A stretch of 64,000 nucleotides of DNA from Pseudomonas sp. (GCA_036675275.1 JAKFFG010000027.1:4113-68112), one strand, 5' to 3'; positions 1 through 64,000 are shown, numbered from the stretch's first letter. Notes: generated from the letters alone by a model not told the origin. Made by a program: numbers and translations.

Positions 1-843
1 CTGCTGCAAGGGCTGCGGCGCCATCGCGAAATCCGCGGGCGGCTTGCCCAGCAGTATGGCCAAAGCATGTTCGGCGATCGCGCGGTGACGGTCTACGCCC
101 AGAGATTGCGATCGTGCGGATTCCAGTTCAGAACGGGCGCGCGCAACATCAAGTTCGCTGATATCCCCTTCCGCATAGCGGCGCTCGATCAGGTCCAGCG
201 TTTTTTTGCGCAGTTCCACCGTGTTGCTGTACAAGGCCTTCTCCGCGTCCAGTCTGCGAACCAGGAAATAAGCCTGGGCAACATCCGCCTGCAGCGCCAG
301 CAATACCGAACGGAATAAAGCCTGGCTTTGCTGCGCGCCGGCAGTAGCCGCGTCCACCTGGGCGGCCACGTGTCCGAACAGATCGACCTCATATGAGACT
401 GCCGCCTGGGCGCGCCATAAAGTGGATGGCCCGTTGAAGGCATCCTCCGGAAGACTCTGCGATGCGTTCGAAGTCCGTTGCCGCGTAGGTCCAAATCCAC
501 CGTCGATACGGGGAAAGAGTCCTGCGCGGGCGTCTTTGGTCAAGGCGCGAGCTTGCGCCACTCGTGACGCGGCCGCTTTCAGATCCTGATTCGCAGTCAT
601 GGCTTGTTCTTCCAGATCATTAAGTTGCGGATCCTTGAAGACAGTCCACCAACGACCGCGCTCCATGCTGTCGGATGGCTGTGCCTGTTTCCACAGCTTC
701 GCCGCCTCGGGAGACATCGACGCTTCCTTGAATGCGTCGGGTACATCGGTCGCCGGGCGCTGGTATTCCGGGCCGACCGCACATCCAGCCAGCGCCAACA
801 CAGTGGCAGCCAGGCTGAGGCTAAATCGTAAAGGCTTGTTCAT
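1..843 (-). CDS. RND efflux outer-membrane factor lipoprotein (NodT/OprM family), C-terminal part cut off by window edge
   Basis: My own minus-strand translation from ATG at 843 gives MNKPLRFSLSLAATVLALAGCAVGPEYQRPATDVP... (lipobox LAGC followed by PEYQRP, typical of NodT OMFs). The frame stays open to position 1. It starts 15 nt downstream of the RND pump stop. It is absent from the ORF track because it runs off the edge. Confidence 0.85.
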   Translation of the reverse strand, partial: MNKPLRFSLSLAATVLALAGCAVGPEYQRPATDVPDAFKEASMSPEAAKLWKQAQPSDSMERGRWWTVFKDPQLNDLEEQAMTANQDLKAAASRVAQARALTKDARAGLFPRIDGGFGPTRQRTSNASQSLPEDAFNGPSTLWRAQAAVSYEVDLFGHVAAQVDAATAGAQQSQALFRSVLLALQADVAQAYFLVRRLDAEKALYSNTVELRKKTLDLIERRYAEGDISELDVARARSELESARSQSLGVDRHRAIAEHALAILLGKPPADFAMAPQPLQQ

Positions 844-858
844 GATTGGTATTCCGTA

Positions 859-3800
859 TTATTGGTGTCCAGCCGTCGATGTCAGGACCGGAGCCTCGTG
901 GTGAGCGGCGGAGCGCAGTTCACCTTTGCCGATCGAACGCAGGAGCACATAGAACACCGGCGTAAGAAAGAGGCCGAACAAGGTCACTCCCAACATGCCG
1001 AAGAACACAGCCACTCCCATCGCATGACGCATCTCCGCGCCCGCTCCTGAAGAGATCACAAGCGGGACTACCCCCATGATGAAAGCGATCGAGGTCATGA
1101 GGATGGGCCGCAGGCGCAGTCGGCTGGCTTCGATCGCGGCCTTCAACGGTGTCGCGCCCTGCAGTTCGAGCTCACGTGCAAATTCAACGATCAGGATGGC
1201 GTTCTTGCAAGCCAGTCCGACCAGAACCATCAGTCCGATCTGCGTGAAGATATTGTTGTCGCCCCCCGTCAGCCACACTCCCGTGAGCGCCGCAAGAATA
1301 CTCATGGGCACGATAAGAATGACCGCCAAAGGCAATGTCAGGCTTTCGTACAGAGCGGCCAATACCAGGAACACCAGCAGCACGCTGATGGGGAATATCC
1401 AGATACCGGCATTGCCAGCCAGGATTTGCTGATAGGTCAGGTCGGTCCATTCGAACTTGACCCCGCGCGGGAGCGTCTTATCCGCAATGCGTTCGGCCGC
1501 GGCCTGCGCCTGGTCCGACGAGTACCCCGGAGCCGGACCACTGTTGATGTCGGCCGCGGTATAGCCGTTATAGCGCACCACCATCTCGGGTCCGTAAGAA
1601 GGCGTCACCTTGACCAGCGAAGACAAAGGCACCATGTCGCCGTCGCGATTTCGGGTCTTCAACTGAAGTATGTCTTCGGGTTGCGAGCGGTATGGCGCGT
1701 CGGCTTGCGCCCTTACCTGGTATACCCGGCCAAATCGATTGAAGTCGTTCACATACAAGGAACCCAGGTAGATCTGCATGGTGTCGAAGACATCTGTCAC
1801 CGGCACGCCCAGTTGCTTTGCCTTCACCCTATCCAGGTCTACGTCGAGCTGCGGCACGTTGATCTGATAACTGGAAAATGCAGGGCCCAGTTCCGGCGTC
1901 TTGCGCGCCTCTGCCAGAAATGCCTGCACCGCCACGTCGAGCTGCGCATAACCGACAGCGGCCCGGTCTTCAATCTGCAGCTTGAACCCCCCTACTGTTC
2001 CCAAGCCCATGACCGGCGGTGGCGGAAAGACGGCTATGTAGGAATCATTGATGGAGAGGTACTTTTGATTGAGGGCGGCGGCGATACCATTGGCCGACAG
2101 GTCCGCATCATCGCGCTGGTCGAATGGCTTGAGCATCACAAACACAATCCCGGCACTAGAGCTGTTCGTAAAGCCATTGATGGACAATCCGGGAAAGGCA
2201 ATGGCGCTTTCAACGCCGGGCTGCTCCAATGCGATATCGGTCATGTCGCGAATCACTTGTTCGGTCCGGTCCAGGGACGCACCGTTGGGCAATTGGGCAA
2301 AGCTGATCAGATACTGTTTATCTTGCGCCGGGACGAAGCCGCCGGGAACAACATACGAAACGCCCACCGTCGCCGCCACCAATACCAGGTACACCGCCAT
2401 CGAAGACGCCTTGCGCGAAATGACGCCTGACACTCCCCTGGCATACTGATCCGACGATCGGGCAAAGAAACGATTGAACCGCGCAAAAAAACCGCCCAAT
2501 ACCCGGTTCATTGCGCGGGTCAGCCAGTCGGGCTTTTCAGTGTGGCCCTTCAATAACAATGCCGCCAGCGCCGGCGACAGCGTCAAGGAATTGAAAGCGG
2601 AAATCACAGTGGAAATCGCTATCGTCATGGCGAATTGCTTGAAGAACTGGCCGGTGAGCCCCGTCATGAACGCCAGCGGCACGAAGACGGCCACCAGCGT
2701 CAATGCGATGGCGATGATAGGTCCGCTGACTTCCCGCATGGCGCGATACGTGGCGTCTCGGGGGGACAAGCCTTCGGCGATATTGCGCTCGACGTTTTCC
2801 ACCACAACGATGGCATCGTCCACCACAATGCCGATCGCCAGCACCAATCCGAAAAGAGACAGCGCGTTGATGGTGTACCCAAAGGCCAGCATCAAGGCGA
2901 AGGTGCCAACGATGGAGACCGGTACGGCAAGCAAGGGAATGATCGAGGCCCGCCAGGTCTGCAAGAATATGATGACCACGAGCACGACCAAAGCGACGGC
3001 TTCCAGCAGTGTCACCACAACCGCCTTGATGCTGGAACGTACAAACTGAGTGGGATCATAGGCGATACGGCTCTCGACGGACGCCGGAAAATCCGCAGAC
3101 AGTTCGTCCATGACCGCGCGAACCTGGTCGGATACCGCGAGCGCGTTGGCGCCGGGCGCCTGCATGATGCCTATTCCCACCGCCGGCTCATTATCGAGCA
3201 GGGACCTCAAGCCATACTCCGAGGCGGCAAGCTCTATGCGCGCGACGTCGCCCAGCCGGGTCACACCCCCATCCCCGGAAGTCTTGAGCACGATATCGGC
3301 AAACTCGGCTTCGGTGTGCAGGCGACCTTGCGTATTGACCGAGAGTTGCAAGGGCACATCCGGCAGCCCAGGCGACGCACCGATCACTCCGGCGGCCACC
3401 TGTACGTTCTGCTCGCGTATGGCGGCGACCACATCCGTTGCCGTAAGCCCCCGTTGCGCCACCTTCTGGGGATTCAGCCACACACGCATGGAATAGTTTC
3501 CGCCACCCCACAGCTGCACCTCGCCTACTCCCTCAATGCGAGCCAATCTGTCCTTGACGTTGAGCACCGCATAGTTGCGCAGATAGGTCATGTCATAGCG
3601 ATCATCGGGAGAGACCAGATGCACCACCATGGTCAGCGTCGGCGAGCTCTTCACCGTCGTCACGCCCAATCGCTGCACGTCTTCGGGCAGCCGAGGCAAT
3701 GCCTGCGACACGCGGTTCTGCACCAACTGCTGTGCCTTGTCGGGATCCATGCCCAGATTGAAGTGAACGGTCACTGCCAGGTTGCCATCGCTGTTGGCCT

Positions 3801-4047
3801 GCGATTGCATATAAAGCATATCCTCGACGCCGTTGATGGACTCCTCCAGCGGAGCGGCGACGGTTTCTGCAATGACCTTGGGGTTTGCTCCCGGATACTG
3901 GGCGCGCACCACGACCGAAGGCGGCACAACTTCCGGATATTCGGAAATGGGGAGCTGGAACACAGCCAACGCTCCTGCGAGCAGGATCAGGACTGACAGC
4001 ACGCCGGCAAAGATGGGCCGGTCGATAAAGAACTTGGAAATGTTCAT
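859..4047 (-). CDS. Multidrug efflux RND permease (AcrB/MexB family, HAE1)
   Basis: 1062 aa ORF with N-terminus MNISKFFIDRPIFA. It has the AcrB-like 12-TM plus two large periplasmic loop layout, and sits between MFP and OMF genes. Confidence 0.95.
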   Translation of the reverse strand: MNISKFFIDRPIFAGVLSVLILLAGALAVFQLPISEYPEVVPPSVVVRAQYPGANPKVIAETVAAPLEESINGVEDMLYMQSQANSDGNLAVTVHFNLGMDPDKAQQLVQNRVSQALPRLPEDVQRLGVTTVKSSPTLTMVVHLVSPDDRYDMTYLRNYAVLNVKDRLARIEGVGEVQLWGGGNYSMRVWLNPQKVAQRGLTATDVVAAIREQNVQVAAGVIGASPGLPDVPLQLSVNTQGRLHTEAEFADIVLKTSGDGGVTRLGDVARIELAASEYGLRSLLDNEPAVGIGIMQAPGANALAVSDQVRAVMDELSADFPASVESRIAYDPTQFVRSSIKAVVVTLLEAVALVVLVVIIFLQTWRASIIPLLAVPVSIVGTFALMLAFGYTINALSLFGLVLAIGIVVDDAIVVVENVERNIAEGLSPRDATYRAMREVSGPIIAIALTLVAVFVPLAFMTGLTGQFFKQFAMTIAISTVISAFNSLTLSPALAALLLKGHTEKPDWLTRAMNRVLGGFFARFNRFFARSSDQYARGVSGVISRKASSMAVYLVLVAATVGVSYVVPGGFVPAQDKQYLISFAQLPNGASLDRTEQVIRDMTDIALEQPGVESAIAFPGLSINGFTNSSSAGIVFVMLKPFDQRDDADLSANGIAAALNQKYLSINDSYIAVFPPPPVMGLGTVGGFKLQIEDRAAVGYAQLDVAVQAFLAEARKTPELGPAFSSYQINVPQLDVDLDRVKAKQLGVPVTDVFDTMQIYLGSLYVNDFNRFGRVYQVRAQADAPYRSQPEDILQLKTRNRDGDMVPLSSLVKVTPSYGPEMVVRYNGYTAADINSGPAPGYSSDQAQAAAERIADKTLPRGVKFEWTDLTYQQILAGNAGIWIFPISVLLVFLVLAALYESLTLPLAVILIVPMSILAALTGVWLTGGDNNIFTQIGLMVLVGLACKNAILIVEFARELELQGATPLKAAIEASRLRLRPILMTSIAFIMGVVPLVISSGAGAEMRHAMGVAVFFGMLGVTLFGLFLTPVFYVLLRSIGKGELRSAAHHEAPVLTSTAGHQ

Positions 4048-4062
4048 GAGAGTTCTGTCGGT

Positions 4063-5295
4063 TCAGGAGTTATCAATAGATTCGGACGGATGTGCACCTG
4101 ATGCGGCGATTCTCGGAGGCTCGGTTGCCAATACCGGCCGAGGTGTGACCACATCGCCCGGCCGAATGCGTTGCAGGCCGCTGACAACGATGCGCTCTCC
4201 CGCTTTCAAGCCTGCTTCGACCACGCTCCAGCCCTTCCTGCTGGTTCCAAGATGAACCTCCCGATATTCAGTCTTGTTGCTCTCGCCCACAACCACGACG
4301 AAGCGCTTGTTCTGATCGGTGCCTATCGCCCTATCGTCGACCAGCACGGCCTCGTGCGGCGCGCCCCCGCCCAGCCGAATACGGGCGTAAAGACCCGGCA
4401 CCAAGGAACCATCAGGGTTATCGAAGACCGCGCGCACTCGTATGGTTCCCGATGATGTGTCCATCGTGTTGTCGACGGAGGCCAATGTTCCAGGACGAGG
4501 ATAGTTCTCCTCGTTGGCCAAACCCAGGTGTACGGGAACTGCGGCATCACCGGAGACGCGCGCCGGATTCACGAACTTCAGAAAGCTCTGCTCATCGACG
4601 TCGAACGAGGCATAAAGCCGGGACACCGAAACCAGGGTGGTCAAGGGCGTCGAGCCGGCGCCGGCCGCCACGACATTGCCCGGCGTCACTTCCGCGCGCG
4701 ACACCCGTCCTGAAATGGGAGCGACGATACGTGTGTGTTCGAGGTTCAATTGCGCCGATTCCAGCCTTGCCTTAGCCGCCTGCAGATCGGCAACGGCGCT
4801 GCGCGACGCATTGCGCTTCTCTTCATAGTCTCGCCGGGCAATGGCGTTGTTATCCAACAGCCGTTTCCCCCGGGCAAGATCCGACCCTGTATACGCGACC
4901 CGCGCTTGCGCTGAGACTACCTGGGCTTTGGCATGATCCACCGCCGCCCGGTACGGCCTGGGATCTATGGTGAACAGCACATCGCCCTTCTGAACCTGGC
5001 TTCCGTCCGTAAAATGAACCTGCGTCAACGTACCTGAGACCAAGGGACGGACAACGATCTCATCGACGGCCTCGAGCCGACCTGAAAAGTAATGCCAATC
5101 GGTAACGGTCTGACTATCGACCGTCGCAACGTCCACGGTAACCGCTGGCATAGCCGGAGCCGCCGTGGACTCCTGAGCCGATCCAGCATAAACGCGAAAA
5201 ACGGCGACACCCCCGATCAGAGCCGCGGCGGCAATGGCCAGCGCGGCGTATCGATTGCGTAGTAGAAACATGGTAGTCCTTGTGTTGCTGATCAT
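4063..5295 (-). CDS. RND efflux membrane fusion protein (AcrA/MexA, HlyD_D23 family)
   Basis: 410 aa with an N-terminal membrane anchor and coiled-coil/lipoyl/beta-barrel MFP-like sequence (e.g. VVRPLVSGTL, IVAPISGRVS). It lies immediately upstream of the RND permease. Confidence 0.9.
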   Translation of the reverse strand: MISNTRTTMFLLRNRYAALAIAAAALIGGVAVFRVYAGSAQESTAAPAMPAVTVDVATVDSQTVTDWHYFSGRLEAVDEIVVRPLVSGTLTQVHFTDGSQVQKGDVLFTIDPRPYRAAVDHAKAQVVSAQARVAYTGSDLARGKRLLDNNAIARRDYEEKRNASRSAVADLQAAKARLESAQLNLEHTRIVAPISGRVSRAEVTPGNVVAAGAGSTPLTTLVSVSRLYASFDVDEQSFLKFVNPARVSGDAAVPVHLGLANEENYPRPGTLASVDNTMDTSSGTIRVRAVFDNPDGSLVPGLYARIRLGGGAPHEAVLVDDRAIGTDQNKRFVVVVGESNKTEYREVHLGTSRKGWSVVEAGLKAGERIVVSGLQRIRPGDVVTPRPVLATEPPRIAASGAHPSESIDNS

Positions 5296-5505
5296 GCCGG
5301 AAGTTGAAAATGAGTCGTCGAATTCCTACATTTTTCAAGCCGGCATAGAAATTCTGGAAATGAGCGGGTATTATTTACTTTTCGCAGAGACAGATAAATA
5401 CGCGTTTTCTGCCTACACTATTCGTCAATTTCCAACAATGCAGCCCCGTGTTTGGGTCATGGACACTCACACTTGGCTGCGAACATCATTTCAAGGAAGA
5501 GCACG

Positions 5506-6522
5506 ATGGATCGCTTCCAGGCTATGCAGGTCTTCACACGGGTCGTGGACGCGAACAGCTTCACACTGGCCGCGGATATGCTCGGCCTGCCGCGGGCCAC
5601 CGTAACGACCACGATCCAGGGACTGGAACGCCTGCTGAAGGTGCGGTTGCTGAACCGCACCACCCGCCGGCTGAGCCTCACGCCCGATGGCGCGGCATAT
5701 TACGATCACTGTGTACGAATACTCGCCGACATAGAAGACGCGGAGGCGTCGTTTCACGACGTGACCCGAGGTCCGAAAGGCCGGCTGCGCATCGACACGC
5801 CGCCGTCCATCGGACGGCTGATACTGCTGCCCGCCTTATGCGAATTTCATGAGCGCTACCCCGACATTGAGCTGGCGATCGGAATGAGCGACAGGCCGGT
5901 CGACATGGTGCAGGAAGCCGTGGACTGCGTGATCAGGGTGGGCGAGCTGCAGGATTCAAGCATGGTCGCCAAACGGATAGGAACATTCGAAAGCATCACA
6001 TGCGCCGCGCCGTCATACCTGGAGCGCCACGGTGAACCGCAAACCATAGAAGAATTGAACGGCCACCGTGCCGTTCACTATTTTTCCGGGCGCAGCGGAA
6101 GAAATATGGACTGGAGCTTCACAGTGGATGGGCGAGTCACGGAAGTCGCCGTCCAGGGAGCCGTGTCGGTCAACGACGCGGAGGCTTATGTGACCTGCGG
6201 CTTGAAGGGATTTGGCATGATACAGCCGGCGCGATATATGGTTGCGGCCCACCTGGAATCGGGAGCGCTGCGGGAAATCCTGCCCGCATGGAAGCCTCAG
6301 CCCATGCCCATCTCGGTGGTCTACCTGCACAACCGTCATCTGTCGCCCAAGGTGCGGGTTTTCGTCGACTGGATAAGCGAACTGTTCCAACGCTGCCCCT
6401 TGCTGGGCGAGTGCGGGTTGGGCATGGCAAGCGCAGAAGAATGCCGGTTCGCAGGCCGGCATGCGTCCAATACCATACGGGAAATAATGGAACGCGAACA
6501 TGTGAAGGAAAGTATCTTCTGA
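5506..6522 (+). CDS. LysR-family transcriptional regulator, divergent from the efflux operon
   Basis: The ATG at 5506 is preceded by AAGGAAGAG. The N-terminus MDRFQAMQVFTRVVDANSFTLAADMLGLPRATVTTTIQGLE is a typical LysR wHTH, followed by a C-terminal substrate-binding domain. Confidence 0.9.
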   Translation: MDRFQAMQVFTRVVDANSFTLAADMLGLPRATVTTTIQGLERLLKVRLLNRTTRRLSLTPDGAAYYDHCVRILADIEDAEASFHDVTRGPKGRLRIDTPPSIGRLILLPALCEFHERYPDIELAIGMSDRPVDMVQEAVDCVIRVGELQDSSMVAKRIGTFESITCAAPSYLERHGEPQTIEELNGHRAVHYFSGRSGRNMDWSFTVDGRVTEVAVQGAVSVNDAEAYVTCGLKGFGMIQPARYMVAAHLESGALREILPAWKPQPMPISVVYLHNRHLSPKVRVFVDWISELFQRCPLLGECGLGMASAEECRFAGRHASNTIREIMEREHVKESIF

Positions 6523-6582
6523 CGGGCACAGCGATTGCTCCCATAGGCGAAAACAGCCCGCTGTGGCGCACTAGGAGCATTC

Positions 6583-7989
6583 ATGAACGTAGCGATCATC
6601 GGCACCGGCTATGTCGGCCTGGTTACCGGCGCATGCCTTGCCGAAGCAGGAAACAACGTCACTTGCATTGACAATAACGACGAGAAAATAGCCGGACTTC
6701 GCGCGGGCACCGTGCCGTTTCACGAACCCTTGCTCGACGCGGTCGTACTTCAGGCAAGCATGAAAGGAACGCTACAGTTCACAAGCAGATTGGCCGAAGG
6801 CACACTCCATGCCGAAATTATCTTCCTGGCGCTGGGGACTCCCGCCGGCATCGACGGTTATGCAAATACTGGGGCCTTGCTGCAATGCGCGCAGGATCTT
6901 GCAGCAGTCTTGCAGCACGATTGCCTTGTCGTCATCAAATCAACAGTCCCGCCTGGAACTTGTGAAGACATCCAGGCGCTTTTCGACACAACGCTCGTGC
7001 GCCGAACAGCGGACTTCCGGATCAAAGTCGCCTCCAATCCCGAATTTTTAGCCGAGGGTACCGCTGTAAGCGATTTCCGCAGGCCCGCGCGAATCGTGGT
7101 CGGCGCGTCGGACGAAGCTGACTCCGGGATACTCAGGCAACTCTATGCACCCTTCGATCCGGATGGCACCCGTCTGATTGAAATGGATCTTCGATCTGCG
7201 GAGTTCGCCAAGTATGCATGCAACGCGATGCTGGCGGCGCGAATTTCCATGATAAACGAACTGGCCAATATCGCAGGCCGTCTGGGCGCAGATATCGGAC
7301 CAGTATGCCAGGTGCTGAAGTCGGATCCGAGGATAGGGCCCCGTTATCTGGAACCTGGCGCCGGCTACGGTGGATCCTGCCTGCCGAAAGATTTGCATGC
7401 CCTCATTCGCATGGCCCGGGACAAGGGCGAACCCGCTCCCATGCTCACTAGTATTGATCAGGTGAATCGGCGCCAGGTAAAGCTCATCTTCAAAGCGATA
7501 GAGAAATACTTCTGGGGACGCTTCAAGGGCCGATGTGTTGCCATCTGGGGGCTCGCCTTCAAAGCGGGAACCGACGACATTCGGGAAGCGCCCAGTCTTG
7601 CGCTGATTCAAGGGCTTCTTGACGCCGGCGCCAAAGTGCGGGCCTACGATCCCATCGCCGAATCGGCCGTCGCGTCAACGTTCAAGCACCCCGACCTGGT
7701 CCTTGCAGCCAGCGCCGAACAAGCCTGCCTGGATGCCGACGTGCTCGTTGTGATGACGGAATGGGAAGAGTTCATCACGCCCGATTTCAAATGGCTGGCA
7801 TCCACGTTGCGCTCACCTGCCATTTTCGATGCGCGCAACCTTTACAACGATAAAGACTTGAAGTCTCTGGGTTTACGCCACTACCGGCCCGGACGGACAT
7901 TCCCCGCACAGACGACACCCAGGACTCTGTGGACACAAGCACCGCTGCGGAGGGACGATGCCGCGCCGGTCCGGCAACAGCATGGGTGA
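6583..7989 (+). CDS. ugd: UDP-glucose 6-dehydrogenase
   Basis: 468 aa with the Rossmann motif IIGTGYVGL and catalytic Cys context GGSCLPKD. It has the UDPG/GDP-mannose dehydrogenase family layout. Confidence 0.9.
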   Translation: MNVAIIGTGYVGLVTGACLAEAGNNVTCIDNNDEKIAGLRAGTVPFHEPLLDAVVLQASMKGTLQFTSRLAEGTLHAEIIFLALGTPAGIDGYANTGALLQCAQDLAAVLQHDCLVVIKSTVPPGTCEDIQALFDTTLVRRTADFRIKVASNPEFLAEGTAVSDFRRPARIVVGASDEADSGILRQLYAPFDPDGTRLIEMDLRSAEFAKYACNAMLAARISMINELANIAGRLGADIGPVCQVLKSDPRIGPRYLEPGAGYGGSCLPKDLHALIRMARDKGEPAPMLTSIDQVNRRQVKLIFKAIEKYFWGRFKGRCVAIWGLAFKAGTDDIREAPSLALIQGLLDAGAKVRAYDPIAESAVASTFKHPDLVLAASAEQACLDADVLVVMTEWEEFITPDFKWLASTLRSPAIFDARNLYNDKDLKSLGLRHYRPGRTFPAQTTPRTLWTQAPLRRDDAAPVRQQHG

Positions 7990-8071
7990 CAAAACCGCAG
8001 AATAGAAAGCATCGCCTGTTCGACAACGATATTGCAAAAGCCGGCGGGCCATATTGAAGGAGCCGGCGACA

Positions 8072-10822
8072 TCAGCGTACTGGCTTATCCGTAGACGCCC
8101 CGATGCGCGTCACTGCCAGGATAGTGGCCAGAAGTTCTCTCGGGTCCACCGGCTTGCCCACATGAACCTGGAATCCGGCCAGCAATGCGCGCAAGCGGTC
8201 TTCCCTTTCACTGTAGCCGGACAGCGCAATGGCGGGCAGGCGTTCCGCCAACGATAAACCGCGTTGCGCCTCGAGTTTGCGGATATCGGTAATTACCTGA
8301 TATCCGTCCGGTTCGCCCAGCGATATATCGCATACGAGTACATCCGGCCATTGGGGCCGCGCGCTTTCGTGCAATCGCGATAAGAGTGACCCTCCGGAGT
8401 CGAATACTTCCACTTGCGCGCCGTGGTCCTGAAGAACGGCGGCCAGCAATTCCCTGGCTTCTTGCTGGTCGTCCGCAACGAAAATGCGAACGCTTTGCAG
8501 GACGTGGTCCAGCTCTTGCGCAACCGGCGTCGCCGGCGCCAGCGATGCGACAGCCCGTAGCGGCAGCCGGATGGAGAATGTCATTCCGGAACCGTCGCTT
8601 GCAGGCCTCACGTCGAAGCTGCCGCCCATCTGCTCCAGCATCGCGGTCACCGCCAACGGATCCAGCAAATGCGACAATCTCACCGGCTGCGATTCGTCCA
8701 CAGCGGCCGGAGCAGTATCCGACGAAGTCAGGCGTCCGTCGGTCACTGAAATGAGCGCCGCCCCTTCCGAGCGTTCCAGCCGCAACTCAAGGCGTCCGCC
8801 GGACGGCGTGAAAGCGATCGCGTTATCCAGCACATCGCATACGAGTTGCTGCAATGCGCTGGGATCACCCGTGACACGCAGGGTGTCCGTGCTGATCAGC
8901 GGATACAGCACTATTCCCTGGGACTCGCTGGCCGGACGCATCGCATCCAGCACACCGGCCACCAGAGCCACGAGATTCACCGGTTGAGCGCTCAGCCGGG
9001 ATCCGGATTCATCCAGTTCGTTTTGCTGCCGTTGCAAATGCCACATCTGGGCATACAAGCCTTTGGCACGCAGCAGATCCGCGTGCGAACCACGCTCGAC
9101 AATGCAGCCGTGATCCATGACCAGTATCGTGTCGGCATTCACTATCGTGGACAGTCTATGGGCGATGATCAATGTGCTTCTGCCCTGCGCAAGACGGTCG
9201 AGTTCCTCCTGAATAGCACGCTCTGTGCGGGTATCCAGCGCCGACGTTGCCTCGTCGAAGATAAGCAGGGGCGGATTCTTCAGTACCGCGCGGGCAATGG
9301 CAATGCGCTGCCGTTCGCCCCCGGAGAGCTTCACCCCGCGTTCGCCCACCATGGTTTCATATTGGGCCGGCAAGCTCTGGATCAATTCGTGAATCCGGGC
9401 GGCCTTGGCCGCCTCAATAACATCGGCGGGCGTGGCGCCAACCCGGCCATAGGCGATGTTGTATGCAATCGTATTGTTGAACAGCAGAGAGTCCTGCGGC
9501 ACCACCCCTATCATGGACCGCAGGCTTTTCTGGCTGACCGAGCGTACGTCCTGGCCATCCACTTCGATACTCCCGCCATCAACGTCATAAAAATGCAGCA
9601 GCAGGCGAGCCAGCGTGGACTTGCCCGAACCGCTACCCCCCACCACTGCAACGGTCGCCCCCGGCTCGATGCGGAAATCCACCCCGTGCAGTATCTGGCG
9701 TCCCGGCTCGTAGGAGAAGTCGACCTTGGCAAACTCGACGGCGCCACCGCTGAAGCGCAATGCAGGCAGAACTTCCGCAGGATCGGATTCAGGCGGATAA
9801 CGCAAAAGCTCGGACATCCGTTCGGCGTTGATCAGCGCCTCGCGCGCCTGCCGAAAGCTGAGACCCAGTGTATTCAGCGGCAGGCAGACCTGTATTACAT
9901 AGGCGTTGACCAGTATAAGATCGCCGACCGCCATGTTTCCGCTGACCACTTCCTGGCCGGCCAACAACATTATCGCGGCAACGCCAAACGCAATGATCCC
10001 GCTTTGCCCCACGTGCAGAACCGACAGGGCTCGCTGGTTATCCACCCCTATGCCTATCCATTTCTTCATGATGTCGCGCAAGCGTTGCGACTCGACTTGG
10101 TCGCTGGCATAGAACTTCACCGTTTCATAATTGAGCAGACTATCGACCAGATGGCCATTGGCCGCGGAGTCCAGTTCATTCAGCTGCCGCTGGTACAGCG
10201 TACGCCTTTCAGTGAAGACGACGGTGAATATCGCATAGATGACAAAAGTGGCCAGCACGATGGCCGCGAATCCGAAGTGGTAAGCCATCATCATAATGAC
10301 CACGACGGAGACGATCTCGATCAGGGTGGGCAATACCGTAAACAGTGCAGTACCCAATAAGAAGCCGATGCCGGCTGTGCCCCTTTCCACATCGCGCGAT
10401 AGAACGCCTGTCTGCCGGCCGCCAAGGAACTTCACGCCCAGGCTATGCAGATGATCGAACATGCGCACGGTAAAGTCCGCAACTGCCGTTTGGGTAACGC
10501 GGGCAAAGACCAGGTCGCGCAGTTCCGTGAACAAGCCGGACGAGAAGCGCAGCAAGGCATAGCCTATCAGGAGAAAAACCGGCAACGTCAGTGTTGCGGA
10601 GCTTGAATCCAATGTATCTACGATGCGCTTGAGGGCGACCGGCACCAGGACCGCCAACAGCTTTGCCGCAATGAGCAAGACCAGGGCCGCAGCCGCGCGG
10701 CGCCTGAATCGCCATAAAACCTGGCCTACGGTCTTGAAAATTTCACGGCGCGCAAACACCGATGTCCCCGCATCACCGGTTCCGGAGCGAGTCGAATGCG
10801 GATCGCTGGCCGAGCCTTCCAT
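8072..10822 (-). CDS. ATM1/HMT1-type ABC exporter (TMD+NBD) fused to a HATPase_c-like domain and a CheY-like receiver domain
   Basis: Single uninterrupted ORF. Transporter motifs are Walker A GGSGSGKST, signature LSGGERQR, Walker B LLIFDEATSALD and IIAHRLS. It continues into an N-box-like LVCDVLDNAIAFTPSGG ...GMTFSIRLPL, then a receiver (VADDQQ, VLVCDISLGEPDG, ALSGY, HVGKP). The ATG at 10822 with GAGGA 5 nt upstream is preferred over the TTG at 10834. Confidence 0.85.
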   Translation of the reverse strand: MEGSASDPHSTRSGTGDAGTSVFARREIFKTVGQVLWRFRRRAAAALVLLIAAKLLAVLVPVALKRIVDTLDSSSATLTLPVFLLIGYALLRFSSGLFTELRDLVFARVTQTAVADFTVRMFDHLHSLGVKFLGGRQTGVLSRDVERGTAGIGFLLGTALFTVLPTLIEIVSVVVIMMMAYHFGFAAIVLATFVIYAIFTVVFTERRTLYQRQLNELDSAANGHLVDSLLNYETVKFYASDQVESQRLRDIMKKWIGIGVDNQRALSVLHVGQSGIIAFGVAAIMLLAGQEVVSGNMAVGDLILVNAYVIQVCLPLNTLGLSFRQAREALINAERMSELLRYPPESDPAEVLPALRFSGGAVEFAKVDFSYEPGRQILHGVDFRIEPGATVAVVGGSGSGKSTLARLLLHFYDVDGGSIEVDGQDVRSVSQKSLRSMIGVVPQDSLLFNNTIAYNIAYGRVGATPADVIEAAKAARIHELIQSLPAQYETMVGERGVKLSGGERQRIAIARAVLKNPPLLIFDEATSALDTRTERAIQEELDRLAQGRSTLIIAHRLSTIVNADTILVMDHGCIVERGSHADLLRAKGLYAQMWHLQRQQNELDESGSRLSAQPVNLVALVAGVLDAMRPASESQGIVLYPLISTDTLRVTGDPSALQQLVCDVLDNAIAFTPSGGRLELRLERSEGAALISVTDGRLTSSDTAPAAVDESQPVRLSHLLDPLAVTAMLEQMGGSFDVRPASDGSGMTFSIRLPLRAVASLAPATPVAQELDHVLQSVRIFVADDQQEARELLAAVLQDHGAQVEVFDSGGSLLSRLHESARPQWPDVLVCDISLGEPDGYQVITDIRKLEAQRGLSLAERLPAIALSGYSEREDRLRALLAGFQVHVGKPVDPRELLATILAVTRIGASTDKPVR

Positions 10823-10840
10823 AATAGTCCTCAAGCAATT

Positions 10841-11740
10841 TTATGGCGGAGTCATATCGGCGCCATTCTCTGATTCCTTTTCAGCCGAGACGCGCGAGCC
10901 GTATCGGCGCGCATACGCCCAGGTGAATTCAGCACCCAGGAGAAACACCTGGGCGGCGTAGTACACCCAGATCAATACCATTACCAAGGAGCCCGCCGCC
11001 GTGAGCGAGGAGATCGTGGAGCTCTTGCCGACGTAAAGCGCGATGAGAGCCTTGCCCACCTCAAACAGAACAGCAGTCACGAAGGCGCCCACCCATACAT
11101 CGCGCCAGTCTATCTTCGCCTGCGGCATGAACTTATAGATCATCGCGAACAGTACGGTGGCAATCCCCAGCGAAACGACAGCATTGATGACCTGTAGCAA
11201 AAGCTCCCATCCCGGGAACAAGCCGGTGGACCACTGGCCCAATGCCGCCAGGGCGGCGCTCAGGATCAAGGACACGAGCAACAGGAACGCCAGACCCAGA
11301 ACGAGGCCGAAGGAAAGCAGGCGGGCGCGCAACGTCGCCAATATGCCGGTCTTTGCCGTCGCCGGTACCCTCCATATACGATCCAGGGCACTTTGCAACT
11401 CTGCAAATACCGTGGTCGAACCGACAACCAATACGATTACGCTGAAGAGCGTAGCGGTAACGCCCTGCGCGGGTTTGTCGGCGCTCTTGATCAGATTCTG
11501 CACTCCCGATGCACTTTCGGTGCCGACCATGCCTCCAATCTGACGTATGATTTCTCCACGCACCGCCTCTTCGCCCCACACAAAGCCGGCGACAGCGATA
11601 ACGATGATCAGGAGGGGTGCGATGGAAAAAGTCGTGTAGAAAGCAATGGCTGCACCCATGCTGGAAGCGCGGTCATCCTGCCAGGCCGCCACCGACTCTT
11701 TGCCCAATTGAAAAAATTCCTTTACACGCATCCCGGGCAT
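10841..11740 (-). CDS. YihY/BrkB (virulence factor BrkB / former RNase BN) family inner-membrane protein
   Basis: 299 aa. The sequence WQDDRASSMGAAIAFYTTFSIAPLLI plus about 6 TM segments is characteristic of YihY. Its stop lies 18 nt before the ABC fusion start. Confidence 0.85.
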   Translation of the reverse strand: MPGMRVKEFFQLGKESVAAWQDDRASSMGAAIAFYTTFSIAPLLIIVIAVAGFVWGEEAVRGEIIRQIGGMVGTESASGVQNLIKSADKPAQGVTATLFSVIVLVVGSTTVFAELQSALDRIWRVPATAKTGILATLRARLLSFGLVLGLAFLLLVSLILSAALAALGQWSTGLFPGWELLLQVINAVVSLGIATVLFAMIYKFMPQAKIDWRDVWVGAFVTAVLFEVGKALIALYVGKSSTISSLTAAGSLVMVLIWVYYAAQVFLLGAEFTWAYARRYGSRVSAEKESENGADMTPP

Positions 11741-11755
11741 CCTTTCAACGCGCCA

Positions 11756-12265
11756 TCACGACTTATCCAGATCGGGCGCGTCCCGTTGTGCCAAAGCGCG
11801 CCCCTTGGCGACGGCCTTAAGGCAATGGGCAATGGTTGCGGCAAACGCTTCGTCATACCAGGGGTTGGCACCGCTGACGCCGACCACAATCCCCTCAATG
11901 GCCACGCCGCCCCAGATCCCGCAGTCGCCTGCCTGCAATAGATGAGGCAGCACATGGCGCACAGTATGCCCGTCACGGCCGGTGCGCCAGCATACCTTCG
12001 CCTTGTCACGCGCGAAGCGGGCATAGTCGGCGTCCCATTTGTCCTGATCGCCGATGGCATGTTCATAAAGAATTGCGTCGTCGAACTCGCTGACCGAAGG
12101 ATCCAGACCCGGATCCATGATGACGATGTAAAGAAAACCGCTCTCCCCGACAGTTGCGTTATGTACACCCTGCTCGAGCATCGGAAGAGCCAGATTGACG
12201 GCCTGCCTGGCCGCATCCTGATCTGCAAAGTAACTGCCCGAAGCCCGCTGTCGCCCTGAATTCAT
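11756..12265 (-). CDS. GlcG/HbpS-like (DUF336) putative heme/cofactor-binding protein
   Basis: The ATG at 12265 is preceded by GGGAGG. The C-terminal GGVAIEGIVVGVSGANPWYDEAFAATIA resembles the GlcG motif GG.P....G.IGAVGVSG. No signal peptide is seen. Its stop lies 15 nt before yihY. Confidence 0.55.
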   Translation of the reverse strand: MNSGRQRASGSYFADQDAARQAVNLALPMLEQGVHNATVGESGFLYIVIMDPGLDPSVSEFDDAILYEHAIGDQDKWDADYARFARDKAKVCWRTGRDGHTVRHVLPHLLQAGDCGIWGGVAIEGIVVGVSGANPWYDEAFAATIAHCLKAVAKGRALAQRDAPDLDKS

Positions 12266-12387
12266 CAATTTGCCTCCCATTCGCCTTACGGTTTGGCGCT
12301 GGAAGGAGCACAGCAAGCGGCATGCCGCCGACAATTTCGTCGACGGAAAGCTACCCAAATTCACCCTTATCGTGTTCAATATGCTCC

Positions 12388-13677
12388 ATGTCTTATCACA
12401 CAGCTCCCTCGGATCAACAAGATAACGCCGAATCGCCTTATGCCTGGGCGCGTCTGATCGTGTCGCTCCTGCTTATGACCATAGGCGGATCCGGCATGTA
12501 TTCCGTTACTGTCGTGCTGCCTCAAATACAGGCCGAATTCGGCGTGAGCCGCGCCGACGCCTCGCTGCCGTATACGCTGACGATGGTGGGATTTGGCCTG
12601 GGCGGCATCTTGATGGGACGGCTATCGGACCGGTTCGGGGTCATTATTCCAATAGTCGTCGGCACCCTGGGACTGAGCCTGGGCTTTATCGTGGCCGGTC
12701 TTTCGTCCAGCCTCTGGCAATTCGTGCTGGTACAAGGCCTGTTCATCGGGCTGCTGGGCACGGCGGCAACCTTTGCTCCTTTGGTTGCCGATACCTCGCA
12801 GTGGTTTACCAAACGCCGGGGAATCGCCATAGCCATATGCATGAGCGGCAACTATCTGGCGGGCGCTGTCTGGCCTCCCATAATGCAGTACTTCATCGAT
12901 ACGTCGGGATGGCGCTATACCTATGTCGGTATTGGGGTGTTTTGCCTGCTGTCCATGCTGCCGCTGGCCCTGGTGTATCGCAAGCGGGCCCCTTCCACCA
13001 GCGTCGTGATCAATACAAGCTCGAACAAGAATGCCCGATTCGCGATGGAAGCGGCTGCCTCTGATCCGAACCGGCCTCTCGGATTCAGCCCGACTGCCCT
13101 GCAAGGGCTGTTGTGCATTGCTGGGGTGGCCTGCTGTGTTGCCATGGCAATGCCGCAAGTGCATATCGTGGCCTATTGCGGCGACCTGGGCTTTGGCGCT
13201 GCACGCGGGGCCGAGATGCTGGCCCTGATGCTGGGTCTGGGCATCGTCAGCCGCCTTGCTTCGGGATGGCTGTCCGATCACATCGGCGGATTGCGCACCC
13301 TGCTGGTCGGCTCCCTTCTGCAAGGTGTTGCGCTCGTGATGTTCCTGAACAATAACGGGCTGGTTTCACTCTACATTATCTCGGCGCTTTTCGGCTTGTT
13401 TCAGGGCGGCATCGTGCCGTCGTACGCCCTGATCGTGCGCGAATATTTCACGCCCAAAGAAGCAGGCGCGCGCGTAGGCACTGTGCTCATGGCGACGCTG
13501 TTTGGAATGGCACTGGGCGGCTGGATGTCAGGTGCAATTTATGATCTCACCGGCTCTTATCAAGCAGCTTTCGTCAACGGCATAGTGTGGAATCTGGTGA
13601 ATCTGAGCATCGTCGGTTTCCTGCTATACCGGGCAAAGCGCGGCCTGGGAGCCGCCGGCACCCCGATTCGAGCTTAG
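12388..13677 (+). CDS. MFS transporter (oxalate/formate antiporter-like)
   Basis: 12-TM MFS-like sequence including GGILMGRLSDRFG (the loop 2-3 motif). The start is uncertain: 12388 ATG or the ORF-track ATG at 12322. Confidence 0.8.
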   Translation: MSYHTAPSDQQDNAESPYAWARLIVSLLLMTIGGSGMYSVTVVLPQIQAEFGVSRADASLPYTLTMVGFGLGGILMGRLSDRFGVIIPIVVGTLGLSLGFIVAGLSSSLWQFVLVQGLFIGLLGTAATFAPLVADTSQWFTKRRGIAIAICMSGNYLAGAVWPPIMQYFIDTSGWRYTYVGIGVFCLLSMLPLALVYRKRAPSTSVVINTSSNKNARFAMEAAASDPNRPLGFSPTALQGLLCIAGVACCVAMAMPQVHIVAYCGDLGFGAARGAEMLALMLGLGIVSRLASGWLSDHIGGLRTLLVGSLLQGVALVMFLNNNGLVSLYIISALFGLFQGGIVPSYALIVREYFTPKEAGARVGTVLMATLFGMALGGWMSGAIYDLTGSYQAAFVNGIVWNLVNLSIVGFLLYRAKRGLGAAGTPIRA

Positions 13678-13721
13678 GCCGCGTCAAGAATTAGAGCTTA
13701 GGCCGCGTCAAGAATACGCTT

Positions 13722-14630
13722 TCAGCTCTCAAAAGATAGGGCCATGAAATCCACAAAAGCGCGCACGCGCGCGGAATGCTGGCGGCCTTGCAGGTAGGTT
13801 GCGTAGATATCGGCGTCGGGCGTTTGATAATCGACAAGCACTTGCACCAATCGTCCACTGGTCAAGTAGCGGGAAATATCCCATTCAGCCCGCATCAATA
13901 TTCCATGACCGTCCAGCGCCCAATTGACGGCGGCTTCTCCGTCGTTGGTCCTGAGCGTCCCATGCACCCGCACGGTCTCGGTGTTGCGCGACGTCCCGGC
14001 TCCCGTCGTCAACCGCCAGACTCCGTATGCCTCATCGCCCTGCTCTATGCGTATGCAATTGTGCCTGGAAAGATCGGCAGGAATGCGCGGCGCACCGTGC
14101 TGCGCCAAGTAAGCGGGTGAAGCGCACAACAGGCGGCGGTTTGCCGTCAGGCGCCGGGCAATGATACGCGCCTCGGGCGGCTCTCCGAAGCGCACGCCCA
14201 CATCGAAGGCGTCATCACTGAACGCCGGAGGATCGACCGACAGCTGAAGCTGTACTTCGACTTCGGGATACGCGTGCATGAAGCGCGAAATGAGCGGCGC
14301 CACGTAGCTGCGGCCGAAGCCCGGCGTCGCATTGACGCGCAACAGCCCCCGGGGCGCAATCCGGGATCCAGCCAGCGATTGCTCCATGTCGTCTATCTCG
14401 GCCAGTATGCGCCGCGCATGGAGAAGGTACAGCTCGCCCTCCGGAGTGAGGTGCATGCGGCGGGTGGTTCGTGTAACAAGGGTGACGCCCAACCGCGCTT
14501 CCATCTGTGCCAGGCGCTTACTGACCGCGGGCGTGGAGATTCCGAGTTTGCGCGCCGCCGCACTCAAGGCCCCGCATGAAGCCAGCATCGAGAAAAAAGC
14601 CAGCTCGGACGGATGGGCATTTGAATTCAT
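13722..14630 (-). CDS. LysR-family transcriptional regulator
   Basis: 302 aa with wHTH FFSMLASCGALSAAARKLGISTPAVSKRLAQME. It is divergent from the dmlA-like gene. Confidence 0.9.
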   Translation of the reverse strand: MNSNAHPSELAFFSMLASCGALSAAARKLGISTPAVSKRLAQMEARLGVTLVTRTTRRMHLTPEGELYLLHARRILAEIDDMEQSLAGSRIAPRGLLRVNATPGFGRSYVAPLISRFMHAYPEVEVQLQLSVDPPAFSDDAFDVGVRFGEPPEARIIARRLTANRRLLCASPAYLAQHGAPRIPADLSRHNCIRIEQGDEAYGVWRLTTGAGTSRNTETVRVHGTLRTNDGEAAVNWALDGHGILMRAEWDISRYLTSGRLVQVLVDYQTPDADIYATYLQGRQHSARVRAFVDFMALSFES

Positions 14631-14649
14631 GATTTCTTTCCAGCCATTG

Positions 14650-14664
14650 TTAACTCCAGGTTAA
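14650..14664. promoter_or_regulatory. Candidate LysR box (T-N11-A core inside the perfect dyad TTAAC-N5-GTTAA)
   Basis: TTAACTCCAGGTTAA lies in the 122-nt divergent intergenic region between the LysR gene and the dmlA-like gene. Confidence 0.4.
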
Positions 14665-14752
14665 TGGTGGTTTCACCAAGCGCCGCATATTTTGCCGTGG
14701 ATTGCTCCTATAGTGTTCAACATAGAAAAGCACCCGAAGGAGAACCACCCGC

Positions 14753-15829
14753 ATGAAGACATATCGTATCGCCACAATTCCAGGCGACGGCATAGGAAAG
14801 GAAGTCATTCCGGCCGGCCAACAGCTGCTTGAAACGCTGGCCAATACTGGCACATCCTTTTCTTTCGAATTCGAAAATTTCGATTGGGGCGGTGACTACT
14901 ACCGCCAACATGGCGTGATGATGCCGGACGACGGCCTGGACGCCTTGCGCAACAAGGATGCCATCTTATTTGGTTCTGCCGGCGACCCGCATATTCCCGA
15001 CCACATCACGCTTTGGGGACTGCGCCTGAAAATATGTCAGGGATTCGATCAATACGCCAATGTCAGGCCCACGCGCATTCTGCCCGGGATAGACGCGCCT
15101 TTGAAGCGCTGCGCGACCGGTGACCTTGATTGGGTCATCGTGCGCGAGAACTCTGAAGGAGAGTATTCGGGTGTGGGCGGTCGGGTCCACCAGGGCCAGC
15201 CTATCGAAGCCGCCACTGATGTATCCATCATGACGCGGGCCGGCGTAGAGCGGATCATGCGTTTCGCCTTCAAGCTCGCGCAGTCGCGCCCACGCAAGCT
15301 TCTTACCGTCATCACCAAATCAAACGCCCAGCGCCATGCCATGGTTATGTGGGACGAAATTGCCCGGCAAGTGTCGGCTGAATTTCCGGATGTCACCTGG
15401 GACAAAGAACTGGTCGATGCCGCAACAGCGCGCATGGTGAACCGTCCGGCAACGCTGGACACAATAGTAGCCACCAATCTGCACGCAGACATTCTGAGCG
15501 ACCTGGCTGCAGCACTGGCGGGCAGCCTGGGCATCGCGCCCACAGGGAACATCGATCCCGAACGCCGTTACCCGTCCATGTTCGAACCCATCCATGGTTC
15601 GGCGTTCGACATCATGGGCAAGGGCCTGGCCAACCCGGTAGGCACTTTCTGGTCCGTTGTCATGCTTCTGGAGCACCTGGGCGAAACCAGCGCAGCGCGG
15701 CGCACCATGAGCGCCATCGAACGCATTACATCAGACTCCAGCCTGCATACCGGAGATCTAGGGGGAACGGCCGGCACCGCCGACGTTACACGAGCCATGT
15801 GTCAACAGATCGCTAGCGGGGCGAATTAA
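14753..15829 (+). CDS. dmlA: Tartrate dehydrogenase/decarboxylase / D-malate dehydrogenase (isocitrate/isopropylmalate dehydrogenase family)
   Basis: 358 aa. MKTYRIATIPGDGIGKEV..., YANVRPTR, VRENSEGEYSG and NLHADILSDLAAALAGSLGIAP are close to the E. coli DmlA/TtuC pattern as I recall it. Confidence 0.85.
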   Translation: MKTYRIATIPGDGIGKEVIPAGQQLLETLANTGTSFSFEFENFDWGGDYYRQHGVMMPDDGLDALRNKDAILFGSAGDPHIPDHITLWGLRLKICQGFDQYANVRPTRILPGIDAPLKRCATGDLDWVIVRENSEGEYSGVGGRVHQGQPIEAATDVSIMTRAGVERIMRFAFKLAQSRPRKLLTVITKSNAQRHAMVMWDEIARQVSAEFPDVTWDKELVDAATARMVNRPATLDTIVATNLHADILSDLAAALAGSLGIAPTGNIDPERRYPSMFEPIHGSAFDIMGKGLANPVGTFWSVVMLLEHLGETSAARRTMSAIERITSDSSLHTGDLGGTAGTADVTRAMCQQIASGAN

Positions 15830-15858
15830 AGAAGCATTCACACAAAGGAGACAAAGCC

Positions 15859-16866
15859 ATGAGAAGCAGACGATTTACAACTGCGGGCAAGCACGCCATC
15901 AAGTACACAATGATGGCTGCAACAGTGCTGGCGACAGCAATTCTAGGCCCCGGCGCATCGGCCCAAGGCTGGCCGACCAAGCCAATAAGCCTGATCGTCC
16001 CGTTTGCCGCGGGCGGCACCACCGATGTTCTTGCCCGCGCTTTGGGCGACAAGCTGTCGATTTCGTTGGGGCAACCGGTAATCGTGGAGAACAAGCCCGG
16101 CGCGGGTGCGACGCTAGGCGCCGATATCGTCGCACGCGCCAAGCCGGACGGCTACACCTTGCTGATGGGTGCCGTTCATCACACCATAGCCACCAGCGTT
16201 TATAAGAAGCTTCCTTACGACTTTCAAAAAAGCTTCGAGCCAGTCACCACGGTGGCCCTGGTACCCAATGTGCTGGTGATCAATGCCGCAAACACCAATG
16301 CCAGTACACCTGAGGAGCTCATTGCACTGGCCAAAAAAGCCGCCCCGAGCATGGCATTCGGCTCAAACGGGTATGGAACCCTGCAGCATCTCATCGGCGC
16401 TCAATTCGCCTCGCAAAACGGGATAGAGCTGCTGCACGTGCCTTATAAAGGCAGCGGCCCATTGACGACCGACCTGCTCGGCGGCCAGGTCGCCATGTCT
16501 TTCGATACGGTTACTCCCGTACTACCCCATGTACAAAGCGGCAAGCTGCGGGCACTGGGCGTTACCACAGCCAAGCGATCCTCGGCCCTGCCGGACACCC
16601 CTACCCTGAACGAGGCCGGCCTGAAGGACTTTGATCTGGGGACCTGGTTCGGTGTACTGGCGCCCGCCGGCACGCCGGTGAATGTTCTCGACAAGCTGAA
16701 TAAAGAGATGGTCAAGGTGATCCATTCGCCTGACTTCCGTGACCGCATGAGCAAGATAGGAGCCGAAGTAATAGGCAATACGCGCGACGAAATGGCCAAG
16801 CAGATAGATGACGACACCAAGCGCTTTGCCACCATCATCAAAAAAGCCAATATCACCGTCAACTGA
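15859..16866 (+). CDS. Bug-family (TctC-like) tripartite tricarboxylate transporter periplasmic solute receptor
   Basis: 335 aa with a signal peptide, then WPTKPISLIVPFAAGGTTDVLAR and VENKPGAGAT, which are hallmarks of Bordetella uptake gene family proteins. Confidence 0.9.
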   Translation: MRSRRFTTAGKHAIKYTMMAATVLATAILGPGASAQGWPTKPISLIVPFAAGGTTDVLARALGDKLSISLGQPVIVENKPGAGATLGADIVARAKPDGYTLLMGAVHHTIATSVYKKLPYDFQKSFEPVTTVALVPNVLVINAANTNASTPEELIALAKKAAPSMAFGSNGYGTLQHLIGAQFASQNGIELLHVPYKGSGPLTTDLLGGQVAMSFDTVTPVLPHVQSGKLRALGVTTAKRSSALPDTPTLNEAGLKDFDLGTWFGVLAPAGTPVNVLDKLNKEMVKVIHSPDFRDRMSKIGAEVIGNTRDEMAKQIDDDTKRFATIIKKANITVN

Positions 16867-16891
16867 CAGAGCGGCAGCCGGATGCCGGGCC

Positions 16892-16924
16892 AAGGCCTTG
16901 CAAGCAGACAGCTTGTAAGGCCTT
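16892..16924. terminator. Stem-loop (13-bp arms, one mismatch) between the Bug gene and the pseudo-tRNA; possible bidirectional terminator
   Basis: AAGGCCTTGCAAG-cagacag-CTTGTAAGGCCTT followed by TGATTTATT. It is the homolog of the hairpin 3' of the intact tRNA-Pro. Confidence 0.5.
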
Positions 16925-16932
16925 TGATTTAT

Positions 16933-17009
16933 TGGTCGGAACGGAGGGATTCGAACCTTCGCTCCCTTGCACCCCATGCAAGTGCGCTACCACGCTGCGC
17001 TAAGGCGCG
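16933..17009 (-). pseudogene. Degenerate tRNA-Pro(GGG)-like copy (pseudo-tRNA)
   Basis: The reverse complement matches the tRNA at 25037-25113 through the D arm, anticodon arm (loop AUGGGGU) and 3' end CGTTCCGACCA. However, the 5' acceptor strand is CGCGCCT, giving 3 mismatches against the 3' strand. The T stem also carries an A:C mismatch (GAAGG/CCCTC). Confidence 0.7.
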
Positions 17010-17261
17010 AAAACCCACGACTGAGAATCCGGGCCGGTCGTTGAGTCGACCACCCACAGACCCACCGCTTCAGCGACACGATACGGAAGTCAATGACCCG
17101 CTCGCCAGAACCACTGCATGCATATACAGCTAATTCAGTTTTTCCTTCGTCGCTTTTGCTAAAACTTAAAAAAAAACTTAACAGAAGGCTGTAACATACT
17201 AATATCTTGAAGGTTTTTCTGATACTATCGCTTCAATTAACAACACACTGAAGCGCCAGCC

Positions 17262-18350
17262 ATGCTCCCTATCCGGAATCCACTGACACGTCATGTTCCC
17301 ATGTTGGCATCCCTGCCCGTGGCCTTACTGCTGATGGCGAGCACGCCGGCCGCCGCCCAAGTAGCCACCATCAGCCAGGGCCACAAGCCGCAACAAGCCG
17401 CGTACAGCGCCACAACATCCATGGCGGCAGATGGCGCTTCCATCAAGACACGCATTGCACCCCGGCGCAACTTGCGGCCAGTGGCCTACCAGGCCGTAGA
17501 AGGTTCTGCATCTAAAATACGAGTCGGCTTGCGCAGTGCCGCCGACGGCATGATTTCAATTCCCGACACTCAACAGCAAATTGAATCCCTGGGCAGCAAT
17601 GCCGTGCTTCGTTCGGAAGTCGCCTTTGCACAAGATCTTGAAAGCTCTACTGTCTTGTATGACAAGAATGCCGATGAAGTCCGCCCCATTGCGTCGATTT
17701 CCAAGTTGATGACAGCATTGGTCATTGCAGAATCCGGATTGCCCATGAAAGAGATGATGCAGATCAGCGATGCCGACGTAGACCGGATGCGATATTCCCG
17801 CTCGCGGTTGCCCGTGGGCACGGAGCTTAGCCGAGCCGATATGCTCCACCTTGCTCTTATGTCGTCGGAGAATCGCGCTGCCCACGCACTCGGGCGCTAT
17901 TATCCAGGCGGCATGCCTGCATTCGTGCGCGCCATGAATGACAAGGCCCGCGCGCTGGGCATGCGCAAAACCCGCTTTGTCGAACCCACTGGCTTGTCCA
18001 GCGAAAACGTGTCGACGCCGCGCGATCTGGTCAAGCTTCTGAAAGCCACCAGCACGCAGCCTCTGATCAAGCGCTATACCACCGACGACAAGTACAAGAT
18101 TGAAGTCGCTCGAGGCCGGCAACTGGTCTACAACAATACCAACCGCTTGATCGGAAAATCCGATTGGGACATCAAGATATCCAAGACCGGCTTCATTAAC
18201 GAAGCCGGTGAATGTCTTGTCATGCTTGCCCGTATCGACAATCGGGACGTCGCCATCGTCCTGCTCAATTCTTCGGGACGCTCCCGTGTGGGCGATGCAG
18301 TCCGCCTGCGCTCTGTCGTGGAAAAAGCAAGCAATGTGGCGATGCTCTAG
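17262..18350 (+). CDS. pbpG: D-alanyl-D-alanine endopeptidase (PBP7/PbpG, peptidase S11)
   Basis: 362 aa with a signal peptide. Active-site motifs are SISK (SxxK), SEN (SxN) and KTG. Confidence 0.85.
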   Translation: MLPIRNPLTRHVPMLASLPVALLLMASTPAAAQVATISQGHKPQQAAYSATTSMAADGASIKTRIAPRRNLRPVAYQAVEGSASKIRVGLRSAADGMISIPDTQQQIESLGSNAVLRSEVAFAQDLESSTVLYDKNADEVRPIASISKLMTALVIAESGLPMKEMMQISDADVDRMRYSRSRLPVGTELSRADMLHLALMSSENRAAHALGRYYPGGMPAFVRAMNDKARALGMRKTRFVEPTGLSSENVSTPRDLVKLLKATSTQPLIKRYTTDDKYKIEVARGRQLVYNNTNRLIGKSDWDIKISKTGFINEAGECLVMLARIDNRDVAIVLLNSSGRSRVGDAVRLRSVVEKASNVAML

Positions 18351-18377
18351 CATCGGCCCAAACACCGATCAGTTTCC

Positions 18378-19181
18378 ATGTGCCTAGCCTACCTGGCCAT
18401 TGCGGCTCATCCCGATTGGCCGCTGTTCATCGCCGCCAACCGCGACGAGTTCCACGAACGCCCATGCCTTCCGGCCGCTCCCTGGCCCGATCACCCAGAT
18501 GTCATTGCCGGCATAGACTGCAGAGCCCACGGAACCTGGCTGGGTATTACGAAGCAAGGTAAATTCGCCCTCCTGACCAATTATCGCGATCCTTCGTCCG
18601 TCGTGGCTGGCGCCCCATCTCGCGGCGACTTGGCGAGCCGATATCTCATCGGCGAGGAATTGCCCCAAGCCTATGCGCGCCGCGTGCATGAGAAGTCAGC
18701 GTCCTACAACGGATTCAATCTAATCGTGGGCACACTTTCCGCAACCAGCTATGTGGGAAATCGTAGCGGGCAAGCTGCGCCCCACGATCTGGCTCCGGGA
18801 CGCTACATTATTTCGAATCATCTGCTTGATACCCCATGGCCCAAGGCCGAACGCCTGAGGCTGGCTCTGGATCAGTATCCGCTCGATCGCCTGGAGCACT
18901 CGCTGGCACCGGTATTCGACCTGCTGAGAGACAGCACGCAGGCCGATGACCTCAATCTGCCGCAGACCGGCCTGACCCTGGCCCGGGAACGCCTGCTAAG
19001 CAGTCCCTTTATCGTCAGCCCCGACTACGGGACACGATGCTCCACAATCATTGCGGTGCACGCCAGCGGCCGTGCCATACTCAGCGAAGTCAGCTATGCC
19101 CCTTCCGGCGCGCCCACTGAGCGACACGACTGGCCTTTTCACATCGACGACTCGTTTCTGCCCTGCGCGCGGGCACGTTAG
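18378..19181 (+). CDS. NRDE-family protein (DUF833, TANGO2-like)
   Basis: The N-terminus MCLAYLAIAAHPDWPLFIAANRDEFHERP contains Cys2 and the NRDE motif. Confidence 0.8.
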   Translation: MCLAYLAIAAHPDWPLFIAANRDEFHERPCLPAAPWPDHPDVIAGIDCRAHGTWLGITKQGKFALLTNYRDPSSVVAGAPSRGDLASRYLIGEELPQAYARRVHEKSASYNGFNLIVGTLSATSYVGNRSGQAAPHDLAPGRYIISNHLLDTPWPKAERLRLALDQYPLDRLEHSLAPVFDLLRDSTQADDLNLPQTGLTLARERLLSSPFIVSPDYGTRCSTIIAVHASGRAILSEVSYAPSGAPTERHDWPFHIDDSFLPCARAR

Positions 19182-19212
19182 AATAAAGCGTCAACTTCCC
19201 GGGGATAGAACC

Positions 19213-19683
19213 ATGTCCATTATTCGCTTACCCCTCAACTTCTCGATAGCCAGCTTGAGGAACGCCATGGCCGCAACGGCGTTCGTGTGCGCGGGCATGG
19301 GCAGTCCGGCATACGCCCAACTTCCACCGACACAGAATCAGGGCGGCATCAGCTATGTAACAGGCGGTTTTGGACAGGACGAATCGACCGCATTCAAGCA
19401 GGCCATGCCGCAGTTTTCCGTGGCCATGACGTTTTCCAGCCAGAGCGACGGCACGGCGGCTTACGCGGCCGATGTACAGGTGGTCATACGCGACGAACAC
19501 GATGTCAATGTATTGAACGTGGCCTCGGAAGGGCCCTTCTTGCTGGTCAAGCTGCCGCCAGGCAAGTATCAGGTTTTTGCCACCTATGCCAACCAGACTC
19601 AAAAGCGTGAAATCAACGTAGGGGTAGACAACAGCACACCCCTTACCTTCGCCTGGGAACGGCCCGCATCCGGTCCTGATTAG
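19213..19683 (+). CDS. Secreted carboxypeptidase-regulatory-like domain protein
   Basis: The ATG at 19213 gives MSIIRLPLNF...SPAYAQ, a signal peptide. A beta-sandwich-like C-terminus follows (VVIRDEHD..., LPPGKYQVFATY). The longer ORF-track start overlaps the NRDE gene. Confidence 0.6.
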   Translation: MSIIRLPLNFSIASLRNAMAATAFVCAGMGSPAYAQLPPTQNQGGISYVTGGFGQDESTAFKQAMPQFSVAMTFSSQSDGTAAYAADVQVVIRDEHDVNVLNVASEGPFLLVKLPPGKYQVFATYANQTQKREINVGVDNSTPLTFAWERPASGPD

Positions 19684-19699
19684 GACCTGTCAACAGGCC

Positions 19700-20461
19700 T
19701 TAATGCAGCGTCCTGCCTGGACGGTCGGGCAGCTGGCACTGTTCCTCGGATTCTTGCGCCTGTTGCTGCAACAGTGCCAGCGCGGCTTGCCAATTGCGCA
19801 AGGGTACGCAGGTTTGCAGGCGCACGATTGCTTGCTGGATAAGCGCCTCATGCAGCTCGTGCCCGATATCTGACGCCACGTCCAGCGTTGCATCGCCCTG
19901 CAGCTCCTCCAGCCGGGCCAGCGTTGACGCGACATCGTGGGCAAGAACTTGCGTATCGTCGGCTCCGTGAAAGAAGTGCAGAAGCGTGGCAGGCGGCGCT
20001 GCGTCCGGTTGCCTCGCATAGAGCCCCGAAAACGCTAGAACCCGTCCCGCCAGATCGGGTTGAGCCAAGGAGGCTTCCAGCGCCATGCACGCTCCTTGTG
20101 AATATCCCGCCAAAGCGGTCTCTTCACCGGAGAGTCCATACTGCGCCTGCAAGCTCTTTACCAGTTCGATAAGTTCAGGCAACCCCTGCTTCACCCGGCC
20201 GGCATAGCTTTGCTCATGCTCGCTGCCGGGCTCTATCCACGAGTAAAGCATGGGTGACGATTCGCCCGGGCCTGAGCTATGCGCATAAGCAAAGGGCAAA
20301 ACCACGACGGCTGATGGAAACGCGAGCTTGATCGCCTGCGCCAGCGGAAACAATTGATCGGGCTTGGCGGATTCGCCATGCAACAGAACGAAGAGCAAAC
20401 GAGCTTCACCCTGTTTGGGTACGAAGATATAGGGCTGAGGGTGATCTGGTTTCATGGCCAT
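19700..20461 (-). CDS. Alpha/beta hydrolase, phospholipase/carboxylesterase (YpfH-like) family
   Basis: LLFVLLHGESAKPDQL, the nucleophile elbow GYSQGA, and a C-terminal H in GHELH. The start is taken at an internal Met (20461); the ORF-track start is 20503. Confidence 0.75.
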   Translation of the reverse strand: MAMKPDHPQPYIFVPKQGEARLLFVLLHGESAKPDQLFPLAQAIKLAFPSAVVVLPFAYAHSSGPGESSPMLYSWIEPGSEHEQSYAGRVKQGLPELIELVKSLQAQYGLSGEETALAGYSQGACMALEASLAQPDLAGRVLAFSGLYARQPDAAPPATLLHFFHGADDTQVLAHDVASTLARLEELQGDATLDVASDIGHELHEALIQQAIVRLQTCVPLRNWQAALALLQQQAQESEEQCQLPDRPGRTLH

Positions 20462-20610
20462 GGCAATATTGATTTTCAGGCAGTACCGTCGGAAGCGTTT
20501 CAAAAATTGTACGCCAGATAGGCTTCATGCATGCAGTCGGCGAATCGTTCCGGTTTGCGCCATCGCCCCGTCCATACTGCTAAAATAAATTCTTTGCCCG
20601 GGATTTCACC

Positions 20611-21069
20611 ATGAGCAACACGCTCAAGCCACAACTGGCCGACGCCGTCAAAAACGCCATGCGCGCCAAAGATGCGCCTCGTCTGGGCACCTTGCGTTTC
20701 CTGCAAGCCGCCGTCAAGCAAAAGGAAGTCGACGAGCGCCGCGAACTGGACGACGCCGAGGTCATAGCCATCATAGAGAAACAGGTCAAGCAACGCCGCG
20801 AATCCATCTCCGCCTTTGAACAGGCCGGACGCACAGAAACGGCCGAACAAGAAAAGGCCGAGCTCGCGGTGCTGCAAGAATTCCTGCCACAGGCGGCCAG
20901 CGCTGAAGAAGTCGATGCCACTATCGCTTCGGCCATCGCCGAAGTCAAAGACCAGGGCATTACCGGCGGTCCCGCAATGGGAAAAGTCATGGCCATCGTG
21001 AAGGCCGAACTTGCCGGGCGCGCCGACATGACTGCTGTTTCGGCACAGGTCAAGGCGCACCTGATGTAA
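20611..21069 (+). CDS. yqeY: GatB/YqeY domain-containing protein
   Basis: 152 aa. LKPQLADAVKNAMRAKD...RFLQAAVKQKEVDERRELDDAEVIAIIEKQVKQRRESI is the typical YqeY sequence. Confidence 0.85.
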   Translation: MSNTLKPQLADAVKNAMRAKDAPRLGTLRFLQAAVKQKEVDERRELDDAEVIAIIEKQVKQRRESISAFEQAGRTETAEQEKAELAVLQEFLPQAASAEEVDATIASAIAEVKDQGITGGPAMGKVMAIVKAELAGRADMTAVSAQVKAHLM

Positions 21070-21088
21070 GGCGCTACCGCCTCACATC

Positions 21089-21490
21089 CTACTTATACGC
21101 GACACAGACCGAGGTATCCATTCGTATCGACTGCCGCATTGCCTCGAGGGCGTTTTCGTCCCACGGGCTGTGGCCCCATACAGTATGCTTCACCTCGGTG
21201 GTTTTGCCATCTATTGCCCTGATTTCAGTGCGCGCTACCTCTATGTCGCCCAATTGACTGCGTACGGTTACCTCGCCCGTCTGCACTGTTGGGTTGACCT
21301 TTGCATACACGTCGTATTGTTTCTTGGCGGTCAGACATTCGGCCGCCTGGTTTTGCGCCCTCAGGTATACCGTTTGATAACTGCGGGGAACAGAATAAGA
21401 AATGCTGGGCGAGCTTCCGTTGGGCTGTATGCCCAAAGCACAGCCCGAAAGCAATGCGGCGGCACCAATACTGATCACTAAAGTTTTCAC
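21089..21490 (-). CDS. Hypothetical lipoprotein
   Basis: The GTG at 21490 is preceded by AGGAGG. The N-terminus VKTLVISIGAAALLSGCALG carries a lipobox. I recognised no family. Confidence 0.55.
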   Translation of the reverse strand: MKTLVISIGAAALLSGCALGIQPNGSSPSISYSVPRSYQTVYLRAQNQAAECLTAKKQYDVYAKVNPTVQTGEVTVRSQLGDIEVARTEIRAIDGKTTEVKHTVWGHSPWDENALEAMRQSIRMDTSVCVAYK

Positions 21491-21617
21491 TTTGCCTCCT
21501 GCCTTTGCCCTGGATATGGCATCACGCCCGGCCAGCCACATACTGCGCTGAGCCGCTGTCACAAAGGTAGCACGACGCCAGGCATCAGTGGGATCTTTAT
21601 TGATATTGCAAAGACGA

Positions 21618-22715
21618 TTATATGCACGTCTCGTTCAAGGCCATGCTTTCAGCACTGAAGGCAGGGTAATCAATATACCCCTTGGGGCCATCGGTATAGA
21701 AGGTGCTGGAATCCCAGGCGTTGAGCTCGACGCCGGCCTTCAAGCGGGCGACCAGATCGGGATTGGCGATAAACGCCTTGCCAAATGCCACCGCATCGGC
21801 CTGTCCTTGGTCGATTGCTCGTTGCGCCATCGACAGATCGTATTGTTCGTTGACAATTACCGGCCCGCCAAAACAGCGTTTTATCTCAAGAGACAGGTTG
21901 CCGTCACTCAAAGACTCCCGCGTAAAGATAAAAGCGAGATCCCGCCGCCCGAGTTCGCGTGCAACATAAGTGAACAGTGCTTGCGGATCTGAATCTGAGA
22001 CGGAATGCGAGCCGCCGCGTGGCGACAAGTGCACGCCCACACGGCCTGCCCCCCATATTCCTGTGCATTCGTCGACGATCTCAAGAAGAAGGCGTGCCCT
22101 GTTCTCGAGGGATCCGCCATACCGGTCGTTTCTTTTATTGGTGCCATCCTGCAGAAACTGATCGATCAGATAGCCGTTCGCCGCATGGACTTCAACACCA
22201 TCGAAATCGGCTTCGCGCGCATTGCGCGCCGCCTCGGCAAAGTCGGTGACGATGCCGGGGATCTCTTCGGTATGCAGAGCGCGCGGTACGACATAATTGC
22301 GTTTAGGACGTAACAGGCTGACGTGGCCTTCGCACGCAATGGCGCTGGGAGCCACCGGTATTTCGCCATTTAAAAATTCGGGGTCGGAGACCCGGCCCAC
22401 ATGCCACAATTGCAGGAAAATCTTCCCGCCTTTGGCATGCACCGCCTGGGTGATTTTCTTCCAGCCTTCGACCTGCGCACTGCACCAGATGCCTGGCGTG
22501 TTGGGAAAACCGACTCCCTGCGGGGACACAGAAGTTGCCTCTGACAGAATAAGGCCGGCTGAAGCACGCTGACAATAATAGGTACGCATCAAGTCGTTTG
22601 GTATCCGTCCTTTGGCAGCGCGCGTACGTGTCAATGGCGCCATTACAACCCGATTACTCAATACAACTGCACCCAACTGTATGGGGTCAAACAAACTTGC
22701 CATTTTTTGTACCAC
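21618..22715 (-). CDS. NADH:flavin oxidoreductase / alkene reductase (Old Yellow Enzyme, NemA-like)
   Basis: 365 aa. LSNRVVMAPLTRTRA, QLWHVGR, VEVHAANGYLIDQFL and RYGGSLENR are OYE signatures. Confidence 0.9.
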   Translation of the reverse strand: MVQKMASLFDPIQLGAVVLSNRVVMAPLTRTRAAKGRIPNDLMRTYYCQRASAGLILSEATSVSPQGVGFPNTPGIWCSAQVEGWKKITQAVHAKGGKIFLQLWHVGRVSDPEFLNGEIPVAPSAIACEGHVSLLRPKRNYVVPRALHTEEIPGIVTDFAEAARNAREADFDGVEVHAANGYLIDQFLQDGTNKRNDRYGGSLENRARLLLEIVDECTGIWGAGRVGVHLSPRGGSHSVSDSDPQALFTYVARELGRRDLAFIFTRESLSDGNLSLEIKRCFGGPVIVNEQYDLSMAQRAIDQGQADAVAFGKAFIANPDLVARLKAGVELNAWDSSTFYTDGPKGYIDYPAFSAESMALNETCI

Positions 22716-22877
22716 TACTTAAATCGAGGTTAACTCTATTCCTTCAGTTTGCACCAAAAATGTGAAATCTGAAGGCATGTACGTAACTTCATCAGGGTTT
22801 TTACCAGATTCTGCGTTAAGCTACCATCCCAGGCGGACCGGCATGCCGGCATCCGGGCTTTCAGAGAGGAATACCAA

Positions 22878-23531
22878 ATGGGACAATTTGCCGTCATTGG
22901 CCTGGGGCGATTTGGCTCGGCCGCATCATTGGAGCTCATGAAAATGGGGCATTCAGTATTAGGCGTGGATGCCGATGCGAAGCTCATCGACAAGTACGCC
23001 GATGACCTGACCCATGCGGTGATAGCAGATGTGACCGATCCCGGAGCCCTGGAGGAACTCGGGCTGGACAACTACGACGTCGTACTGGTCGCCATCGGTG
23101 AAGACATACAGGCCAGCCTTCTGTGCGTGGTTCACCTGAAATCCCTGGGAATACAAACCCTATGGGTGAAGGCCTCATCACACGCCCAACACCTTATTCT
23201 AAACAAATTAGGGGTAACACGTATTGTGCACCCCGAAGAAGAGATGGGCATACGGGTAGCCCAGGCGCTGAGCTACCCTATGGTGAACGACTATATCTCC
23301 ATCGGCAACGGAGAATTCGTCGTCGAGATCGACATCAGCGAACACCTGGAAGGCGTACCGCTCAGCCAGGTTCTGGATGGCGAGCCGGAATCAATACATG
23401 TGTTGCTCATCAAACGCAAAACCCAGATTACCGTCCATCCCGCGCGCGACTTCACTCTCCAGGCCAAAGACATATTGGTCATGCTTGGTCAATTGAGTAC
23501 GCTCAAGAACATAGCGCCAAAGCTGGTCTAA
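22878..23531 (+). CDS. ktrA: Trk/Ktr-type K+ uptake system, NAD-binding peripheral subunit (TrkA family, KtrA-sized)
   Basis: 217 aa with Rossmann motif VIGLGRFGS, then RCK_N plus RCK_C domains. Confidence 0.85.
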   Translation: MGQFAVIGLGRFGSAASLELMKMGHSVLGVDADAKLIDKYADDLTHAVIADVTDPGALEELGLDNYDVVLVAIGEDIQASLLCVVHLKSLGIQTLWVKASSHAQHLILNKLGVTRIVHPEEEMGIRVAQALSYPMVNDYISIGNGEFVVEIDISEHLEGVPLSQVLDGEPESIHVLLIKRKTQITVHPARDFTLQAKDILVMLGQLSTLKNIAPKLV

Positions 23532-23535
23532 AGCC

Positions 23536-24903
23536 ATGCGCAACTGGGATCCGCTGTATAGCCTGACCTCTTACCGGCGCGTCAAACGCACCGGCTTGTT
23601 GCGCGCCAGTCCGCCTTTCGTGCTGGCCGCCGGATTTCTATGCCTGATACTTCTGGGAACATTACTGCTTTCGTTGCCCGCGGCCAGCCAGCATCCCATC
23701 AGCCTGTTCGAAGCCTTCTTCATGGCGACTTCGGCGGTGACCGTTACCGGATTGACAGTGATCGACCCGGCCACCATGCTCAGCCAATTTGGACAGATCG
23801 TACTGATTACTCTGGTGCAATTGGGCGGACTCGGTTTCGTTACTTTCGCCGTGATCGCCGCGATAACGCTGGGCAACAAGATGAGCCTGCAGCATCAGGC
23901 CCTGGCGCTTGAGGCCTTCAACCAGACCAGTGTCTCGAAAATAAGACGCACGGCCTTTCTGGTCTTCAAGACGTCGATCGCCATCGAAGCGGTCGCCGCC
24001 GTTATTCTAACGCTCTGGTGGTGGCGCGACCTTCCTTTCTTCACTGCCTTATATCGCGCTGTGTTTCACGCCATTGCGGCCTTCAACAATTCCGGGTTCT
24101 CTCTATTCCCATCTAGTCTTGCACTATTCGTCGATGATGCGGTTACCGTCCTTATGATCTCATCGTTGATCATACTGGGCGGTATCGGCTTTCCGGTGCT
24201 TGGCGATATCGCCAACAAAAGACGCTGGTTGACGCTGTTGCCCTATACCAAAGTAATAATACTTGGCACGCTGATCCTGAATCTTGTCGGCTTCGTGTCT
24301 ATCTGGCTCCTGGAAGCGGGCAATCCAGCCACCTTGGGCGCTTTATCGGCTCCAGGACAGGCCCTGGCCGCATGGATGCAAAGCGTAACCGCGCGCACAG
24401 CCGGCTTCACGACTATCGACATCACCCAGCTGCGCGACACGTCCACTTTGCTCATTATCATGTTGATGTTCATCGGCGGCGGTTCCCTGAGCACGGCGAG
24501 CGGTATCAAGATAGGCACCTTCATTGTGCTTCTCGCCGCCGTATATTCCTATATCTTCCACAAGAAAGAAGTCGTTTTGCTCAAGAGATCCATTTCGCCG
24601 GACACCGTGCAGAAGTCGCTTGCGCTGGTGCTGGTTACCAGCGCGATGGCTTTCGGCGGTGTCCTGCTGATGACGATCTTTGAAGATGCCCCTTTTATCA
24701 ATATTCTTTTCGAAGTCGTATCCGCCTTGAGCACCACCGGCCTGAGTCGCGACCTCACACACCATTTGTCGCAGCCCAGTCAAGCGTTGCTGATTGTTTT
24801 GATGTTCGTGGGAAGGCTTGGGCCGTTGACCCTGGTCTATAGCCTGGCTACCCGCAAGCGCAGCAAGATCCGATATCCGGAAACCGAGTTCCAGGTCGGG
24901 TAG
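23536..24903 (+). CDS. ktrB: Trk/Ktr-type K+ transporter membrane subunit (TrkH family, KtrB-sized)
   Basis: 455 aa, polytopic, with repeated pore-loop glycine motifs (TVTGL, NNSGF, RTAGF, LSTTGL). It starts 4 nt after ktrA. Confidence 0.85.
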   Translation: MRNWDPLYSLTSYRRVKRTGLLRASPPFVLAAGFLCLILLGTLLLSLPAASQHPISLFEAFFMATSAVTVTGLTVIDPATMLSQFGQIVLITLVQLGGLGFVTFAVIAAITLGNKMSLQHQALALEAFNQTSVSKIRRTAFLVFKTSIAIEAVAAVILTLWWWRDLPFFTALYRAVFHAIAAFNNSGFSLFPSSLALFVDDAVTVLMISSLIILGGIGFPVLGDIANKRRWLTLLPYTKVIILGTLILNLVGFVSIWLLEAGNPATLGALSAPGQALAAWMQSVTARTAGFTTIDITQLRDTSTLLIIMLMFIGGGSLSTASGIKIGTFIVLLAAVYSYIFHKKEVVLLKRSISPDTVQKSLALVLVTSAMAFGGVLLMTIFEDAPFINILFEVVSALSTTGLSRDLTHHLSQPSQALLIVLMFVGRLGPLTLVYSLATRKRSKIRYPETEFQVG

Positions 24904-25012
24904 CCGGCAGTCCGGCACAGGCGTTTCAGCTGATAGGCTCAGCACCGCAAGTCATACGAAATTTGTGCTAGAATTCTGTTCTCGCTGATTGGCTCTACCG
25001 GTCAGCGAACAG

Positions 25013-25113
<101 letters not shown>

Positions 25114-25121
25114 ATAAAATC

Positions 25122-25154
25122 AAGGCCTTACAAGTTACTTGCTTGTAAGGCCTT
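25122..25154 (+). terminator. tRNA-Pro terminator hairpin
   Basis: AAGGCCTTACAAG-ttacttg-CTTGTAAGGCCTT (13-bp perfect stem) followed by the T-rich GTCTATTTCTGCTT. A second small hairpin CCGGA-tctgc-TCCGG-TTTTTT lies about 30 nt further on. Confidence 0.7.
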
Positions 25155-25285
25155 GTCTATTTCTGCTTCAGAAATATTTTTACTCCGGATCTGCTCCGGT
25201 TTTTTCTGTCAACATGCATACCGTCGCGGATGGCTTCGTCCCGTTCCCAACCTATAAGGCATCAACTGTTGATGGTCTTATAGCC

Positions 25286-26140
25286 CTAGCCAAGCTCAAA
25301 AGTGGTTACGCCGAATATTCGTTCGATGGCGATATCCGGCAAATGGCGGTTGTACATGCGCGCCGTGCCAAAAACCTCTTGCATGCCAAAGTCGGCGGCA
25401 AGACGCATGGCTGCTACGTTGGGCTCAGGCACATCAAGGTAAACCAACCTGCCATCCTTGACTTCATTACCCAATGCCAGCAACAAAGATGCAGCAATAG
25501 TGTCATTATCAGCAAACAACGGCCCGACCTTCCAGCCATCGCGGCAAGGGCGAATAACACCATAACCGCGCAGCGCGTGGCCGTCCCACCAAGCCAGGGC
25601 CGCCGAGCCGGGCTGTTTGAGCCAGGCGTCAAGAAACGCCTGACGCCCCGCTGGAAAGGCAAGGCGGTCGTACTGTGCAATACGGCTCGCGGCAACGCGT
25701 CCCACGCCAACAATATAAGGCGCGGAAGCCGCCAGGCCTGGTTCGCACCTGGTCCAGGCGTAGCGTATATTGCTATAAGCTAGGCTAAAACCCGACTTGC
25801 GGTAGTTCAGCTGCTGCTCCTGCACGCCGTCCAGGCCGACATTGCGCGCGCCAAACCGTTGTATGGCGCTATTCCATAACTGCAGGCCGTAGCCATGACC
25901 TCGATATGGCTCAGCCACGATGTAAAAGCCGAGGAAACCGAAGTCGCGGCCATAGCGCACCGCAGAGATGCAACCTATGGGCGCATCATCCAGCAGGCCG
26001 ATCAAGAAACCACCCTGGTCGGCCGCAAAGAAAGCCGCTGCATCGTTCAAGCCCGGATTCCAGCCTTCAGCGGCCGCGAGCTCCACGGCAAATGCCATCT
26101 CTTCCTGGCGCATTGCCCGGATGCGATATTTTCCTGCCAT
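25286..26140 (-). CDS. GNAT-family N-acetyltransferase with C-terminal YitH-like domain
   Basis: 284 aa with the acetyl-CoA binding segment YIVAEPYRGHGYGLQLW. It is divergent from pgaA. Confidence 0.8.
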   Translation of the reverse strand: MAGKYRIRAMRQEEMAFAVELAAAEGWNPGLNDAAAFFAADQGGFLIGLLDDAPIGCISAVRYGRDFGFLGFYIVAEPYRGHGYGLQLWNSAIQRFGARNVGLDGVQEQQLNYRKSGFSLAYSNIRYAWTRCEPGLAASAPYIVGVGRVAASRIAQYDRLAFPAGRQAFLDAWLKQPGSAALAWWDGHALRGYGVIRPCRDGWKVGPLFADNDTIAASLLLALGNEVKDGRLVYLDVPEPNVAAMRLAADFGMQEVFGTARMYNRHLPDIAIERIFGVTTFELG

Positions 26141-26464
26141 AGCTACCCCCGTGTTATGCGTCAGCCAGCCGGGACGTCACCAATATAGCTGGCCTCTGCA
26201 ACAAACAGACTAGTCCGTTTGTCGCACGCATGACGTAAGCCGAATATCGCATTCTAAGCCTAGACGTTCCTCTCTATCATTCGTCTAAGCGTGTCTGTAT
26301 CCAGACATGAAAAATCCTGACAAGCCCGGACTCCCCACCACATTAGCGTGCAGGTGGCGAGACGCGCGTTGCCTCCATTATCAGAGAAAATCCCAGGGGA
26401 AGGAACACCATGTGCCCATCCGCAAGACGAATGATGTTGTCCGTTCACGGCTGAATGGACGATC

Positions 26465-28918
26465 ATGAAGATAGCCTTTACTTGCCTTTTTTCACTGATT
26501 CTGTCCACGACAGCCAGCGTCGCCGAAGCGAGAGTATCGCGTGCCGACTACGACGCATTAATACACGGCGCGCGCGACGGTGATTTCGAACCGGCGCTGG
26601 TCATGCTGCGAGCACACAGCATTGAACACCCCAGAGACTTGCGCGCGGCCTATGATCGCATCCTCATCGCTGGTTGGGCTGCCAATACAGCAGAGGTGAT
26701 CGCTGCCTACGAAGGGCTCGATCCATCTCCCAACCGCCCCCCCTCCAATGTTCTGAAGACAGTTGCCCAGGCCTATCGCGACAGCCAGCGCTGGGACGAT
26801 GCCCTGGCGCTATACCGCCAGGGCAGGCTGCTGTATCCGCGGCAAACATCGTTCGTCGTCGGGGAGATCATGGTGTTGACGGATGCCGGCGACACAGACG
26901 CCGCGGTAGCTCTGGGCCAGGAACAGGTTGAGCGACGTCCGGGCGATGCCGACCTTCGGCTGGCGCTCGGCTATGCGTATAGGGGAACGAATTCTCCATA
27001 CGCGGCCTTGCAGGAAGCGGACCGCGCCCTCGCCATTGCACCGGGCAAGAACTATGTCAGCCGCGAGTACATCAAGAGCCTGGAGCGGGCCGGCCTGCCC
27101 TTGGCGGCCTTGAATTCGGCTCGCCAGCATCCCGGACTGCTCAGCGACAAAGAGATGCGCAATCTGCAGGCGGATTATGTGGCGGAACTCGCCCGCTTGG
27201 CCGAAATGCCAACCAGGCAAGAAACGGAAAGATTCGCTATCGCCGATCGCGCTTTGGCCGAATACGACCGCCTGATCCCGGCATGGGAAGTCCTGGGGCC
27301 GGAAGCAAGCGAAGAACTATTACGCATCCGGATGGACAGGTTGCAGGTATTGCAGACACGCATGCGCATGCAGGATGTTGTAGACGACTATGAGGCCCTG
27401 AAAGCACAAGGCGTGGAGATGCCGCGATACGTAATGAACGATGTTGCGAACGCCTATCTCTATCTGCGCGAACCCGAAGTCGCGGCCCATTTATACAGAC
27501 AGGTACTGAATGACAGCGCCAGCAAGCTCGACAGCCCGGGCGAGCATCTCAGCGATCAAATCAGACTGTTCTATGCCCTGGTTGAAAGCGAGCAATTCGA
27601 CGAGGCAGCGCAAGTCATCGATGCCGCAAGAAAATCCCAACCCAAGTGGCGCCGCATAAAAGGCGTGCCGCAGCCGGTTCCAAACGACCTGCATGTGTAT
27701 GCCGAGGAAACCGCGGCATTAGGCCTGTTTTACGCGGATGACACGCCTGCGGCGCAACAGCGCTTTGAAGAACTCGTGGCCCTGGCTCCAAATAACGTGG
27801 GACTTCGTGCAGGGCTGGCCCGCGTGTATCGCGGCCGCAGCCTTCCGCGGGCTGCCGAGAATCAGCTCAAGATGGCCGAGCCATTGGAACCGCGGGGAGC
27901 TGAGACCCAGTCGGGACAAGGCTTGACGGCGATCGATTTACAGGAATGGCGGCAGGCCAATTCACTGGCCCTAGACCTGGCGGCCCGCTTTCCGGAGGCA
28001 AAACCAACCGATACCCTGGCACGCCGCTGGACTCTACACAAGAAAGCTGAACTCAGGGTTTCGGGCAACCGCGGCATTGCATCCGACAGTCCGGTCATCG
28101 GTAGCGGCGACTTCAATGTAGAAACCGTGCTCTATTCGGCTCCGCTGGATTTCAATTGGCGAGTATTTGGCGGCGGCGGTTATGCCACCGGCGACTTCGA
28201 AGAAGGAACGGGCTATTACCGCTGGCTGCGTACCGGTGTCGAATGGCGGGCTCGCGACGTCACTGCCGAACTCGAAGTATCCAGCCATAACTATGGCTAC
28301 GGCACCAAGCCCGGGGCCCGAGCAAGCGGCGCATACGATTTCAATGATCATTGGCAGGTCGGCGGATTCGCCGCCCTGCGATCGCGTGAAACCCCCTTAC
28401 GCGCACTGCGCAGCGATATCTCTTCGAACAGCTTGGGCGCTTACGTACGCTGGCGCGCCAACGAACGTCGCGAATGGACGTTTACCCTGTCGCCCTCCCG
28501 CTTCAGTGACGGAAATAACCGGCTGATTGGAGTCCTCTCCGGGACTGAGCGGCTATACACCACCCCCACGCTGAAGACCGATCTGCAAATGAATATCGCA
28601 GCGTCGCACAATTCCATTGAAGACGTGCCTTATTTCAATCCCCGTTCTGACCTGGAAGTGCTTCCCGCGCTCAATCTGACTCATATCCTATATCGCCGTT
28701 ACGAGACGATATGGGAGCAGAGCTTTCTGCTGGGCGCGGGCCTGTATGCGCAAAAAGGCTATAGCCCGGGGGCAATCGGCGCGCTGGGTTATGGCATGCG
28801 CTACCAGGCCAGCGACGCCTTCGATGTGGGAGCGACAGTGACCGGCGTGAGCCGACCCTATGACGGCGTACGCGAACGTGAGCTGCGCATCATGTTTGAA
28901 ATGAATCTGCGTTTTTAG
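26465..28918 (+). CDS. pgaA: Poly-beta-1,6-N-acetyl-D-glucosamine (PNAG) export porin PgaA (TPR N-domain + C-terminal beta-barrel)
   Basis: 817 aa with a signal peptide, TPR-like repeats, and a barrel ending in the aromatic residue ...FEMNLRF. It is the first gene of a pgaABCD-ordered operon. Confidence 0.85.
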   Translation: MKIAFTCLFSLILSTTASVAEARVSRADYDALIHGARDGDFEPALVMLRAHSIEHPRDLRAAYDRILIAGWAANTAEVIAAYEGLDPSPNRPPSNVLKTVAQAYRDSQRWDDALALYRQGRLLYPRQTSFVVGEIMVLTDAGDTDAAVALGQEQVERRPGDADLRLALGYAYRGTNSPYAALQEADRALAIAPGKNYVSREYIKSLERAGLPLAALNSARQHPGLLSDKEMRNLQADYVAELARLAEMPTRQETERFAIADRALAEYDRLIPAWEVLGPEASEELLRIRMDRLQVLQTRMRMQDVVDDYEALKAQGVEMPRYVMNDVANAYLYLREPEVAAHLYRQVLNDSASKLDSPGEHLSDQIRLFYALVESEQFDEAAQVIDAARKSQPKWRRIKGVPQPVPNDLHVYAEETAALGLFYADDTPAAQQRFEELVALAPNNVGLRAGLARVYRGRSLPRAAENQLKMAEPLEPRGAETQSGQGLTAIDLQEWRQANSLALDLAARFPEAKPTDTLARRWTLHKKAELRVSGNRGIASDSPVIGSGDFNVETVLYSAPLDFNWRVFGGGGYATGDFEEGTGYYRWLRTGVEWRARDVTAELEVSSHNYGYGTKPGARASGAYDFNDHWQVGGFAALRSRETPLRALRSDISSNSLGAYVRWRANERREWTFTLSPSRFSDGNNRLIGVLSGTERLYTTPTLKTDLQMNIAASHNSIEDVPYFNPRSDLEVLPALNLTHILYRRYETIWEQSFLLGAGLYAQKGYSPGAIGALGYGMRYQASDAFDVGATVTGVSRPYDGVRERELRIMFEMNLRF

Positions 28919-28927
28919 AGAGCCAAC

Positions 28928-30961
28928 ATGTTTGTCAACCTTTCCAGCATACGTTCAATGGCCAGTCTCTTTTGTTCTCTTTTACTGCTGAGCGCATGCG
29001 CCAAGAACATCCCGGTGTTCGTTCCGCCGGAACAGCGTCCCAGCCATAACTTCAATGAACCCTGGCCCAAGAACAAGTATCTGGCGCTTGGCTACCATGA
29101 CGTGGAAGACAATGACCCCGACCAGGCTTTCGTAAGCGTAAAAACCGAGAGGCTGGAAGAGCAGTTTTCATGGCTACGCGAGAACGGCTATCAGCCGATC
29201 ACGGTAGACCAGATTCTGACTGCCAACCAAGGCGGCGAGCCGCTGCCCACAAAGGCTGTACTCCTTACTTTCGACGACGGATACCGCAGCTTCTATACCC
29301 GCGTGTTTCCGCTGCTGAAAGCTTATAACTGGCCCGCCGTTCTGGCGCCGGTGGGCAAATGGGTGGACACACCCGACGGCCAGGAGGTGGATTTCGGTGG
29401 GCGAATGACAGAACGCGAGCGCTTTCTTACCTGGGACCAGATCAGTGAAGTGGCGCGCTCCGGACTGGTCGAAATCGGCGCGCATACCGACGATTTGCAC
29501 TATGGGATACCGGGGAATCCACAGGGAAACCTGCTCCCCGCCGCCGCGGTTCGCGCGTATGACGCCACTACGGGACAGTACGAAACGGATGCCGAGTTCA
29601 AGACACGCATCAGCACGGACGTGAAGCGGATCACGGACAAGATTGTGCGCGCGACCGGCAAGAAACCCCGTGTGTGGGTCTGGCCCTACGGCGCTGCGAA
29701 TGGCGAAACCCTGAAGATTGTGCAGGACCACGGCTACTCCCTGATCCTGACACTGGACTCGGGGCTGGGCTCGGTGGACGACCTGACCGACACGCCGCGG
29801 GTGTTGGTGTCCAACGACCCGCAACTGCGAAATTTTGCAAACGTCAGCATGGTCATGGAAAACAACGAAGTCATGCGGGTCGCTCATGTCGACCTGGACT
29901 ATGTGTACGACTCCGATCCAGAACAAATGGATCGCAATCTGGGCGATCTGGTGCAGCGCATTGCCGACATGAAGATCACGACTGTTTTCCTGCAGGCATA
30001 CGCCGATCCAACCGGCGACGGCCTGGTGAAGTCGCTCTATTTCCCTAATCGCCATTTACCGGTGCGCGCCGATCTGTTCAATCGTGCCGCCTGGCAACTG
30101 AAAACTCGCGCATTCGTCAATGTCTATGCATGGATGCCGGTACTGAGCTATGACCTGCCGTCTTCGATTTCCCGCGTGACCAGCTGGGATCCGGAAACGG
30201 GCGAGACAGCAGTCGATAAGGATTACTATCGGCGCCTTTCGCCATTCGACCCGGCGGCCCGTCAGAAGATCATCGAAATCTACGAAGACCTGGCCAAACA
30301 CTCGCTATTCAGCGGTGTTCTTTTCCACGACGATGCTGTGCTGTCCGACTTCGAGGATGCCGGTCCGCATGCATTGGCCGCTTACCAAGCTGCCGGACTA
30401 CCCGGCAATATCGAGGCGTTGCGCGCCGATCCGGATACTTTCCAGCGCTGGACGCGCTACAAAAGCCAGTATCTGGTCGACTTCACCAAGGAGCTGACCG
30501 AACACGTGCGCGCCATACGAGGCCCGCAGATCAAGACGGCACGCAATATCTTCGCCGAACCGATACTTCATCCCGAAAGCGAGGCCTGGTTTGCGCAGAA
30601 CCTGGATGACTTCCTGGCTGCCTATGACTGGACCGCGCCCATGGCCATGCCATGGATGGAGAACGTCCCCGCCGAGGAGGCAGACGCATGGCTGGATAAG
30701 CTGGTCACCACCGTGGGTACACGCCCCGGCGCCCTCAACAAAACGGTATTTGAAATACAGGGACGTGACTGGCGACCGTCCGAAGGACAGGAAGACTCTG
30801 GCCATGTCGATTCCGCGTTGATGGCCCGATGGTTGAAACGTTTGCAATTGAGTGGCGCTCGCAGCTTCGGCTATTACCCCGATGACTTCACGAAAAATCA
30901 GCCCCGGTTGGATGTCATCCGGCCGGCAATCTCAAACGCGTGGTATCCCTTCCATGATTGA
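28928..30961 (+). CDS. pgaB: PNAG N-deacetylase lipoprotein PgaB
   Basis: 677 aa with lipobox LLLSACA. The polysaccharide deacetylase (CE4) N-domain contains LTFDDGY, followed by a GH13-like C-domain. Confidence 0.9.
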   Translation: MFVNLSSIRSMASLFCSLLLLSACAKNIPVFVPPEQRPSHNFNEPWPKNKYLALGYHDVEDNDPDQAFVSVKTERLEEQFSWLRENGYQPITVDQILTANQGGEPLPTKAVLLTFDDGYRSFYTRVFPLLKAYNWPAVLAPVGKWVDTPDGQEVDFGGRMTERERFLTWDQISEVARSGLVEIGAHTDDLHYGIPGNPQGNLLPAAAVRAYDATTGQYETDAEFKTRISTDVKRITDKIVRATGKKPRVWVWPYGAANGETLKIVQDHGYSLILTLDSGLGSVDDLTDTPRVLVSNDPQLRNFANVSMVMENNEVMRVAHVDLDYVYDSDPEQMDRNLGDLVQRIADMKITTVFLQAYADPTGDGLVKSLYFPNRHLPVRADLFNRAAWQLKTRAFVNVYAWMPVLSYDLPSSISRVTSWDPETGETAVDKDYYRRLSPFDPAARQKIIEIYEDLAKHSLFSGVLFHDDAVLSDFEDAGPHALAAYQAAGLPGNIEALRADPDTFQRWTRYKSQYLVDFTKELTEHVRAIRGPQIKTARNIFAEPILHPESEAWFAQNLDDFLAAYDWTAPMAMPWMENVPAEEADAWLDKLVTTVGTRPGALNKTVFEIQGRDWRPSEGQEDSGHVDSALMARWLKRLQLSGARSFGYYPDDFTKNQPRLDVIRPAISNAWYPFHD

Positions 30962-32282
30962 TCGACTCATCGCTCTCCTGGTGTTGTGCATCGCGCTTGG
31001 CGCGCCGTTCGGACTGACTCTTGTACTGACAAGCAGCGTCCTGCTCAACTTTGTCTTTTTCTATCCCCTGTTCATGTCGGGAATCTGGATTGCCGGCGGG
31101 CTTTACTTCTGGTTTCATTGGGAGCGCCACTGGAAGTGGCGACCGTACCGCTCGCCCGATCTTGCAGGCCAACCGCTTATAACCGTCATTGTTCCTTGCT
31201 ATAACGAGGAACATCATGGCGAGGAAACCATACGGGCGGCGCTAAATCAGGACTATGCGAACATCGAGGTCATCGCGGTGAACGACGGCTCATCCGACGG
31301 AACCGCTGCGCTGTTCGACAGGCTGGCGTCCGAAAACCCCAGGCTCCGGGTCATACACCTGGCACAGAACCAGGGCAAGGCCATGGCATTGCGCATGGGA
31401 GCAATGGCGGCGCGCAGTGAATACCTGGTCTGCATCGACGGCGACGCCCACCTTGATCCAGACGCCCTGCGGTATTTGGTCGCGCCCATGATCCAGAACT
31501 CGAATGTGGCGGCCGTAACGGGCAACCCCCGCATACGCACACGATCCACGCTGATTGGGCGCATACAGGTTGGCGAGTTTTCTTCCATTATCGGTCTTAT
31601 CAAACGTACTCAACGTGTTTATGGCCAATTGTTCTCGGTTTCGGGGGTAGTTGCGGCGTTCCGGCGCCAGGCGCTGGACCAGGTGGACTACTGGAGCCTG
31701 GACATGATCACCGAAGACATCGATATCACATGGAAACTTCAACGCGAGAACTGGACTGTCCTTTATGAACCGCGGGCACTGTGCTGGATTCTCATGCCCG
31801 AAACCCTGCAGGGTTTGTGGAAGCAACGAGTACGCTGGGCGCAGGGAGGCGCAGAAGTATTTCTGAAAAACCTGCTAAGTATCTGGAACTGGAAATACCG
31901 CAGGCTATGGCCTTTGATGGCCGAATATTGCCTGTCTATCGCCTGGGCATTCGCAATGGGCCTTTCGATTGTTCTGTGGATATTGGGCCACATTGTGGCT
32001 TTGCCCGTCAACGTACAAGTATCGACCCTTCTGCCACCTGCCTTTACCGGCATGGTGCTCGCCCTGGTCTGCCTTCTGCAATTCGTGGTGAGCATCCTGA
32101 TAGACCGACGTTACGAACCCCGCCTCCCACGTTCGCTGTATTGGATCATCTGGTATCCGTTCGCTTACTGGATCATCAACTTTTTCACCACCCTCTTCAG
32201 TTTCCCTAAAGTCATGCTGCGCATTCGGCGCCAGCGCGCCCGCTGGTCCAGCCCCGATCGCGGCATAAAGGAGTTGTCATGA
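30954..32282 (+). CDS. pgaC: PNAG synthase PgaC (family 2 glycosyltransferase)
   Basis: The ATG at 30954 overlaps the pgaB stop (ATGATTGA). GT2 motifs are VIVPCYNEE, NDGSSDGT, CIDGDA and the Q-x-x-RW motif QRVRWAQGG. Confidence 0.9.
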   Translation: MIDRLIALLVLCIALGAPFGLTLVLTSSVLLNFVFFYPLFMSGIWIAGGLYFWFHWERHWKWRPYRSPDLAGQPLITVIVPCYNEEHHGEETIRAALNQDYANIEVIAVNDGSSDGTAALFDRLASENPRLRVIHLAQNQGKAMALRMGAMAARSEYLVCIDGDAHLDPDALRYLVAPMIQNSNVAAVTGNPRIRTRSTLIGRIQVGEFSSIIGLIKRTQRVYGQLFSVSGVVAAFRRQALDQVDYWSLDMITEDIDITWKLQRENWTVLYEPRALCWILMPETLQGLWKQRVRWAQGGAEVFLKNLLSIWNWKYRRLWPLMAEYCLSIAWAFAMGLSIVLWILGHIVALPVNVQVSTLLPPAFTGMVLALVCLLQFVVSILIDRRYEPRLPRSLYWIIWYPFAYWIINFFTTLFSFPKVMLRIRRQRARWSSPDRGIKELS

Positions 32283-32755
32283 TTATCACTACGCAACGCT
32301 CAAGCATTTTCCTGGCTATTGACGCAACGCTGACAGCCATGGGATGGATCGGCTTCTTCTATCTGTTTACCCGAGGCGTAACGAGTATGGTGGATGTCGC
32401 GGCCCACGGTAGCCCGCGGATTTCAGCGCTGGACCTTTATCTACCTACCGTAACGACTTTGGCCGCCTATCTGTTGGTGGGAGCCGTGAACGCCCTTGTG
32501 CTTGTGCTTTGGGCTCGTTATCACAATCTCTTCTTCAGCGAGCTGTATCGGCCCAAGGCCTTGCCCCGTATCGACGAGGGCATGGTCGCGGAGCACTTCC
32601 AGCTTACCTTCAACCAATTGAGAGAGATTCAGAGCAGCCGGGTAACCGTGATCTATCACGCCACTGATGGCGCAATAGCACACCTGGAAACCGATCAGCT
32701 GCAAGTGCAGTCCGCCCACAGCGCTACCACCCTGGAACGGGTGAAAGTCGCCTGA
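32279..32755 (+). CDS. pgaD: PNAG biosynthesis protein PgaD
   Basis: 158 aa with two N-terminal TM helices. It has an ATGA overlap with pgaC and sits in the fourth operon position. Confidence 0.75.
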   Translation: MIITTQRSSIFLAIDATLTAMGWIGFFYLFTRGVTSMVDVAAHGSPRISALDLYLPTVTTLAAYLLVGAVNALVLVLWARYHNLFFSELYRPKALPRIDEGMVAEHFQLTFNQLREIQSSRVTVIYHATDGAIAHLETDQLQVQSAHSATTLERVKVA

Positions 32756-33045
32756 CGCAGATATAGCGTGGATCGAGGCCAACGGCCTAGGCCGTTTGGC
32801 TACGGCCACTGAAGTCAGGCTATGACAAAAAGCTGAACACGGCGTAGGCCATCTACCGCATGTTTCGATCAGCTTAGGACCCTAAGATAGATCCATGCAA
32901 TTCGTTTCTTTACGTTAAGAAGATACGACATAAGGTTACAGACAAGTAGTCCAAGGGGAAGAGGTTCGGGCCGGCAAAAGGCACCTAACCCAGCCATTCA
33001 GCTTCACCGCAACAAAAACGCAAATCGCGGCAGGGAGAGGATTAG

Positions 33046-33564
33046 ATGCGCTTGTTCACCGTACTTGCCCCACTGGCCATCGTCTTGAACGGCGCCTGCT
33101 TTGCGGCAGCGATCCCGGTCACAAAGGACGCCGAGCAGGCTCGACCCGTGGTGGCAAGAGACGCTTTACCCGGCCCAAAGGCAAACAGCCCCGACGTCCC
33201 GAACGGCTCTCATCAGCCACGTAGCACGGTGTTCGACGACCCGCTTAGCGGCATCGTTGTAAACCGCACTGTCACGGTACTGGGCAATGACTTCTATCAA
33301 TACTTCAGCTCCCGTTGGCGTCAAAAGGACATCAGCACCAAGTACACGATATCCATTCATGAGCGCCCGTCAGCGCGATTCGGTAGCGAGATATGGGTGC
33401 AGTTCCGGCAAAAGCGGATGTTTCACGCCTTTTTACCGCCGGCACGGGCCGCGACCAAGAAGATAAGTTGGTCAGCCGTCGAAATGGTCTACCAGAACAT
33501 CAATGACAGTGAGATTGAACGGATCATGGTGAAAAGCCCTGATCTAGGACCCGAGGAGATGTAA
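33046..33564 (+). CDS. csgE: Curli production assembly/transport component CsgE
   Basis: GNDFYQYFSSRWRQKD...ISIHERPSARFGSEIWV parallels E. coli CsgE GHDFYRAFSDKW...LTINERPSARWGSWITI. A signal peptide is present. Confidence 0.85.
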   Translation: MRLFTVLAPLAIVLNGACFAAAIPVTKDAEQARPVVARDALPGPKANSPDVPNGSHQPRSTVFDDPLSGIVVNRTVTVLGNDFYQYFSSRWRQKDISTKYTISIHERPSARFGSEIWVQFRQKRMFHAFLPPARAATKKISWSAVEMVYQNINDSEIERIMVKSPDLGPEEM

Positions 33565-34029
33565 ATGAAAGGAGATAACGTGGCAATAAGAACAGAACAC
33601 CGCATACGCACCGGGCTGTTGATCGTGTCACTGGCGTTGGCAGGCCAGGCCGCGGCAACAGAGCTGGTGTATTACCCCCTTAACCCGTCATTCGGAGGCA
33701 GCGCCCTCAACGGAACCGTCCTGTTGAATTCGGCACTCGCCACGAACAAACACACCGACCCTACCGCAGACGCTTATGGCATCGAAGAAAAGACGCCTGC
33801 ACAGCTGCTCAACGAGACCATCGAACGCACGGTGATCAATCGCATGGCCACTGCGGCCAGCGGCCAGATCATGGATAACAACGGCAACTTTGTACCGGGC
33901 ACGCTCGAAACGAGCAATTTCACCATTACGGTAACCGTGTCGCCGACCAATCCCAACAACCTGACAATCACGACGCTGGACAAGCTTACAGGCGCTACTA
34001 CAGTCTTTAATGTGAGCAACCAAGGATGA
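33565..34029 (+). CDS. csgF: Curli production assembly/transport component CsgF
   Basis: YYPLNPSFGGSALNGTVLLNSA parallels E. coli CsgF [22 protein letters not shown]. A signal peptide is present. Confidence 0.85.
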   Translation: MKGDNVAIRTEHRIRTGLLIVSLALAGQAAATELVYYPLNPSFGGSALNGTVLLNSALATNKHTDPTADAYGIEEKTPAQLLNETIERTVINRMATAASGQIMDNNGNFVPGTLETSNFTITVTVSPTNPNNLTITTLDKLTGATTVFNVSNQG

Positions 34030-34967
34030 ATACTATAAAAAGAAATAGCGCCGCTTATCAGCGGCTGGCCCTGGCTGGGATGACTACGATTTTATGTGGC
34101 GCACTTGGTGCATGCGCCGTGCCAAGTACGCCGGTTCAGGTGACAACTGCGGCACAGTTGACGCCTCCCACACCGACTTCACATGATTTGCGTAATCTGC
34201 CGCCGCCCAAGGGCAAGGTCGTTGTGGCTGTCTATGGGTTTCGCGATCAGACCGGGCAATACAAGCCATCTCCGGACAGTTCGTTTTCGACCTCAGTGAC
34301 TCAAGGGGCCGCGTCAATGCTGGTCAAGGCCCTGAAAGAATCCGGCTGGTTCACCCCTGTCGAACGCGAAAGCCTTCAGGAACTTCTCACGGAACGCCGT
34401 ATTGTCCGGGCTCTGGATGGATCGCAGGCCAAGGACGCACCCGAAATCCACATTCCCGCGCTGGTTCCGGCGTCCATCCTGATAGACGGCGGAATCATTT
34501 CCTACGAAAGCAATGTCAGGTCGGGCGGGCTGGGCGCCAAGTTCCTGGGTGTAGGTTTATCCACTCAATACCGGATGGACCAGGTAACCATAGGGTTGCG
34601 CAGTGTGGACATACGCACAGGGCAGGTTTTGCAGACCGTCTCCACGACCAAAACGATCTTTTCGTATGAAGTACGTCCCAGCGTCTACAAGTTCGTGAAT
34701 TTCAAGGATCTTCTGGAAATTGAAGGCGGCGTTACCAACAACGAGCCGGCCCAATTGTGTGTCAAGGAAGCCATTGAGGCAGCTGTCGTTCACCTTACTG
34801 TTCAGGGGCTGAAAGACAGGAACTGGGTGCTTAAGAACGAGAGCGACTGGAACTTGCCGGTTATCCAGGACTATCTGCGTGAAGCCACAAATTACGCGTC
34901 GGTCCCGATTGATCTGCCCGGGGAAGTAGACAAGACAACCGTATCCCTGGCTGAAAAAGACGAGTGA
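34026..34967 (+). CDS. csgG: Curli secretion channel lipoprotein CsgG
   Basis: 313 aa with lipobox LGAC. VVAVYGFRDQTGQYKP...VTQGAASMLVKALKESGWF is the typical CsgG sequence. Confidence 0.9.
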   Translation: MNTIKRNSAAYQRLALAGMTTILCGALGACAVPSTPVQVTTAAQLTPPTPTSHDLRNLPPPKGKVVVAVYGFRDQTGQYKPSPDSSFSTSVTQGAASMLVKALKESGWFTPVERESLQELLTERRIVRALDGSQAKDAPEIHIPALVPASILIDGGIISYESNVRSGGLGAKFLGVGLSTQYRMDQVTIGLRSVDIRTGQVLQTVSTTKTIFSYEVRPSVYKFVNFKDLLEIEGGVTNNEPAQLCVKEAIEAAVVHLTVQGLKDRNWVLKNESDWNLPVIQDYLREATNYASVPIDLPGEVDKTTVSLAEKDE

Positions 34968-35059
34968 AAACAAAGCACCCGTAGCGTCGTACTGCAGTCC
35001 GGTATCAAAGACCGCCGGACTGGCTTGCAATATTTGGTCTTTATTCTGAGGAGAAATAT

Positions 35060-35764
35060 ATGAGCATCAAATTGTCTGCACTTGCCCTTGGCATTACCCT
35101 GGCTTACGGCGCCACTGCAGCCATGGCAGCCGATGAAGCCAGCATCTATCAACAAGGCTGGTTCAATGACGCATCCGTTGAACAATTCAGCAACAACAAC
35201 GCCGTCGCAACGATTTCCCAAGGTGGCTTCGGCAATGAAGGCGTTGTCAAGCAAGAGCAAATCGATAATTCCCTGGCAACTATCACCCAGAATGGCAGTG
35301 CCGGATCCGCAACCATCAACCAGGGCGGTCAACTGGGAGAAGGACAGTGGGTACGCGTCGGTGGGCATTGGGGCTATGGCGGCGGCTGGCAGTATGTACC
35401 GGGACAGTGGACCAACGGCGTGAACCAGACGGCACATATCACACAGGCCGATGGTTACGGTAACGACGCTTGGATCACCCAGACCGGTACCAATGTCGAT
35501 GCCCACATTTATCAGGACGGAGTGCTGAACACGGCCGGAATCTTGCAACACGGCACGGGCGGCGCCCACAACGAGGCAAACATTTCTCAACGTGGGAAAT
35601 ATAACGACGGCTACATCACCCAGAACGGCAGCAATCTGGTAGCCACGATAAACCAGCATGGCATTGGGAACGAGGCCACCCTGATGCAAACTGGTTCGGA
35701 CAAGACCGCAACGATTACGCAAACGAGAGGCTACCAGAACGTGGCCTATATCAATCAGCGTTAA
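35060..35764 (+). CDS. Curlin-repeat amyloid subunit (CsgA/CsgB family), ~8 imperfect repeats
   Basis: Signal peptide ...ATAAMA, then repeats of the S/T-x5-Q-x-G-x-G-N-x-A-x3-Q type. Examples are NAVATISQGGFGNEGVVKQ, NSLATITQNGSAGSATINQ, NQTAHITQADGYGNDAWITQ and NLVATINQHGIGNEATLMQ. Confidence 0.85.
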   Translation: MSIKLSALALGITLAYGATAAMAADEASIYQQGWFNDASVEQFSNNNAVATISQGGFGNEGVVKQEQIDNSLATITQNGSAGSATINQGGQLGEGQWVRVGGHWGYGGGWQYVPGQWTNGVNQTAHITQADGYGNDAWITQTGTNVDAHIYQDGVLNTAGILQHGTGGAHNEANISQRGKYNDGYITQNGSNLVATINQHGIGNEATLMQTGSDKTATITQTRGYQNVAYINQR

Positions 35765-35901
35765 CACCAGCTCCAACCCGCAGTAAAGAGGTCAACCACA
35801 GGCGGGCGTTTCGCCTGCTTGTGGACACAAGACTTATAAGTCGTCCCGCCTTACGGGATTTGTTGTGAATTTGACATAGATCAAAACATGGGAGAAGTGA
35901 A

Positions 35902-36210
35902 ATGGTAGGGGATAGCGACATACAGGTTTGGCTGGAAACAGTTGCCAGATCGCAGCCCGCCGTTGTAGTGCCATACGTGCGCAGCAACGCGGATACCACG
36001 TTGCGCTACAAAATGCGGACTGTGAAGCAAAGCGACAGCGGAAAATCAGTGATAGGGCAAGGGGGTGTAGTGACGGTGCTGGCGGATGTGCCCGCAGCGT
36101 TGTCTCGTATGTCATTGAGCCGTTCGCCGAATGATGAATGCGAAATTGACGTGGTGCTTTCCGAAGCCGGAGTGGCTGACCGAAGCTACCATTTCAAGTG
36201 TCCCGATTGA
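35902..36210 (+). CDS. CsgC/CsgH-like curli amyloid-inhibitor chaperone homolog (apparently leaderless)
   Basis: LRYKMRTVKQSDSGKSVIGQGGVVTVLADVPAALSRMSLSRSPNDECEIDVVLSEAG aligns by eye with E. coli CsgC CRVQILSLREGSSGQSQTKQEKTLSLPANQPIALTKLSLNISPDDRVKIVVTVSDG. GGGAGAAG sits upstream of the ATG. An in-frame TGA at 35872-35874 blocks any N-terminal extension. Confidence 0.55.
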   Translation: MVGDSDIQVWLETVARSQPAVVVPYVRSNADTTLRYKMRTVKQSDSGKSVIGQGGVVTVLADVPAALSRMSLSRSPNDECEIDVVLSEAGVADRSYHFKCPD

Positions 36211-36409
36211 TTAAAGGCATCCAAGGATTTTGTCTATTTAAAGTAATGATTTACATCGCTTTTCGACGCAGCGGTTGCTTGCCTCATAAGCGCTGTACCA
36301 ATACCATAGAAAGCAACAATCCAGTTGGATATTCGTTTCGCTATCCGCGAAACTGGAAATCTCGATCGACGCTCACAACACGGCGACGAGGAACCTAGGA
36401 AGAAGAAGA

Positions 36410-37228
36410 ATGCCGACTATTATTGTCATCGAGCCCCACCCCCTGCTCCGGCTCGGTATCTTGCAGCTTATATCAGATGTCGTTCCCGGTGTGAAGCTGG
36501 AGGGCGCCGACCATGCCTCCCCCCCGAGCGAAGGCAGCTCATCCGATCGATGCGACCTCCTCTTGCTGTCGATATCTTCGCAGGAAGATATACACGACTT
36601 GGTGACAGCCGCGGACCACTCATACTCGCCAAAAGCAGTGTTGCTGCTGGCCGAAAGCAGCGATATGCCGACATCGGCAAAAGGTCTGCCAGCTTCCGTA
36701 GCCGGCTATGTGCCCAAGAACGTGCCGCCCGAGGTATTGCAAGCGTCGATACGCCTGGTTCTGGCAGGCGGCACATGCTTTCCTTTGCGGCCCAATGTAA
36801 GCAAGCCGCCACAGGTATTGACGCCGCTATACGAGTCAGTCAAGTGGCCTCCGGCTCCCGAGACAAAAAGCAAGCTGCAGCCGGACGCCAATTCCGAATG
36901 TCAGATGCTGGGCCTTACTCCCCGCCAATACGAAGTGCTGGTATTGCTTGCCCGGGGATATCCCATGAAGACGGTGGGCCGCTATTTGAATATTTCTGTC
37001 GCCACAGCAAAGGCCCATACCGAAACGCTGTACCAGCGCCTCGATGTGCATAACCGTAACGCTGCAGTCTATGCCGCAGTGTCGCGGGGTGCTACGCTGG
37101 GCTGGGCGTCGATCAGCGGGAACCAGGAGTCTGGCTCGGCACCCATAAAGCCTGAACTCGAAGCCCAGAACACCGTGGACTTCCGCCACGGTGTACAAGC
37201 CCGACAGCGTGCCGGAATTCGTCCTTGA
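36410..37228 (+). CDS. LuxR/FixJ-family regulator with atypical (pseudo-)receiver domain, CsgD-like
   Basis: C-terminal LuxR HTH LTPRQYEVLVLLARGYPMKTVGRYLNISVATAKAHTETLYQRL. The N-terminal receiver-like fold has EP instead of the acidic pair. It also has Ser at the phospho-acceptor position (DLLLLSISS). Confidence 0.75.
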   Translation: MPTIIVIEPHPLLRLGILQLISDVVPGVKLEGADHASPPSEGSSSDRCDLLLLSISSQEDIHDLVTAADHSYSPKAVLLLAESSDMPTSAKGLPASVAGYVPKNVPPEVLQASIRLVLAGGTCFPLRPNVSKPPQVLTPLYESVKWPPAPETKSKLQPDANSECQMLGLTPRQYEVLVLLARGYPMKTVGRYLNISVATAKAHTETLYQRLDVHNRNAAVYAAVSRGATLGWASISGNQESGSAPIKPELEAQNTVDFRHGVQARQRAGIRP

Positions 37229-37236
37229 AATGATAC

Positions 37237-37261
37237 CGGCCTGCACGTGCTGGCAGGCCGG
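37237..37261. terminator. GC-rich hairpin between the convergent csgD-like and osmC genes (possible bidirectional terminator)
   Basis: CGGCCTGC-acgtgctg-GCAGGCCG flanked by an A7 run on the plus strand (T7 on the minus strand). Confidence 0.45.
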
Positions 37262-37285
37262 GACAAAAAAACCGAAACAGATGGA

Positions 37286-37711
37286 TCAGGCCTCGAGCGT
37301 GGCGTCCATCGTGATCTTGGCATTAAGCACCTTGGAGACCGGGCAACCCGCTTTCGCCTGGTTTGCGATTTCGTCGAACTTGCCTTCATCGGCGCCCGGT
37401 ATGCGCGCGACAACCGTAAGATGGCTTGCCGTGATGGCAAAGCCGTCGCCAACCTTTTCCAGGGTCACCGCTGCACTTGTCTTTATGCTTTCCGCCGTCA
37501 GACCCGCTTCACCCAGCATCAGAGACAGCGCCATTGAAAAGCAGCCGGCATGCGCCGCAGCGATAAGCTCTTCTGGATTTGTTCCGGGGCCGTCTTCGAA
37601 CCGCGCCTTGAAGCCGTAGGGCGCATTACTCAACACCCCGGTTTCGGTCGAAATCGTGCCGCCACCTTCCTTGATACTTCCCTTCCAGACTGCCGATGCA
37701 TTTTTGATCAT
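37286..37711 (-). CDS. osmC: OsmC-family peroxiredoxin
   Basis: 141 aa with two conserved Cys contexts (AAAHAGCFSMAL and KAGCPVSK). Confidence 0.9.
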   Translation of the reverse strand: MIKNASAVWKGSIKEGGGTISTETGVLSNAPYGFKARFEDGPGTNPEELIAAAHAGCFSMALSLMLGEAGLTAESIKTSAAVTLEKVGDGFAITASHLTVVARIPGADEGKFDEIANQAKAGCPVSKVLNAKITMDATLEA

Positions 37712-37740
37712 GACTGCTCCTTATGTGGACGGATGTAGCG

Positions 37741-38295
37741 TTACAACAAACCCATTTGCAAGCGCGCCGGCTCGCTGATCATTTCGCGGCTCCATGGTGG
37801 ATCCCAGACCAGGTCGACAGTGACCTCGTCAACGCCGTGTATGGACAACAATTTGCTGCGGGCCTCGTCGGCAATCATTGTGCCCATACCGCAACCGGGC
37901 GCCGTAAGCGTCATCTGCGCCTCGATGCGAAACTTGTCTTCACCCAAGGGCAAAACCTTGCAGCCGTACACCAACCCAAGGTTGACGATGTCTATCGGAA
38001 TTTCCGGATCGTAGCAAGTGGCAAGCAGGCTCCAGGCCGCGTCTTCGACCGACTGGGCCGTGACCGGACCCTCGGGCACGTGCGACTGCGCCTCGATGGG
38101 CTCGAAGCCCAGCGCATCGCCGTCTATGCCTTCAATCCGGTACAAATTGCCTTCGACGACCACCGTATAACTGCCGCCCAGCTGCTGTGTGATGGTGGCC
38201 GAACAACCTTCTTCAATGGTGACGGGCGAGCCGTAAGGCACCGTCACAGCCGGGCAGTCCCGATTTACGATTACTTCTTGGCGTGCATAACTCAT
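37741..38295 (-). CDS. sufT: Putative Fe-S cluster assembly protein SufT (DUF59/MIP18 family)
   Basis: The ATG at 38295 gives a 184 aa protein with the DUF59 core CYDPEIPIDIVNLGLVY and TLTAPGCGMG. It is the last gene of the suf operon. The longer ORF-track start overlaps sufU. Confidence 0.8.
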   Translation of the reverse strand: MSYARQEVIVNRDCPAVTVPYGSPVTIEEGCSATITQQLGGSYTVVVEGNLYRIEGIDGDALGFEPIEAQSHVPEGPVTAQSVEDAAWSLLATCYDPEIPIDIVNLGLVYGCKVLPLGEDKFRIEAQMTLTAPGCGMGTMIADEARSKLLSIHGVDEVTVDLVWDPPWSREMISEPARLQMGLL

Positions 38296-38306
38296 GGATA
38301 ACCTCT

Positions 38307-38762
38307 TTATTCGGTACGGGCTACGTCCCTGGCCTGCGTAATCGCGTTGTGCAATGTATGCCAGGCCAAGGTGGCGCATTTCACCCGGGCGGGAAACTCG
38401 CGAACGCCGGAAAGCACTTCCAGCTTGCCGAAATCGCGGCCTTCCGGATGTGATTCGGTAAGCATGGCGTGCATATCGCGAAACAGGGACTCGACCTCGC
38501 CCACAGGTTTGCCCTTGACCGCTTCCGTCATGAGGGACGCCGATGCCGTGGAAATGGCGCAACCGTGCCCGACGAAGCTCGCTTCATGCACTACCCCATC
38601 TTTGACCTGGGCATAAATGGTGAGCTGATCTCCGCACAAAGGGTTGTGCCCCACCGCGGTGTGGCTTGCGTCGTCCATTGCGTGGAAGTTGCGTGGATGG
38701 CGGTTGTGATCGAAGATCACTTCTTGGTAGAGCTCGCGTAAATCGCCGTACTGTTCAGTCAT
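38307..38762 (-). CDS. sufU: SUF-system sulfur-transfer/scaffold protein SufU (NifU/IscU N-terminal-like)
   Basis: 151 aa with three Cys ligand contexts (NPLCGD, GHGCAIS, KCATL). Its ATG overlaps the end of sufS by 8 nt. Confidence 0.8.
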   Translation of the reverse strand: MTEQYGDLRELYQEVIFDHNRHPRNFHAMDDASHTAVGHNPLCGDQLTIYAQVKDGVVHEASFVGHGCAISTASASLMTEAVKGKPVGEVESLFRDMHAMLTESHPEGRDFGKLEVLSGVREFPARVKCATLAWHTLHNAITQARDVARTE

Positions 38763-40017
38763 CCTGAGGTCCTGTTCCAAACAATCTTTGTGCTTTGCGC
38801 AAGCCGGCCACAAGCGCGTCGACGTCGTCTTGCGTGTTGTACAGGGCGAACGATGCCCGCGCGGTGCCCGGAATGCCGAAACGCGTCATCAAAGGCATTG
38901 CGCAATGGTGTCCGGCTCGTATGGCGACGCCTTCCATATCCAGGATAGTGCCCAGATCGTGCGGATGTATGCCGTCGACCACAAATGACAGTATGCCGGC
39001 CTTGTGCGGGGAGGTGCCTATCAGGCGGATGCCGGGCAACGCAGAGAGCTCAGCTGTGGCCGCGTCCAGCAGGGATTGCTCGTGGGCGGCAATGATGTCC
39101 AATCCGATTTCCTGCATGTAGCAGATGGCGGCGTCCATGCCAACGACGCCGGCTATATTCGGCGTGCCGGCCTCGAAACGCTGAGGCACGTCAGCATACG
39201 TGCTGCGCTCGAAACTTACCGTATGTATCATGTCGCCGCCACCCTGCCAGGGAGGCATGTTGGCAAGGATATCGTAACGTACATACAAGGCGCCGATGCC
39301 GGTAGGACCATAGAGCTTATGCCCGGAAAAGGCATAGAAATCGCAATCCAGCGCCTGGACATCTACCGGTTGATGAGCGACGGCCTGTGCGCCGTCGACC
39401 AATACCTTTGCGCCGGCTTCGTGGGCCATTCTTACCATTTCGGCGACAGGATTGACGGTACCCAGCGCGTTGGAAACATGGACTACGCCCACCAGCCGGG
39501 TTCGCGGCCCAAGCAGTGCGCGGTACTCGTTGATATCGAGCTCGCCCGAGTCTGTTACCGGAACCACGCGCAGGACAGCGCCCGTGCGCTCGCACAACAA
39601 CTGCCACGGCACGATATTGGAGTGATGCTCCATGCCGGTGATGAGGATTTCATCGCCCTGCTTCAGTTCCGACTGAGCCCAGCTCCAGCACACCAGATTG
39701 ATGGCTTCAGTCGTACCGCGTGTAAAGACAATTTCTTCGGAACGCGCTGCATTGAGCAACTGCCGCACGCGCTCACGCCCTTGTTCGTAGAGATCGGTGG
39801 CATGTTGCGACAGCCAGTGCACGCCGCGATGGATATTGGCGTTGGACTGCTCATAAAACCGGCTCTCGGCCTGAATGACGGCCTGCGGCTTCTGCGTAGT
39901 GGCCCCATTGTCGAGGTACACGAGGCGACGGCCTTGAACCTGGCGCGACAGAATGGGAAAGTCGCCGGCGCGGCTCAATACGGGTGCGTGACTTGCAACT
40001 GACGATGGCGCATTCAT
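38755..40017 (-). CDS. sufS: Cysteine desulfurase SufS (class V aminotransferase, group II)
   Basis: 420 aa with PLP-Lys context FSGHKLYGPTG and catalytic Cys loop RAGHHCAMP. Confidence 0.9.
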   Translation of the reverse strand: MNAPSSVASHAPVLSRAGDFPILSRQVQGRRLVYLDNGATTQKPQAVIQAESRFYEQSNANIHRGVHWLSQHATDLYEQGRERVRQLLNAARSEEIVFTRGTTEAINLVCWSWAQSELKQGDEILITGMEHHSNIVPWQLLCERTGAVLRVVPVTDSGELDINEYRALLGPRTRLVGVVHVSNALGTVNPVAEMVRMAHEAGAKVLVDGAQAVAHQPVDVQALDCDFYAFSGHKLYGPTGIGALYVRYDILANMPPWQGGGDMIHTVSFERSTYADVPQRFEAGTPNIAGVVGMDAAICYMQEIGLDIIAAHEQSLLDAATAELSALPGIRLIGTSPHKAGILSFVVDGIHPHDLGTILDMEGVAIRAGHHCAMPLMTRFGIPGTARASFALYNTQDDVDALVAGLRKAQRLFGTGPQDD

Positions 40018-41321
40018 GCAAGAACCCCCAGGCTGGCGCCTCCCGGCAATAACGAACGAATGGCATGCACGACCCGCTGGCGTATGGGTTCCAGTTCGAT
40101 ACGCTCAACAGCCTGGGCCGCAAAAGCATAAGTCAATATATTGCGTGCGTGGACTTCGTCCAGGCCACGCGATTGCAGATAAAACATGCTGTTTTCGTCA
40201 ATCTGACCCACCGTGGCACCATGCGCGCACTTGACGTCGTCGGCATATATTTCAAGCTCGGGCCGGGCGTCGGACTTTGCCAGCCGCGACAATAAAAGGC
40301 TGTCAGAGCGCTGAACGGCGTCGGTGCCGTCCGCACCCGGCGAGACAAGAATACGCCCTCCGAACACACCCCGCGCCTTGTCGGCGAGTATGCCGCGGTA
40401 ATACTCGCGGCTGACGCCATGCGGCTGTGCATGACCGATAAGCGTATGGTGGTCGACATGACGACGTCCGTCGACGTAATACAAGCCGTTCAACAAGGTC
40501 TCGCAACGCTGTCCACCGAATGTCGCGACGATGTCGTGGCGTGCCAGGCGCGCCCCGAACGACATGGAGTGCGAGTTGAACACGGAGCCCTTGCCCTGCT
40601 CAACGTTGAGCGCGCCCAGGTGAAAAGCCTCTTCATTTTCCTGCTGCAGCTTGACATGCGTGATGCGGGCGTCCGCGGCAAGATTCGCACGGGTCACCGT
40701 ATTGGTAAGAGTCGTGCTGCTGCCCTGGCCCACGTAATGTTCGACGATGGTTGCCTGCGCATTCGACTCGGCGGTGATGAGATTGCGCGGGAAACTGGCT
40801 GCCTGTTCGCTGGCGGCGATAAACAGCAGATGTACCGGGTTCTCGAGCACGACGCCTCGAGCCAGATGTATGAAGGCGCCGTCGGATGCCAAAGCCACGT
40901 TCAGCGCAGCCGCGCTGGACCCCTGGCTTTCAGTACCGAAGGCATCCTGGACCTGATCCGGTGAAGATACAAGGGCTTGCGACAGGCTGCGCACGTCGGC
41001 GCCAGCCGGCAGCGACCCCAGGTCCGACAATTCGGCAACATACCGGCCATCTACAAAAACGAGCCAATGGCCGGCCTCGGCGCCGCGCACTTGCTTGACC
41101 AAGTCAGCGGCAGACACCTCGGTTGCCGGCGCGAATGACTGCTGCTCGAGCGTAGCCAGCGACGTATGGCGCCAACTTTCTTGTTTGGTGGTCGGCCAGC
41201 CTTCCTCGGCAAACCGCTGCATGGCATTTTTTCGCATGGCGGCGAGCCAAGGCACATTGGCCCCTGTCAAACCCTGCTCGCGAACCGCAAATTCGGCCAC
41301 CCAGGTTTGTGCAGTGCTCAT
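40014..41321 (-). CDS. sufD: Fe-S cluster assembly protein SufD
   Basis: About 435 aa. The C-terminal beta-helix region with ELEIYADDVKCAHGATVGQID is typical of SufB/D. The start is taken at MSTAQTW, adjacent to the sufC stop. Confidence 0.85.
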   Translation of the reverse strand: MSTAQTWVAEFAVREQGLTGANVPWLAAMRKNAMQRFAEEGWPTTKQESWRHTSLATLEQQSFAPATEVSAADLVKQVRGAEAGHWLVFVDGRYVAELSDLGSLPAGADVRSLSQALVSSPDQVQDAFGTESQGSSAAALNVALASDGAFIHLARGVVLENPVHLLFIAASEQAASFPRNLITAESNAQATIVEHYVGQGSSTTLTNTVTRANLAADARITHVKLQQENEEAFHLGALNVEQGKGSVFNSHSMSFGARLARHDIVATFGGQRCETLLNGLYYVDGRRHVDHHTLIGHAQPHGVSREYYRGILADKARGVFGGRILVSPGADGTDAVQRSDSLLLSRLAKSDARPELEIYADDVKCAHGATVGQIDENSMFYLQSRGLDEVHARNILTYAFAAQAVERIELEPIRQRVVHAIRSLLPGGASLGVLA

Positions 41322-42088
41322 GCCGCAGCTCCTTTTCCAGTGGCGGGCAAGTCGCTGATCCACCCATAGCCGCGCTCTTCGAGTTCGAGGGCCAATTCGC
41401 GTCCACCGGACCGGACGATCTTGCCGCCGGCCAACACATGTACAAAATCGGGCACGATATAGTCGAGCAGACGCTGATAGTGGGTGATGACGATAAGGGC
41501 GCGATCAGGTGAACGCAAGCGGTTGACACCGTCGGCCACGACCTTCAATGCGTCGATATCGAGTCCTGAATCGGTTTCGTCGAGAATGGCGAGCTTGGGC
41601 TCCAGCAGCGTCATCTGCAGGATCTCGTTGCGCTTTTTCTCGCCACCCGAAAAGCCCTCGTTCACCGAGCGATACAGGAACTCTTCCTTCATGCCCACGG
41701 TCTTCATCTCGCTTTTTACACGCTTGAGGAAGTCCATGGCGTCGAGTTCGGGCAGGCCTTGATGGCGGCGTACCGCGTTGACCGCAGCCTTGAGGAAATA
41801 GGCATTCGACACACCCGGGATTTCAATGGGATACTGGAAAGCCATGAAAAGGCCCGAACGCGCACGCTCTTCGATAGGCATATCCAGCAGGTTCTGGCCC
41901 ATCCAGTCGACGGAACCGCTTTCGACCGTATAGCTTTCACGCCCGGCCAACACTTGCGACAAGGTACTTTTTCCGGAACCGTTGGGTCCCATGATGGCAT
42001 GCACTTCGCCCGCGTTGACCGTTAAATTCAGGCCGCGCAGTATCGATTTGTTCTCGACCGAGGCGTGCAGATCTTTGATATTCAGCAT
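41318..42088 (-). CDS. sufC: Fe-S cluster assembly ATPase SufC
   Basis: 256 aa: MLNIKDLHASV..., Walker A GPNGSGKST, FSGGEKKRNEI, Walker B LAILDETDSGLD. Confidence 0.95.
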   Translation of the reverse strand: MLNIKDLHASVENKSILRGLNLTVNAGEVHAIMGPNGSGKSTLSQVLAGRESYTVESGSVDWMGQNLLDMPIEERARSGLFMAFQYPIEIPGVSNAYFLKAAVNAVRRHQGLPELDAMDFLKRVKSEMKTVGMKEEFLYRSVNEGFSGGEKKRNEILQMTLLEPKLAILDETDSGLDIDALKVVADGVNRLRSPDRALIVITHYQRLLDYIVPDFVHVLAGGKIVRSGGRELALELEERGYGWISDLPATGKGAAA

Positions 42089-42100
42089 TACAACTTCTCC

Positions 42101-43546
42101 TTAACCTACGCTGCCTTCCAGACTTACGCCGAGCAGATTCTGCGCCTCGACTGCAAATTCCATGGGCAATTCCTTGAAAACTTCCTTGCAGAAACCATTG
42201 ACGATCATGGAGACTGCGTCTTCGGCCGACAGGCCGCGCTGCATGGCATAAAACAATTGGTCTTCCCCGATGCGCGAGGCGGTGGCTTCGTGCTCCACAC
42301 TGGCCGAGGGGTTTTGAACCTCGATGGTGGGAAAGGTGTGCGCCGCGCAGCGCTTGCCGATAAGCAACGAATCGCACTGCGTATAGTTGCGTGCGTTTTC
42401 GGCCTTGGGCGTCATGCGAACCAGGCCGCGGAAAGTGTTGCTGCCGAAGCCGGCCGAAATACCCTTGGAGATAATGGTGCTGCGTGTGTTGCGGCCCATA
42501 TGTATCATTTTCGAGCCTGTATCGGCTTGCTGGCGGTGGTTGCTGAGCGCCACGGAATAGAATTCGCCGGTGGAATCATCGCCGCGCAGAATCACGCTGG
42601 GGTATTTCCAGGTAATGGCGGAACCGGTTTCCACCTGGGTCCAGGAAATGCGCGAACGCGCCCCGCGACAGTCGCCGCGTTTGGTGACGAAGTTATAAAT
42701 GCCGCCCTTGCCGTCTTTATCGCCGGGATACCAGTTCTGTACGGTGGAATACTTGATTTTGGCGTCGTCCAGCGCTACCAGTTCCACCACCGCGGCGTGC
42801 AACTGGTTTTCGTCGCGCATGGGCGCCGTACAGCCCTCAAGGTAGCTGACCGATGCGCCTTCGTCGGCAATGATGAGCGTGCGCTCGAACTGGCCGGTAT
42901 TCTGGGCATTGATGCGGAAATAGGTCGACAACTCCATGGGACATCGCACACCCTTGGGTATGTACACGAACGATCCGTCCGAGAATACGGCGGAATTCAG
43001 GGCGGCGTAATAGTTGTCGTTTGTGGGCACTACCGTGCCCAAATACTTGCGCACCAGTTCGGGGTGGTCTTTGACCGCCTCCGAGAACGAACAGAAGATC
43101 ACGCCGACTTCGGCCAACTGCTTGCGAAACGTCGTGGCGACCGACACTGAATCGAATACGGCATCGACGGCTACGCCGGCAAGCCGGGCGCGCTCGTGCA
43201 GCGGAACACCCAGCTTTTCGTAGGTACGCAAGAGCTCAGGGTCGACCTCGTCCAGGCTTTTGGGGCCGTCTTTTTTCTTGGGCGCGGAATAATAGCTGAT
43301 GTCCTGGAAATCGATGCGCGGAAAACTGACCTGCGCCCATTCGGGAAGCGTCATGGTGAGCCAGTGACGGTAGGCCGCAAGACGCCATTCCAGCATGAAT
43401 TCGGGCTCGCCTTTCTTTGCCGATAACAAACGTATCGTGTCTTCGGACAAGCCTTTTGGTATGGTGTCCGACTCTATCGACGTCACGAAACCGGCCGAAT
43501 ATTCGCGGTCCAGAAATGTGTCGATGCTGTCGTTTACGGTATTCAT
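42101..43546 (-). CDS. sufB: Fe-S cluster assembly scaffold SufB
   Basis: About 481 aa. [17 protein letters not shown] and ...[22 protein letters not shown] are strongly SufB-like. The start at 43546 forms an ATGA overlap with the rrf2 stop; an alternative ATG lies at 43561. Confidence 0.95.
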
Positions 43547-44040
43547 TCGGGAAAACTCCATGTCGTGGCCTGCGCGGCCCGGGTTCTTACTTTTGATTCG
43601 GGCAAACGCCGGGATACCAGCGGAAATTCAATAGGTGTGGGGCTAAGCATATCGGCAACGCTGACGTCTTCGAGTGTGTGGCGGATAATGGAATTGATGC
43701 GCTGCCAATTGGTGCGTATATGGCAACCGGCCTCGACACTGCAAGCCCCGGGCATGGAGGTGCATTCGGTGAGGCCGAAAGGCTGATCTTCCAAAGCGTC
43801 TATAATGTGCGCAATGCTGATGGTGCCGGCAGGCCGGCCCAGCATGTATCCGCCGCGCGCACCCCGGCTGCTTTTGACCAGTTCGTGCTGGCCCAGCAGC
43901 TTTAGCACTTTACTGACAGTAGGCTGGCCAAGCCCTAGCGTAGCAGCCAGATCGGCGGCGCTGAACACGCGATCGGGTGCGCCCGCCATATGGGTAAGCA
44001 CCAAGGTGCCATAGTCAATAATCTTGCTGATACGCAGCAT
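43543..44040 (-). CDS. Rrf2-family (IscR/SufR-like) SUF system Fe-S assembly regulator
   Basis: [19 protein letters not shown]... is an Rrf2 wHTH. The Cys cluster C-x6-C-x5-C ([19 protein letters not shown]) suggests Fe-S cluster ligation. The ATG at 44040 has GGAGAG upstream. Confidence 0.85.
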
Positions 44041-44072
44041 CTGCGTACTCTCCAATAGTTTCTTGCGAATCA

Positions 44073-44107
44073 GACAATATAGTACCGTTTCGGTACTATA
44101 TTGTCAA
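44073..44107 (-). promoter_or_regulatory. Near-consensus sigma70 promoter overlapped by a perfect 15-3-15 palindrome (candidate Rrf2 operator) upstream of rrf2-suf
   Basis: The minus strand reads TTGACA-aatatagtaccgaaacgg-TACTAT (17-nt spacer). The palindrome GACAATATAGTACCG-TTT-CGGTACTATATTGTC at 44073-44105 spans from -35 to -10. The -35 overlaps the stop codon of the upstream ABC gene. Confidence 0.6.
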
Positions 44108-45921
44108 ACTGCGGAATCTTGCTCTGCCTGGCTTGGCCGGTCCGGATCCTGGCCACTTTGCTGCAAGTTCCACATCTGGGCATACCGACCGGCCTGGGCA
44201 ATCAAATCCCGGTGGGAACCGCGCTCAAGAACCCTTCCGTGATCCAGAACAATGATTTCGTCCGCCTCCACGATCGTGGAAAGGCGATGAGCGATGATCA
44301 GCGTGGTGCGGTCCTTGGCCACCTGGCGCAGCTCGTCCTGAATCACCCTTTCGGTGCGTGTGTCGAGCGCGCTGGTCGCCTCGTCCAGTATCAGGATGGG
44401 CGGATTCTTCAGGACCGTGCGCGCGATGGCAACGCGCTGCTTTTCACCACCCGACAATTTCAGGCCCCGTTCACCGACTTGAGTCTGATAGGCGTCCGGC
44501 AGGTTCATGACAAAGTCGTGAATGCTCGCGGCCTTGGCTGCCTGGACAATTTCCTGCTCTGACGCGTCCGGATTTCCATACGCGATGTTGTACAGGATGC
44601 TGTCGTTGAACAGGACGGTATCTTGCGGAACGATTCCGATATGCCGCCGCAGGCTGGCCTGGGTCAGGTCTCGAATGTCGACGCCATTAATCGTGATCGA
44701 GCCGGAATTGACATCGTAGAAACGGAACAGCAATCTGGACAGGGTCGATTTCCCGGCACCGGAAGATCCCACTACGGCCAATGTCTTGCCCGCGGGTATC
44801 GAGAAGCTCACATCAAACAGAATCTGGCGGTTTGATTCATAGCCGAATTCCACATTATTGAAGCGGATTGCCGCCTGCGATGTACACAATTCCGTGGCAG
44901 CCGGACGGTCGGCCACTTCCTGGCCCTGCTCCATCAGGCCGAACATGCGCTCCATATCAGCCAGCGCATGCTTTATCTCGCGATATACAAAGCCCAGGAA
45001 ATTGAGCGGCGCATACAACTGCGTGAGATAGGCCGAAACCAGTACGACATCGCCTACCGACATAGTCTTGCTCACCACTCCCTGCGCCGATAGCCAAAGC
45101 AGCAAGGTAACGCCGGTCGTAATGATGACGCCCTGCCCCATGTTCAGGAAGTTGAGCGACACCTGGTTCTTGACGGCCGAATCCACCCATTTCCCCAGAT
45201 TGCTGTCGTAGCGATCCAGCTCGTAACCCTCGTTGCCGAAGTATTTCACCGTCTCGTAATTGATCAGGGCATCGATGGCTTTGCTGTTGGCCTTGCTGTC
45301 CAGGTCGTTCATGCTGCGGCGATAGACCATCCGCTTCTCGGTCACCACCAGGGTAAACGCAATATACGCGGCGATCGTGCCTAGGGTCACGACAGCAAAG
45401 CGCCAATCGTAGCGCCACAGCAAAATGGCAGTCACCATGCCGATTTCCAGCAGGGTCGGCAAGATATTGAACACCATGAAATTGAGCAGAAAACCTATGC
45501 CCTTGGTGCCGCGTTCGATATCCCTGCTCAAGCCTCCCGTCTGCCGCTGCATATGAAAGCGCAGCGACAAGGCAAACAGATGTTTGAACAATTGGGCCGC
45601 AATACGGCGTATGGACCCTTGCGTGACACGCGCAAACAGCGCATCGCGCAGCTCTCCGAAGACGCTGGACGCCAGGCGCGCAAAGCCATACCCCAGCAAC
45701 GCGGCCACCGGAAGCACGAGCAAAGTGCCCGGCAAGCTGAGTTTGTCGACGATGTCTTTCAAGAACAGAGGCAGGATTACGCTGGCGACCTTGGCAGCCA
45801 CCAGACAGGCCAAGGCCGCAGCCACGCGCCGCTTGAACTGCCATACATAAGGCAGCAGCGACCTTATCGTCTTTATATCGTCCCGCCCCCCGGGCGCAGA
45901 TCCACGGTGACTCATTTTCAT
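44104..45921 (-). CDS. ATM1/HMT1-type ABC exporter (fused TMD-NBD half transporter)
   Basis: About 605 aa with Walker A GSSGAGKST, LSGGEKQRVAIAR, ILILDEATSALD and IIAHRLS. It is a paralog of residues ~36-600 of the fusion at 8072-10822. Its start ATG at 45921 forms an ATGA overlap with the upstream acyltransferase stop. Confidence 0.9.
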   Translation of the reverse strand: MKMSHRGSAPGGRDDIKTIRSLLPYVWQFKRRVAAALACLVAAKVASVILPLFLKDIVDKLSLPGTLLVLPVAALLGYGFARLASSVFGELRDALFARVTQGSIRRIAAQLFKHLFALSLRFHMQRQTGGLSRDIERGTKGIGFLLNFMVFNILPTLLEIGMVTAILLWRYDWRFAVVTLGTIAAYIAFTLVVTEKRMVYRRSMNDLDSKANSKAIDALINYETVKYFGNEGYELDRYDSNLGKWVDSAVKNQVSLNFLNMGQGVIITTGVTLLLWLSAQGVVSKTMSVGDVVLVSAYLTQLYAPLNFLGFVYREIKHALADMERMFGLMEQGQEVADRPAATELCTSQAAIRFNNVEFGYESNRQILFDVSFSIPAGKTLAVVGSSGAGKSTLSRLLFRFYDVNSGSITINGVDIRDLTQASLRRHIGIVPQDTVLFNDSILYNIAYGNPDASEQEIVQAAKAASIHDFVMNLPDAYQTQVGERGLKLSGGEKQRVAIARTVLKNPPILILDEATSALDTRTERVIQDELRQVAKDRTTLIIAHRLSTIVEADEIIVLDHGRVLERGSHRDLIAQAGRYAQMWNLQQSGQDPDRPSQAEQDSAV

Positions 45922-47900
45922 GCGGCGGGTTCCTCCAGGAACTTGATGATCTGCTCCATCCACTTCTGCGACACTTCGCGCGAACCGTCGATTGAAAGAT
46001 GCGACGTATCGGAATACCTGACGTTCTGACCGCCCATGGCCGAACAAACGCCATTCGCGCACAGGGCATCATAGGGATCCAGGAAAAGCACACGTGGATT
46101 TGCGCTGAACGCGCTGGCCAGTTGTTGGTTCAACTCATATCCCAGCCCCTGTACTGGCGGCAGTTCCAAAGACCGCAGACAAATCATGGGCACATAATCG
46201 GGACGCTCGAGACAGGCACTGGCACTGCCGACCGCGCGTATGCCGGGCTGATTGCCTATCACAATGAGCTTGCGCCGCGGATTGTCGGCAACGAGATCCT
46301 GGACATTCGCAACAAGGAAGCGGCCATAGTCGGCGGAACTGGAGAATTCCAGTCGGGTGCCGTCGGGGCGCGCCAGGAGCCGCCGGTACCCCGTCCAGCT
46401 CATGGCATAGACCAAGGGAAGATCATTACCCTTCAACAAGGCCTGCAGTCGCCCGGTGGTATCAAGGCAATCCTGGCGCGGCCGGCCGGCAAGCAGCCGC
46501 GTAACATCGCGGCCCAGTATGCAGCCGTGCCGGAACACGCCCTGCATGCTGACTCCTTTCTTTGCCAGCCAATAGTCGAAACCGGCAGCGTACTGCAAGG
46601 CAAAACTGTCGCCTGCGAAAATGGCCAATGGCTTGCCGGTCGCCGCATCCCCCAGCACCGCATCAAGCGCGTAGCCTTCGCCGCCGAAAAGACCGGCCTG
46701 CATGACCATTCGGTCGGCTACCCGGTCTCTATACTGGTCGTTGACCCTGAACGGCAAACCATGTTGGTAATAAACGTAAGCGCTTGGCGCGAGCACCAGG
46801 GCAACAAGCGCCGCACAGGACACAGCCTTGACGCCGCTCCAGCTTGCAAGATCGACTTTCCGGTACCGGCGCTCCACCCAGCGATACATGGGATAGGCCA
46901 CCACAAATGGCACAGCGAACAATAACGCCTTGTCCCAGAATTGCAGAGGACGATAGACATGATATTTGTAGAAAACGATGATCGGCCAATGCACCAGATA
47001 CAGCGAATATGAGACCAGGCCAATAAACACGGCAACACGGTTACGCAACAGAACGCCTAGATAGCGCGCACGTCCCGCATAGATGCACAGTGCCGCGCCA
47101 ACCACGGGGACCAAGGCGTTCACCCCCGGAAACACGGTATTGCTGTCAAACGCCAGTACGCTATAGACCAGTAACAGCAGACCGGTGGCCAAAAGGCCCT
47201 CCTGCACTCTGTTTGCCGGCATGATACGGCGCTCCAGCCAGGGCAGCAAACCGCCCGCGGCAAACTCGAACATCCGGAACGGCATAAGGAAATAGTTTGC
47301 GGACGGATCGAGCACCGTAAACCATTGGGATGCCGCAAGGGAAACGACGCCCGCCAACAGTATGCCCCAGGGCAGCCGTGCTGGCCGCCATCGCCAAACC
47401 CCATAAATAATTAATGGCCAAATCAGATAAAACTGCTGTTCGACCCCCAACGACCATGTATGGAGCAGCGGATTCAATTCCGACGACGTATCGAAATAGC
47501 CCGCCACCTGCCAGAAAACCACATTGGACGCCGAGAAGAAGCTGGCAACGGTGGAGGCAGCCAGCGTCCGATACTGGGTCGGATCGAAAAACACAAAACC
47601 CGCAACCATGACCAGCAGCAAGGTCGCGATAAGCGCCGGATACAAGCGTACCACCCGCCTGGCCATGAACGGCAGCAGGCGGAAGGTTCCACGCTCGCAA
47701 TCCGAATGGATGATCTGCGTAATGAGATAGCCGGAGATCACGAAGAAAACGTCCACCCCGACAAAGCCTCCCGCAAATGGGGCGAAACCGGCATGGAAAA
47801 GCAGCACGCTTATGACAGCGAAAGAACGAAGGCCGTCGACTTCGGGACGATAGGACTTGGACATTGCCGTCGCCACGGCAGAGGGAGGACTACCAGACAT
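45918..47900 (-). CDS. Acyltransferase-3 (OafA/YrhL-like) membrane O-acyltransferase with C-terminal SGNH domain
   Basis: 660 aa. YRPEVDGLRSFAVISVLLFHAG is the AT3 N-terminal motif, followed by about 10 TM segments and a C-terminal GDS motif (IFAGDSFA). Confidence 0.85.
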   Translation of the reverse strand: MSGSPPSAVATAMSKSYRPEVDGLRSFAVISVLLFHAGFAPFAGGFVGVDVFFVISGYLITQIIHSDCERGTFRLLPFMARRVVRLYPALIATLLLVMVAGFVFFDPTQYRTLAASTVASFFSASNVVFWQVAGYFDTSSELNPLLHTWSLGVEQQFYLIWPLIIYGVWRWRPARLPWGILLAGVVSLAASQWFTVLDPSANYFLMPFRMFEFAAGGLLPWLERRIMPANRVQEGLLATGLLLLVYSVLAFDSNTVFPGVNALVPVVGAALCIYAGRARYLGVLLRNRVAVFIGLVSYSLYLVHWPIIVFYKYHVYRPLQFWDKALLFAVPFVVAYPMYRWVERRYRKVDLASWSGVKAVSCAALVALVLAPSAYVYYQHGLPFRVNDQYRDRVADRMVMQAGLFGGEGYALDAVLGDAATGKPLAIFAGDSFALQYAAGFDYWLAKKGVSMQGVFRHGCILGRDVTRLLAGRPRQDCLDTTGRLQALLKGNDLPLVYAMSWTGYRRLLARPDGTRLEFSSSADYGRFLVANVQDLVADNPRRKLIVIGNQPGIRAVGSASACLERPDYVPMICLRSLELPPVQGLGYELNQQLASAFSANPRVLFLDPYDALCANGVCSAMGGQNVRYSDTSHLSIDGSREVSQKWMEQIIKFLEEPAA

Positions 47901-48162
47901 GAATGCGTTATGTTCTTACAGGAGGAGGTGGCGAAGTGTAGCAAGCACGGCGCCGGTGCTCCAGAATGGCCGCCCTTTCTACCCGCTATCCGAAAGTTTT
48001 TGTTGGACGTCCGCGTCCTGCAAGATTAAAATAGCGGGCCGTTACCAAAGCACACATGCAGTGCCTTAAGTTTACATACAGGCAAGCGCACAGCGGCGCA
48101 GGCCGCATCGGAGCACAAAACCACGGTCCCGAGCAGATCCCAAATCGCCAAGGAGATATCTC

Positions 48163-50265
48163 TTGCTCGTCAGCAGTTACAACGATTTGCTCGTACTGGG
48201 TTCATTGGTGGTCGCCATTCTGGCATGCTATACAGCACTGGACATGGCTGGCCGGATCTCTGCCGCGCAGGGCCCCGCGGCCTACTGGTGGCTCGCCGGT
48301 GGCGCCTTCGCCATGGGAACCGGCATCTGGTCCATGCATTTCATTGGAATGCTGGCCTTCGATCTGCCCATTCAGCTGGGCTACGACCCAACCATCACCC
48401 TGCTGTCGCTGCTCATTGCCCTGCCCTCATCCGCGCTCGTTCTCTGGATAGTCAGCCAAAAGACATTGCCGCTCAAACGCCTGGTTCTGGGTGCGACGGT
48501 CATCGGCCTGGGTATTTCGGGCATGCATTACACAGGTATGGCGGCCATGCGCATGAACCCGGCCATAAAATACATTCCCTCGCTGCTCGTTCTGTCCATT
48601 CTTATCGCCATCATTGCTTCCGGAGCAGCGCTGTGGATTGTCCACCACCTGCGCCAGCACTCGCACAGAACCCGGCTTTTGCGGATCGGCGCCGCCATCG
48701 TCATGGGCGGCGCCATCGTCAGCATGCACTACACCGGCATGGCCGCCGCCGAGTTTCCCATTGGAAGCATCTGCGGCGCCGCTCGCGAAGGCTTCAGCAC
48801 GGGATGGCTTTCACTCATCATCCTCGTCATTACGCTTTCTGTGCTGGCCATTGCACTGATTACCTCGGTACTCGACCTGCGCATGGAGGCACGCACCTCG
48901 ACGCTCGCCTCATCGCTGAGCAAGGCCAACGATGAACTGACCTACCTGGCCCTGCACGACAATCTCACCAAGCTTCCCAATCGGGTGTTGCTGGACGACC
49001 GGCTTAACCAGGCCATCCAGAGCGCTGCTCGGGAAAAAAGCTGCTTCGCGCTGATGTTCATAGACCTGGATGGCTTCAAGGCAGTCAACGACGCCTACGG
49101 CCATCACGTCGGCGACCTGCTGCTGTTTGACGTCGCCCGGCGCCTTGAAGAAAACACCCGCGTGCCCGACACAATCGCGCGCATGGGAGGCGATGAATTC
49201 GTGCTGCTGGCCAAAGTAGGCGAACCCGCCGACGCCGCCACCGCCGCCGACAAGCTGTTATCAGCTATTCGCGAGCCGTTCCGGATCGCCGGCCACGAGT
49301 TGCGTGTATCGGGCAGCATCGGAATCGCCATCTATCCGGGCGATGGCGATCGCGCCGAGCCGCTGCTCACCAACGCCGACGCCGCCATGTATCACTCGAA
49401 GAATCTGGGACGCAATGTATATTCTTTCTTTGAAGCATCAATGAATGCCAATGTTCATGAACAACAATTACTGGTGCAGGATCTTCGATCGGCCATCGAG
49501 AAGCAAGAGCTCGTTTTGCATTACCAGCCCAAACTCGACTCTTTCAGCGGACGGGTAAGCGGCGTCGAAGCCCTGGTGCGCTGGGCGCACCCCACGCGCG
49601 GGCTCATTGCGCCCGATCAGTTCATTCCACTGGCAGAAAAAACCGGGCTTATTGTACCGATCGGTAAATGGGTGCTCGACACAGCTTGCGAGCAAGTGAA
49701 AAAATGGCATGAGGCCGGCCACCCCGAATGGACTATCGCTGTCAATATCTCCGCCCTGCAATTTACCAACGCCAGTCTTATCCCCAGCGTTTGCGAAACG
49801 CTCAGCCGCCACGCCCTCGAACCAAACTGCCTTACGCTTGAAATCACCGAAACGACTGCCATGCGCGACGTCGAGGCCAGCCTTGCCATCTTGCTGCAAC
49901 TGCACGAAATGGGCGTGCGTATTTCCATTGACGACTTCGGCAGCGGTTATTCCAGTCTGCTCTATCTGAAGCGGCTACCCGCCAGCGAACTGAAGATCGA
50001 TCGAGGATTCATCCGCGACCTTGCCGGCGACACGGAAGATGCAGCCATTGTCTCGGCCATCGTGGCATTGGGCCATACGCTGAATATGAGTGTAGTCGCC
50101 GAAGGCGTGGAAACGATCGCGCAGCAGGAGTTTCTGGCTCGCCTTGGCTGCGACTCAATGCAAGGGTATTTGCTCGGTCGCCCCATGCCGGCGGATCTGA
50201 TCAACGCCATGATGCAAAAAATAAAGGCGCTGGCCGAACCTGCGGGCATTCCGGCTTGCGTGTAA
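48163..50265 (+). CDS. MHYT-domain membrane sensor fused to GGDEF and EAL domains (c-di-GMP turnover)
   Basis: TTG start with AAGGAG 8 nt upstream. Three MHYT-type motifs are present (WSMHFIGM, SGMHYTGM, VSMHYTGM). GGDEF is intact (RMGGDEFV) and EAL is intact (VEALVRW, DDFGSGYSSL). Confidence 0.9.
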   Translation: MLVSSYNDLLVLGSLVVAILACYTALDMAGRISAAQGPAAYWWLAGGAFAMGTGIWSMHFIGMLAFDLPIQLGYDPTITLLSLLIALPSSALVLWIVSQKTLPLKRLVLGATVIGLGISGMHYTGMAAMRMNPAIKYIPSLLVLSILIAIIASGAALWIVHHLRQHSHRTRLLRIGAAIVMGGAIVSMHYTGMAAAEFPIGSICGAAREGFSTGWLSLIILVITLSVLAIALITSVLDLRMEARTSTLASSLSKANDELTYLALHDNLTKLPNRVLLDDRLNQAIQSAAREKSCFALMFIDLDGFKAVNDAYGHHVGDLLLFDVARRLEENTRVPDTIARMGGDEFVLLAKVGEPADAATAADKLLSAIREPFRIAGHELRVSGSIGIAIYPGDGDRAEPLLTNADAAMYHSKNLGRNVYSFFEASMNANVHEQQLLVQDLRSAIEKQELVLHYQPKLDSFSGRVSGVEALVRWAHPTRGLIAPDQFIPLAEKTGLIVPIGKWVLDTACEQVKKWHEAGHPEWTIAVNISALQFTNASLIPSVCETLSRHALEPNCLTLEITETTAMRDVEASLAILLQLHEMGVRISIDDFGSGYSSLLYLKRLPASELKIDRGFIRDLAGDTEDAAIVSAIVALGHTLNMSVVAEGVETIAQQEFLARLGCDSMQGYLLGRPMPADLINAMMQKIKALAEPAGIPACV

Positions 50266-50272
50266 GGCGCCC

Positions 50273-51166
50273 TTATTGAAGCTGCCTGCGTTGCTCCAGG
50301 AGCAGATCGTAGAAGGCTTGCGCGGCGCTTGAAAGCGTTTTTTCCTTGCGCCGTATCAGAAACAGCGAACGTTTCACCGCATCCCTGGATGACAGGGGCA
50401 CAATACTGATTTCGGGATGCTGAAAATGGAAAAGCGTCATGGCGGGCACCAGGCTCACACCCAATCCCGCCACGACCAGACCCGTGACCGTCGCCAGATG
50501 ATCCACCTCCAGCAGCGATTCAAAGCTTGCGGAAATGGCGTTACCAGCCAGGCTTTGCCTGATGCTGCTGCCTTTACCCAGCTGTATGATGGAACGGCTC
50601 TTGAGTTCAGCCAGATCAATGGATGCTCTGCCCGCCCAGGCGTCGTCGCGCCGACACACCACGTAAAAATAATCTTCGCACAAGGGCTGCGCCATGAGTC
50701 CGGTCATATCCTGCCCCTTGGCCGCTACGGCAATATCGGCGGAGCCTCGCCTGACCAAGTCCAGGCAAGGCTCGAGCAGTGCATCGTGAAGCTGCAGGTG
50801 AATGCCGGGAAACTGAGTGTGGAATCGGGCGTAGATAGCGGGAAGCCAGCCCGCCGCCAATGACGGCAGCGCCGCGACCGAAACCCGTCCGCGGCGTTTG
50901 GCCACATGGTCTTTCAGGTCGCCCATGACGGATTCCATATCGTTCAACAATCGCAAGGCCGACATATTGAACAAGCTCCCTTCAGGCGTCAGTTCAACGC
51001 GGCGCGTTGTCCTGTCGAACAAGCGCACACCCATCGATTCCTCGAGCGATTTGATCAGGGCGCTAAACGCAGGCTGCGTCTGGTGACAGCGTTCTGCGGC
51101 CTTAGTGAAATGCCGCTCCTGGGCCAGGGCGACAAATGCACGCAACTGCCGCGATGAAAGATTCAT
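50273..51166 (-). CDS. LysR-family transcriptional regulator
   Basis: 297 aa; MNLSSRQLRAFVALAQERHFTKAAERCHQTQPAFSALIKSLE is a LysR wHTH. It is divergent from the AtuA-like gene. Confidence 0.9.
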   Translation of the reverse strand: MNLSSRQLRAFVALAQERHFTKAAERCHQTQPAFSALIKSLEESMGVRLFDRTTRRVELTPEGSLFNMSALRLLNDMESVMGDLKDHVAKRRGRVSVAALPSLAAGWLPAIYARFHTQFPGIHLQLHDALLEPCLDLVRRGSADIAVAAKGQDMTGLMAQPLCEDYFYVVCRRDDAWAGRASIDLAELKSRSIIQLGKGSSIRQSLAGNAISASFESLLEVDHLATVTGLVVAGLGVSLVPAMTLFHFQHPEISIVPLSSRDAVKRSLFLIRRKEKTLSSAAQAFYDLLLEQRRQLQ

Positions 51167-51260
51167 GGGAATATTCGATCAGTAGATAAGATATTTCTAT
51201 TTTACTTATAAATACCGCAGCCCTATAGTGGACTTTCACATTTCACACACGGGCGGACGC

Positions 51261-52607
51261 ATGGGACCGGACACACTGAATATAGGTTGCGCAACCGGTT
51301 TTTCCGGCGACCGCACCGACGGGGTCCTGCCGGTCGTGAACACGCTTATCCAGAGCGGCGGCCAGGCGCTCATTTTCGAGACGCTGGCTGAACGCACGCT
51401 TGCATTGTCCCAGCTCGCAAAAAACCGCGATCCCGAACTCGGCTACGAGCCCTTGCTCGTAGATTTGCTCGGTCCCGCTTTAGGCCTTTGCTTGCAGCAT
51501 GAAATCAAGATCGTCAGTAATTTCGGCGCTGCAAATCCTCCTGCCGCCGGCCGCCGTATTAAAGCTCTCGCGCAGGAACAGGGTTTGCGAGCGCCGCGTG
51601 TCGCCGTCCTGGCAGGCGATCAATTGAACGACAGGGCTCAGCTGGATTTCCTGCGCGAGCGCTTGGGTCCGGATTTTGATCAACTGGCCATCGTGAGCAT
51701 CAATGCCTATCAGGGTGCGGCTGAAATTGCCGAAGCCCTGCTTGCAGGCGCGGACGTGGTGGTGGCCGGACGCGTCGCCGATCCGTCCCTGGCGGTTGGC
51801 CCGGCACTCGCGCACTTCGGCTGGCGGCACGACGACTGGCACCGGCTGGGCTGCGCCACCATGGCGGGCCATCTGCTCGAGTGCGGTACTCAGGTTACCG
51901 GCGGCTATTTCGCGATACCCGGCATCAAGGACGTTCCGGGCATGGAAAATCTTGGTTTCCCCATCGCCAGTATCGAAGCTTCCGGCGACTTTTCGATCAG
52001 CAAGGCAGCTCTCACAGGCGGTGTGGTAAACGAACAAACCGTCAAAGAACAATTGCTTTACGAAGTGCACGACCCGGCGGCCTACCTCACGCCCGACGTC
52101 ACGGCCGACATCAGCAACGTGACTGTCGCCCCAACGGCCACGGATGTGGTACGTGTCGAACAGGTCACCGGACATGCAAGGCCCGACACGCTCAAAGTCA
52201 ATATCTGTTATCACGGCGGCTGGCTGGCCGAGGCGGAAATCTCCTATGCGGGCCTGCAGGCGGAAGCGCGCGCCAGGCTTGCCGCGGAAACGGTGCAAAA
52301 ACGCCTGGGCGCGCAAATGAAGCTGCGCGTGGATCTGATCGGAACCAGCAGTATCTTTGGCGACGACGACGGCGAATATTTGCGTATGCATACGCCCGGA
52401 AGCTCCAGGGACGTGCGATTGCGCATAGCCGGCGCACATCCCCAAAAGGAGATCGCGGAAAAGGTACTACGGGAAGTCACTGCGCTTTATACCTGCGGAC
52501 CGGCCGGTGGCGGCGGCGTGCGCACATCATTGCGGCCGCGATTGAACAGCTTGTCCAGCTTTGTGCCACGCGACGTGGCTCCCGCAAGCTGGCATTTCGT
52601 CGAGTAA
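51261..52607 (+). CDS. Acyclic terpene utilization AtuA-family protein (DUF1446)
   Basis: The start at MGPDTLNIGCATGFSGDR matches the DUF1446 N-terminal motif as I recall it. About 448 aa. Confidence 0.7.
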   Translation: MGPDTLNIGCATGFSGDRTDGVLPVVNTLIQSGGQALIFETLAERTLALSQLAKNRDPELGYEPLLVDLLGPALGLCLQHEIKIVSNFGAANPPAAGRRIKALAQEQGLRAPRVAVLAGDQLNDRAQLDFLRERLGPDFDQLAIVSINAYQGAAEIAEALLAGADVVVAGRVADPSLAVGPALAHFGWRHDDWHRLGCATMAGHLLECGTQVTGGYFAIPGIKDVPGMENLGFPIASIEASGDFSISKAALTGGVVNEQTVKEQLLYEVHDPAAYLTPDVTADISNVTVAPTATDVVRVEQVTGHARPDTLKVNICYHGGWLAEAEISYAGLQAEARARLAAETVQKRLGAQMKLRVDLIGTSSIFGDDDGEYLRMHTPGSSRDVRLRIAGAHPQKEIAEKVLREVTALYTCGPAGGGGVRTSLRPRLNSLSSFVPRDVAPASWHFVE

Positions 52608-52614
52608 GGCAACC

Positions 52615-52986
52615 ATGACTGACCTATCCGCTTGCACTACTGTCCCTCTATACCGTCTGGCGCACAGCCGCACGGGCGACAAAGGAAACATTTCCAATAT
52701 CAGCGTCATCGCATGGTCGCCAGACTACGTCGCAATACTGGAAGAGCAGCTCACCGAGGTGGCGGTGCTGGAGTGGTTTGCGTTCCGCCGCCCGGCTTCG
52801 GTCAAGCGTTATCTAGTCAGGTCCATCGCCGCCATGAACTTCGTGCTGGAGGGCGTGCTCGATGGCGGGGTCAACGATGCACTGAACCTCGATACACACG
52901 GTAAAGCGCTATCTTTCTATTTGCTTGATTTCCCCATTCGTGTAAGCCGAGAGCTTGCCAATACCCTGCCTGACATCCAAGGCTAA
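52615..52986 (+). CDS. DUF4387-like small partner protein of AtuA/DUF1446 modules
   Basis: 123 aa; PLYRLAHSRTGDKGNISNISVIAW resembles the DUF4387 signature. It starts 8 nt after the DUF1446 gene. Confidence 0.55.
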   Translation: MTDLSACTTVPLYRLAHSRTGDKGNISNISVIAWSPDYVAILEEQLTEVAVLEWFAFRRPASVKRYLVRSIAAMNFVLEGVLDGGVNDALNLDTHGKALSFYLLDFPIRVSRELANTLPDIQG

Positions 52987-53013
52987 AACAAATCAAATCT
53001 CAGGAGACTCACT

Positions 53014-53988
53014 ATGTTTCACGCAAAAATAAAGAAAACCGTCCTGGCAACAGCCATGAGCCTGTGCTTGCCCTGGGTCGCACAAGCCCAGGACACCTTT
53101 CCCAGCCGCCCCATCACCTTCGTGGTTCCATTCGGTGCCGGTAGCGCCACCGATCAATTGGCACGAGCCATCGGTCAAGGCGTGACCGAACAAAGCGGTC
53201 AGACAGTCGTTATCGAAAACAAGCCGGGCGCGAGCGCCATGATAGGAGCCAGCGACGTTGCCCGTGCAACGCCGGATGGCTACCGCGTGCTGATTACCAC
53301 CAACACCTCGCAATCTGCCAATCCGCATCTCTACAAAAAGCTCAGCTACGACCCCGTGAAGGATTTCGCGCCGGTCACGCTGCTGGGAACCGGTGGACAA
53401 ATCATGGTCGTCAACCCCTCGTCCCCCGCGAAGACGGTCGGCGACTTTATAAAGATCGCCAAACAAAGTCCCGGCAAGCTCACTTTCGGCAGCGGCAGCT
53501 CCAGCAGCCGCGTGGCCGGCGAGCTGTTCCAGCAAATGGCCGACGTACAGCTACTGCACGTACCCTATAAGAGCAACCCACTGGTGATCACCGATTTGTT
53601 GGGCGGACAGATCGACATGATGATGGCGGACATGGCCACCGGCCTGCCGCAGGTCAAGGCGGAGAAGCTGCGCGCATTGGGCGTGACAACGGTGGAACCA
53701 TCTCCGTTGGCGCCGACCGTGCCCACCATTGCTTCCGCAGGAGTTCCCGGCTATGAGATGGGATACTGGTTCGCCGCGTATGTGCCTGCCAAGACACCGG
53801 ACGCGGTCGTGGCCCGGCTGAACGATTTGCTTATCGGGGCAACCACACGCGCCGCCGCAACACAGTTCTATTCCTCGACCGGCACCAAACCGGCGACTTC
53901 AACGCCCGCCGGACTGGCGGACTTCCAGAAGAAAGAAACCGAGAAGTGGGGAACGATCATCAAGAAGGCCGGTATAGAACCGGCCTGA
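53014..53988 (+). CDS. Bug-family (TctC-like) periplasmic solute receptor
   Basis: 324 aa with a signal peptide, then FPSRPITFVVPFGAGSATDQLAR and IENKPGASAM. Confidence 0.9.
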   Translation: MFHAKIKKTVLATAMSLCLPWVAQAQDTFPSRPITFVVPFGAGSATDQLARAIGQGVTEQSGQTVVIENKPGASAMIGASDVARATPDGYRVLITTNTSQSANPHLYKKLSYDPVKDFAPVTLLGTGGQIMVVNPSSPAKTVGDFIKIAKQSPGKLTFGSGSSSSRVAGELFQQMADVQLLHVPYKSNPLVITDLLGGQIDMMMADMATGLPQVKAEKLRALGVTTVEPSPLAPTVPTIASAGVPGYEMGYWFAAYVPAKTPDAVVARLNDLLIGATTRAAATQFYSSTGTKPATSTPAGLADFQKKETEKWGTIIKKAGIEPA

Positions 53989-54085
53989 TCCGACACTTAT
54001 TTTTACCGGCGTTCTCCCCGCCCGCCGCCCGTATCGGATGAAACTCCTAATACAATAACGTTGCCCAGCAAAAAACGGAGACTGT

Positions 54086-54613
54086 ATGGCTGTTTCACCC
54101 TTCGATTACGAAGCGGCGCTTCTTGCATGCGCGCAAGGCGATCAAGATGCACTTCAAGATTTATACCAGCACGAGTCGCCCCGCATGCTGGCCTTGTGCC
54201 TCAAAATGCTCGCCCAACGCACTATCGCTGAAGACCTGATGCGCGACACCTTTGTATCGATCTGGAAACACGCGGGCAGCTACGATCCCCAACTGGGCGC
54301 GGCCCGCGCCTGGATATACAGCATCATGCGATACAGGGCGCTACACCGGCTACGGCAATCGCGCCCCGCCCAGTCACTGGACATGGGCTGGACAGACAAC
54401 CTCCCTGCGGCAGGCAGCACCCATAAACCGCCCTCCAATATCGTCCAAGCCATTGCCGCCCTTGACGAAGGGCAGCGGCGTCCCCTATTGATGGCCTTCT
54501 ATAATGGCTATACGTATGAACAAATTGCCGCGCGCCTCCAGGCGCCGGCTGTGCAGATCAAGGCATGTGTCCAGGCAGGCTTGAACCGCATCCGGGAGCA
54601 GCAGCCAGTATGA
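54086..54613 (+). CDS. ECF-type RNA polymerase sigma factor
   Basis: 175 aa with region 2 (DLMRDTFVSIWKHAGSYDP...ARAWIYSIMRYRA) and region 4 HTH (GYTYEQIAARLQAPAVQIKACV). Confidence 0.85.
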   Translation: MAVSPFDYEAALLACAQGDQDALQDLYQHESPRMLALCLKMLAQRTIAEDLMRDTFVSIWKHAGSYDPQLGAARAWIYSIMRYRALHRLRQSRPAQSLDMGWTDNLPAAGSTHKPPSNIVQAIAALDEGQRRPLLMAFYNGYTYEQIAARLQAPAVQIKACVQAGLNRIREQQPV

Positions 54614-55689
54614 GCAGCACACGAATTTTTGACCGCGAACTCCTGATTGCAGAATACACCCTGGGCCTCCTGAACTCGCACGAATCCTCACAAGCGCAAC
54701 AACTTCTGGGCGAAGACGCTCAAGCCGCGGCAGTTGCCTTGAAATGGGAAAACAATTTCCTGGATCTGGTCGATCTGTTGCCACCGGTCAACCCGGGTCC
54801 CCAGTCACTGCAGCGGCTGCAAGCCACCTTGGGGCATGCCCCCAAGCCTGCCGCAAAACCTATTTCCACGTTTTCCGCCGCTGAAACCGCGGCCCCGGCA
54901 GCCGCCGGCAGCCAAGCACCACGGCATGCCGCGGCACAAGCAGTGGGCAGCCTCAAGAACACAGAGCAAGAAACATTCACAGTGGCCGCTGCGCTGCGCA
55001 CCAGGGAAAAGTCGGCAGAACAACGGCGCGACGAAACGCTTGTCCCGGCGCCCGTAGCGGCAAACTCCAATACCGCAGCCACCACCAAATCCAGTACCAC
55101 CCCCACCATCAAACCCAATGCGAAGTCCGCGATAAAGACCGCGCCGGCAAAAAAAACAGGCCCCGAATCCGGACATGAAACAAAAAAGGGCAATATATGG
55201 ATCTGGCGCATAGCCAGCGCCGTGTTTGCCTCGATCGCCATCGTGCTTGGCCTGATGCCAAGCGAGCCAGCGGCACCGCCTATCACCGTGGTCGAAATCG
55301 CACCGACCATGGCAGCGATCATGCAAGCCCCCGGGCAAAGCTCGACCCCCGGATGGGTCGTCACCGTTGATCCACAAGGCAATGTCCTGATGAATCCGCT
55401 AGTACGCAGCGACATCCCGGCCGACGCATCGGTGCAACTCTGGACCTACAACAAAACCATGACGCAGCCGCGCTCGCTGGGGCTGATCGATGTAAACCAG
55501 CCGGTGACCGTACCAGCCACGCTCATGGGCCAGATAGGCCCGGATCAGATATTTGAAATGACGCAGGAGGCGGCTGGCGGCTCTCCGACCGCGAGCCCTA
55601 GCGGACCAATTTTGTTCATAGGCCGCATCGTTACCTTTGGCAGGACGGCCGTCAATCCGCCCGTCGACGCGCTGGCGCCAGACCAATAA
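54610..55689 (+). CDS. Membrane anti-sigma factor (RskA/anti-sigma-K-like)
   Basis: ATGA overlap with the sigma gene. It has an N-terminal anti-sigma helix region, a long Ala/Pro/Thr-rich linker, a single TM (IWIWRIASAVFASIAIVLGLM) and a C-terminal periplasmic domain. Confidence 0.75.
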   Translation: MSSTRIFDRELLIAEYTLGLLNSHESSQAQQLLGEDAQAAAVALKWENNFLDLVDLLPPVNPGPQSLQRLQATLGHAPKPAAKPISTFSAAETAAPAAAGSQAPRHAAAQAVGSLKNTEQETFTVAAALRTREKSAEQRRDETLVPAPVAANSNTAATTKSSTTPTIKPNAKSAIKTAPAKKTGPESGHETKKGNIWIWRIASAVFASIAIVLGLMPSEPAAPPITVVEIAPTMAAIMQAPGQSSTPGWVVTVDPQGNVLMNPLVRSDIPADASVQLWTYNKTMTQPRSLGLIDVNQPVTVPATLMGQIGPDQIFEMTQEAAGGSPTASPSGPILFIGRIVTFGRTAVNPPVDALAPDQ

Positions 55690-55720
55690 TGACGTCAGCC
55701 GTCCAGGAGCGTGGGCGCTC

Positions 55721-57106
55721 CTAGCAAACTACCACGTTCACAGCCAGGCCGCCGCGCGACGTCTCTTTGTATTTGCTGCGCATGTCCGCGCCGGTCTGGC
55801 GCATGGTTTCAATCACCGCATCCAGCGAAACGTGGTGTTTGCCATCGCCTTGCAAGGCAAGCCGTGATGCATTGATCGCCTTGACGGCGCCCATGGCGTT
55901 GCGCTCGATACAGGGAATCTGCACCAGCCCGCCTATGGGGTCGCAAGTAAGGCCCAGGTTATGTTCCATGCCGATTTCGGCGGCATTCTCGACTTGCTGC
56001 GGAGTGCCGCCCAGGACAGCCGTCAGTCCCGCGGCGGCCATTGAGCAAGCCACTCCGACTTCGCCCTGGCAACCGACCTCTGCGCCTGAAATGGAAGCAT
56101 TGGTCTTGTAGAGAAAACCGATGGCAGCCGCCGTAAGCAGAAAATCCACCACGCCGTCCGGGGTCGCCGCCGGCGTAAAGACTTGGTAATAGCGCAACAC
56201 GGACGGGAGCAGGCCAGCCGCGCCGTTCGTCGGCGCAGTAACAACACGTCCACTCGCCGCGTTCTCTTCGTTCACAGCCATGGCAAACAGATTCACCCAG
56301 TCCATCGCCGCCATGATGTCCTGCTTGCTGGAATCACGTTGCAGTTCGCGGTACAAAGCAGGCGCACGCCGGCGTACCCGCAGGCCGCCCGGAAGCAGTT
56401 CGTTGGCCTGGTCGTTGCCGATGCCGCATCCGCGTTCGATACAGGCATTCATGACCTCGGCGATATGCAGCACGCCCTGCCGGACCTTTTCTTCCGGAAG
56501 CATCGTGACCTCGTTGGCCATCATGATCTGTGCCATGGACTTTCCCGTTTCCTGACAGAGGTCGAGCAACTGCCTTCCGGTCGAGAAAGGATAAGGTATG
56601 GGGTCGTGCTGGGGGACGGTTTCGTCGGTATCGATGACATCCAGCGCACGAATGAAACCTCCGCCTATGGAGACATAACGCTCGGCAAGAATGGTTTGCC
56701 CCTGGTCGTCGAACGCGGTGAAGCGCATGCCATTGGGGTGTTCCGCCATAGGCCGTATGCGATAGCTGAAGGCTTTGTCGGGATCGAAACGGATGGTCCG
56801 GGCTCCCCATAGCCGCAGTTCCCGCGTGCTCTTTATTTGCTCGATGAGGCGGGCGATATTTGACGGGACGACGGTATCTGGCGATTCGCCGGACAGGCCC
56901 AGCATGATGCCCATATCGGTACCATGCCCGCGTCCTGTCTCGGCAAGCGACCCGTACAGGTCGACCGCCAGGGATGTGACCTGATCCAGCACCTGGCGTT
57001 CGTGAAGATTGCGAGCAAAATTGCGTGCCGCCCGCATCGGCCCTACGGTGTGCGAGCTGGACGGCCCGATGCCAACCTTGAAAATATCGAACACCGAAAG
57101 CGTCAT
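55721..57106 (-). CDS. sdaA: L-serine ammonia-lyase (Fe-S dependent L-serine dehydratase, single-chain)
   Basis: 461 aa; [24 protein letters not shown] is the hallmark N-terminus. Confidence 0.95.
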
Positions 57107-57126
57107 GGCGGCAGCATCCCAGGATA

Positions 57127-57531
57127 TTAGTTATTGCCGACGCTGGCCGTTCCTTCAAGCGCGCTGGACAACATTTCTTTGACTGCAATCAGGTCGTTGC
57201 GCAAGCCCTGCAGCTCGGCTCCGGAAAGACGCACCGCGGCATCCTGGTCGTGGGGAACTTCGTGGGCGTCGCCCAGGCGATTACGCGCACCGCTGATGGT
57301 GAAACCTTGCTCGTAAAGCAAATCGCGTATGCGGCGAATGAGCAATACCTCGTGGTGCTGGTAATACCGGCGGTTGCCGCGCCGCTTGACCGGTTTGAGC
57401 TGGGTGAACTCCTGTTCCCAATAGCGCAACACGTGCGGCTTTACACAACACAGGTCGCTGACCTCGCCTATCGTGAAATACCGTTTGGCGGGAATCGGGG
57501 GCAAGGTGACAGGTTTTTCGCTAGAGCTCAT
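57127..57531 (-). CDS. MerR-family transcriptional regulator (conserved downstream of ihfA in betaproteobacteria)
   Basis: 134 aa; KRYFTIGEVSDLCCVKPHVLRYWEQEF is a MerR HTH. Confidence 0.85.
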   Translation of the reverse strand: MSSSEKPVTLPPIPAKRYFTIGEVSDLCCVKPHVLRYWEQEFTQLKPVKRRGNRRYYQHHEVLLIRRIRDLLYEQGFTISGARNRLGDAHEVPHDQDAAVRLSGAELQGLRNDLIAVKEMLSSALEGTASVGNN

Positions 57532-57616
57532 GGGCAGATTGTAGGCCGATTAATTGACAATACCAATTCGAAGAAGGGAATCCAACAATAGCAGCGCATG
57601 CGCTGTTCGTGCTGAA

Positions 57617-57940
57617 CTAGGTGTTTTCCGGGGCGGCGAACTTGCCGCTGCCTTCAACGGCGCCCTTCAACTTCTGGCTGGCGTGAAAAGTAACTACTCT
57701 GCGCGCGGCAATGGGGATGACTTCGCCGGTTTTGGGATTGCGTCCCGGACGTGGCGGTTTGTCGCGTACCTGGAAATTGCCGAAGCCGGACAATTTGACT
57801 TCGACGCCACGAGCAAGGGAATCGCGGATCTCTTCGAAGAATGTATCCACGATATCTTTGGCCTCGCGCTTGTTCAGTCCGACGCGGTCAAACAATAGCT
57901 CGGCAAGCTCGGCTTTGGTCAGGGTGTGGTCGATGGTCAT
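57617..57940 (-). CDS. ihfA: Integration host factor subunit alpha
   Basis: 107 aa: [32 protein letters not shown] ... [22 protein letters not shown]. Confidence 0.95.
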
Positions 57941-57955
57941 GACTTCGTTACTCCT

Positions 57956-60364
57956 TTAAGCGCGCTGACGCACGCCATGCTCGCTGACTAGCGCCTGCAA
58001 CAGGCTGCTGATGCACCGTTCGACCGTGCCATCGTCCAGCGTGGCGTCATGGCCCTGCAGCCAGAAACGAAATGCCATGCTTTTTTCCCCGGTGGGCGCC
58101 GATTTGTCGCGCCATACATCGAACAGCTTGATATCTTTAACTATTTCAAGGATAGCATTGGACGCTATGGTTTGGGTAAGCGTGTTCAACAAATCCTGAT
58201 ACGATGCGTCGGCCCTCGCCCATACGGCCAGATCGCGTACTACAACCGGCTGGCGGGACAGTTCGGTGGGCGCCGGCATGACATTGACCGAAATGGCCGC
58301 AACGTCGATTTCGAAGACGACTGGAGCATGCGCCAGGTCGCTTTGCTGCGCCCAGCGCGGATGGATCTCGCCTATCCAGCCCACTGCCGCGCCAGCCAGT
58401 TCCAGCCTGGCCGAACGGCCGGGGTGCAATGCAGGATAGCTGGCCGGCACACACACCAGTGCGCCGGCCTGGGCTCCCAACAGGGTTTCAAGGTCTTTCT
58501 TGATATCGTAGAAATCAACCTGGCGTGTGGGCGATCCCCATTGCTCGTCCAGGGCGGGTCCCCATGCTGCGCCGGACAGATATTGCGGCTGACGCACCCC
58601 GGCGACAGTCAGGTCGCCGTCGGTCTCGTCGGGGTCGCGCAGGAATACCCGCCCCAATTCGAAAACACGCACACGGCTCTGCTTGCGGTTGGCATTGTGC
58701 ACAATATTGGCCAGCAGGCCGCCGATCAGACTCGAGCGCATGACGGCCAACTGGCTGGCTATAGGATTAAGCAAGCGGATGGGGCTGTCGTTGCCGGCAT
58801 AATCGCGTTCCCATGCCTCTTCCACGAAGGCGAAATTAATGACCTCCTGGTAGTCGAGACACGCCATGCGCTCGCGCAGGGCGTGCGGTCCGCGAATCGC
58901 CTCGGGAACGGCAAGCATTTTTGCCTGGGCCACGGGAGGCACGTCGGGCATGCGTTCGAAGCCGTAAATGCGCGCGACCTCTTCGATGAGGTCTTCTTCG
59001 ATGAACAGATCGAACCGGTACGATGGCGGCTTCACGACGAAGACACCGCCTTGTACCTGGAAGGACAAGCCCAGGCGCGTGAAAATCTGCTCGACTTCCT
59101 CCTGCGGCACCGGCACGCCCAAAACGCGATGACAACGCTCCAGGCGCATTTTCACCGGTTCGCGTGCCGGCAACTTGATCACCTGGTCATCGAGCGGTCC
59201 GACTTCGCCGCCGCAGATGTCCACGAGCAGGCGGGTCATGAATTCCAGATGTTCGGTCACCGACTCAAAATCCACACCTCGTTCAAAGCGATGGCTTGCT
59301 TCGGAGCTGAACTTGTAGCGCCGTGCACGGCCCATGATGGCCTCGGGCCACCAGAACGCCCCTTCAAGGTAGATATCCGTGGTATCGAGCGTTACGGCAG
59401 TCGCTTCGCCGCCCATGATGCCGGCAAGGCTTTCCACAACACTGCCCGCCGCGATGATGCCCACGCTTTCGTCGAGTTCGACAGTCTGGCCGTTCAGCAA
59501 TTCAAGTGTTTCGCCCTGCTTGCCCCATCGTACCGACAAGCCGCCCTGTATGCGTTTCAAATCGAACACATGCGTAGGGCGCCCCAGTTCAAGCATGACG
59601 TAGTTGGAAATGTCGACGAGTGCTGAAACAGACCGCTGGCCTGCTCGTTCCAGGCGGGTCTTCATCCATGACGGCGTCTGCGCCCTGGCGTTCACACCAC
59701 GTATTACTCGCCCCGCAAAGCGCCCGCAAAGATCAGGGGCCTCGACGGTGACAGGAAGACGGTCATTCAGTGTGACGGCAACCGGCTCGAAGGAAGGCAA
59801 AGTAAGCGCTGCGCCTGTAAGGGCCGACACCTCGCGCGCAACACCGAGAATAGACAGGCAATCCGCACGATTCGGCGTAAGCTTGAGCGTGAAAAGCGCA
59901 TCGTCCAGATCAAGTGCTTCGCGCAGTGATAGCCCGACAGGCGCATCGGCGTCCAATTCGAGCAAACCGGCATGATCCTGAGACAGCCCGAGTTCGCGAG
60001 CCGAGCACAACATCCCGGCCGACACTATGCCGCGCATTTTGGCCGTACCGATTTCCATGCCGCCCGGCAACTGAGCACCGACTCGGGCCAGGGGCACCTT
60101 CATGCCAGCCGCCGCGTTGGGTGCCCCGCACACAATCTGCAGGAGCGTGCCCGTGCCGTCGTCCACCTGGCAAACTTTCAGCTTGTCGGCATTAGGATGC
60201 GGCACCGCGTCGACAATATGCGCCACGACAATGCCGCTGAACGGCGGTGCTGCCGTTGTCGTTTCCTCTACCTCGAGGCCCGCCATGGTCAATTGGTGCG
60301 ACAAGGCATCCGTATCGAGGTCGGGATTGACGAAAGCACGCAGCCAGGATTCAGGGAATTGCAT
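57956..60364 (-). CDS. pheT: Phenylalanine--tRNA ligase beta subunit
   Basis: 802 aa; MQFPESWLRAFVNP is the typical PheT start. It has tRNA-binding, B3/4, B5 and FDX-ACB domain order. Confidence 0.95.
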   Translation of the reverse strand: MQFPESWLRAFVNPDLDTDALSHQLTMAGLEVEETTTAAPPFSGIVVAHIVDAVPHPNADKLKVCQVDDGTGTLLQIVCGAPNAAAGMKVPLARVGAQLPGGMEIGTAKMRGIVSAGMLCSARELGLSQDHAGLLELDADAPVGLSLREALDLDDALFTLKLTPNRADCLSILGVAREVSALTGAALTLPSFEPVAVTLNDRLPVTVEAPDLCGRFAGRVIRGVNARAQTPSWMKTRLERAGQRSVSALVDISNYVMLELGRPTHVFDLKRIQGGLSVRWGKQGETLELLNGQTVELDESVGIIAAGSVVESLAGIMGGEATAVTLDTTDIYLEGAFWWPEAIMGRARRYKFSSEASHRFERGVDFESVTEHLEFMTRLLVDICGGEVGPLDDQVIKLPAREPVKMRLERCHRVLGVPVPQEEVEQIFTRLGLSFQVQGGVFVVKPPSYRFDLFIEEDLIEEVARIYGFERMPDVPPVAQAKMLAVPEAIRGPHALRERMACLDYQEVINFAFVEEAWERDYAGNDSPIRLLNPIASQLAVMRSSLIGGLLANIVHNANRKQSRVRVFELGRVFLRDPDETDGDLTVAGVRQPQYLSGAAWGPALDEQWGSPTRQVDFYDIKKDLETLLGAQAGALVCVPASYPALHPGRSARLELAGAAVGWIGEIHPRWAQQSDLAHAPVVFEIDVAAISVNVMPAPTELSRQPVVVRDLAVWARADASYQDLLNTLTQTIASNAILEIVKDIKLFDVWRDKSAPTGEKSMAFRFWLQGHDATLDDGTVERCISSLLQALVSEHGVRQRA

Positions 60365-60485
60365 AGGATACTCGTTGGATTCGTTTAACTACTGCAAGGA
60401 CTTGATCGCAGGAATTGAAGAGAGCGTTTACTACAATTGTAGTTAGCGGCCACTACAACTTCAGCGTAAAAAAATACGTGTTCGG

Positions 60486-61508
60486 CTAGCGGTTGAACTG
60501 GCGCAAAAAGCGCAGGTCGCCCTCAAAGAACTGGCGCAAGTCATTGACCCCATAACGCAGCATCGTAAGACGCTCGAGTCCCGACCCAAAGGCGAAGCCA
60601 ATATAGCGTTCGGGATCAAGCCCGAAGTTGCGGATCACCTCGGGATGCACCTGGCCTGAGCCGGAAATTTCAAGCCACTTGCCTTGATTCGGGCCTGAAC
60701 CAAACATCATGTCGATTTCGGCGGAGGGCTCTGTAAACGGGAAGAACGACGGACGAAAACGCACCGACAACTCGTCGGTCTCGAAGAACGCCCGCAGAAA
60801 ATCGGTATAGACGCCCTTCAGGTCGGCGAAGGAGATGTCTTCGGCGATCCACAGGCCTTCTACCTGATGGAACATCGGGGAATGCGTGGCGTCGCTGTCG
60901 ACCCGATAGGTGCGCCCGGGCGCAATGACTTTGATGGGCGGCTTGTTCATGCGGGCGTAGCGCACCTGCATAGGACTGGTGTGCGTTCGCAACAGCAAAG
61001 GCAAGCCTTGCGAGTCCTGCATATCGACGTAAAACGTATCCTGCATGGAACGTGCAGGATGATTTTCGGGATTGTTCAACGCAGTGAAGTTGGTCCAGTC
61101 GTTTTCGATCTCGGGGCCGTCGGCCACGTCAAAACCGATGGAGCGGAAAATGGCTTCCACGCGCTGCCATGTCTGGATGACTGGATGTATGCCGCCGAAT
61201 CCCCTGCCCCGGCCCGGCAGACTGACATCTATCGTCTCCGATGCCAGCCGCTTGTCGAGCTCGGCCTGGGCCATTTCGGCGCGGCGAGCATTAAGCAAGC
61301 CTTCAATGTGCTGCTTCAGTTGATTGATGCGCGCGCCCTCGGCCTTTTTCTGCTGGGGATCAAGCAGGGCCAGTCCCTTCAGCATCGTGGTAAGGGCGCC
61401 CTGCTTACCCAGGAACCTGGCTTTGGCGTTTTCCAGGGCAGCCGCATCGGCGGCCTGGGCAAACTGTTCTTCAGCCTGAACAATCAGGTCATCAACCGGA
61501 GTAATCAT
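60486..61508 (-). CDS. pheS: Phenylalanine--tRNA ligase alpha subunit
   Basis: The ATG at 61508 gives 340 aa. [11 protein letters not shown] and class II motif 3 [17 protein letters not shown] are present. The ORF-track N-terminal extension overlaps rplT. Confidence 0.95.
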
Positions 61509-61528
61509 ATTGTCGCTTTTCCAAATAC

Positions 61529-61554
61529 AAACGGAGCCCAATTGAGCCCCGTTT
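61529..61554 (-). terminator. Stem-loop between rplT and pheS (partial terminator/attenuator-like)
   Basis: The minus strand reads AAACGGGGCTC-aattg-GGCTCCGTTT followed by GTATTTGG. There is no room for a leader peptide in the 70-nt gap. Confidence 0.4.
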
Positions 61555-61578
61555 GCAGCAATACAGAATCGAAATCGA

Positions 61579-61938
61579 TTAGGCAGCCAAGGCAGCTTGT
61601 GCTTGAGCAACCACGGCCGCAAAGCCGGCTTTATCGTGCACGGCCATGTCGGCCAGTACCTTGCGGTCCAGCTCGATCGAGGCTTTCTTCGTGCCGGCGA
61701 TGAACACGCTGTACGAAACGCCGAGTTCACGGCAGGCGGCATTGATACGCGTGATCCAGAGTGCGCGGAATGTGCGTTTCTTGTTGCGACGATCGCGATA
61801 GGCATATTGCCCAGCTTTCATTACCGCCTGTTTGGCGATACGGAATACATTACCGCGGCGACCGCGATAACCTTTAGCTGCTTTAATAACTTTTTTGTGA
61901 CGAGCACGGGCAGTTACGCCGCGTTTTACGCGTGGCAT
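61579..61938 (-). CDS. rplT: 50S ribosomal protein L20
   Basis: 119 aa: [17 protein letters not shown]... Confidence 0.97.
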
Positions 61939-61957
61939 GGTATGAGATCTCCGTTAA

Positions 61958-62155
61958 TCAAGCGAAAGGCAACATTGCCTTGACCGAGGCGACATCCGAC
62001 TTGTGCACCGCGGTTGAGCCGCGCAGTTGGCGCTTGCTCTTGGTTGTTTTCTTGGTGAGGATGTGGCGCTTGAACGCCTGGCCCCGCTTGATCGACCCGC
62101 TACCACGAACCTTAAAGCGCTTGGCAGCGCCTTTCTTGGTTTTCATCTTAGGCAT
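61958..62155 (-). CDS. rpmI: 50S ribosomal protein L35
   Basis: The ATG at 62155 gives 65 aa: [24 protein letters not shown]... Confidence 0.95.
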
Positions 62156-62275
62156 GATGTAACTCTGTTGTTTATGAAAGTAGGTGATTGCCAAACTACA
62201 TGACAATGCTTGCATGACCCAGCTATCACTTATTAGGATGTTCCGGTTTTTCCAAAACATCTGGAAAAGCCCTTG

Positions 62276-62305
62276 ATTATACGACGCTTGTTGCGCCGCT
62301 GTCTA
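62276..62305 (-). promoter_or_regulatory. Candidate sigma70 promoter for rpmI-rplT
   Basis: The minus strand reads TAGACA (62305-62300), an 18-nt spacer, then a perfect TATAAT (62281-62276). It lies about 120 nt upstream of the rpmI ATG, immediately after the comM stop. Confidence 0.5.
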
Positions 62306-62315
62306 TTCCACCTGG

Positions 62316-63830
62316 CTAAGAGCCCCAAGGCTGTCGATACTGTATGGCTTCCGCAACATGCGCGGAGCCGATGAGGTCTTCTTCGGCAAGATCGGCCAGA
62401 GTGCGGGAGACACGAAGGATGCGATGCACGACTCGCGCCGACCAGCTCCAGCGCGCCATGCCCTGCTGCAGCAGGGATTTGGCAGCGGCATCCAGCACGC
62501 AATACTGTTCGATTTCGCTAACCTGCAAGGCCGCATTGACGCGTTCCTGGCGACTTGCCTGCCGCTGCCGGCAACGCGCAACCCTTATGCGCACGGATTC
62601 GGAGTCTTCACCACGCGGAGCATTGATCCAGTCCGCGTCCGCGGCGGGTAACGCTATTTGGAGATCCACCCGGTCAAGCAGCGGCCCGGACAGCTTGCTG
62701 CGATACTTCTGGATATGATCCGGGCTGCAGCTGCATTGTACTTTCTTGTGGCCCAGCCAGCCGCAAGGGCATGGATTCATGGCCGCCACCAATTGGAATG
62801 CCGCCGGATAAGTGAGTGTTCCGGAAGACCGGGCGATGGATACCGAGCCGGTTTCCATGGGCTCGCGCAGCGACTCCAGCGCGCGGCGATCAAATTCGGG
62901 CAGCTCGTCCAGGAAGAGCACGCCGCGATGCGCGAGGCTGATTTCGCCGGGACGAGGACGTACACCGCCGCCTACCAGGGCCGGGGCGGAAGCCGAGTGA
63001 TGAGGAGCCCGGAACGGAGGCAGATCGCTGAACCCCAAGTCCCGCCCGCAAATACTGGCTATTGCGGCGACTTCCAATGCATGATGGTGAGGCAGACGCG
63101 GAAGCAAGCCCGGGAGCCGGTGCGCCAGCATGCTTTTACCCGTTCCCGGCGGCCCTGCCATCAGCAGGCTATGGCCACCCGCCGCCGCCACTTCAAGCGC
63201 CCGGCGGGCCAGTGTCTGGCCGCGGACTTCGGACAGGCACCGCACGGGTGCCTTGGACGGTGCCGTCTGCACAGGCTGGGCGGAGGGCAAAGACGCCCTT
63301 CCTGCGAAATGCTCGACCACTTCGCACAGGGTCGCAGCGCTCAGCACGCCCAGCCCGGGCACCCTGGCTGCAACCCGGGCACAATCGGGCGGCATCACCA
63401 GTTTGGCATCGGGCTCGCAACGCGCGACTGCCAGGGCAATTGCAAGCGGCGCACCGACCGAAACAATGGCGCCGGTCAGGGAAAGTTCTCCGGCGAACAC
63501 ATAGTGCCGCAAGTCCGGCAAACCGGCGCCGTCGTCAGGCTGCACCTGCCCAGACGCCAACAATACCCCCAGCGCGATCGGCAAATCGAAGCGGCCCGAT
63601 TCTTTGGGCAGATCGGCCGGCGCCAAGTTCGCCGTAATCCGGCCTGCAGGGAAGTCAAAGCCGCTGCTGATGATCGCCGACCGGACACGTTCGCGGCTTT
63701 CCCGAACACCGGTGTCGGGCAGACCCACCACGTGGAAAGCCGGCAATCCGGGTCCCACATGCACTTCGACCCGCACAGGAAAGCCATCCAGGCCGCATAA
63801 CGCCCGGCTGGCCAGGATGGCCAACGACAT
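62316..63830 (-). CDS. comM: YifB/ComM-family Mg-chelatase-like AAA+ ATPase
   Basis: 504 aa with a Lon-protease-like N-domain, Walker A GPPGTGKSM and Walker B LFLDELPEF. Confidence 0.9.
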   Translation of the reverse strand: MSLAILASRALCGLDGFPVRVEVHVGPGLPAFHVVGLPDTGVRESRERVRSAIISSGFDFPAGRITANLAPADLPKESGRFDLPIALGVLLASGQVQPDDGAGLPDLRHYVFAGELSLTGAIVSVGAPLAIALAVARCEPDAKLVMPPDCARVAARVPGLGVLSAATLCEVVEHFAGRASLPSAQPVQTAPSKAPVRCLSEVRGQTLARRALEVAAAGGHSLLMAGPPGTGKSMLAHRLPGLLPRLPHHHALEVAAIASICGRDLGFSDLPPFRAPHHSASAPALVGGGVRPRPGEISLAHRGVLFLDELPEFDRRALESLREPMETGSVSIARSSGTLTYPAAFQLVAAMNPCPCGWLGHKKVQCSCSPDHIQKYRSKLSGPLLDRVDLQIALPAADADWINAPRGEDSESVRIRVARCRQRQASRQERVNAALQVSEIEQYCVLDAAAKSLLQQGMARWSWSARVVHRILRVSRTLADLAEEDLIGSAHVAEAIQYRQPWGS

Positions 63831-64000
63831 TTCACCTCCACCTCTTTAATAGAGGAACGATGCACGAAAGCGAAGTATGCAGCGTTGGCCGACGCTGAAA
63901 TCGCCCGGAGCGGCTAATTATCCATGCGAAAACTACGGCAGATTATGATGCGGGCTCCTGCTCCGGCAGCGATACGCGGCAACCGTTCTCCTGCAATCTG

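Follow-up and report, generated by a model that had tools for sequence, protein, structure and literature searches.

A collinear curli locus with a single curlin gene in Pollutimonas-type Betaproteobacteria

Gene content of the locus and its relation to known curli systems

In E. coli and Salmonella, the curli genes form two divergent operons (csgBAC and csgDEFG), and the nucleator CsgB and the subunit CsgA are encoded by separate curlin genes. Two curlin paralogues are typical of curli systems, although they are not strictly defining (40,559 of 43,279 curli genomes; Sleutel 2023). Outside the Enterobacteria, collinear csg loci on a single strand are a common arrangement (Dueholm et al. 2012, PLoS One 7:e51274). 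In Burkholderiales and other bacteria (Massilia L037; loci L036, L038, and L040; and Burkholderia sp. 383 in Table S1 of Dueholm et al.), csgEFG is followed by one or more curlin genes in the same order and on the same strand. The same table, based on a RefSeq-wide HMM search, lists consecutive CsgE, CsgF, CsgG, one unclassified CsgA/B protein, and CsgC for Pusillimonas sp. T7-7, with no CsgA, CsgB, or CsgD assigned, and thus a single curlin in a RefSeq genome. This passes without comment in that study, the main text of which has Betaproteobacteria without csgC and csgD. The Fap system of Pseudomonas is another functional amyloid with its accessory genes in one operon and a nucleator/subunit paralogue pair (FapB/FapC), both members of which are kept almost universally. 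Its proteins are unrelated to those of curli, and the comparison serves purely to illustrate, by analogy, the rule of two paralogues from which the locus described here departs.

The window, a 64-kb stretch of DNA analysed as a whole, contains six intact plus-strand ORFs at 33046–37228: csgE, csgF, csgG, a curlin gene, a csgC/csgH-fold gene, and a LuxR-type regulator gene (Table 1). An initial annotation of this DNA had described six csg genes, all on the plus strand, in this interval, and both the coordinates and the family assignments hold when checked against Pfam and NCBIfam. The csgE and csgF genes abut (33564/33565), whereas csgF and csgG overlap at 34026–34029. The initial annotation also implied that the layout was novel, which was an overstatement because its comparison took in only E. 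coli and Salmonella; the layout is not new, and the same gene set was catalogued in the 2012 survey. Pusillimonas sp. T7-7, which belongs to the same bacterial family, has the same gene set according to the Table S1 listing, but it is another species and the trailing LuxR-type regulator is absent from its listing.

Table 1. Features of the curli locus and its surroundings (window coordinates)
Feature	Position	Strand	Description	Evidence
pgaABCD	26465–32755	+	PNAG exopolysaccharide synthesis and export; upstream neighbour in the same orientation; context, outside the curli system proper	
pgaA	26465–28918	+		PgaA_barrel 2e-130 (Pfam)
pgaB	28928–30961	+		
pgaC	about 30954–32282	+		Start inferred from 442-aa orthologue in L005
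pgaD	32279–32755	+		
csgE upstream region	32756–33045	+	290 bp; candidate promoter/operator	Conserved blocks (alignment of orthologous upstream regions)
CsgE	33046–33564	+	172 aa; periplasmic secretion adaptor/cap	PF10627 2e-28, full model covered
CsgF	33565–34029	+	154 aa; surface-exposed assembly factor	PF10614 4e-22, near-complete model
CsgG	34026–34967	+	313 aa; outer-membrane lipoprotein channel	PF03783 1e-67; lipobox LGAC
csgG–curlin spacer element	34996–35053	+	Conserved structured element	Covariation in 16 orthologues
Curlin	35060–35764	+	234 aa	PF07012 3e-26
Post-curlin hairpins	35796–35859	+	Hairpin pair 3' of the curlin stop codon	RNA fold, terminator scan
CsgC/CsgH-fold protein	35902–36210	+	102 aa; putative amyloid-inhibiting chaperone	Tafi-CsgC PF10610 2e-8
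Second ATTCGTTTC copy and inverted repeat	36331–36353	+	Candidate autoregulatory operator	Sequence, conservation, motif count
LuxR/NarL-type regulator	36410–37228	+	272 aa	GerE/LuxR HTH 3.5e-11 (Pfam)

By family assignment (Pfam, NCBIfam, and comparison with E. coli), the curli machinery is complete. CsgE has a signal peptide and is 32% identical to its E. coli counterpart, relative to which it carries an N-terminal extension of ~40 aa. CsgF (30% identity) keeps, at its mature N-terminus, the NPxFGG...NG..LLNSA motif found in the same position in E. coli. CsgG is the most similar of the three (44% identity over 274 aa). The ranges of dN/dS are 0.05–0.11 for csgE, 0.05–0.10 for csgF, and 0.03–0.06 for csgG.

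The closest relatives of the locus are found in Pollutimonas and related genera (Alcaligenaceae). In all 24 related genomes, the gene order is identical and the six ORFs are intact, over a span of curlin identities of 36–86%, so that the layout is conserved across a clade of soil Betaproteobacteria. The pga region, in which Pfam also matched GHL13 with Polysacc_deac_1, Glycos_transf_2, and PgaD, adjoins the csg locus in 14 of the 24 related loci. We found no experimental report of fibres in this clade in the literature; the curli and PNAG genes that one paper (PMC12783916) reports come from comparison with a database. On the evidence presented below, the locus probably encodes a working curli (type VIII secretion) system of a Pollutimonas/Candidimonas/Pusillimonas type, in which a single curlin is self-templating.

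One curlin gene and the source of the first template

The curlin has the features of a curli subunit, with repeats of the X6-Q-X-G-X2-N-X10 type behind a Sec signal peptide, the predicted cleavage site of which follows AMA at residue 23 (hydropathy 2.24). Its 16 "AxIxQ" strands make up eight repeats, and a Gly/Trp-rich insert of about 30 aa (residues 89–120) splits repeats 1–3 from repeats 4–8. The AlphaFold2 model is a beta-solenoid (pLDDT 79), with values of >90 in repeats 4–8 and low values in the insert, and a phmmer search of the PDB matched solved curli fibres (8c50 curlin, 1e-23; E. coli CsgA 8enq, 3e-4). Unlike in E. coli, where CsgG recognises the N22 segment (PMC6957492), the mature N-terminus of this curlin has no N22-type segment, and substrate recognition may therefore differ. 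The repeat number and internal insert also set the protein apart from the E. coli and Salmonella curlins, although the repeats themselves are homologous. The curlin gene evolves with a dN/dS of 0.11–0.21.

Three kinds of six-frame search of the 64-kb window converged on the same region, 34985–35761. A profile built from the curlin's own repeats matched only there, the next best hit having E=0.79; a set of 14 diverse curlins, with CsgA and CsgB of E. coli among them, gave no other match at E<=1, and a CsgB-like profile gave no other at E<=10. This bears out the initial claims that the locus has one curlin-repeat ORF and that its gaps of 290, 92, 137, and 199 bp are free of further curlin-like ORFs. 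Moreover, no second curlin was found within ±10 kb of the locus in any of the 24 related Alcaligenaceae genomes. The gap between csgG and the curlin gene, 92 bp here and 77–154 bp across the clade, is too short to hold a gene. The pairing of a CsgB nucleator with a CsgA subunit is thus replaced by one curlin in the 64 kb and in each of the 24 related loci. In contrast, loci of the L036, L037, L038, and L040 type have a curlin of 132–182 aa directly 3' of csgG, which scores higher with the CsgB model than with the CsgA model by 21 to 44 bits, together with one or two long curlins. Judged from these sequences, what distinguishes the clade is the presence of one curlin where neighbouring lineages carry a short CsgB-like and a long curlin.

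The initial annotation had asked whether the single protein both nucleates and polymerises or whether nucleation falls to the product of a gene elsewhere. In the second case, a short csgB-like curlin would be encoded at a distant position, and the locus would work as it does in E. coli but with its genes divided between sites. The visible sequence represents 64 kb of the genome, and extra CsgA/B copies often lie in additional loci (Dueholm et al. 2012). Furthermore, the short curlins of outgroup loci L036, L037, L038, and L040 are clear curlins, but precomputed Pfam annotation misses them, and such proteins are therefore easily overlooked in annotation-based surveys, older ones included. However, wherever a short curlin is present in the outgroup loci examined, its gene lies directly 3' of csgG, precisely where only 92 bp are present here. 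Among 5.8 billion proteins, a profile search returned one protein per named Pollutimonas species, whereas it recovered both paralogues from two-curlin genomes, including those of contig L036, which served as the positive control. Given also the single CsgA/B protein listed for Pusillimonas sp. T7-7 in the RefSeq HMM screen, and the lack of any match in this window or in the ~20 kb around each of the 24 related loci, we consider a distant nucleator unlikely. The question was well posed, and the evidence from the window, the relatives, the profile search, and the T7-7 listing favours its first option.

A second alternative is that two curlin modules were fused or consolidated, so that three or four N-terminal repeats, a Gly-rich linker (a remnant of N22), and a five-repeat core would combine nucleator-like and subunit-like parts in one chain. 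Residues 106–229 align with N22 and R1–R5 of E. coli CsgA (positions 31–149 of the NCBIfam CsgA model), but the N22 part of this alignment is low-complexity Gly-rich sequence. Orthologues differ in how many N-terminal repeats they have and in how long the insert is, whereas the five C-terminal repeats stay in constant register. The assignment of the protein to the A or B type is itself divided. It is ~36% identical to E. coli CsgA and CsgB alike, and BLASTP scores differ little (CsgB, 60.8 bits; CsgA, 57.8 bits). With the NCBIfam models, the whole protein scores 87.7 bits for CsgB and 74.1 bits for CsgA, both far under the cut-offs of 165 and 160. The five C-terminal repeats favour CsgB by 20.5 bits, compared with –1.7 bits for the three N-terminal repeats; the C-terminal margin is level with those of short outgroup curlins (21 to 44 bits) and exceeds those of long ones (2 to 16 bits). 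The per-strand PSSM (leave-one-out), in which the A and B classes overlap, disagrees with these models: the curlin scores –2.0, inside the span of the A class (–3.9 to –1.1) and lower than all B values (–1.2 to +1.0), and the two modules are not cleanly separated. No two-module signature appeared in the repeat-by-repeat identity matrix, and no two-gene intermediate was found in the 24 related genomes. Had a B–A pair fused in the order seen in the outgroups, the N-terminal repeats should also be the B-like ones, whereas the NCBIfam scores point the other way. A fusion origin is accordingly quite improbable.

We are equally doubtful that a protein nucleator is dispensable, with templating by CsgF, by PNAG from the adjacent pga operon, or by high local concentration, or with a subunit that is set free and forms polymers at a distance from the cell. 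In many clade members, the pgaABCD genes immediately precede the locus in the same orientation, the spacer is transcribed, and CsgF is intact with a conserved N-terminal motif. However, more distant clade members have the same single-curlin locus without adjoining pga genes, nothing in the sequence directly supports polysaccharide templating, and this explanation overlaps with self-templating wherever CsgF is the anchor.

If the single curlin is self-templating, CsgG would form the outer-membrane channel, gated from the periplasm by CsgE and with CsgF on its outer side, and the eight-repeat curlin would be exported unfolded and then stacked into a beta-solenoid fibre. With a single curlin, the same protein would have to supply the first template and all later subunits, and the first template would most likely be a curlin copy held at CsgF. 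In vitro, either of the E. coli curlins, CsgA or CsgB, can polymerise by itself, and the two cross-seed each other (PMC12822426). Premature polymerisation may be held off by the CsgH-type protein, and expression of the locus would be controlled by the terminal LuxR-type regulator. The locus would then be a natural example of curli that assemble with no dedicated nucleator.

The CsgC/CsgH-fold protein and the LuxR-type regulator

The gene adjoining the curlin gene encodes a protein of the CsgC/CsgH family as described by Taylor et al. (2016, Sci Rep 6:24656), who already noted beta-proteobacterial CsgH subfamilies. Its AlphaFold2 model (pLDDT 88) is the seven-strand beta-sandwich of this family, and the top two Foldseek matches were E. 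coli CsgC (2xsk; TM 0.76/0.81, E 2e-6) and Rhodopseudomonas palustris CsgH (2n59; TM 0.74/0.75, E 4e-6). The fold is thus shared with E. coli CsgC (TM about 0.8) at 26% identity, but the CxC motif is not. The distant cysteines C80 and C100, invariant in 17 orthologues, and the lack of CxC place the protein on the CsgH side of the definition of Taylor et al. It also scores above the cut-off of the NCBIfam CsgH subfamily model (41.5 vs 35 bits), and CsgH is the NCBI name for its orthologues.

The protein differs from the family described by Taylor et al., and from its E. coli and Salmonella counterparts, in having no signal peptide. Its N-terminus is acidic, with a hydropathy of 1.2 compared with 2.2–3.3 for the exported Csg proteins. 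A longer N-terminus is excluded by an in-frame TGA at 35872–74, nine codons 5' of the ATG, and by a GGAG Shine–Dalgarno sequence, and the start is identical in all orthologues. The lack of an export signal puts the assumed periplasmic role in doubt. A leaderless CsgH also occurs at the end of locus L040, where a LuxR-type regulator adjoins. More distant relatives carry clear leaders (e.g., P0216, P0254, and P0280). The leaderless subfamily is large, with >100 representative clusters (50% identity) matching from residue 1.

The last gene had been labelled csgD-like, which is too strong, as the resemblance is confined to the HTH. BLASTP covers only the 52-aa HTH, the score with the CsgD equivalog model is 24 bits (cut-off, 250), and the gene is located at the 3' end of the locus; we therefore rejected orthology with CsgD, and the protein may instead be a functional analogue. 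Within the clade, the HTH hardly varies (dN/dS of the gene, 0.05–0.13). The N-terminal domain is receiver-like but degenerate: in an alignment of 19 orthologues, read against the conserved Asp of E. coli CsgD and typical NarL-family receivers, EP replaces the acidic pair DD and Ser occupies the position of the phospho-acceptor Asp. Pfam Response_reg has no match in the protein, and a UvrY/GacA-type receiver model (NCBIfam) matches residues 3–120 weakly.

Transcription and candidate regulatory elements

Soil metatranscriptomes contain transcripts of the locus. In run X14, contig depth, which is a poor measure of expression and here reflects RNA from related soil strains rather than the source genome, was 53–62 over the curlin gene, about 10 over csgG, and 8–16 over the downstream genes. 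Although the locus has one gene fewer than those of neighbouring lineages, the notion that csgA or csgB has been lost from it, leaving a degenerating relic unable to form fibres, is already close to refuted by the intact ORFs of the 24 genomes, the purifying selection on all six genes (dN/dS 0.03–0.21), and transcription in soil with the curlin gene highest.

A metatranscriptome contig also spans 32766–32971 in the spacer between pga and csgE. The upstream region of csgE contains the exact 9-mer ATTCGTTTC (32900–32908), which occurs twice in the 64 kb. The second copy (36331–36339), before the regulator gene, overlaps a perfect inverted repeat, GTTTCGC-N5-GCGAAAC (36335–36353), and the two together lie 57–79 nt 5' of the regulator ATG. 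This post-hoc pattern is a candidate operator of the regulator gene.

In the spacer between csgG and the curlin gene, two helices, P1 (34996–35002 with 35015–35021) and P2 (35007–35013 with 35036–35042), precede the Shine–Dalgarno sequence GAGGAG (35048–35053). Because they are interleaved, they would form either a pseudoknot or alternative hairpins. Across 16 orthologues, 94.6% of cells are paired; sliding the partner columns lowers this to 32–55%. Compensatory changes occur in 5 of the 14 pairs. The element has no match in Rfam, and its single-sequence fold is no better than those of shuffled sequences (z=-0.7).

Downstream of the curlin stop codon, the region 35762–35905 folds more stably than shuffled sequences (z=-3.2; 0 of 200 shuffles fold as well). 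The first hairpin has a 13-bp stem (35796–35808 with 35812–35824), and the second, listed by the terminator scan, is terminator-like (35843–35859) and followed by TTGTTGTG. The more abundant curlin message, the conserved 5' structure, and these 3' hairpins are what one would expect if the operon makes this subunit in bulk. A strong hairpin follows the curlin gene in all orthologues, although the sequence differs, and the pair is probably a partial terminator or a 3' stabiliser of the curlin mRNA.

Gene content and layout of the curli locus

The six plus-strand ORFs that the initial annotation had placed at the locus were recovered at the same coordinates, and their families were assigned with Pfam and NCBIfam. 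When the products were compared by BLASTP with the E. coli K-12 reference proteins, which were taken from the annotated genome, the identities were 44% for CsgG, 32% for CsgE, 30% for CsgF, and 26% for CsgC. CsgE, CsgF, CsgG, and the curlin carried hydrophobic leaders; CsgG also contained a lipobox, and CsgF an NPxFGG...LLNSA motif, which is N-terminal in the mature CsgF of E. coli.

Features of the window curli locus and short curlin ORFs in loci from other genomes (L036–L038 and L040)
Feature	Position	Strand	Basis or annotation
CsgE	33046-33564	+	PF10627, 2e-28
CsgF	33565-34029	+	PF10614, 4e-22
CsgG	34026-34967	+	PF03783, 1e-67
Two interleaved helices, then Shine-Dalgarno (csgG–curlin spacer)	34996-35053	+	Alignment of orthologues
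Curlin-repeat protein	35060-35764	+	PF07012, 3e-26
13-bp hairpin and terminator-like hairpin (3′ of curlin stop)	35796-35859		RNA folding
CsgC/CsgH family	35902-36210	+	PF10610, 2e-8; NCBIfam CsgH subfamily model above cut-off
LuxR-type regulator	36410-37228	+	GerE, 3.5e-11
Short curlin ORF between csgG and long curlin(s)	L036:7402-7944		No Pfam match in precomputed annotation
Short curlin ORF between csgG and long curlin(s)	L037 (Massilia):7550-7948		No Pfam match in precomputed annotation
Short curlin ORF between csgG and long curlin(s)	L038:6276-6824		No Pfam match in precomputed annotation
Short curlin ORF between csgG and long curlin(s)	L040:3961-4497		No Pfam match in precomputed annotation

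Whereas the curli genes of E. coli form divergent operons, those of the window all lie on one strand. This contrast, which the initial annotation had pointed out, is real, but the layout itself is not unusual: single operons are included in the great variety of csg organisation described by Dueholm 2012 (PMC3521004), and in the other lineages that we examined, csgE-F-G were followed by the curlin genes, all on one strand. A 2025 GTDB-wide update of 4,723 clusters also reported a very variable composition. The main text of PMC3521004 states that Betaproteobacteria lack csgC and csgD, against which its own Table S1 lists CsgC for Pusillimonas sp. T7-7 and CsgH for Burkholderia sp. 383. The architecture of the window is a catalogued variant and not a new kind of system, and because it is already in the catalogues, the finding is of limited practical value.

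One curlin gene in the window and at related loci

Curli assembly, as modelled on E. coli, requires a dedicated nucleator, CsgB, which CsgF anchors and which provides the template for the major subunit, CsgA. Three six-frame searches of the 64-kb window, with a profile built from the curlin's own repeats, with a varied set of 14 curlins (among them E. coli CsgA and CsgB as well as short and long representatives from other lineages), and with a profile based on the short, CsgB-like type, detected no second curlin, the sole match being the ORF at 34985-35761. The earlier count of one curlin gene was confirmed, with no missed small curlin ORF in any of the six frames, and the gaps between the genes, in which no further curlin ORF had been seen, were 290, 92, 137, and 199 bp, too short for another gene.

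The same arrangement was found in related genomes; the closest named relatives are Pollutimonas species. A scan of species-representative genomes gave 24 Alcaligenaceae genomes (Pollutimonas, Candidimonas, Pusillimonas, Yanghanlia, and MAGs), each with one curli locus in the single-strand order csgE-F-G-curlin-csgC/H-luxR and exactly one curlin-like ORF within approximately 10 kb on each side (24 of 24 in every respect); the csgG–curlin gaps at these loci were 77–154 bp. When 5.8 billion proteins were searched with a profile, P. nitritireducens and P. bauzanensis each contributed a single protein. Because the same search recovered both curlins (P0016 and P0046) of the two-curlin contig L036, it was able to see paralogues. 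For Pusillimonas sp. T7-7, Table S1 of Dueholm 2012 (PMC3521004), in which RefSeq was searched with curated HMMs, lists consecutive CsgE, CsgF, CsgG, a single unclassified CsgA/B, and CsgC. All the available evidence, from the window, the loci of the 24 relatives, the protein search, and Table S1, points to one curlin.

Some short, high-scoring matches that might have been stand-alone relatives of CsgB were rejected. P0017 and P0050 were both truncated fragments, and P0014 (169 aa; L039:4402-4911, on a 5-kb Logan contig), which is encoded directly after pgaA, was a hybrid of a PgaB-like lipoprotein leader and the last five curlin repeats, attributable either to a natural deletion from pgaB to mid-curlin or to a chimeric assembly. 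Another homologue, P0007, is a clear curlin orthologue called "copper(I)-binding protein" by JGI, probably a misannotation.

Other lineages had a different set of subunits. At L036, L037, L038, and L040, an unannotated short curlin of 132–182 aa lay directly 3′ of csgG, with one or two long curlins after it, and those short curlins that were scored with NCBIfam (L036, L037, and L038) favoured CsgB over CsgA by 21 to 44 bits. Since these short curlins have no Pfam match in the precomputed annotation, curlin counts per locus that are taken from annotation can be too low. The distinguishing mark of the Alcaligenaceae clade is therefore one mid-sized curlin, its neighbours having a short and a long one. 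Two curlin-like genes were reported in 40,559 of 43,279 curli-bearing genomes (Sleutel et al. 2023), and our literature search found no paper discussing or testing a single-curlin system.

Most likely there is no further curlin, so that this one would have to initiate the fibre as well as elongate it. The initial annotation had offered, as one of its readings, a single protein that nucleates and polymerises; this is supported in part, by the finding of no other curlin in the 64 kb or at the loci of the 24 relatives. A conserved, expressed, and selectively maintained one-curlin system provides a natural test of whether the division between nucleator and subunit is necessary, and it could also offer the engineering of curli materials a simpler chassis.

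Repeats, type, and origin of the curlin

We counted 16 AxIxQ strands in the curlin, in agreement with the eight repeats previously assigned to it. Repeats 3 and 4 are separated by a Gly/Trp/His-rich insert of approximately 30 aa (residues 89–120; window 35324-35419), the length of which differs among orthologues. The AlphaFold model was a beta-solenoid, with confidence in repeats 4–8 and low confidence in the insert. Because a Foldseek search of the PDB returned only generic beta-helix proteins, none of them significant, the fold assignment was based on sequence matches to two curli fibres of solved structure, 8c50 (1e-23) and 8enq.

In terms of subunit type, the curlin was approximately 36% identical to E. 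coli CsgA and approximately 36% identical to CsgB, and BLASTP did not discriminate between them. With the NCBIfam models, the whole protein scored 87.7 bits for CsgB and 74.1 bits for CsgA; the C-terminal five repeats favoured CsgB by 20.5 bits, similar to the short outgroup curlins, whereas the N-terminal three repeats were neutral. This CsgB-like lean of the C-terminal module was not confirmed by our own per-strand PSSM, in which the curlin scored −2.0, in the A range and under all B scores, with classes that were poorly separated in leave-one-out evaluation. Because these approaches do not agree, the curlin was given neither the A nor the B type, in line with the remark in Dueholm 2012 (PMC3521004) that A and B are distinguishable in Gammaproteobacteria only. 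A likeness of the last repeat to R5 of E. coli CsgB was retained as no more than a weak lead, the termini being out of register in BLASTP and the CsgA and CsgB scores equal.

Residues 106–229 aligned to the N-terminal segment N22 and repeats R1–R5 of E. coli CsgA, with the insert opposite the Gly-rich N22; the mature N-terminus of the curlin has no segment of the N22 type. This alignment suggested that the protein may have originated by fusion, as three repeats, an N22-like linker, and five repeats. A fusion of two curlins was, however, unsupported by the repeat identity matrix, and the stretch aligned to N22 is of low complexity.

The CsgH-like protein, transcription, and neighbouring genes

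The modelled fold of the CsgC/H-like protein resembles those of CsgC and CsgH, which were its best two PDB matches (TM about 0.75–0.8). The protein has no CxC motif and has two invariant cysteines far apart in sequence, which makes it CsgH-like as defined by Taylor et al. 2016 (Sci Rep 6:24656), who had already noted beta-proteobacterial CsgH subfamilies; its orthologues are named CsgH by NCBI. Unexpectedly for a presumed periplasmic inhibitor of amyloid, this protein has no signal peptide, and its N-terminus is acidic. There is an in-frame stop nine codons 5′ of a well-placed ATG, and the start position is identical in all orthologues. An exhaustive profile search of the family gave 197 representative clusters (50% identity), and in the best approximately 110 of the 197, the proteins were about 100–108 aa and their match began at residue 1 or very soon after it. 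Relatives further away were 115–138 aa in length, with clear Sec leaders and the same two cysteines (homologues P0147–P0296 cover both groups). The leaderless subfamily, to which the window protein belongs, spans over 100 representative clusters (50% identity). It retains the two cysteines of the exported forms, and it may be the more surprising lead. We considered whether it was tied to single-curlin loci, but it is not bound to a single curlin, because it is present at L040 together with a short and a long curlin.

A more far-reaching reading, improbable as a whole in our judgement, is that the clade combines genuinely one-subunit curli, in which a lone curlin would template itself at CsgF and make the whole fibre, with control by a CsgH-type inhibitor that has no export signal. 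Such an inhibitor would act on the curlin while it is still cytoplasmic, ahead of Sec export, or would enter the periplasm by an unrecognised route. If this were true, amyloid control would differ from that of E. coli on two counts at once. Two leads merit the attention of specialists: the naturally occurring system with one subunit and the CsgH subfamily that lacks a leader.

Across all six genes, dN/dS was 0.03–0.21 (window against four relatives). Two soil metatranscriptome runs contained contigs 95–100% identical to the locus, and in one of them (X14), the contig depth, a crude measure of RNA from related strains, was 53–62 for the curlin, about 10 for csgG, and 8–16 for the two downstream genes. 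Contigs of both runs stop at 35777/35778, just past the curlin stop codon; these ends lie upstream of both 3′ hairpins and are explained by neither. In the csgG–curlin spacer, 94.6% of the cells of the helices were paired in 16 orthologues, compared with 32–55% in slid controls, and compensatory changes occurred in five of 14 pairs. The 3′ strand of this element, UCUUU, could alternatively pair with the Shine-Dalgarno sequence, and at the same position the more distant orthologues (loci L023–L031) have another hairpin, GGGCC...GGCCC. The region 3′ of the curlin stop gave a far better fold than did shuffled sequence (z = −3.2), and a hairpin was present there in every orthologue, with the structure kept and the sequence different. 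Neither element belongs to an Rfam family, a scan of 26000-38000 having given no match at E ≤ 1. The high contig depth on the curlin fits with these flanking RNA structures.

The HTH of the regulator, the only part shared with E. coli CsgD, was almost invariant in 19 orthologues, and in all 19, the receiver-like domain has EP for the acidic DD pair and Ser for the phospho-acceptor Asp. The 9-mer ATTCGTTTC occurs exactly twice in the 64 kb, each time in a putative promoter region of the locus, at 32900-32908 before csgE and at 36331 before the regulator gene, where it overlaps a perfect inverted repeat, GTTTCGC-N5-GCGAAAC (within 36331-36353). As a pattern recognised post hoc in the sequence, these sites are a possible operator of the LuxR-type regulator. 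Sigma-70 promoter sites in the locus were no commoner than in shuffled sequence, and none fell in the intergenic gaps.

A complete pgaABCD operon for the polysaccharide PNAG (26465-32755, plus strand) lies directly upstream, 290 bp from csgE. The two are adjacent at 14 of the 24 related loci, and the pga–csgE spacer is covered by a metatranscriptome contig; pga and csg are two biofilm-matrix systems in one block. Further downstream, the window encodes an AT3-SGNH acyltransferase (45918-47900) and, at a distance of 11 kb, an MHYT-GGDEF-EAL protein of cyclic di-GMP turnover (48163-50265), both of which could be linked to polysaccharide modification or biofilm control.
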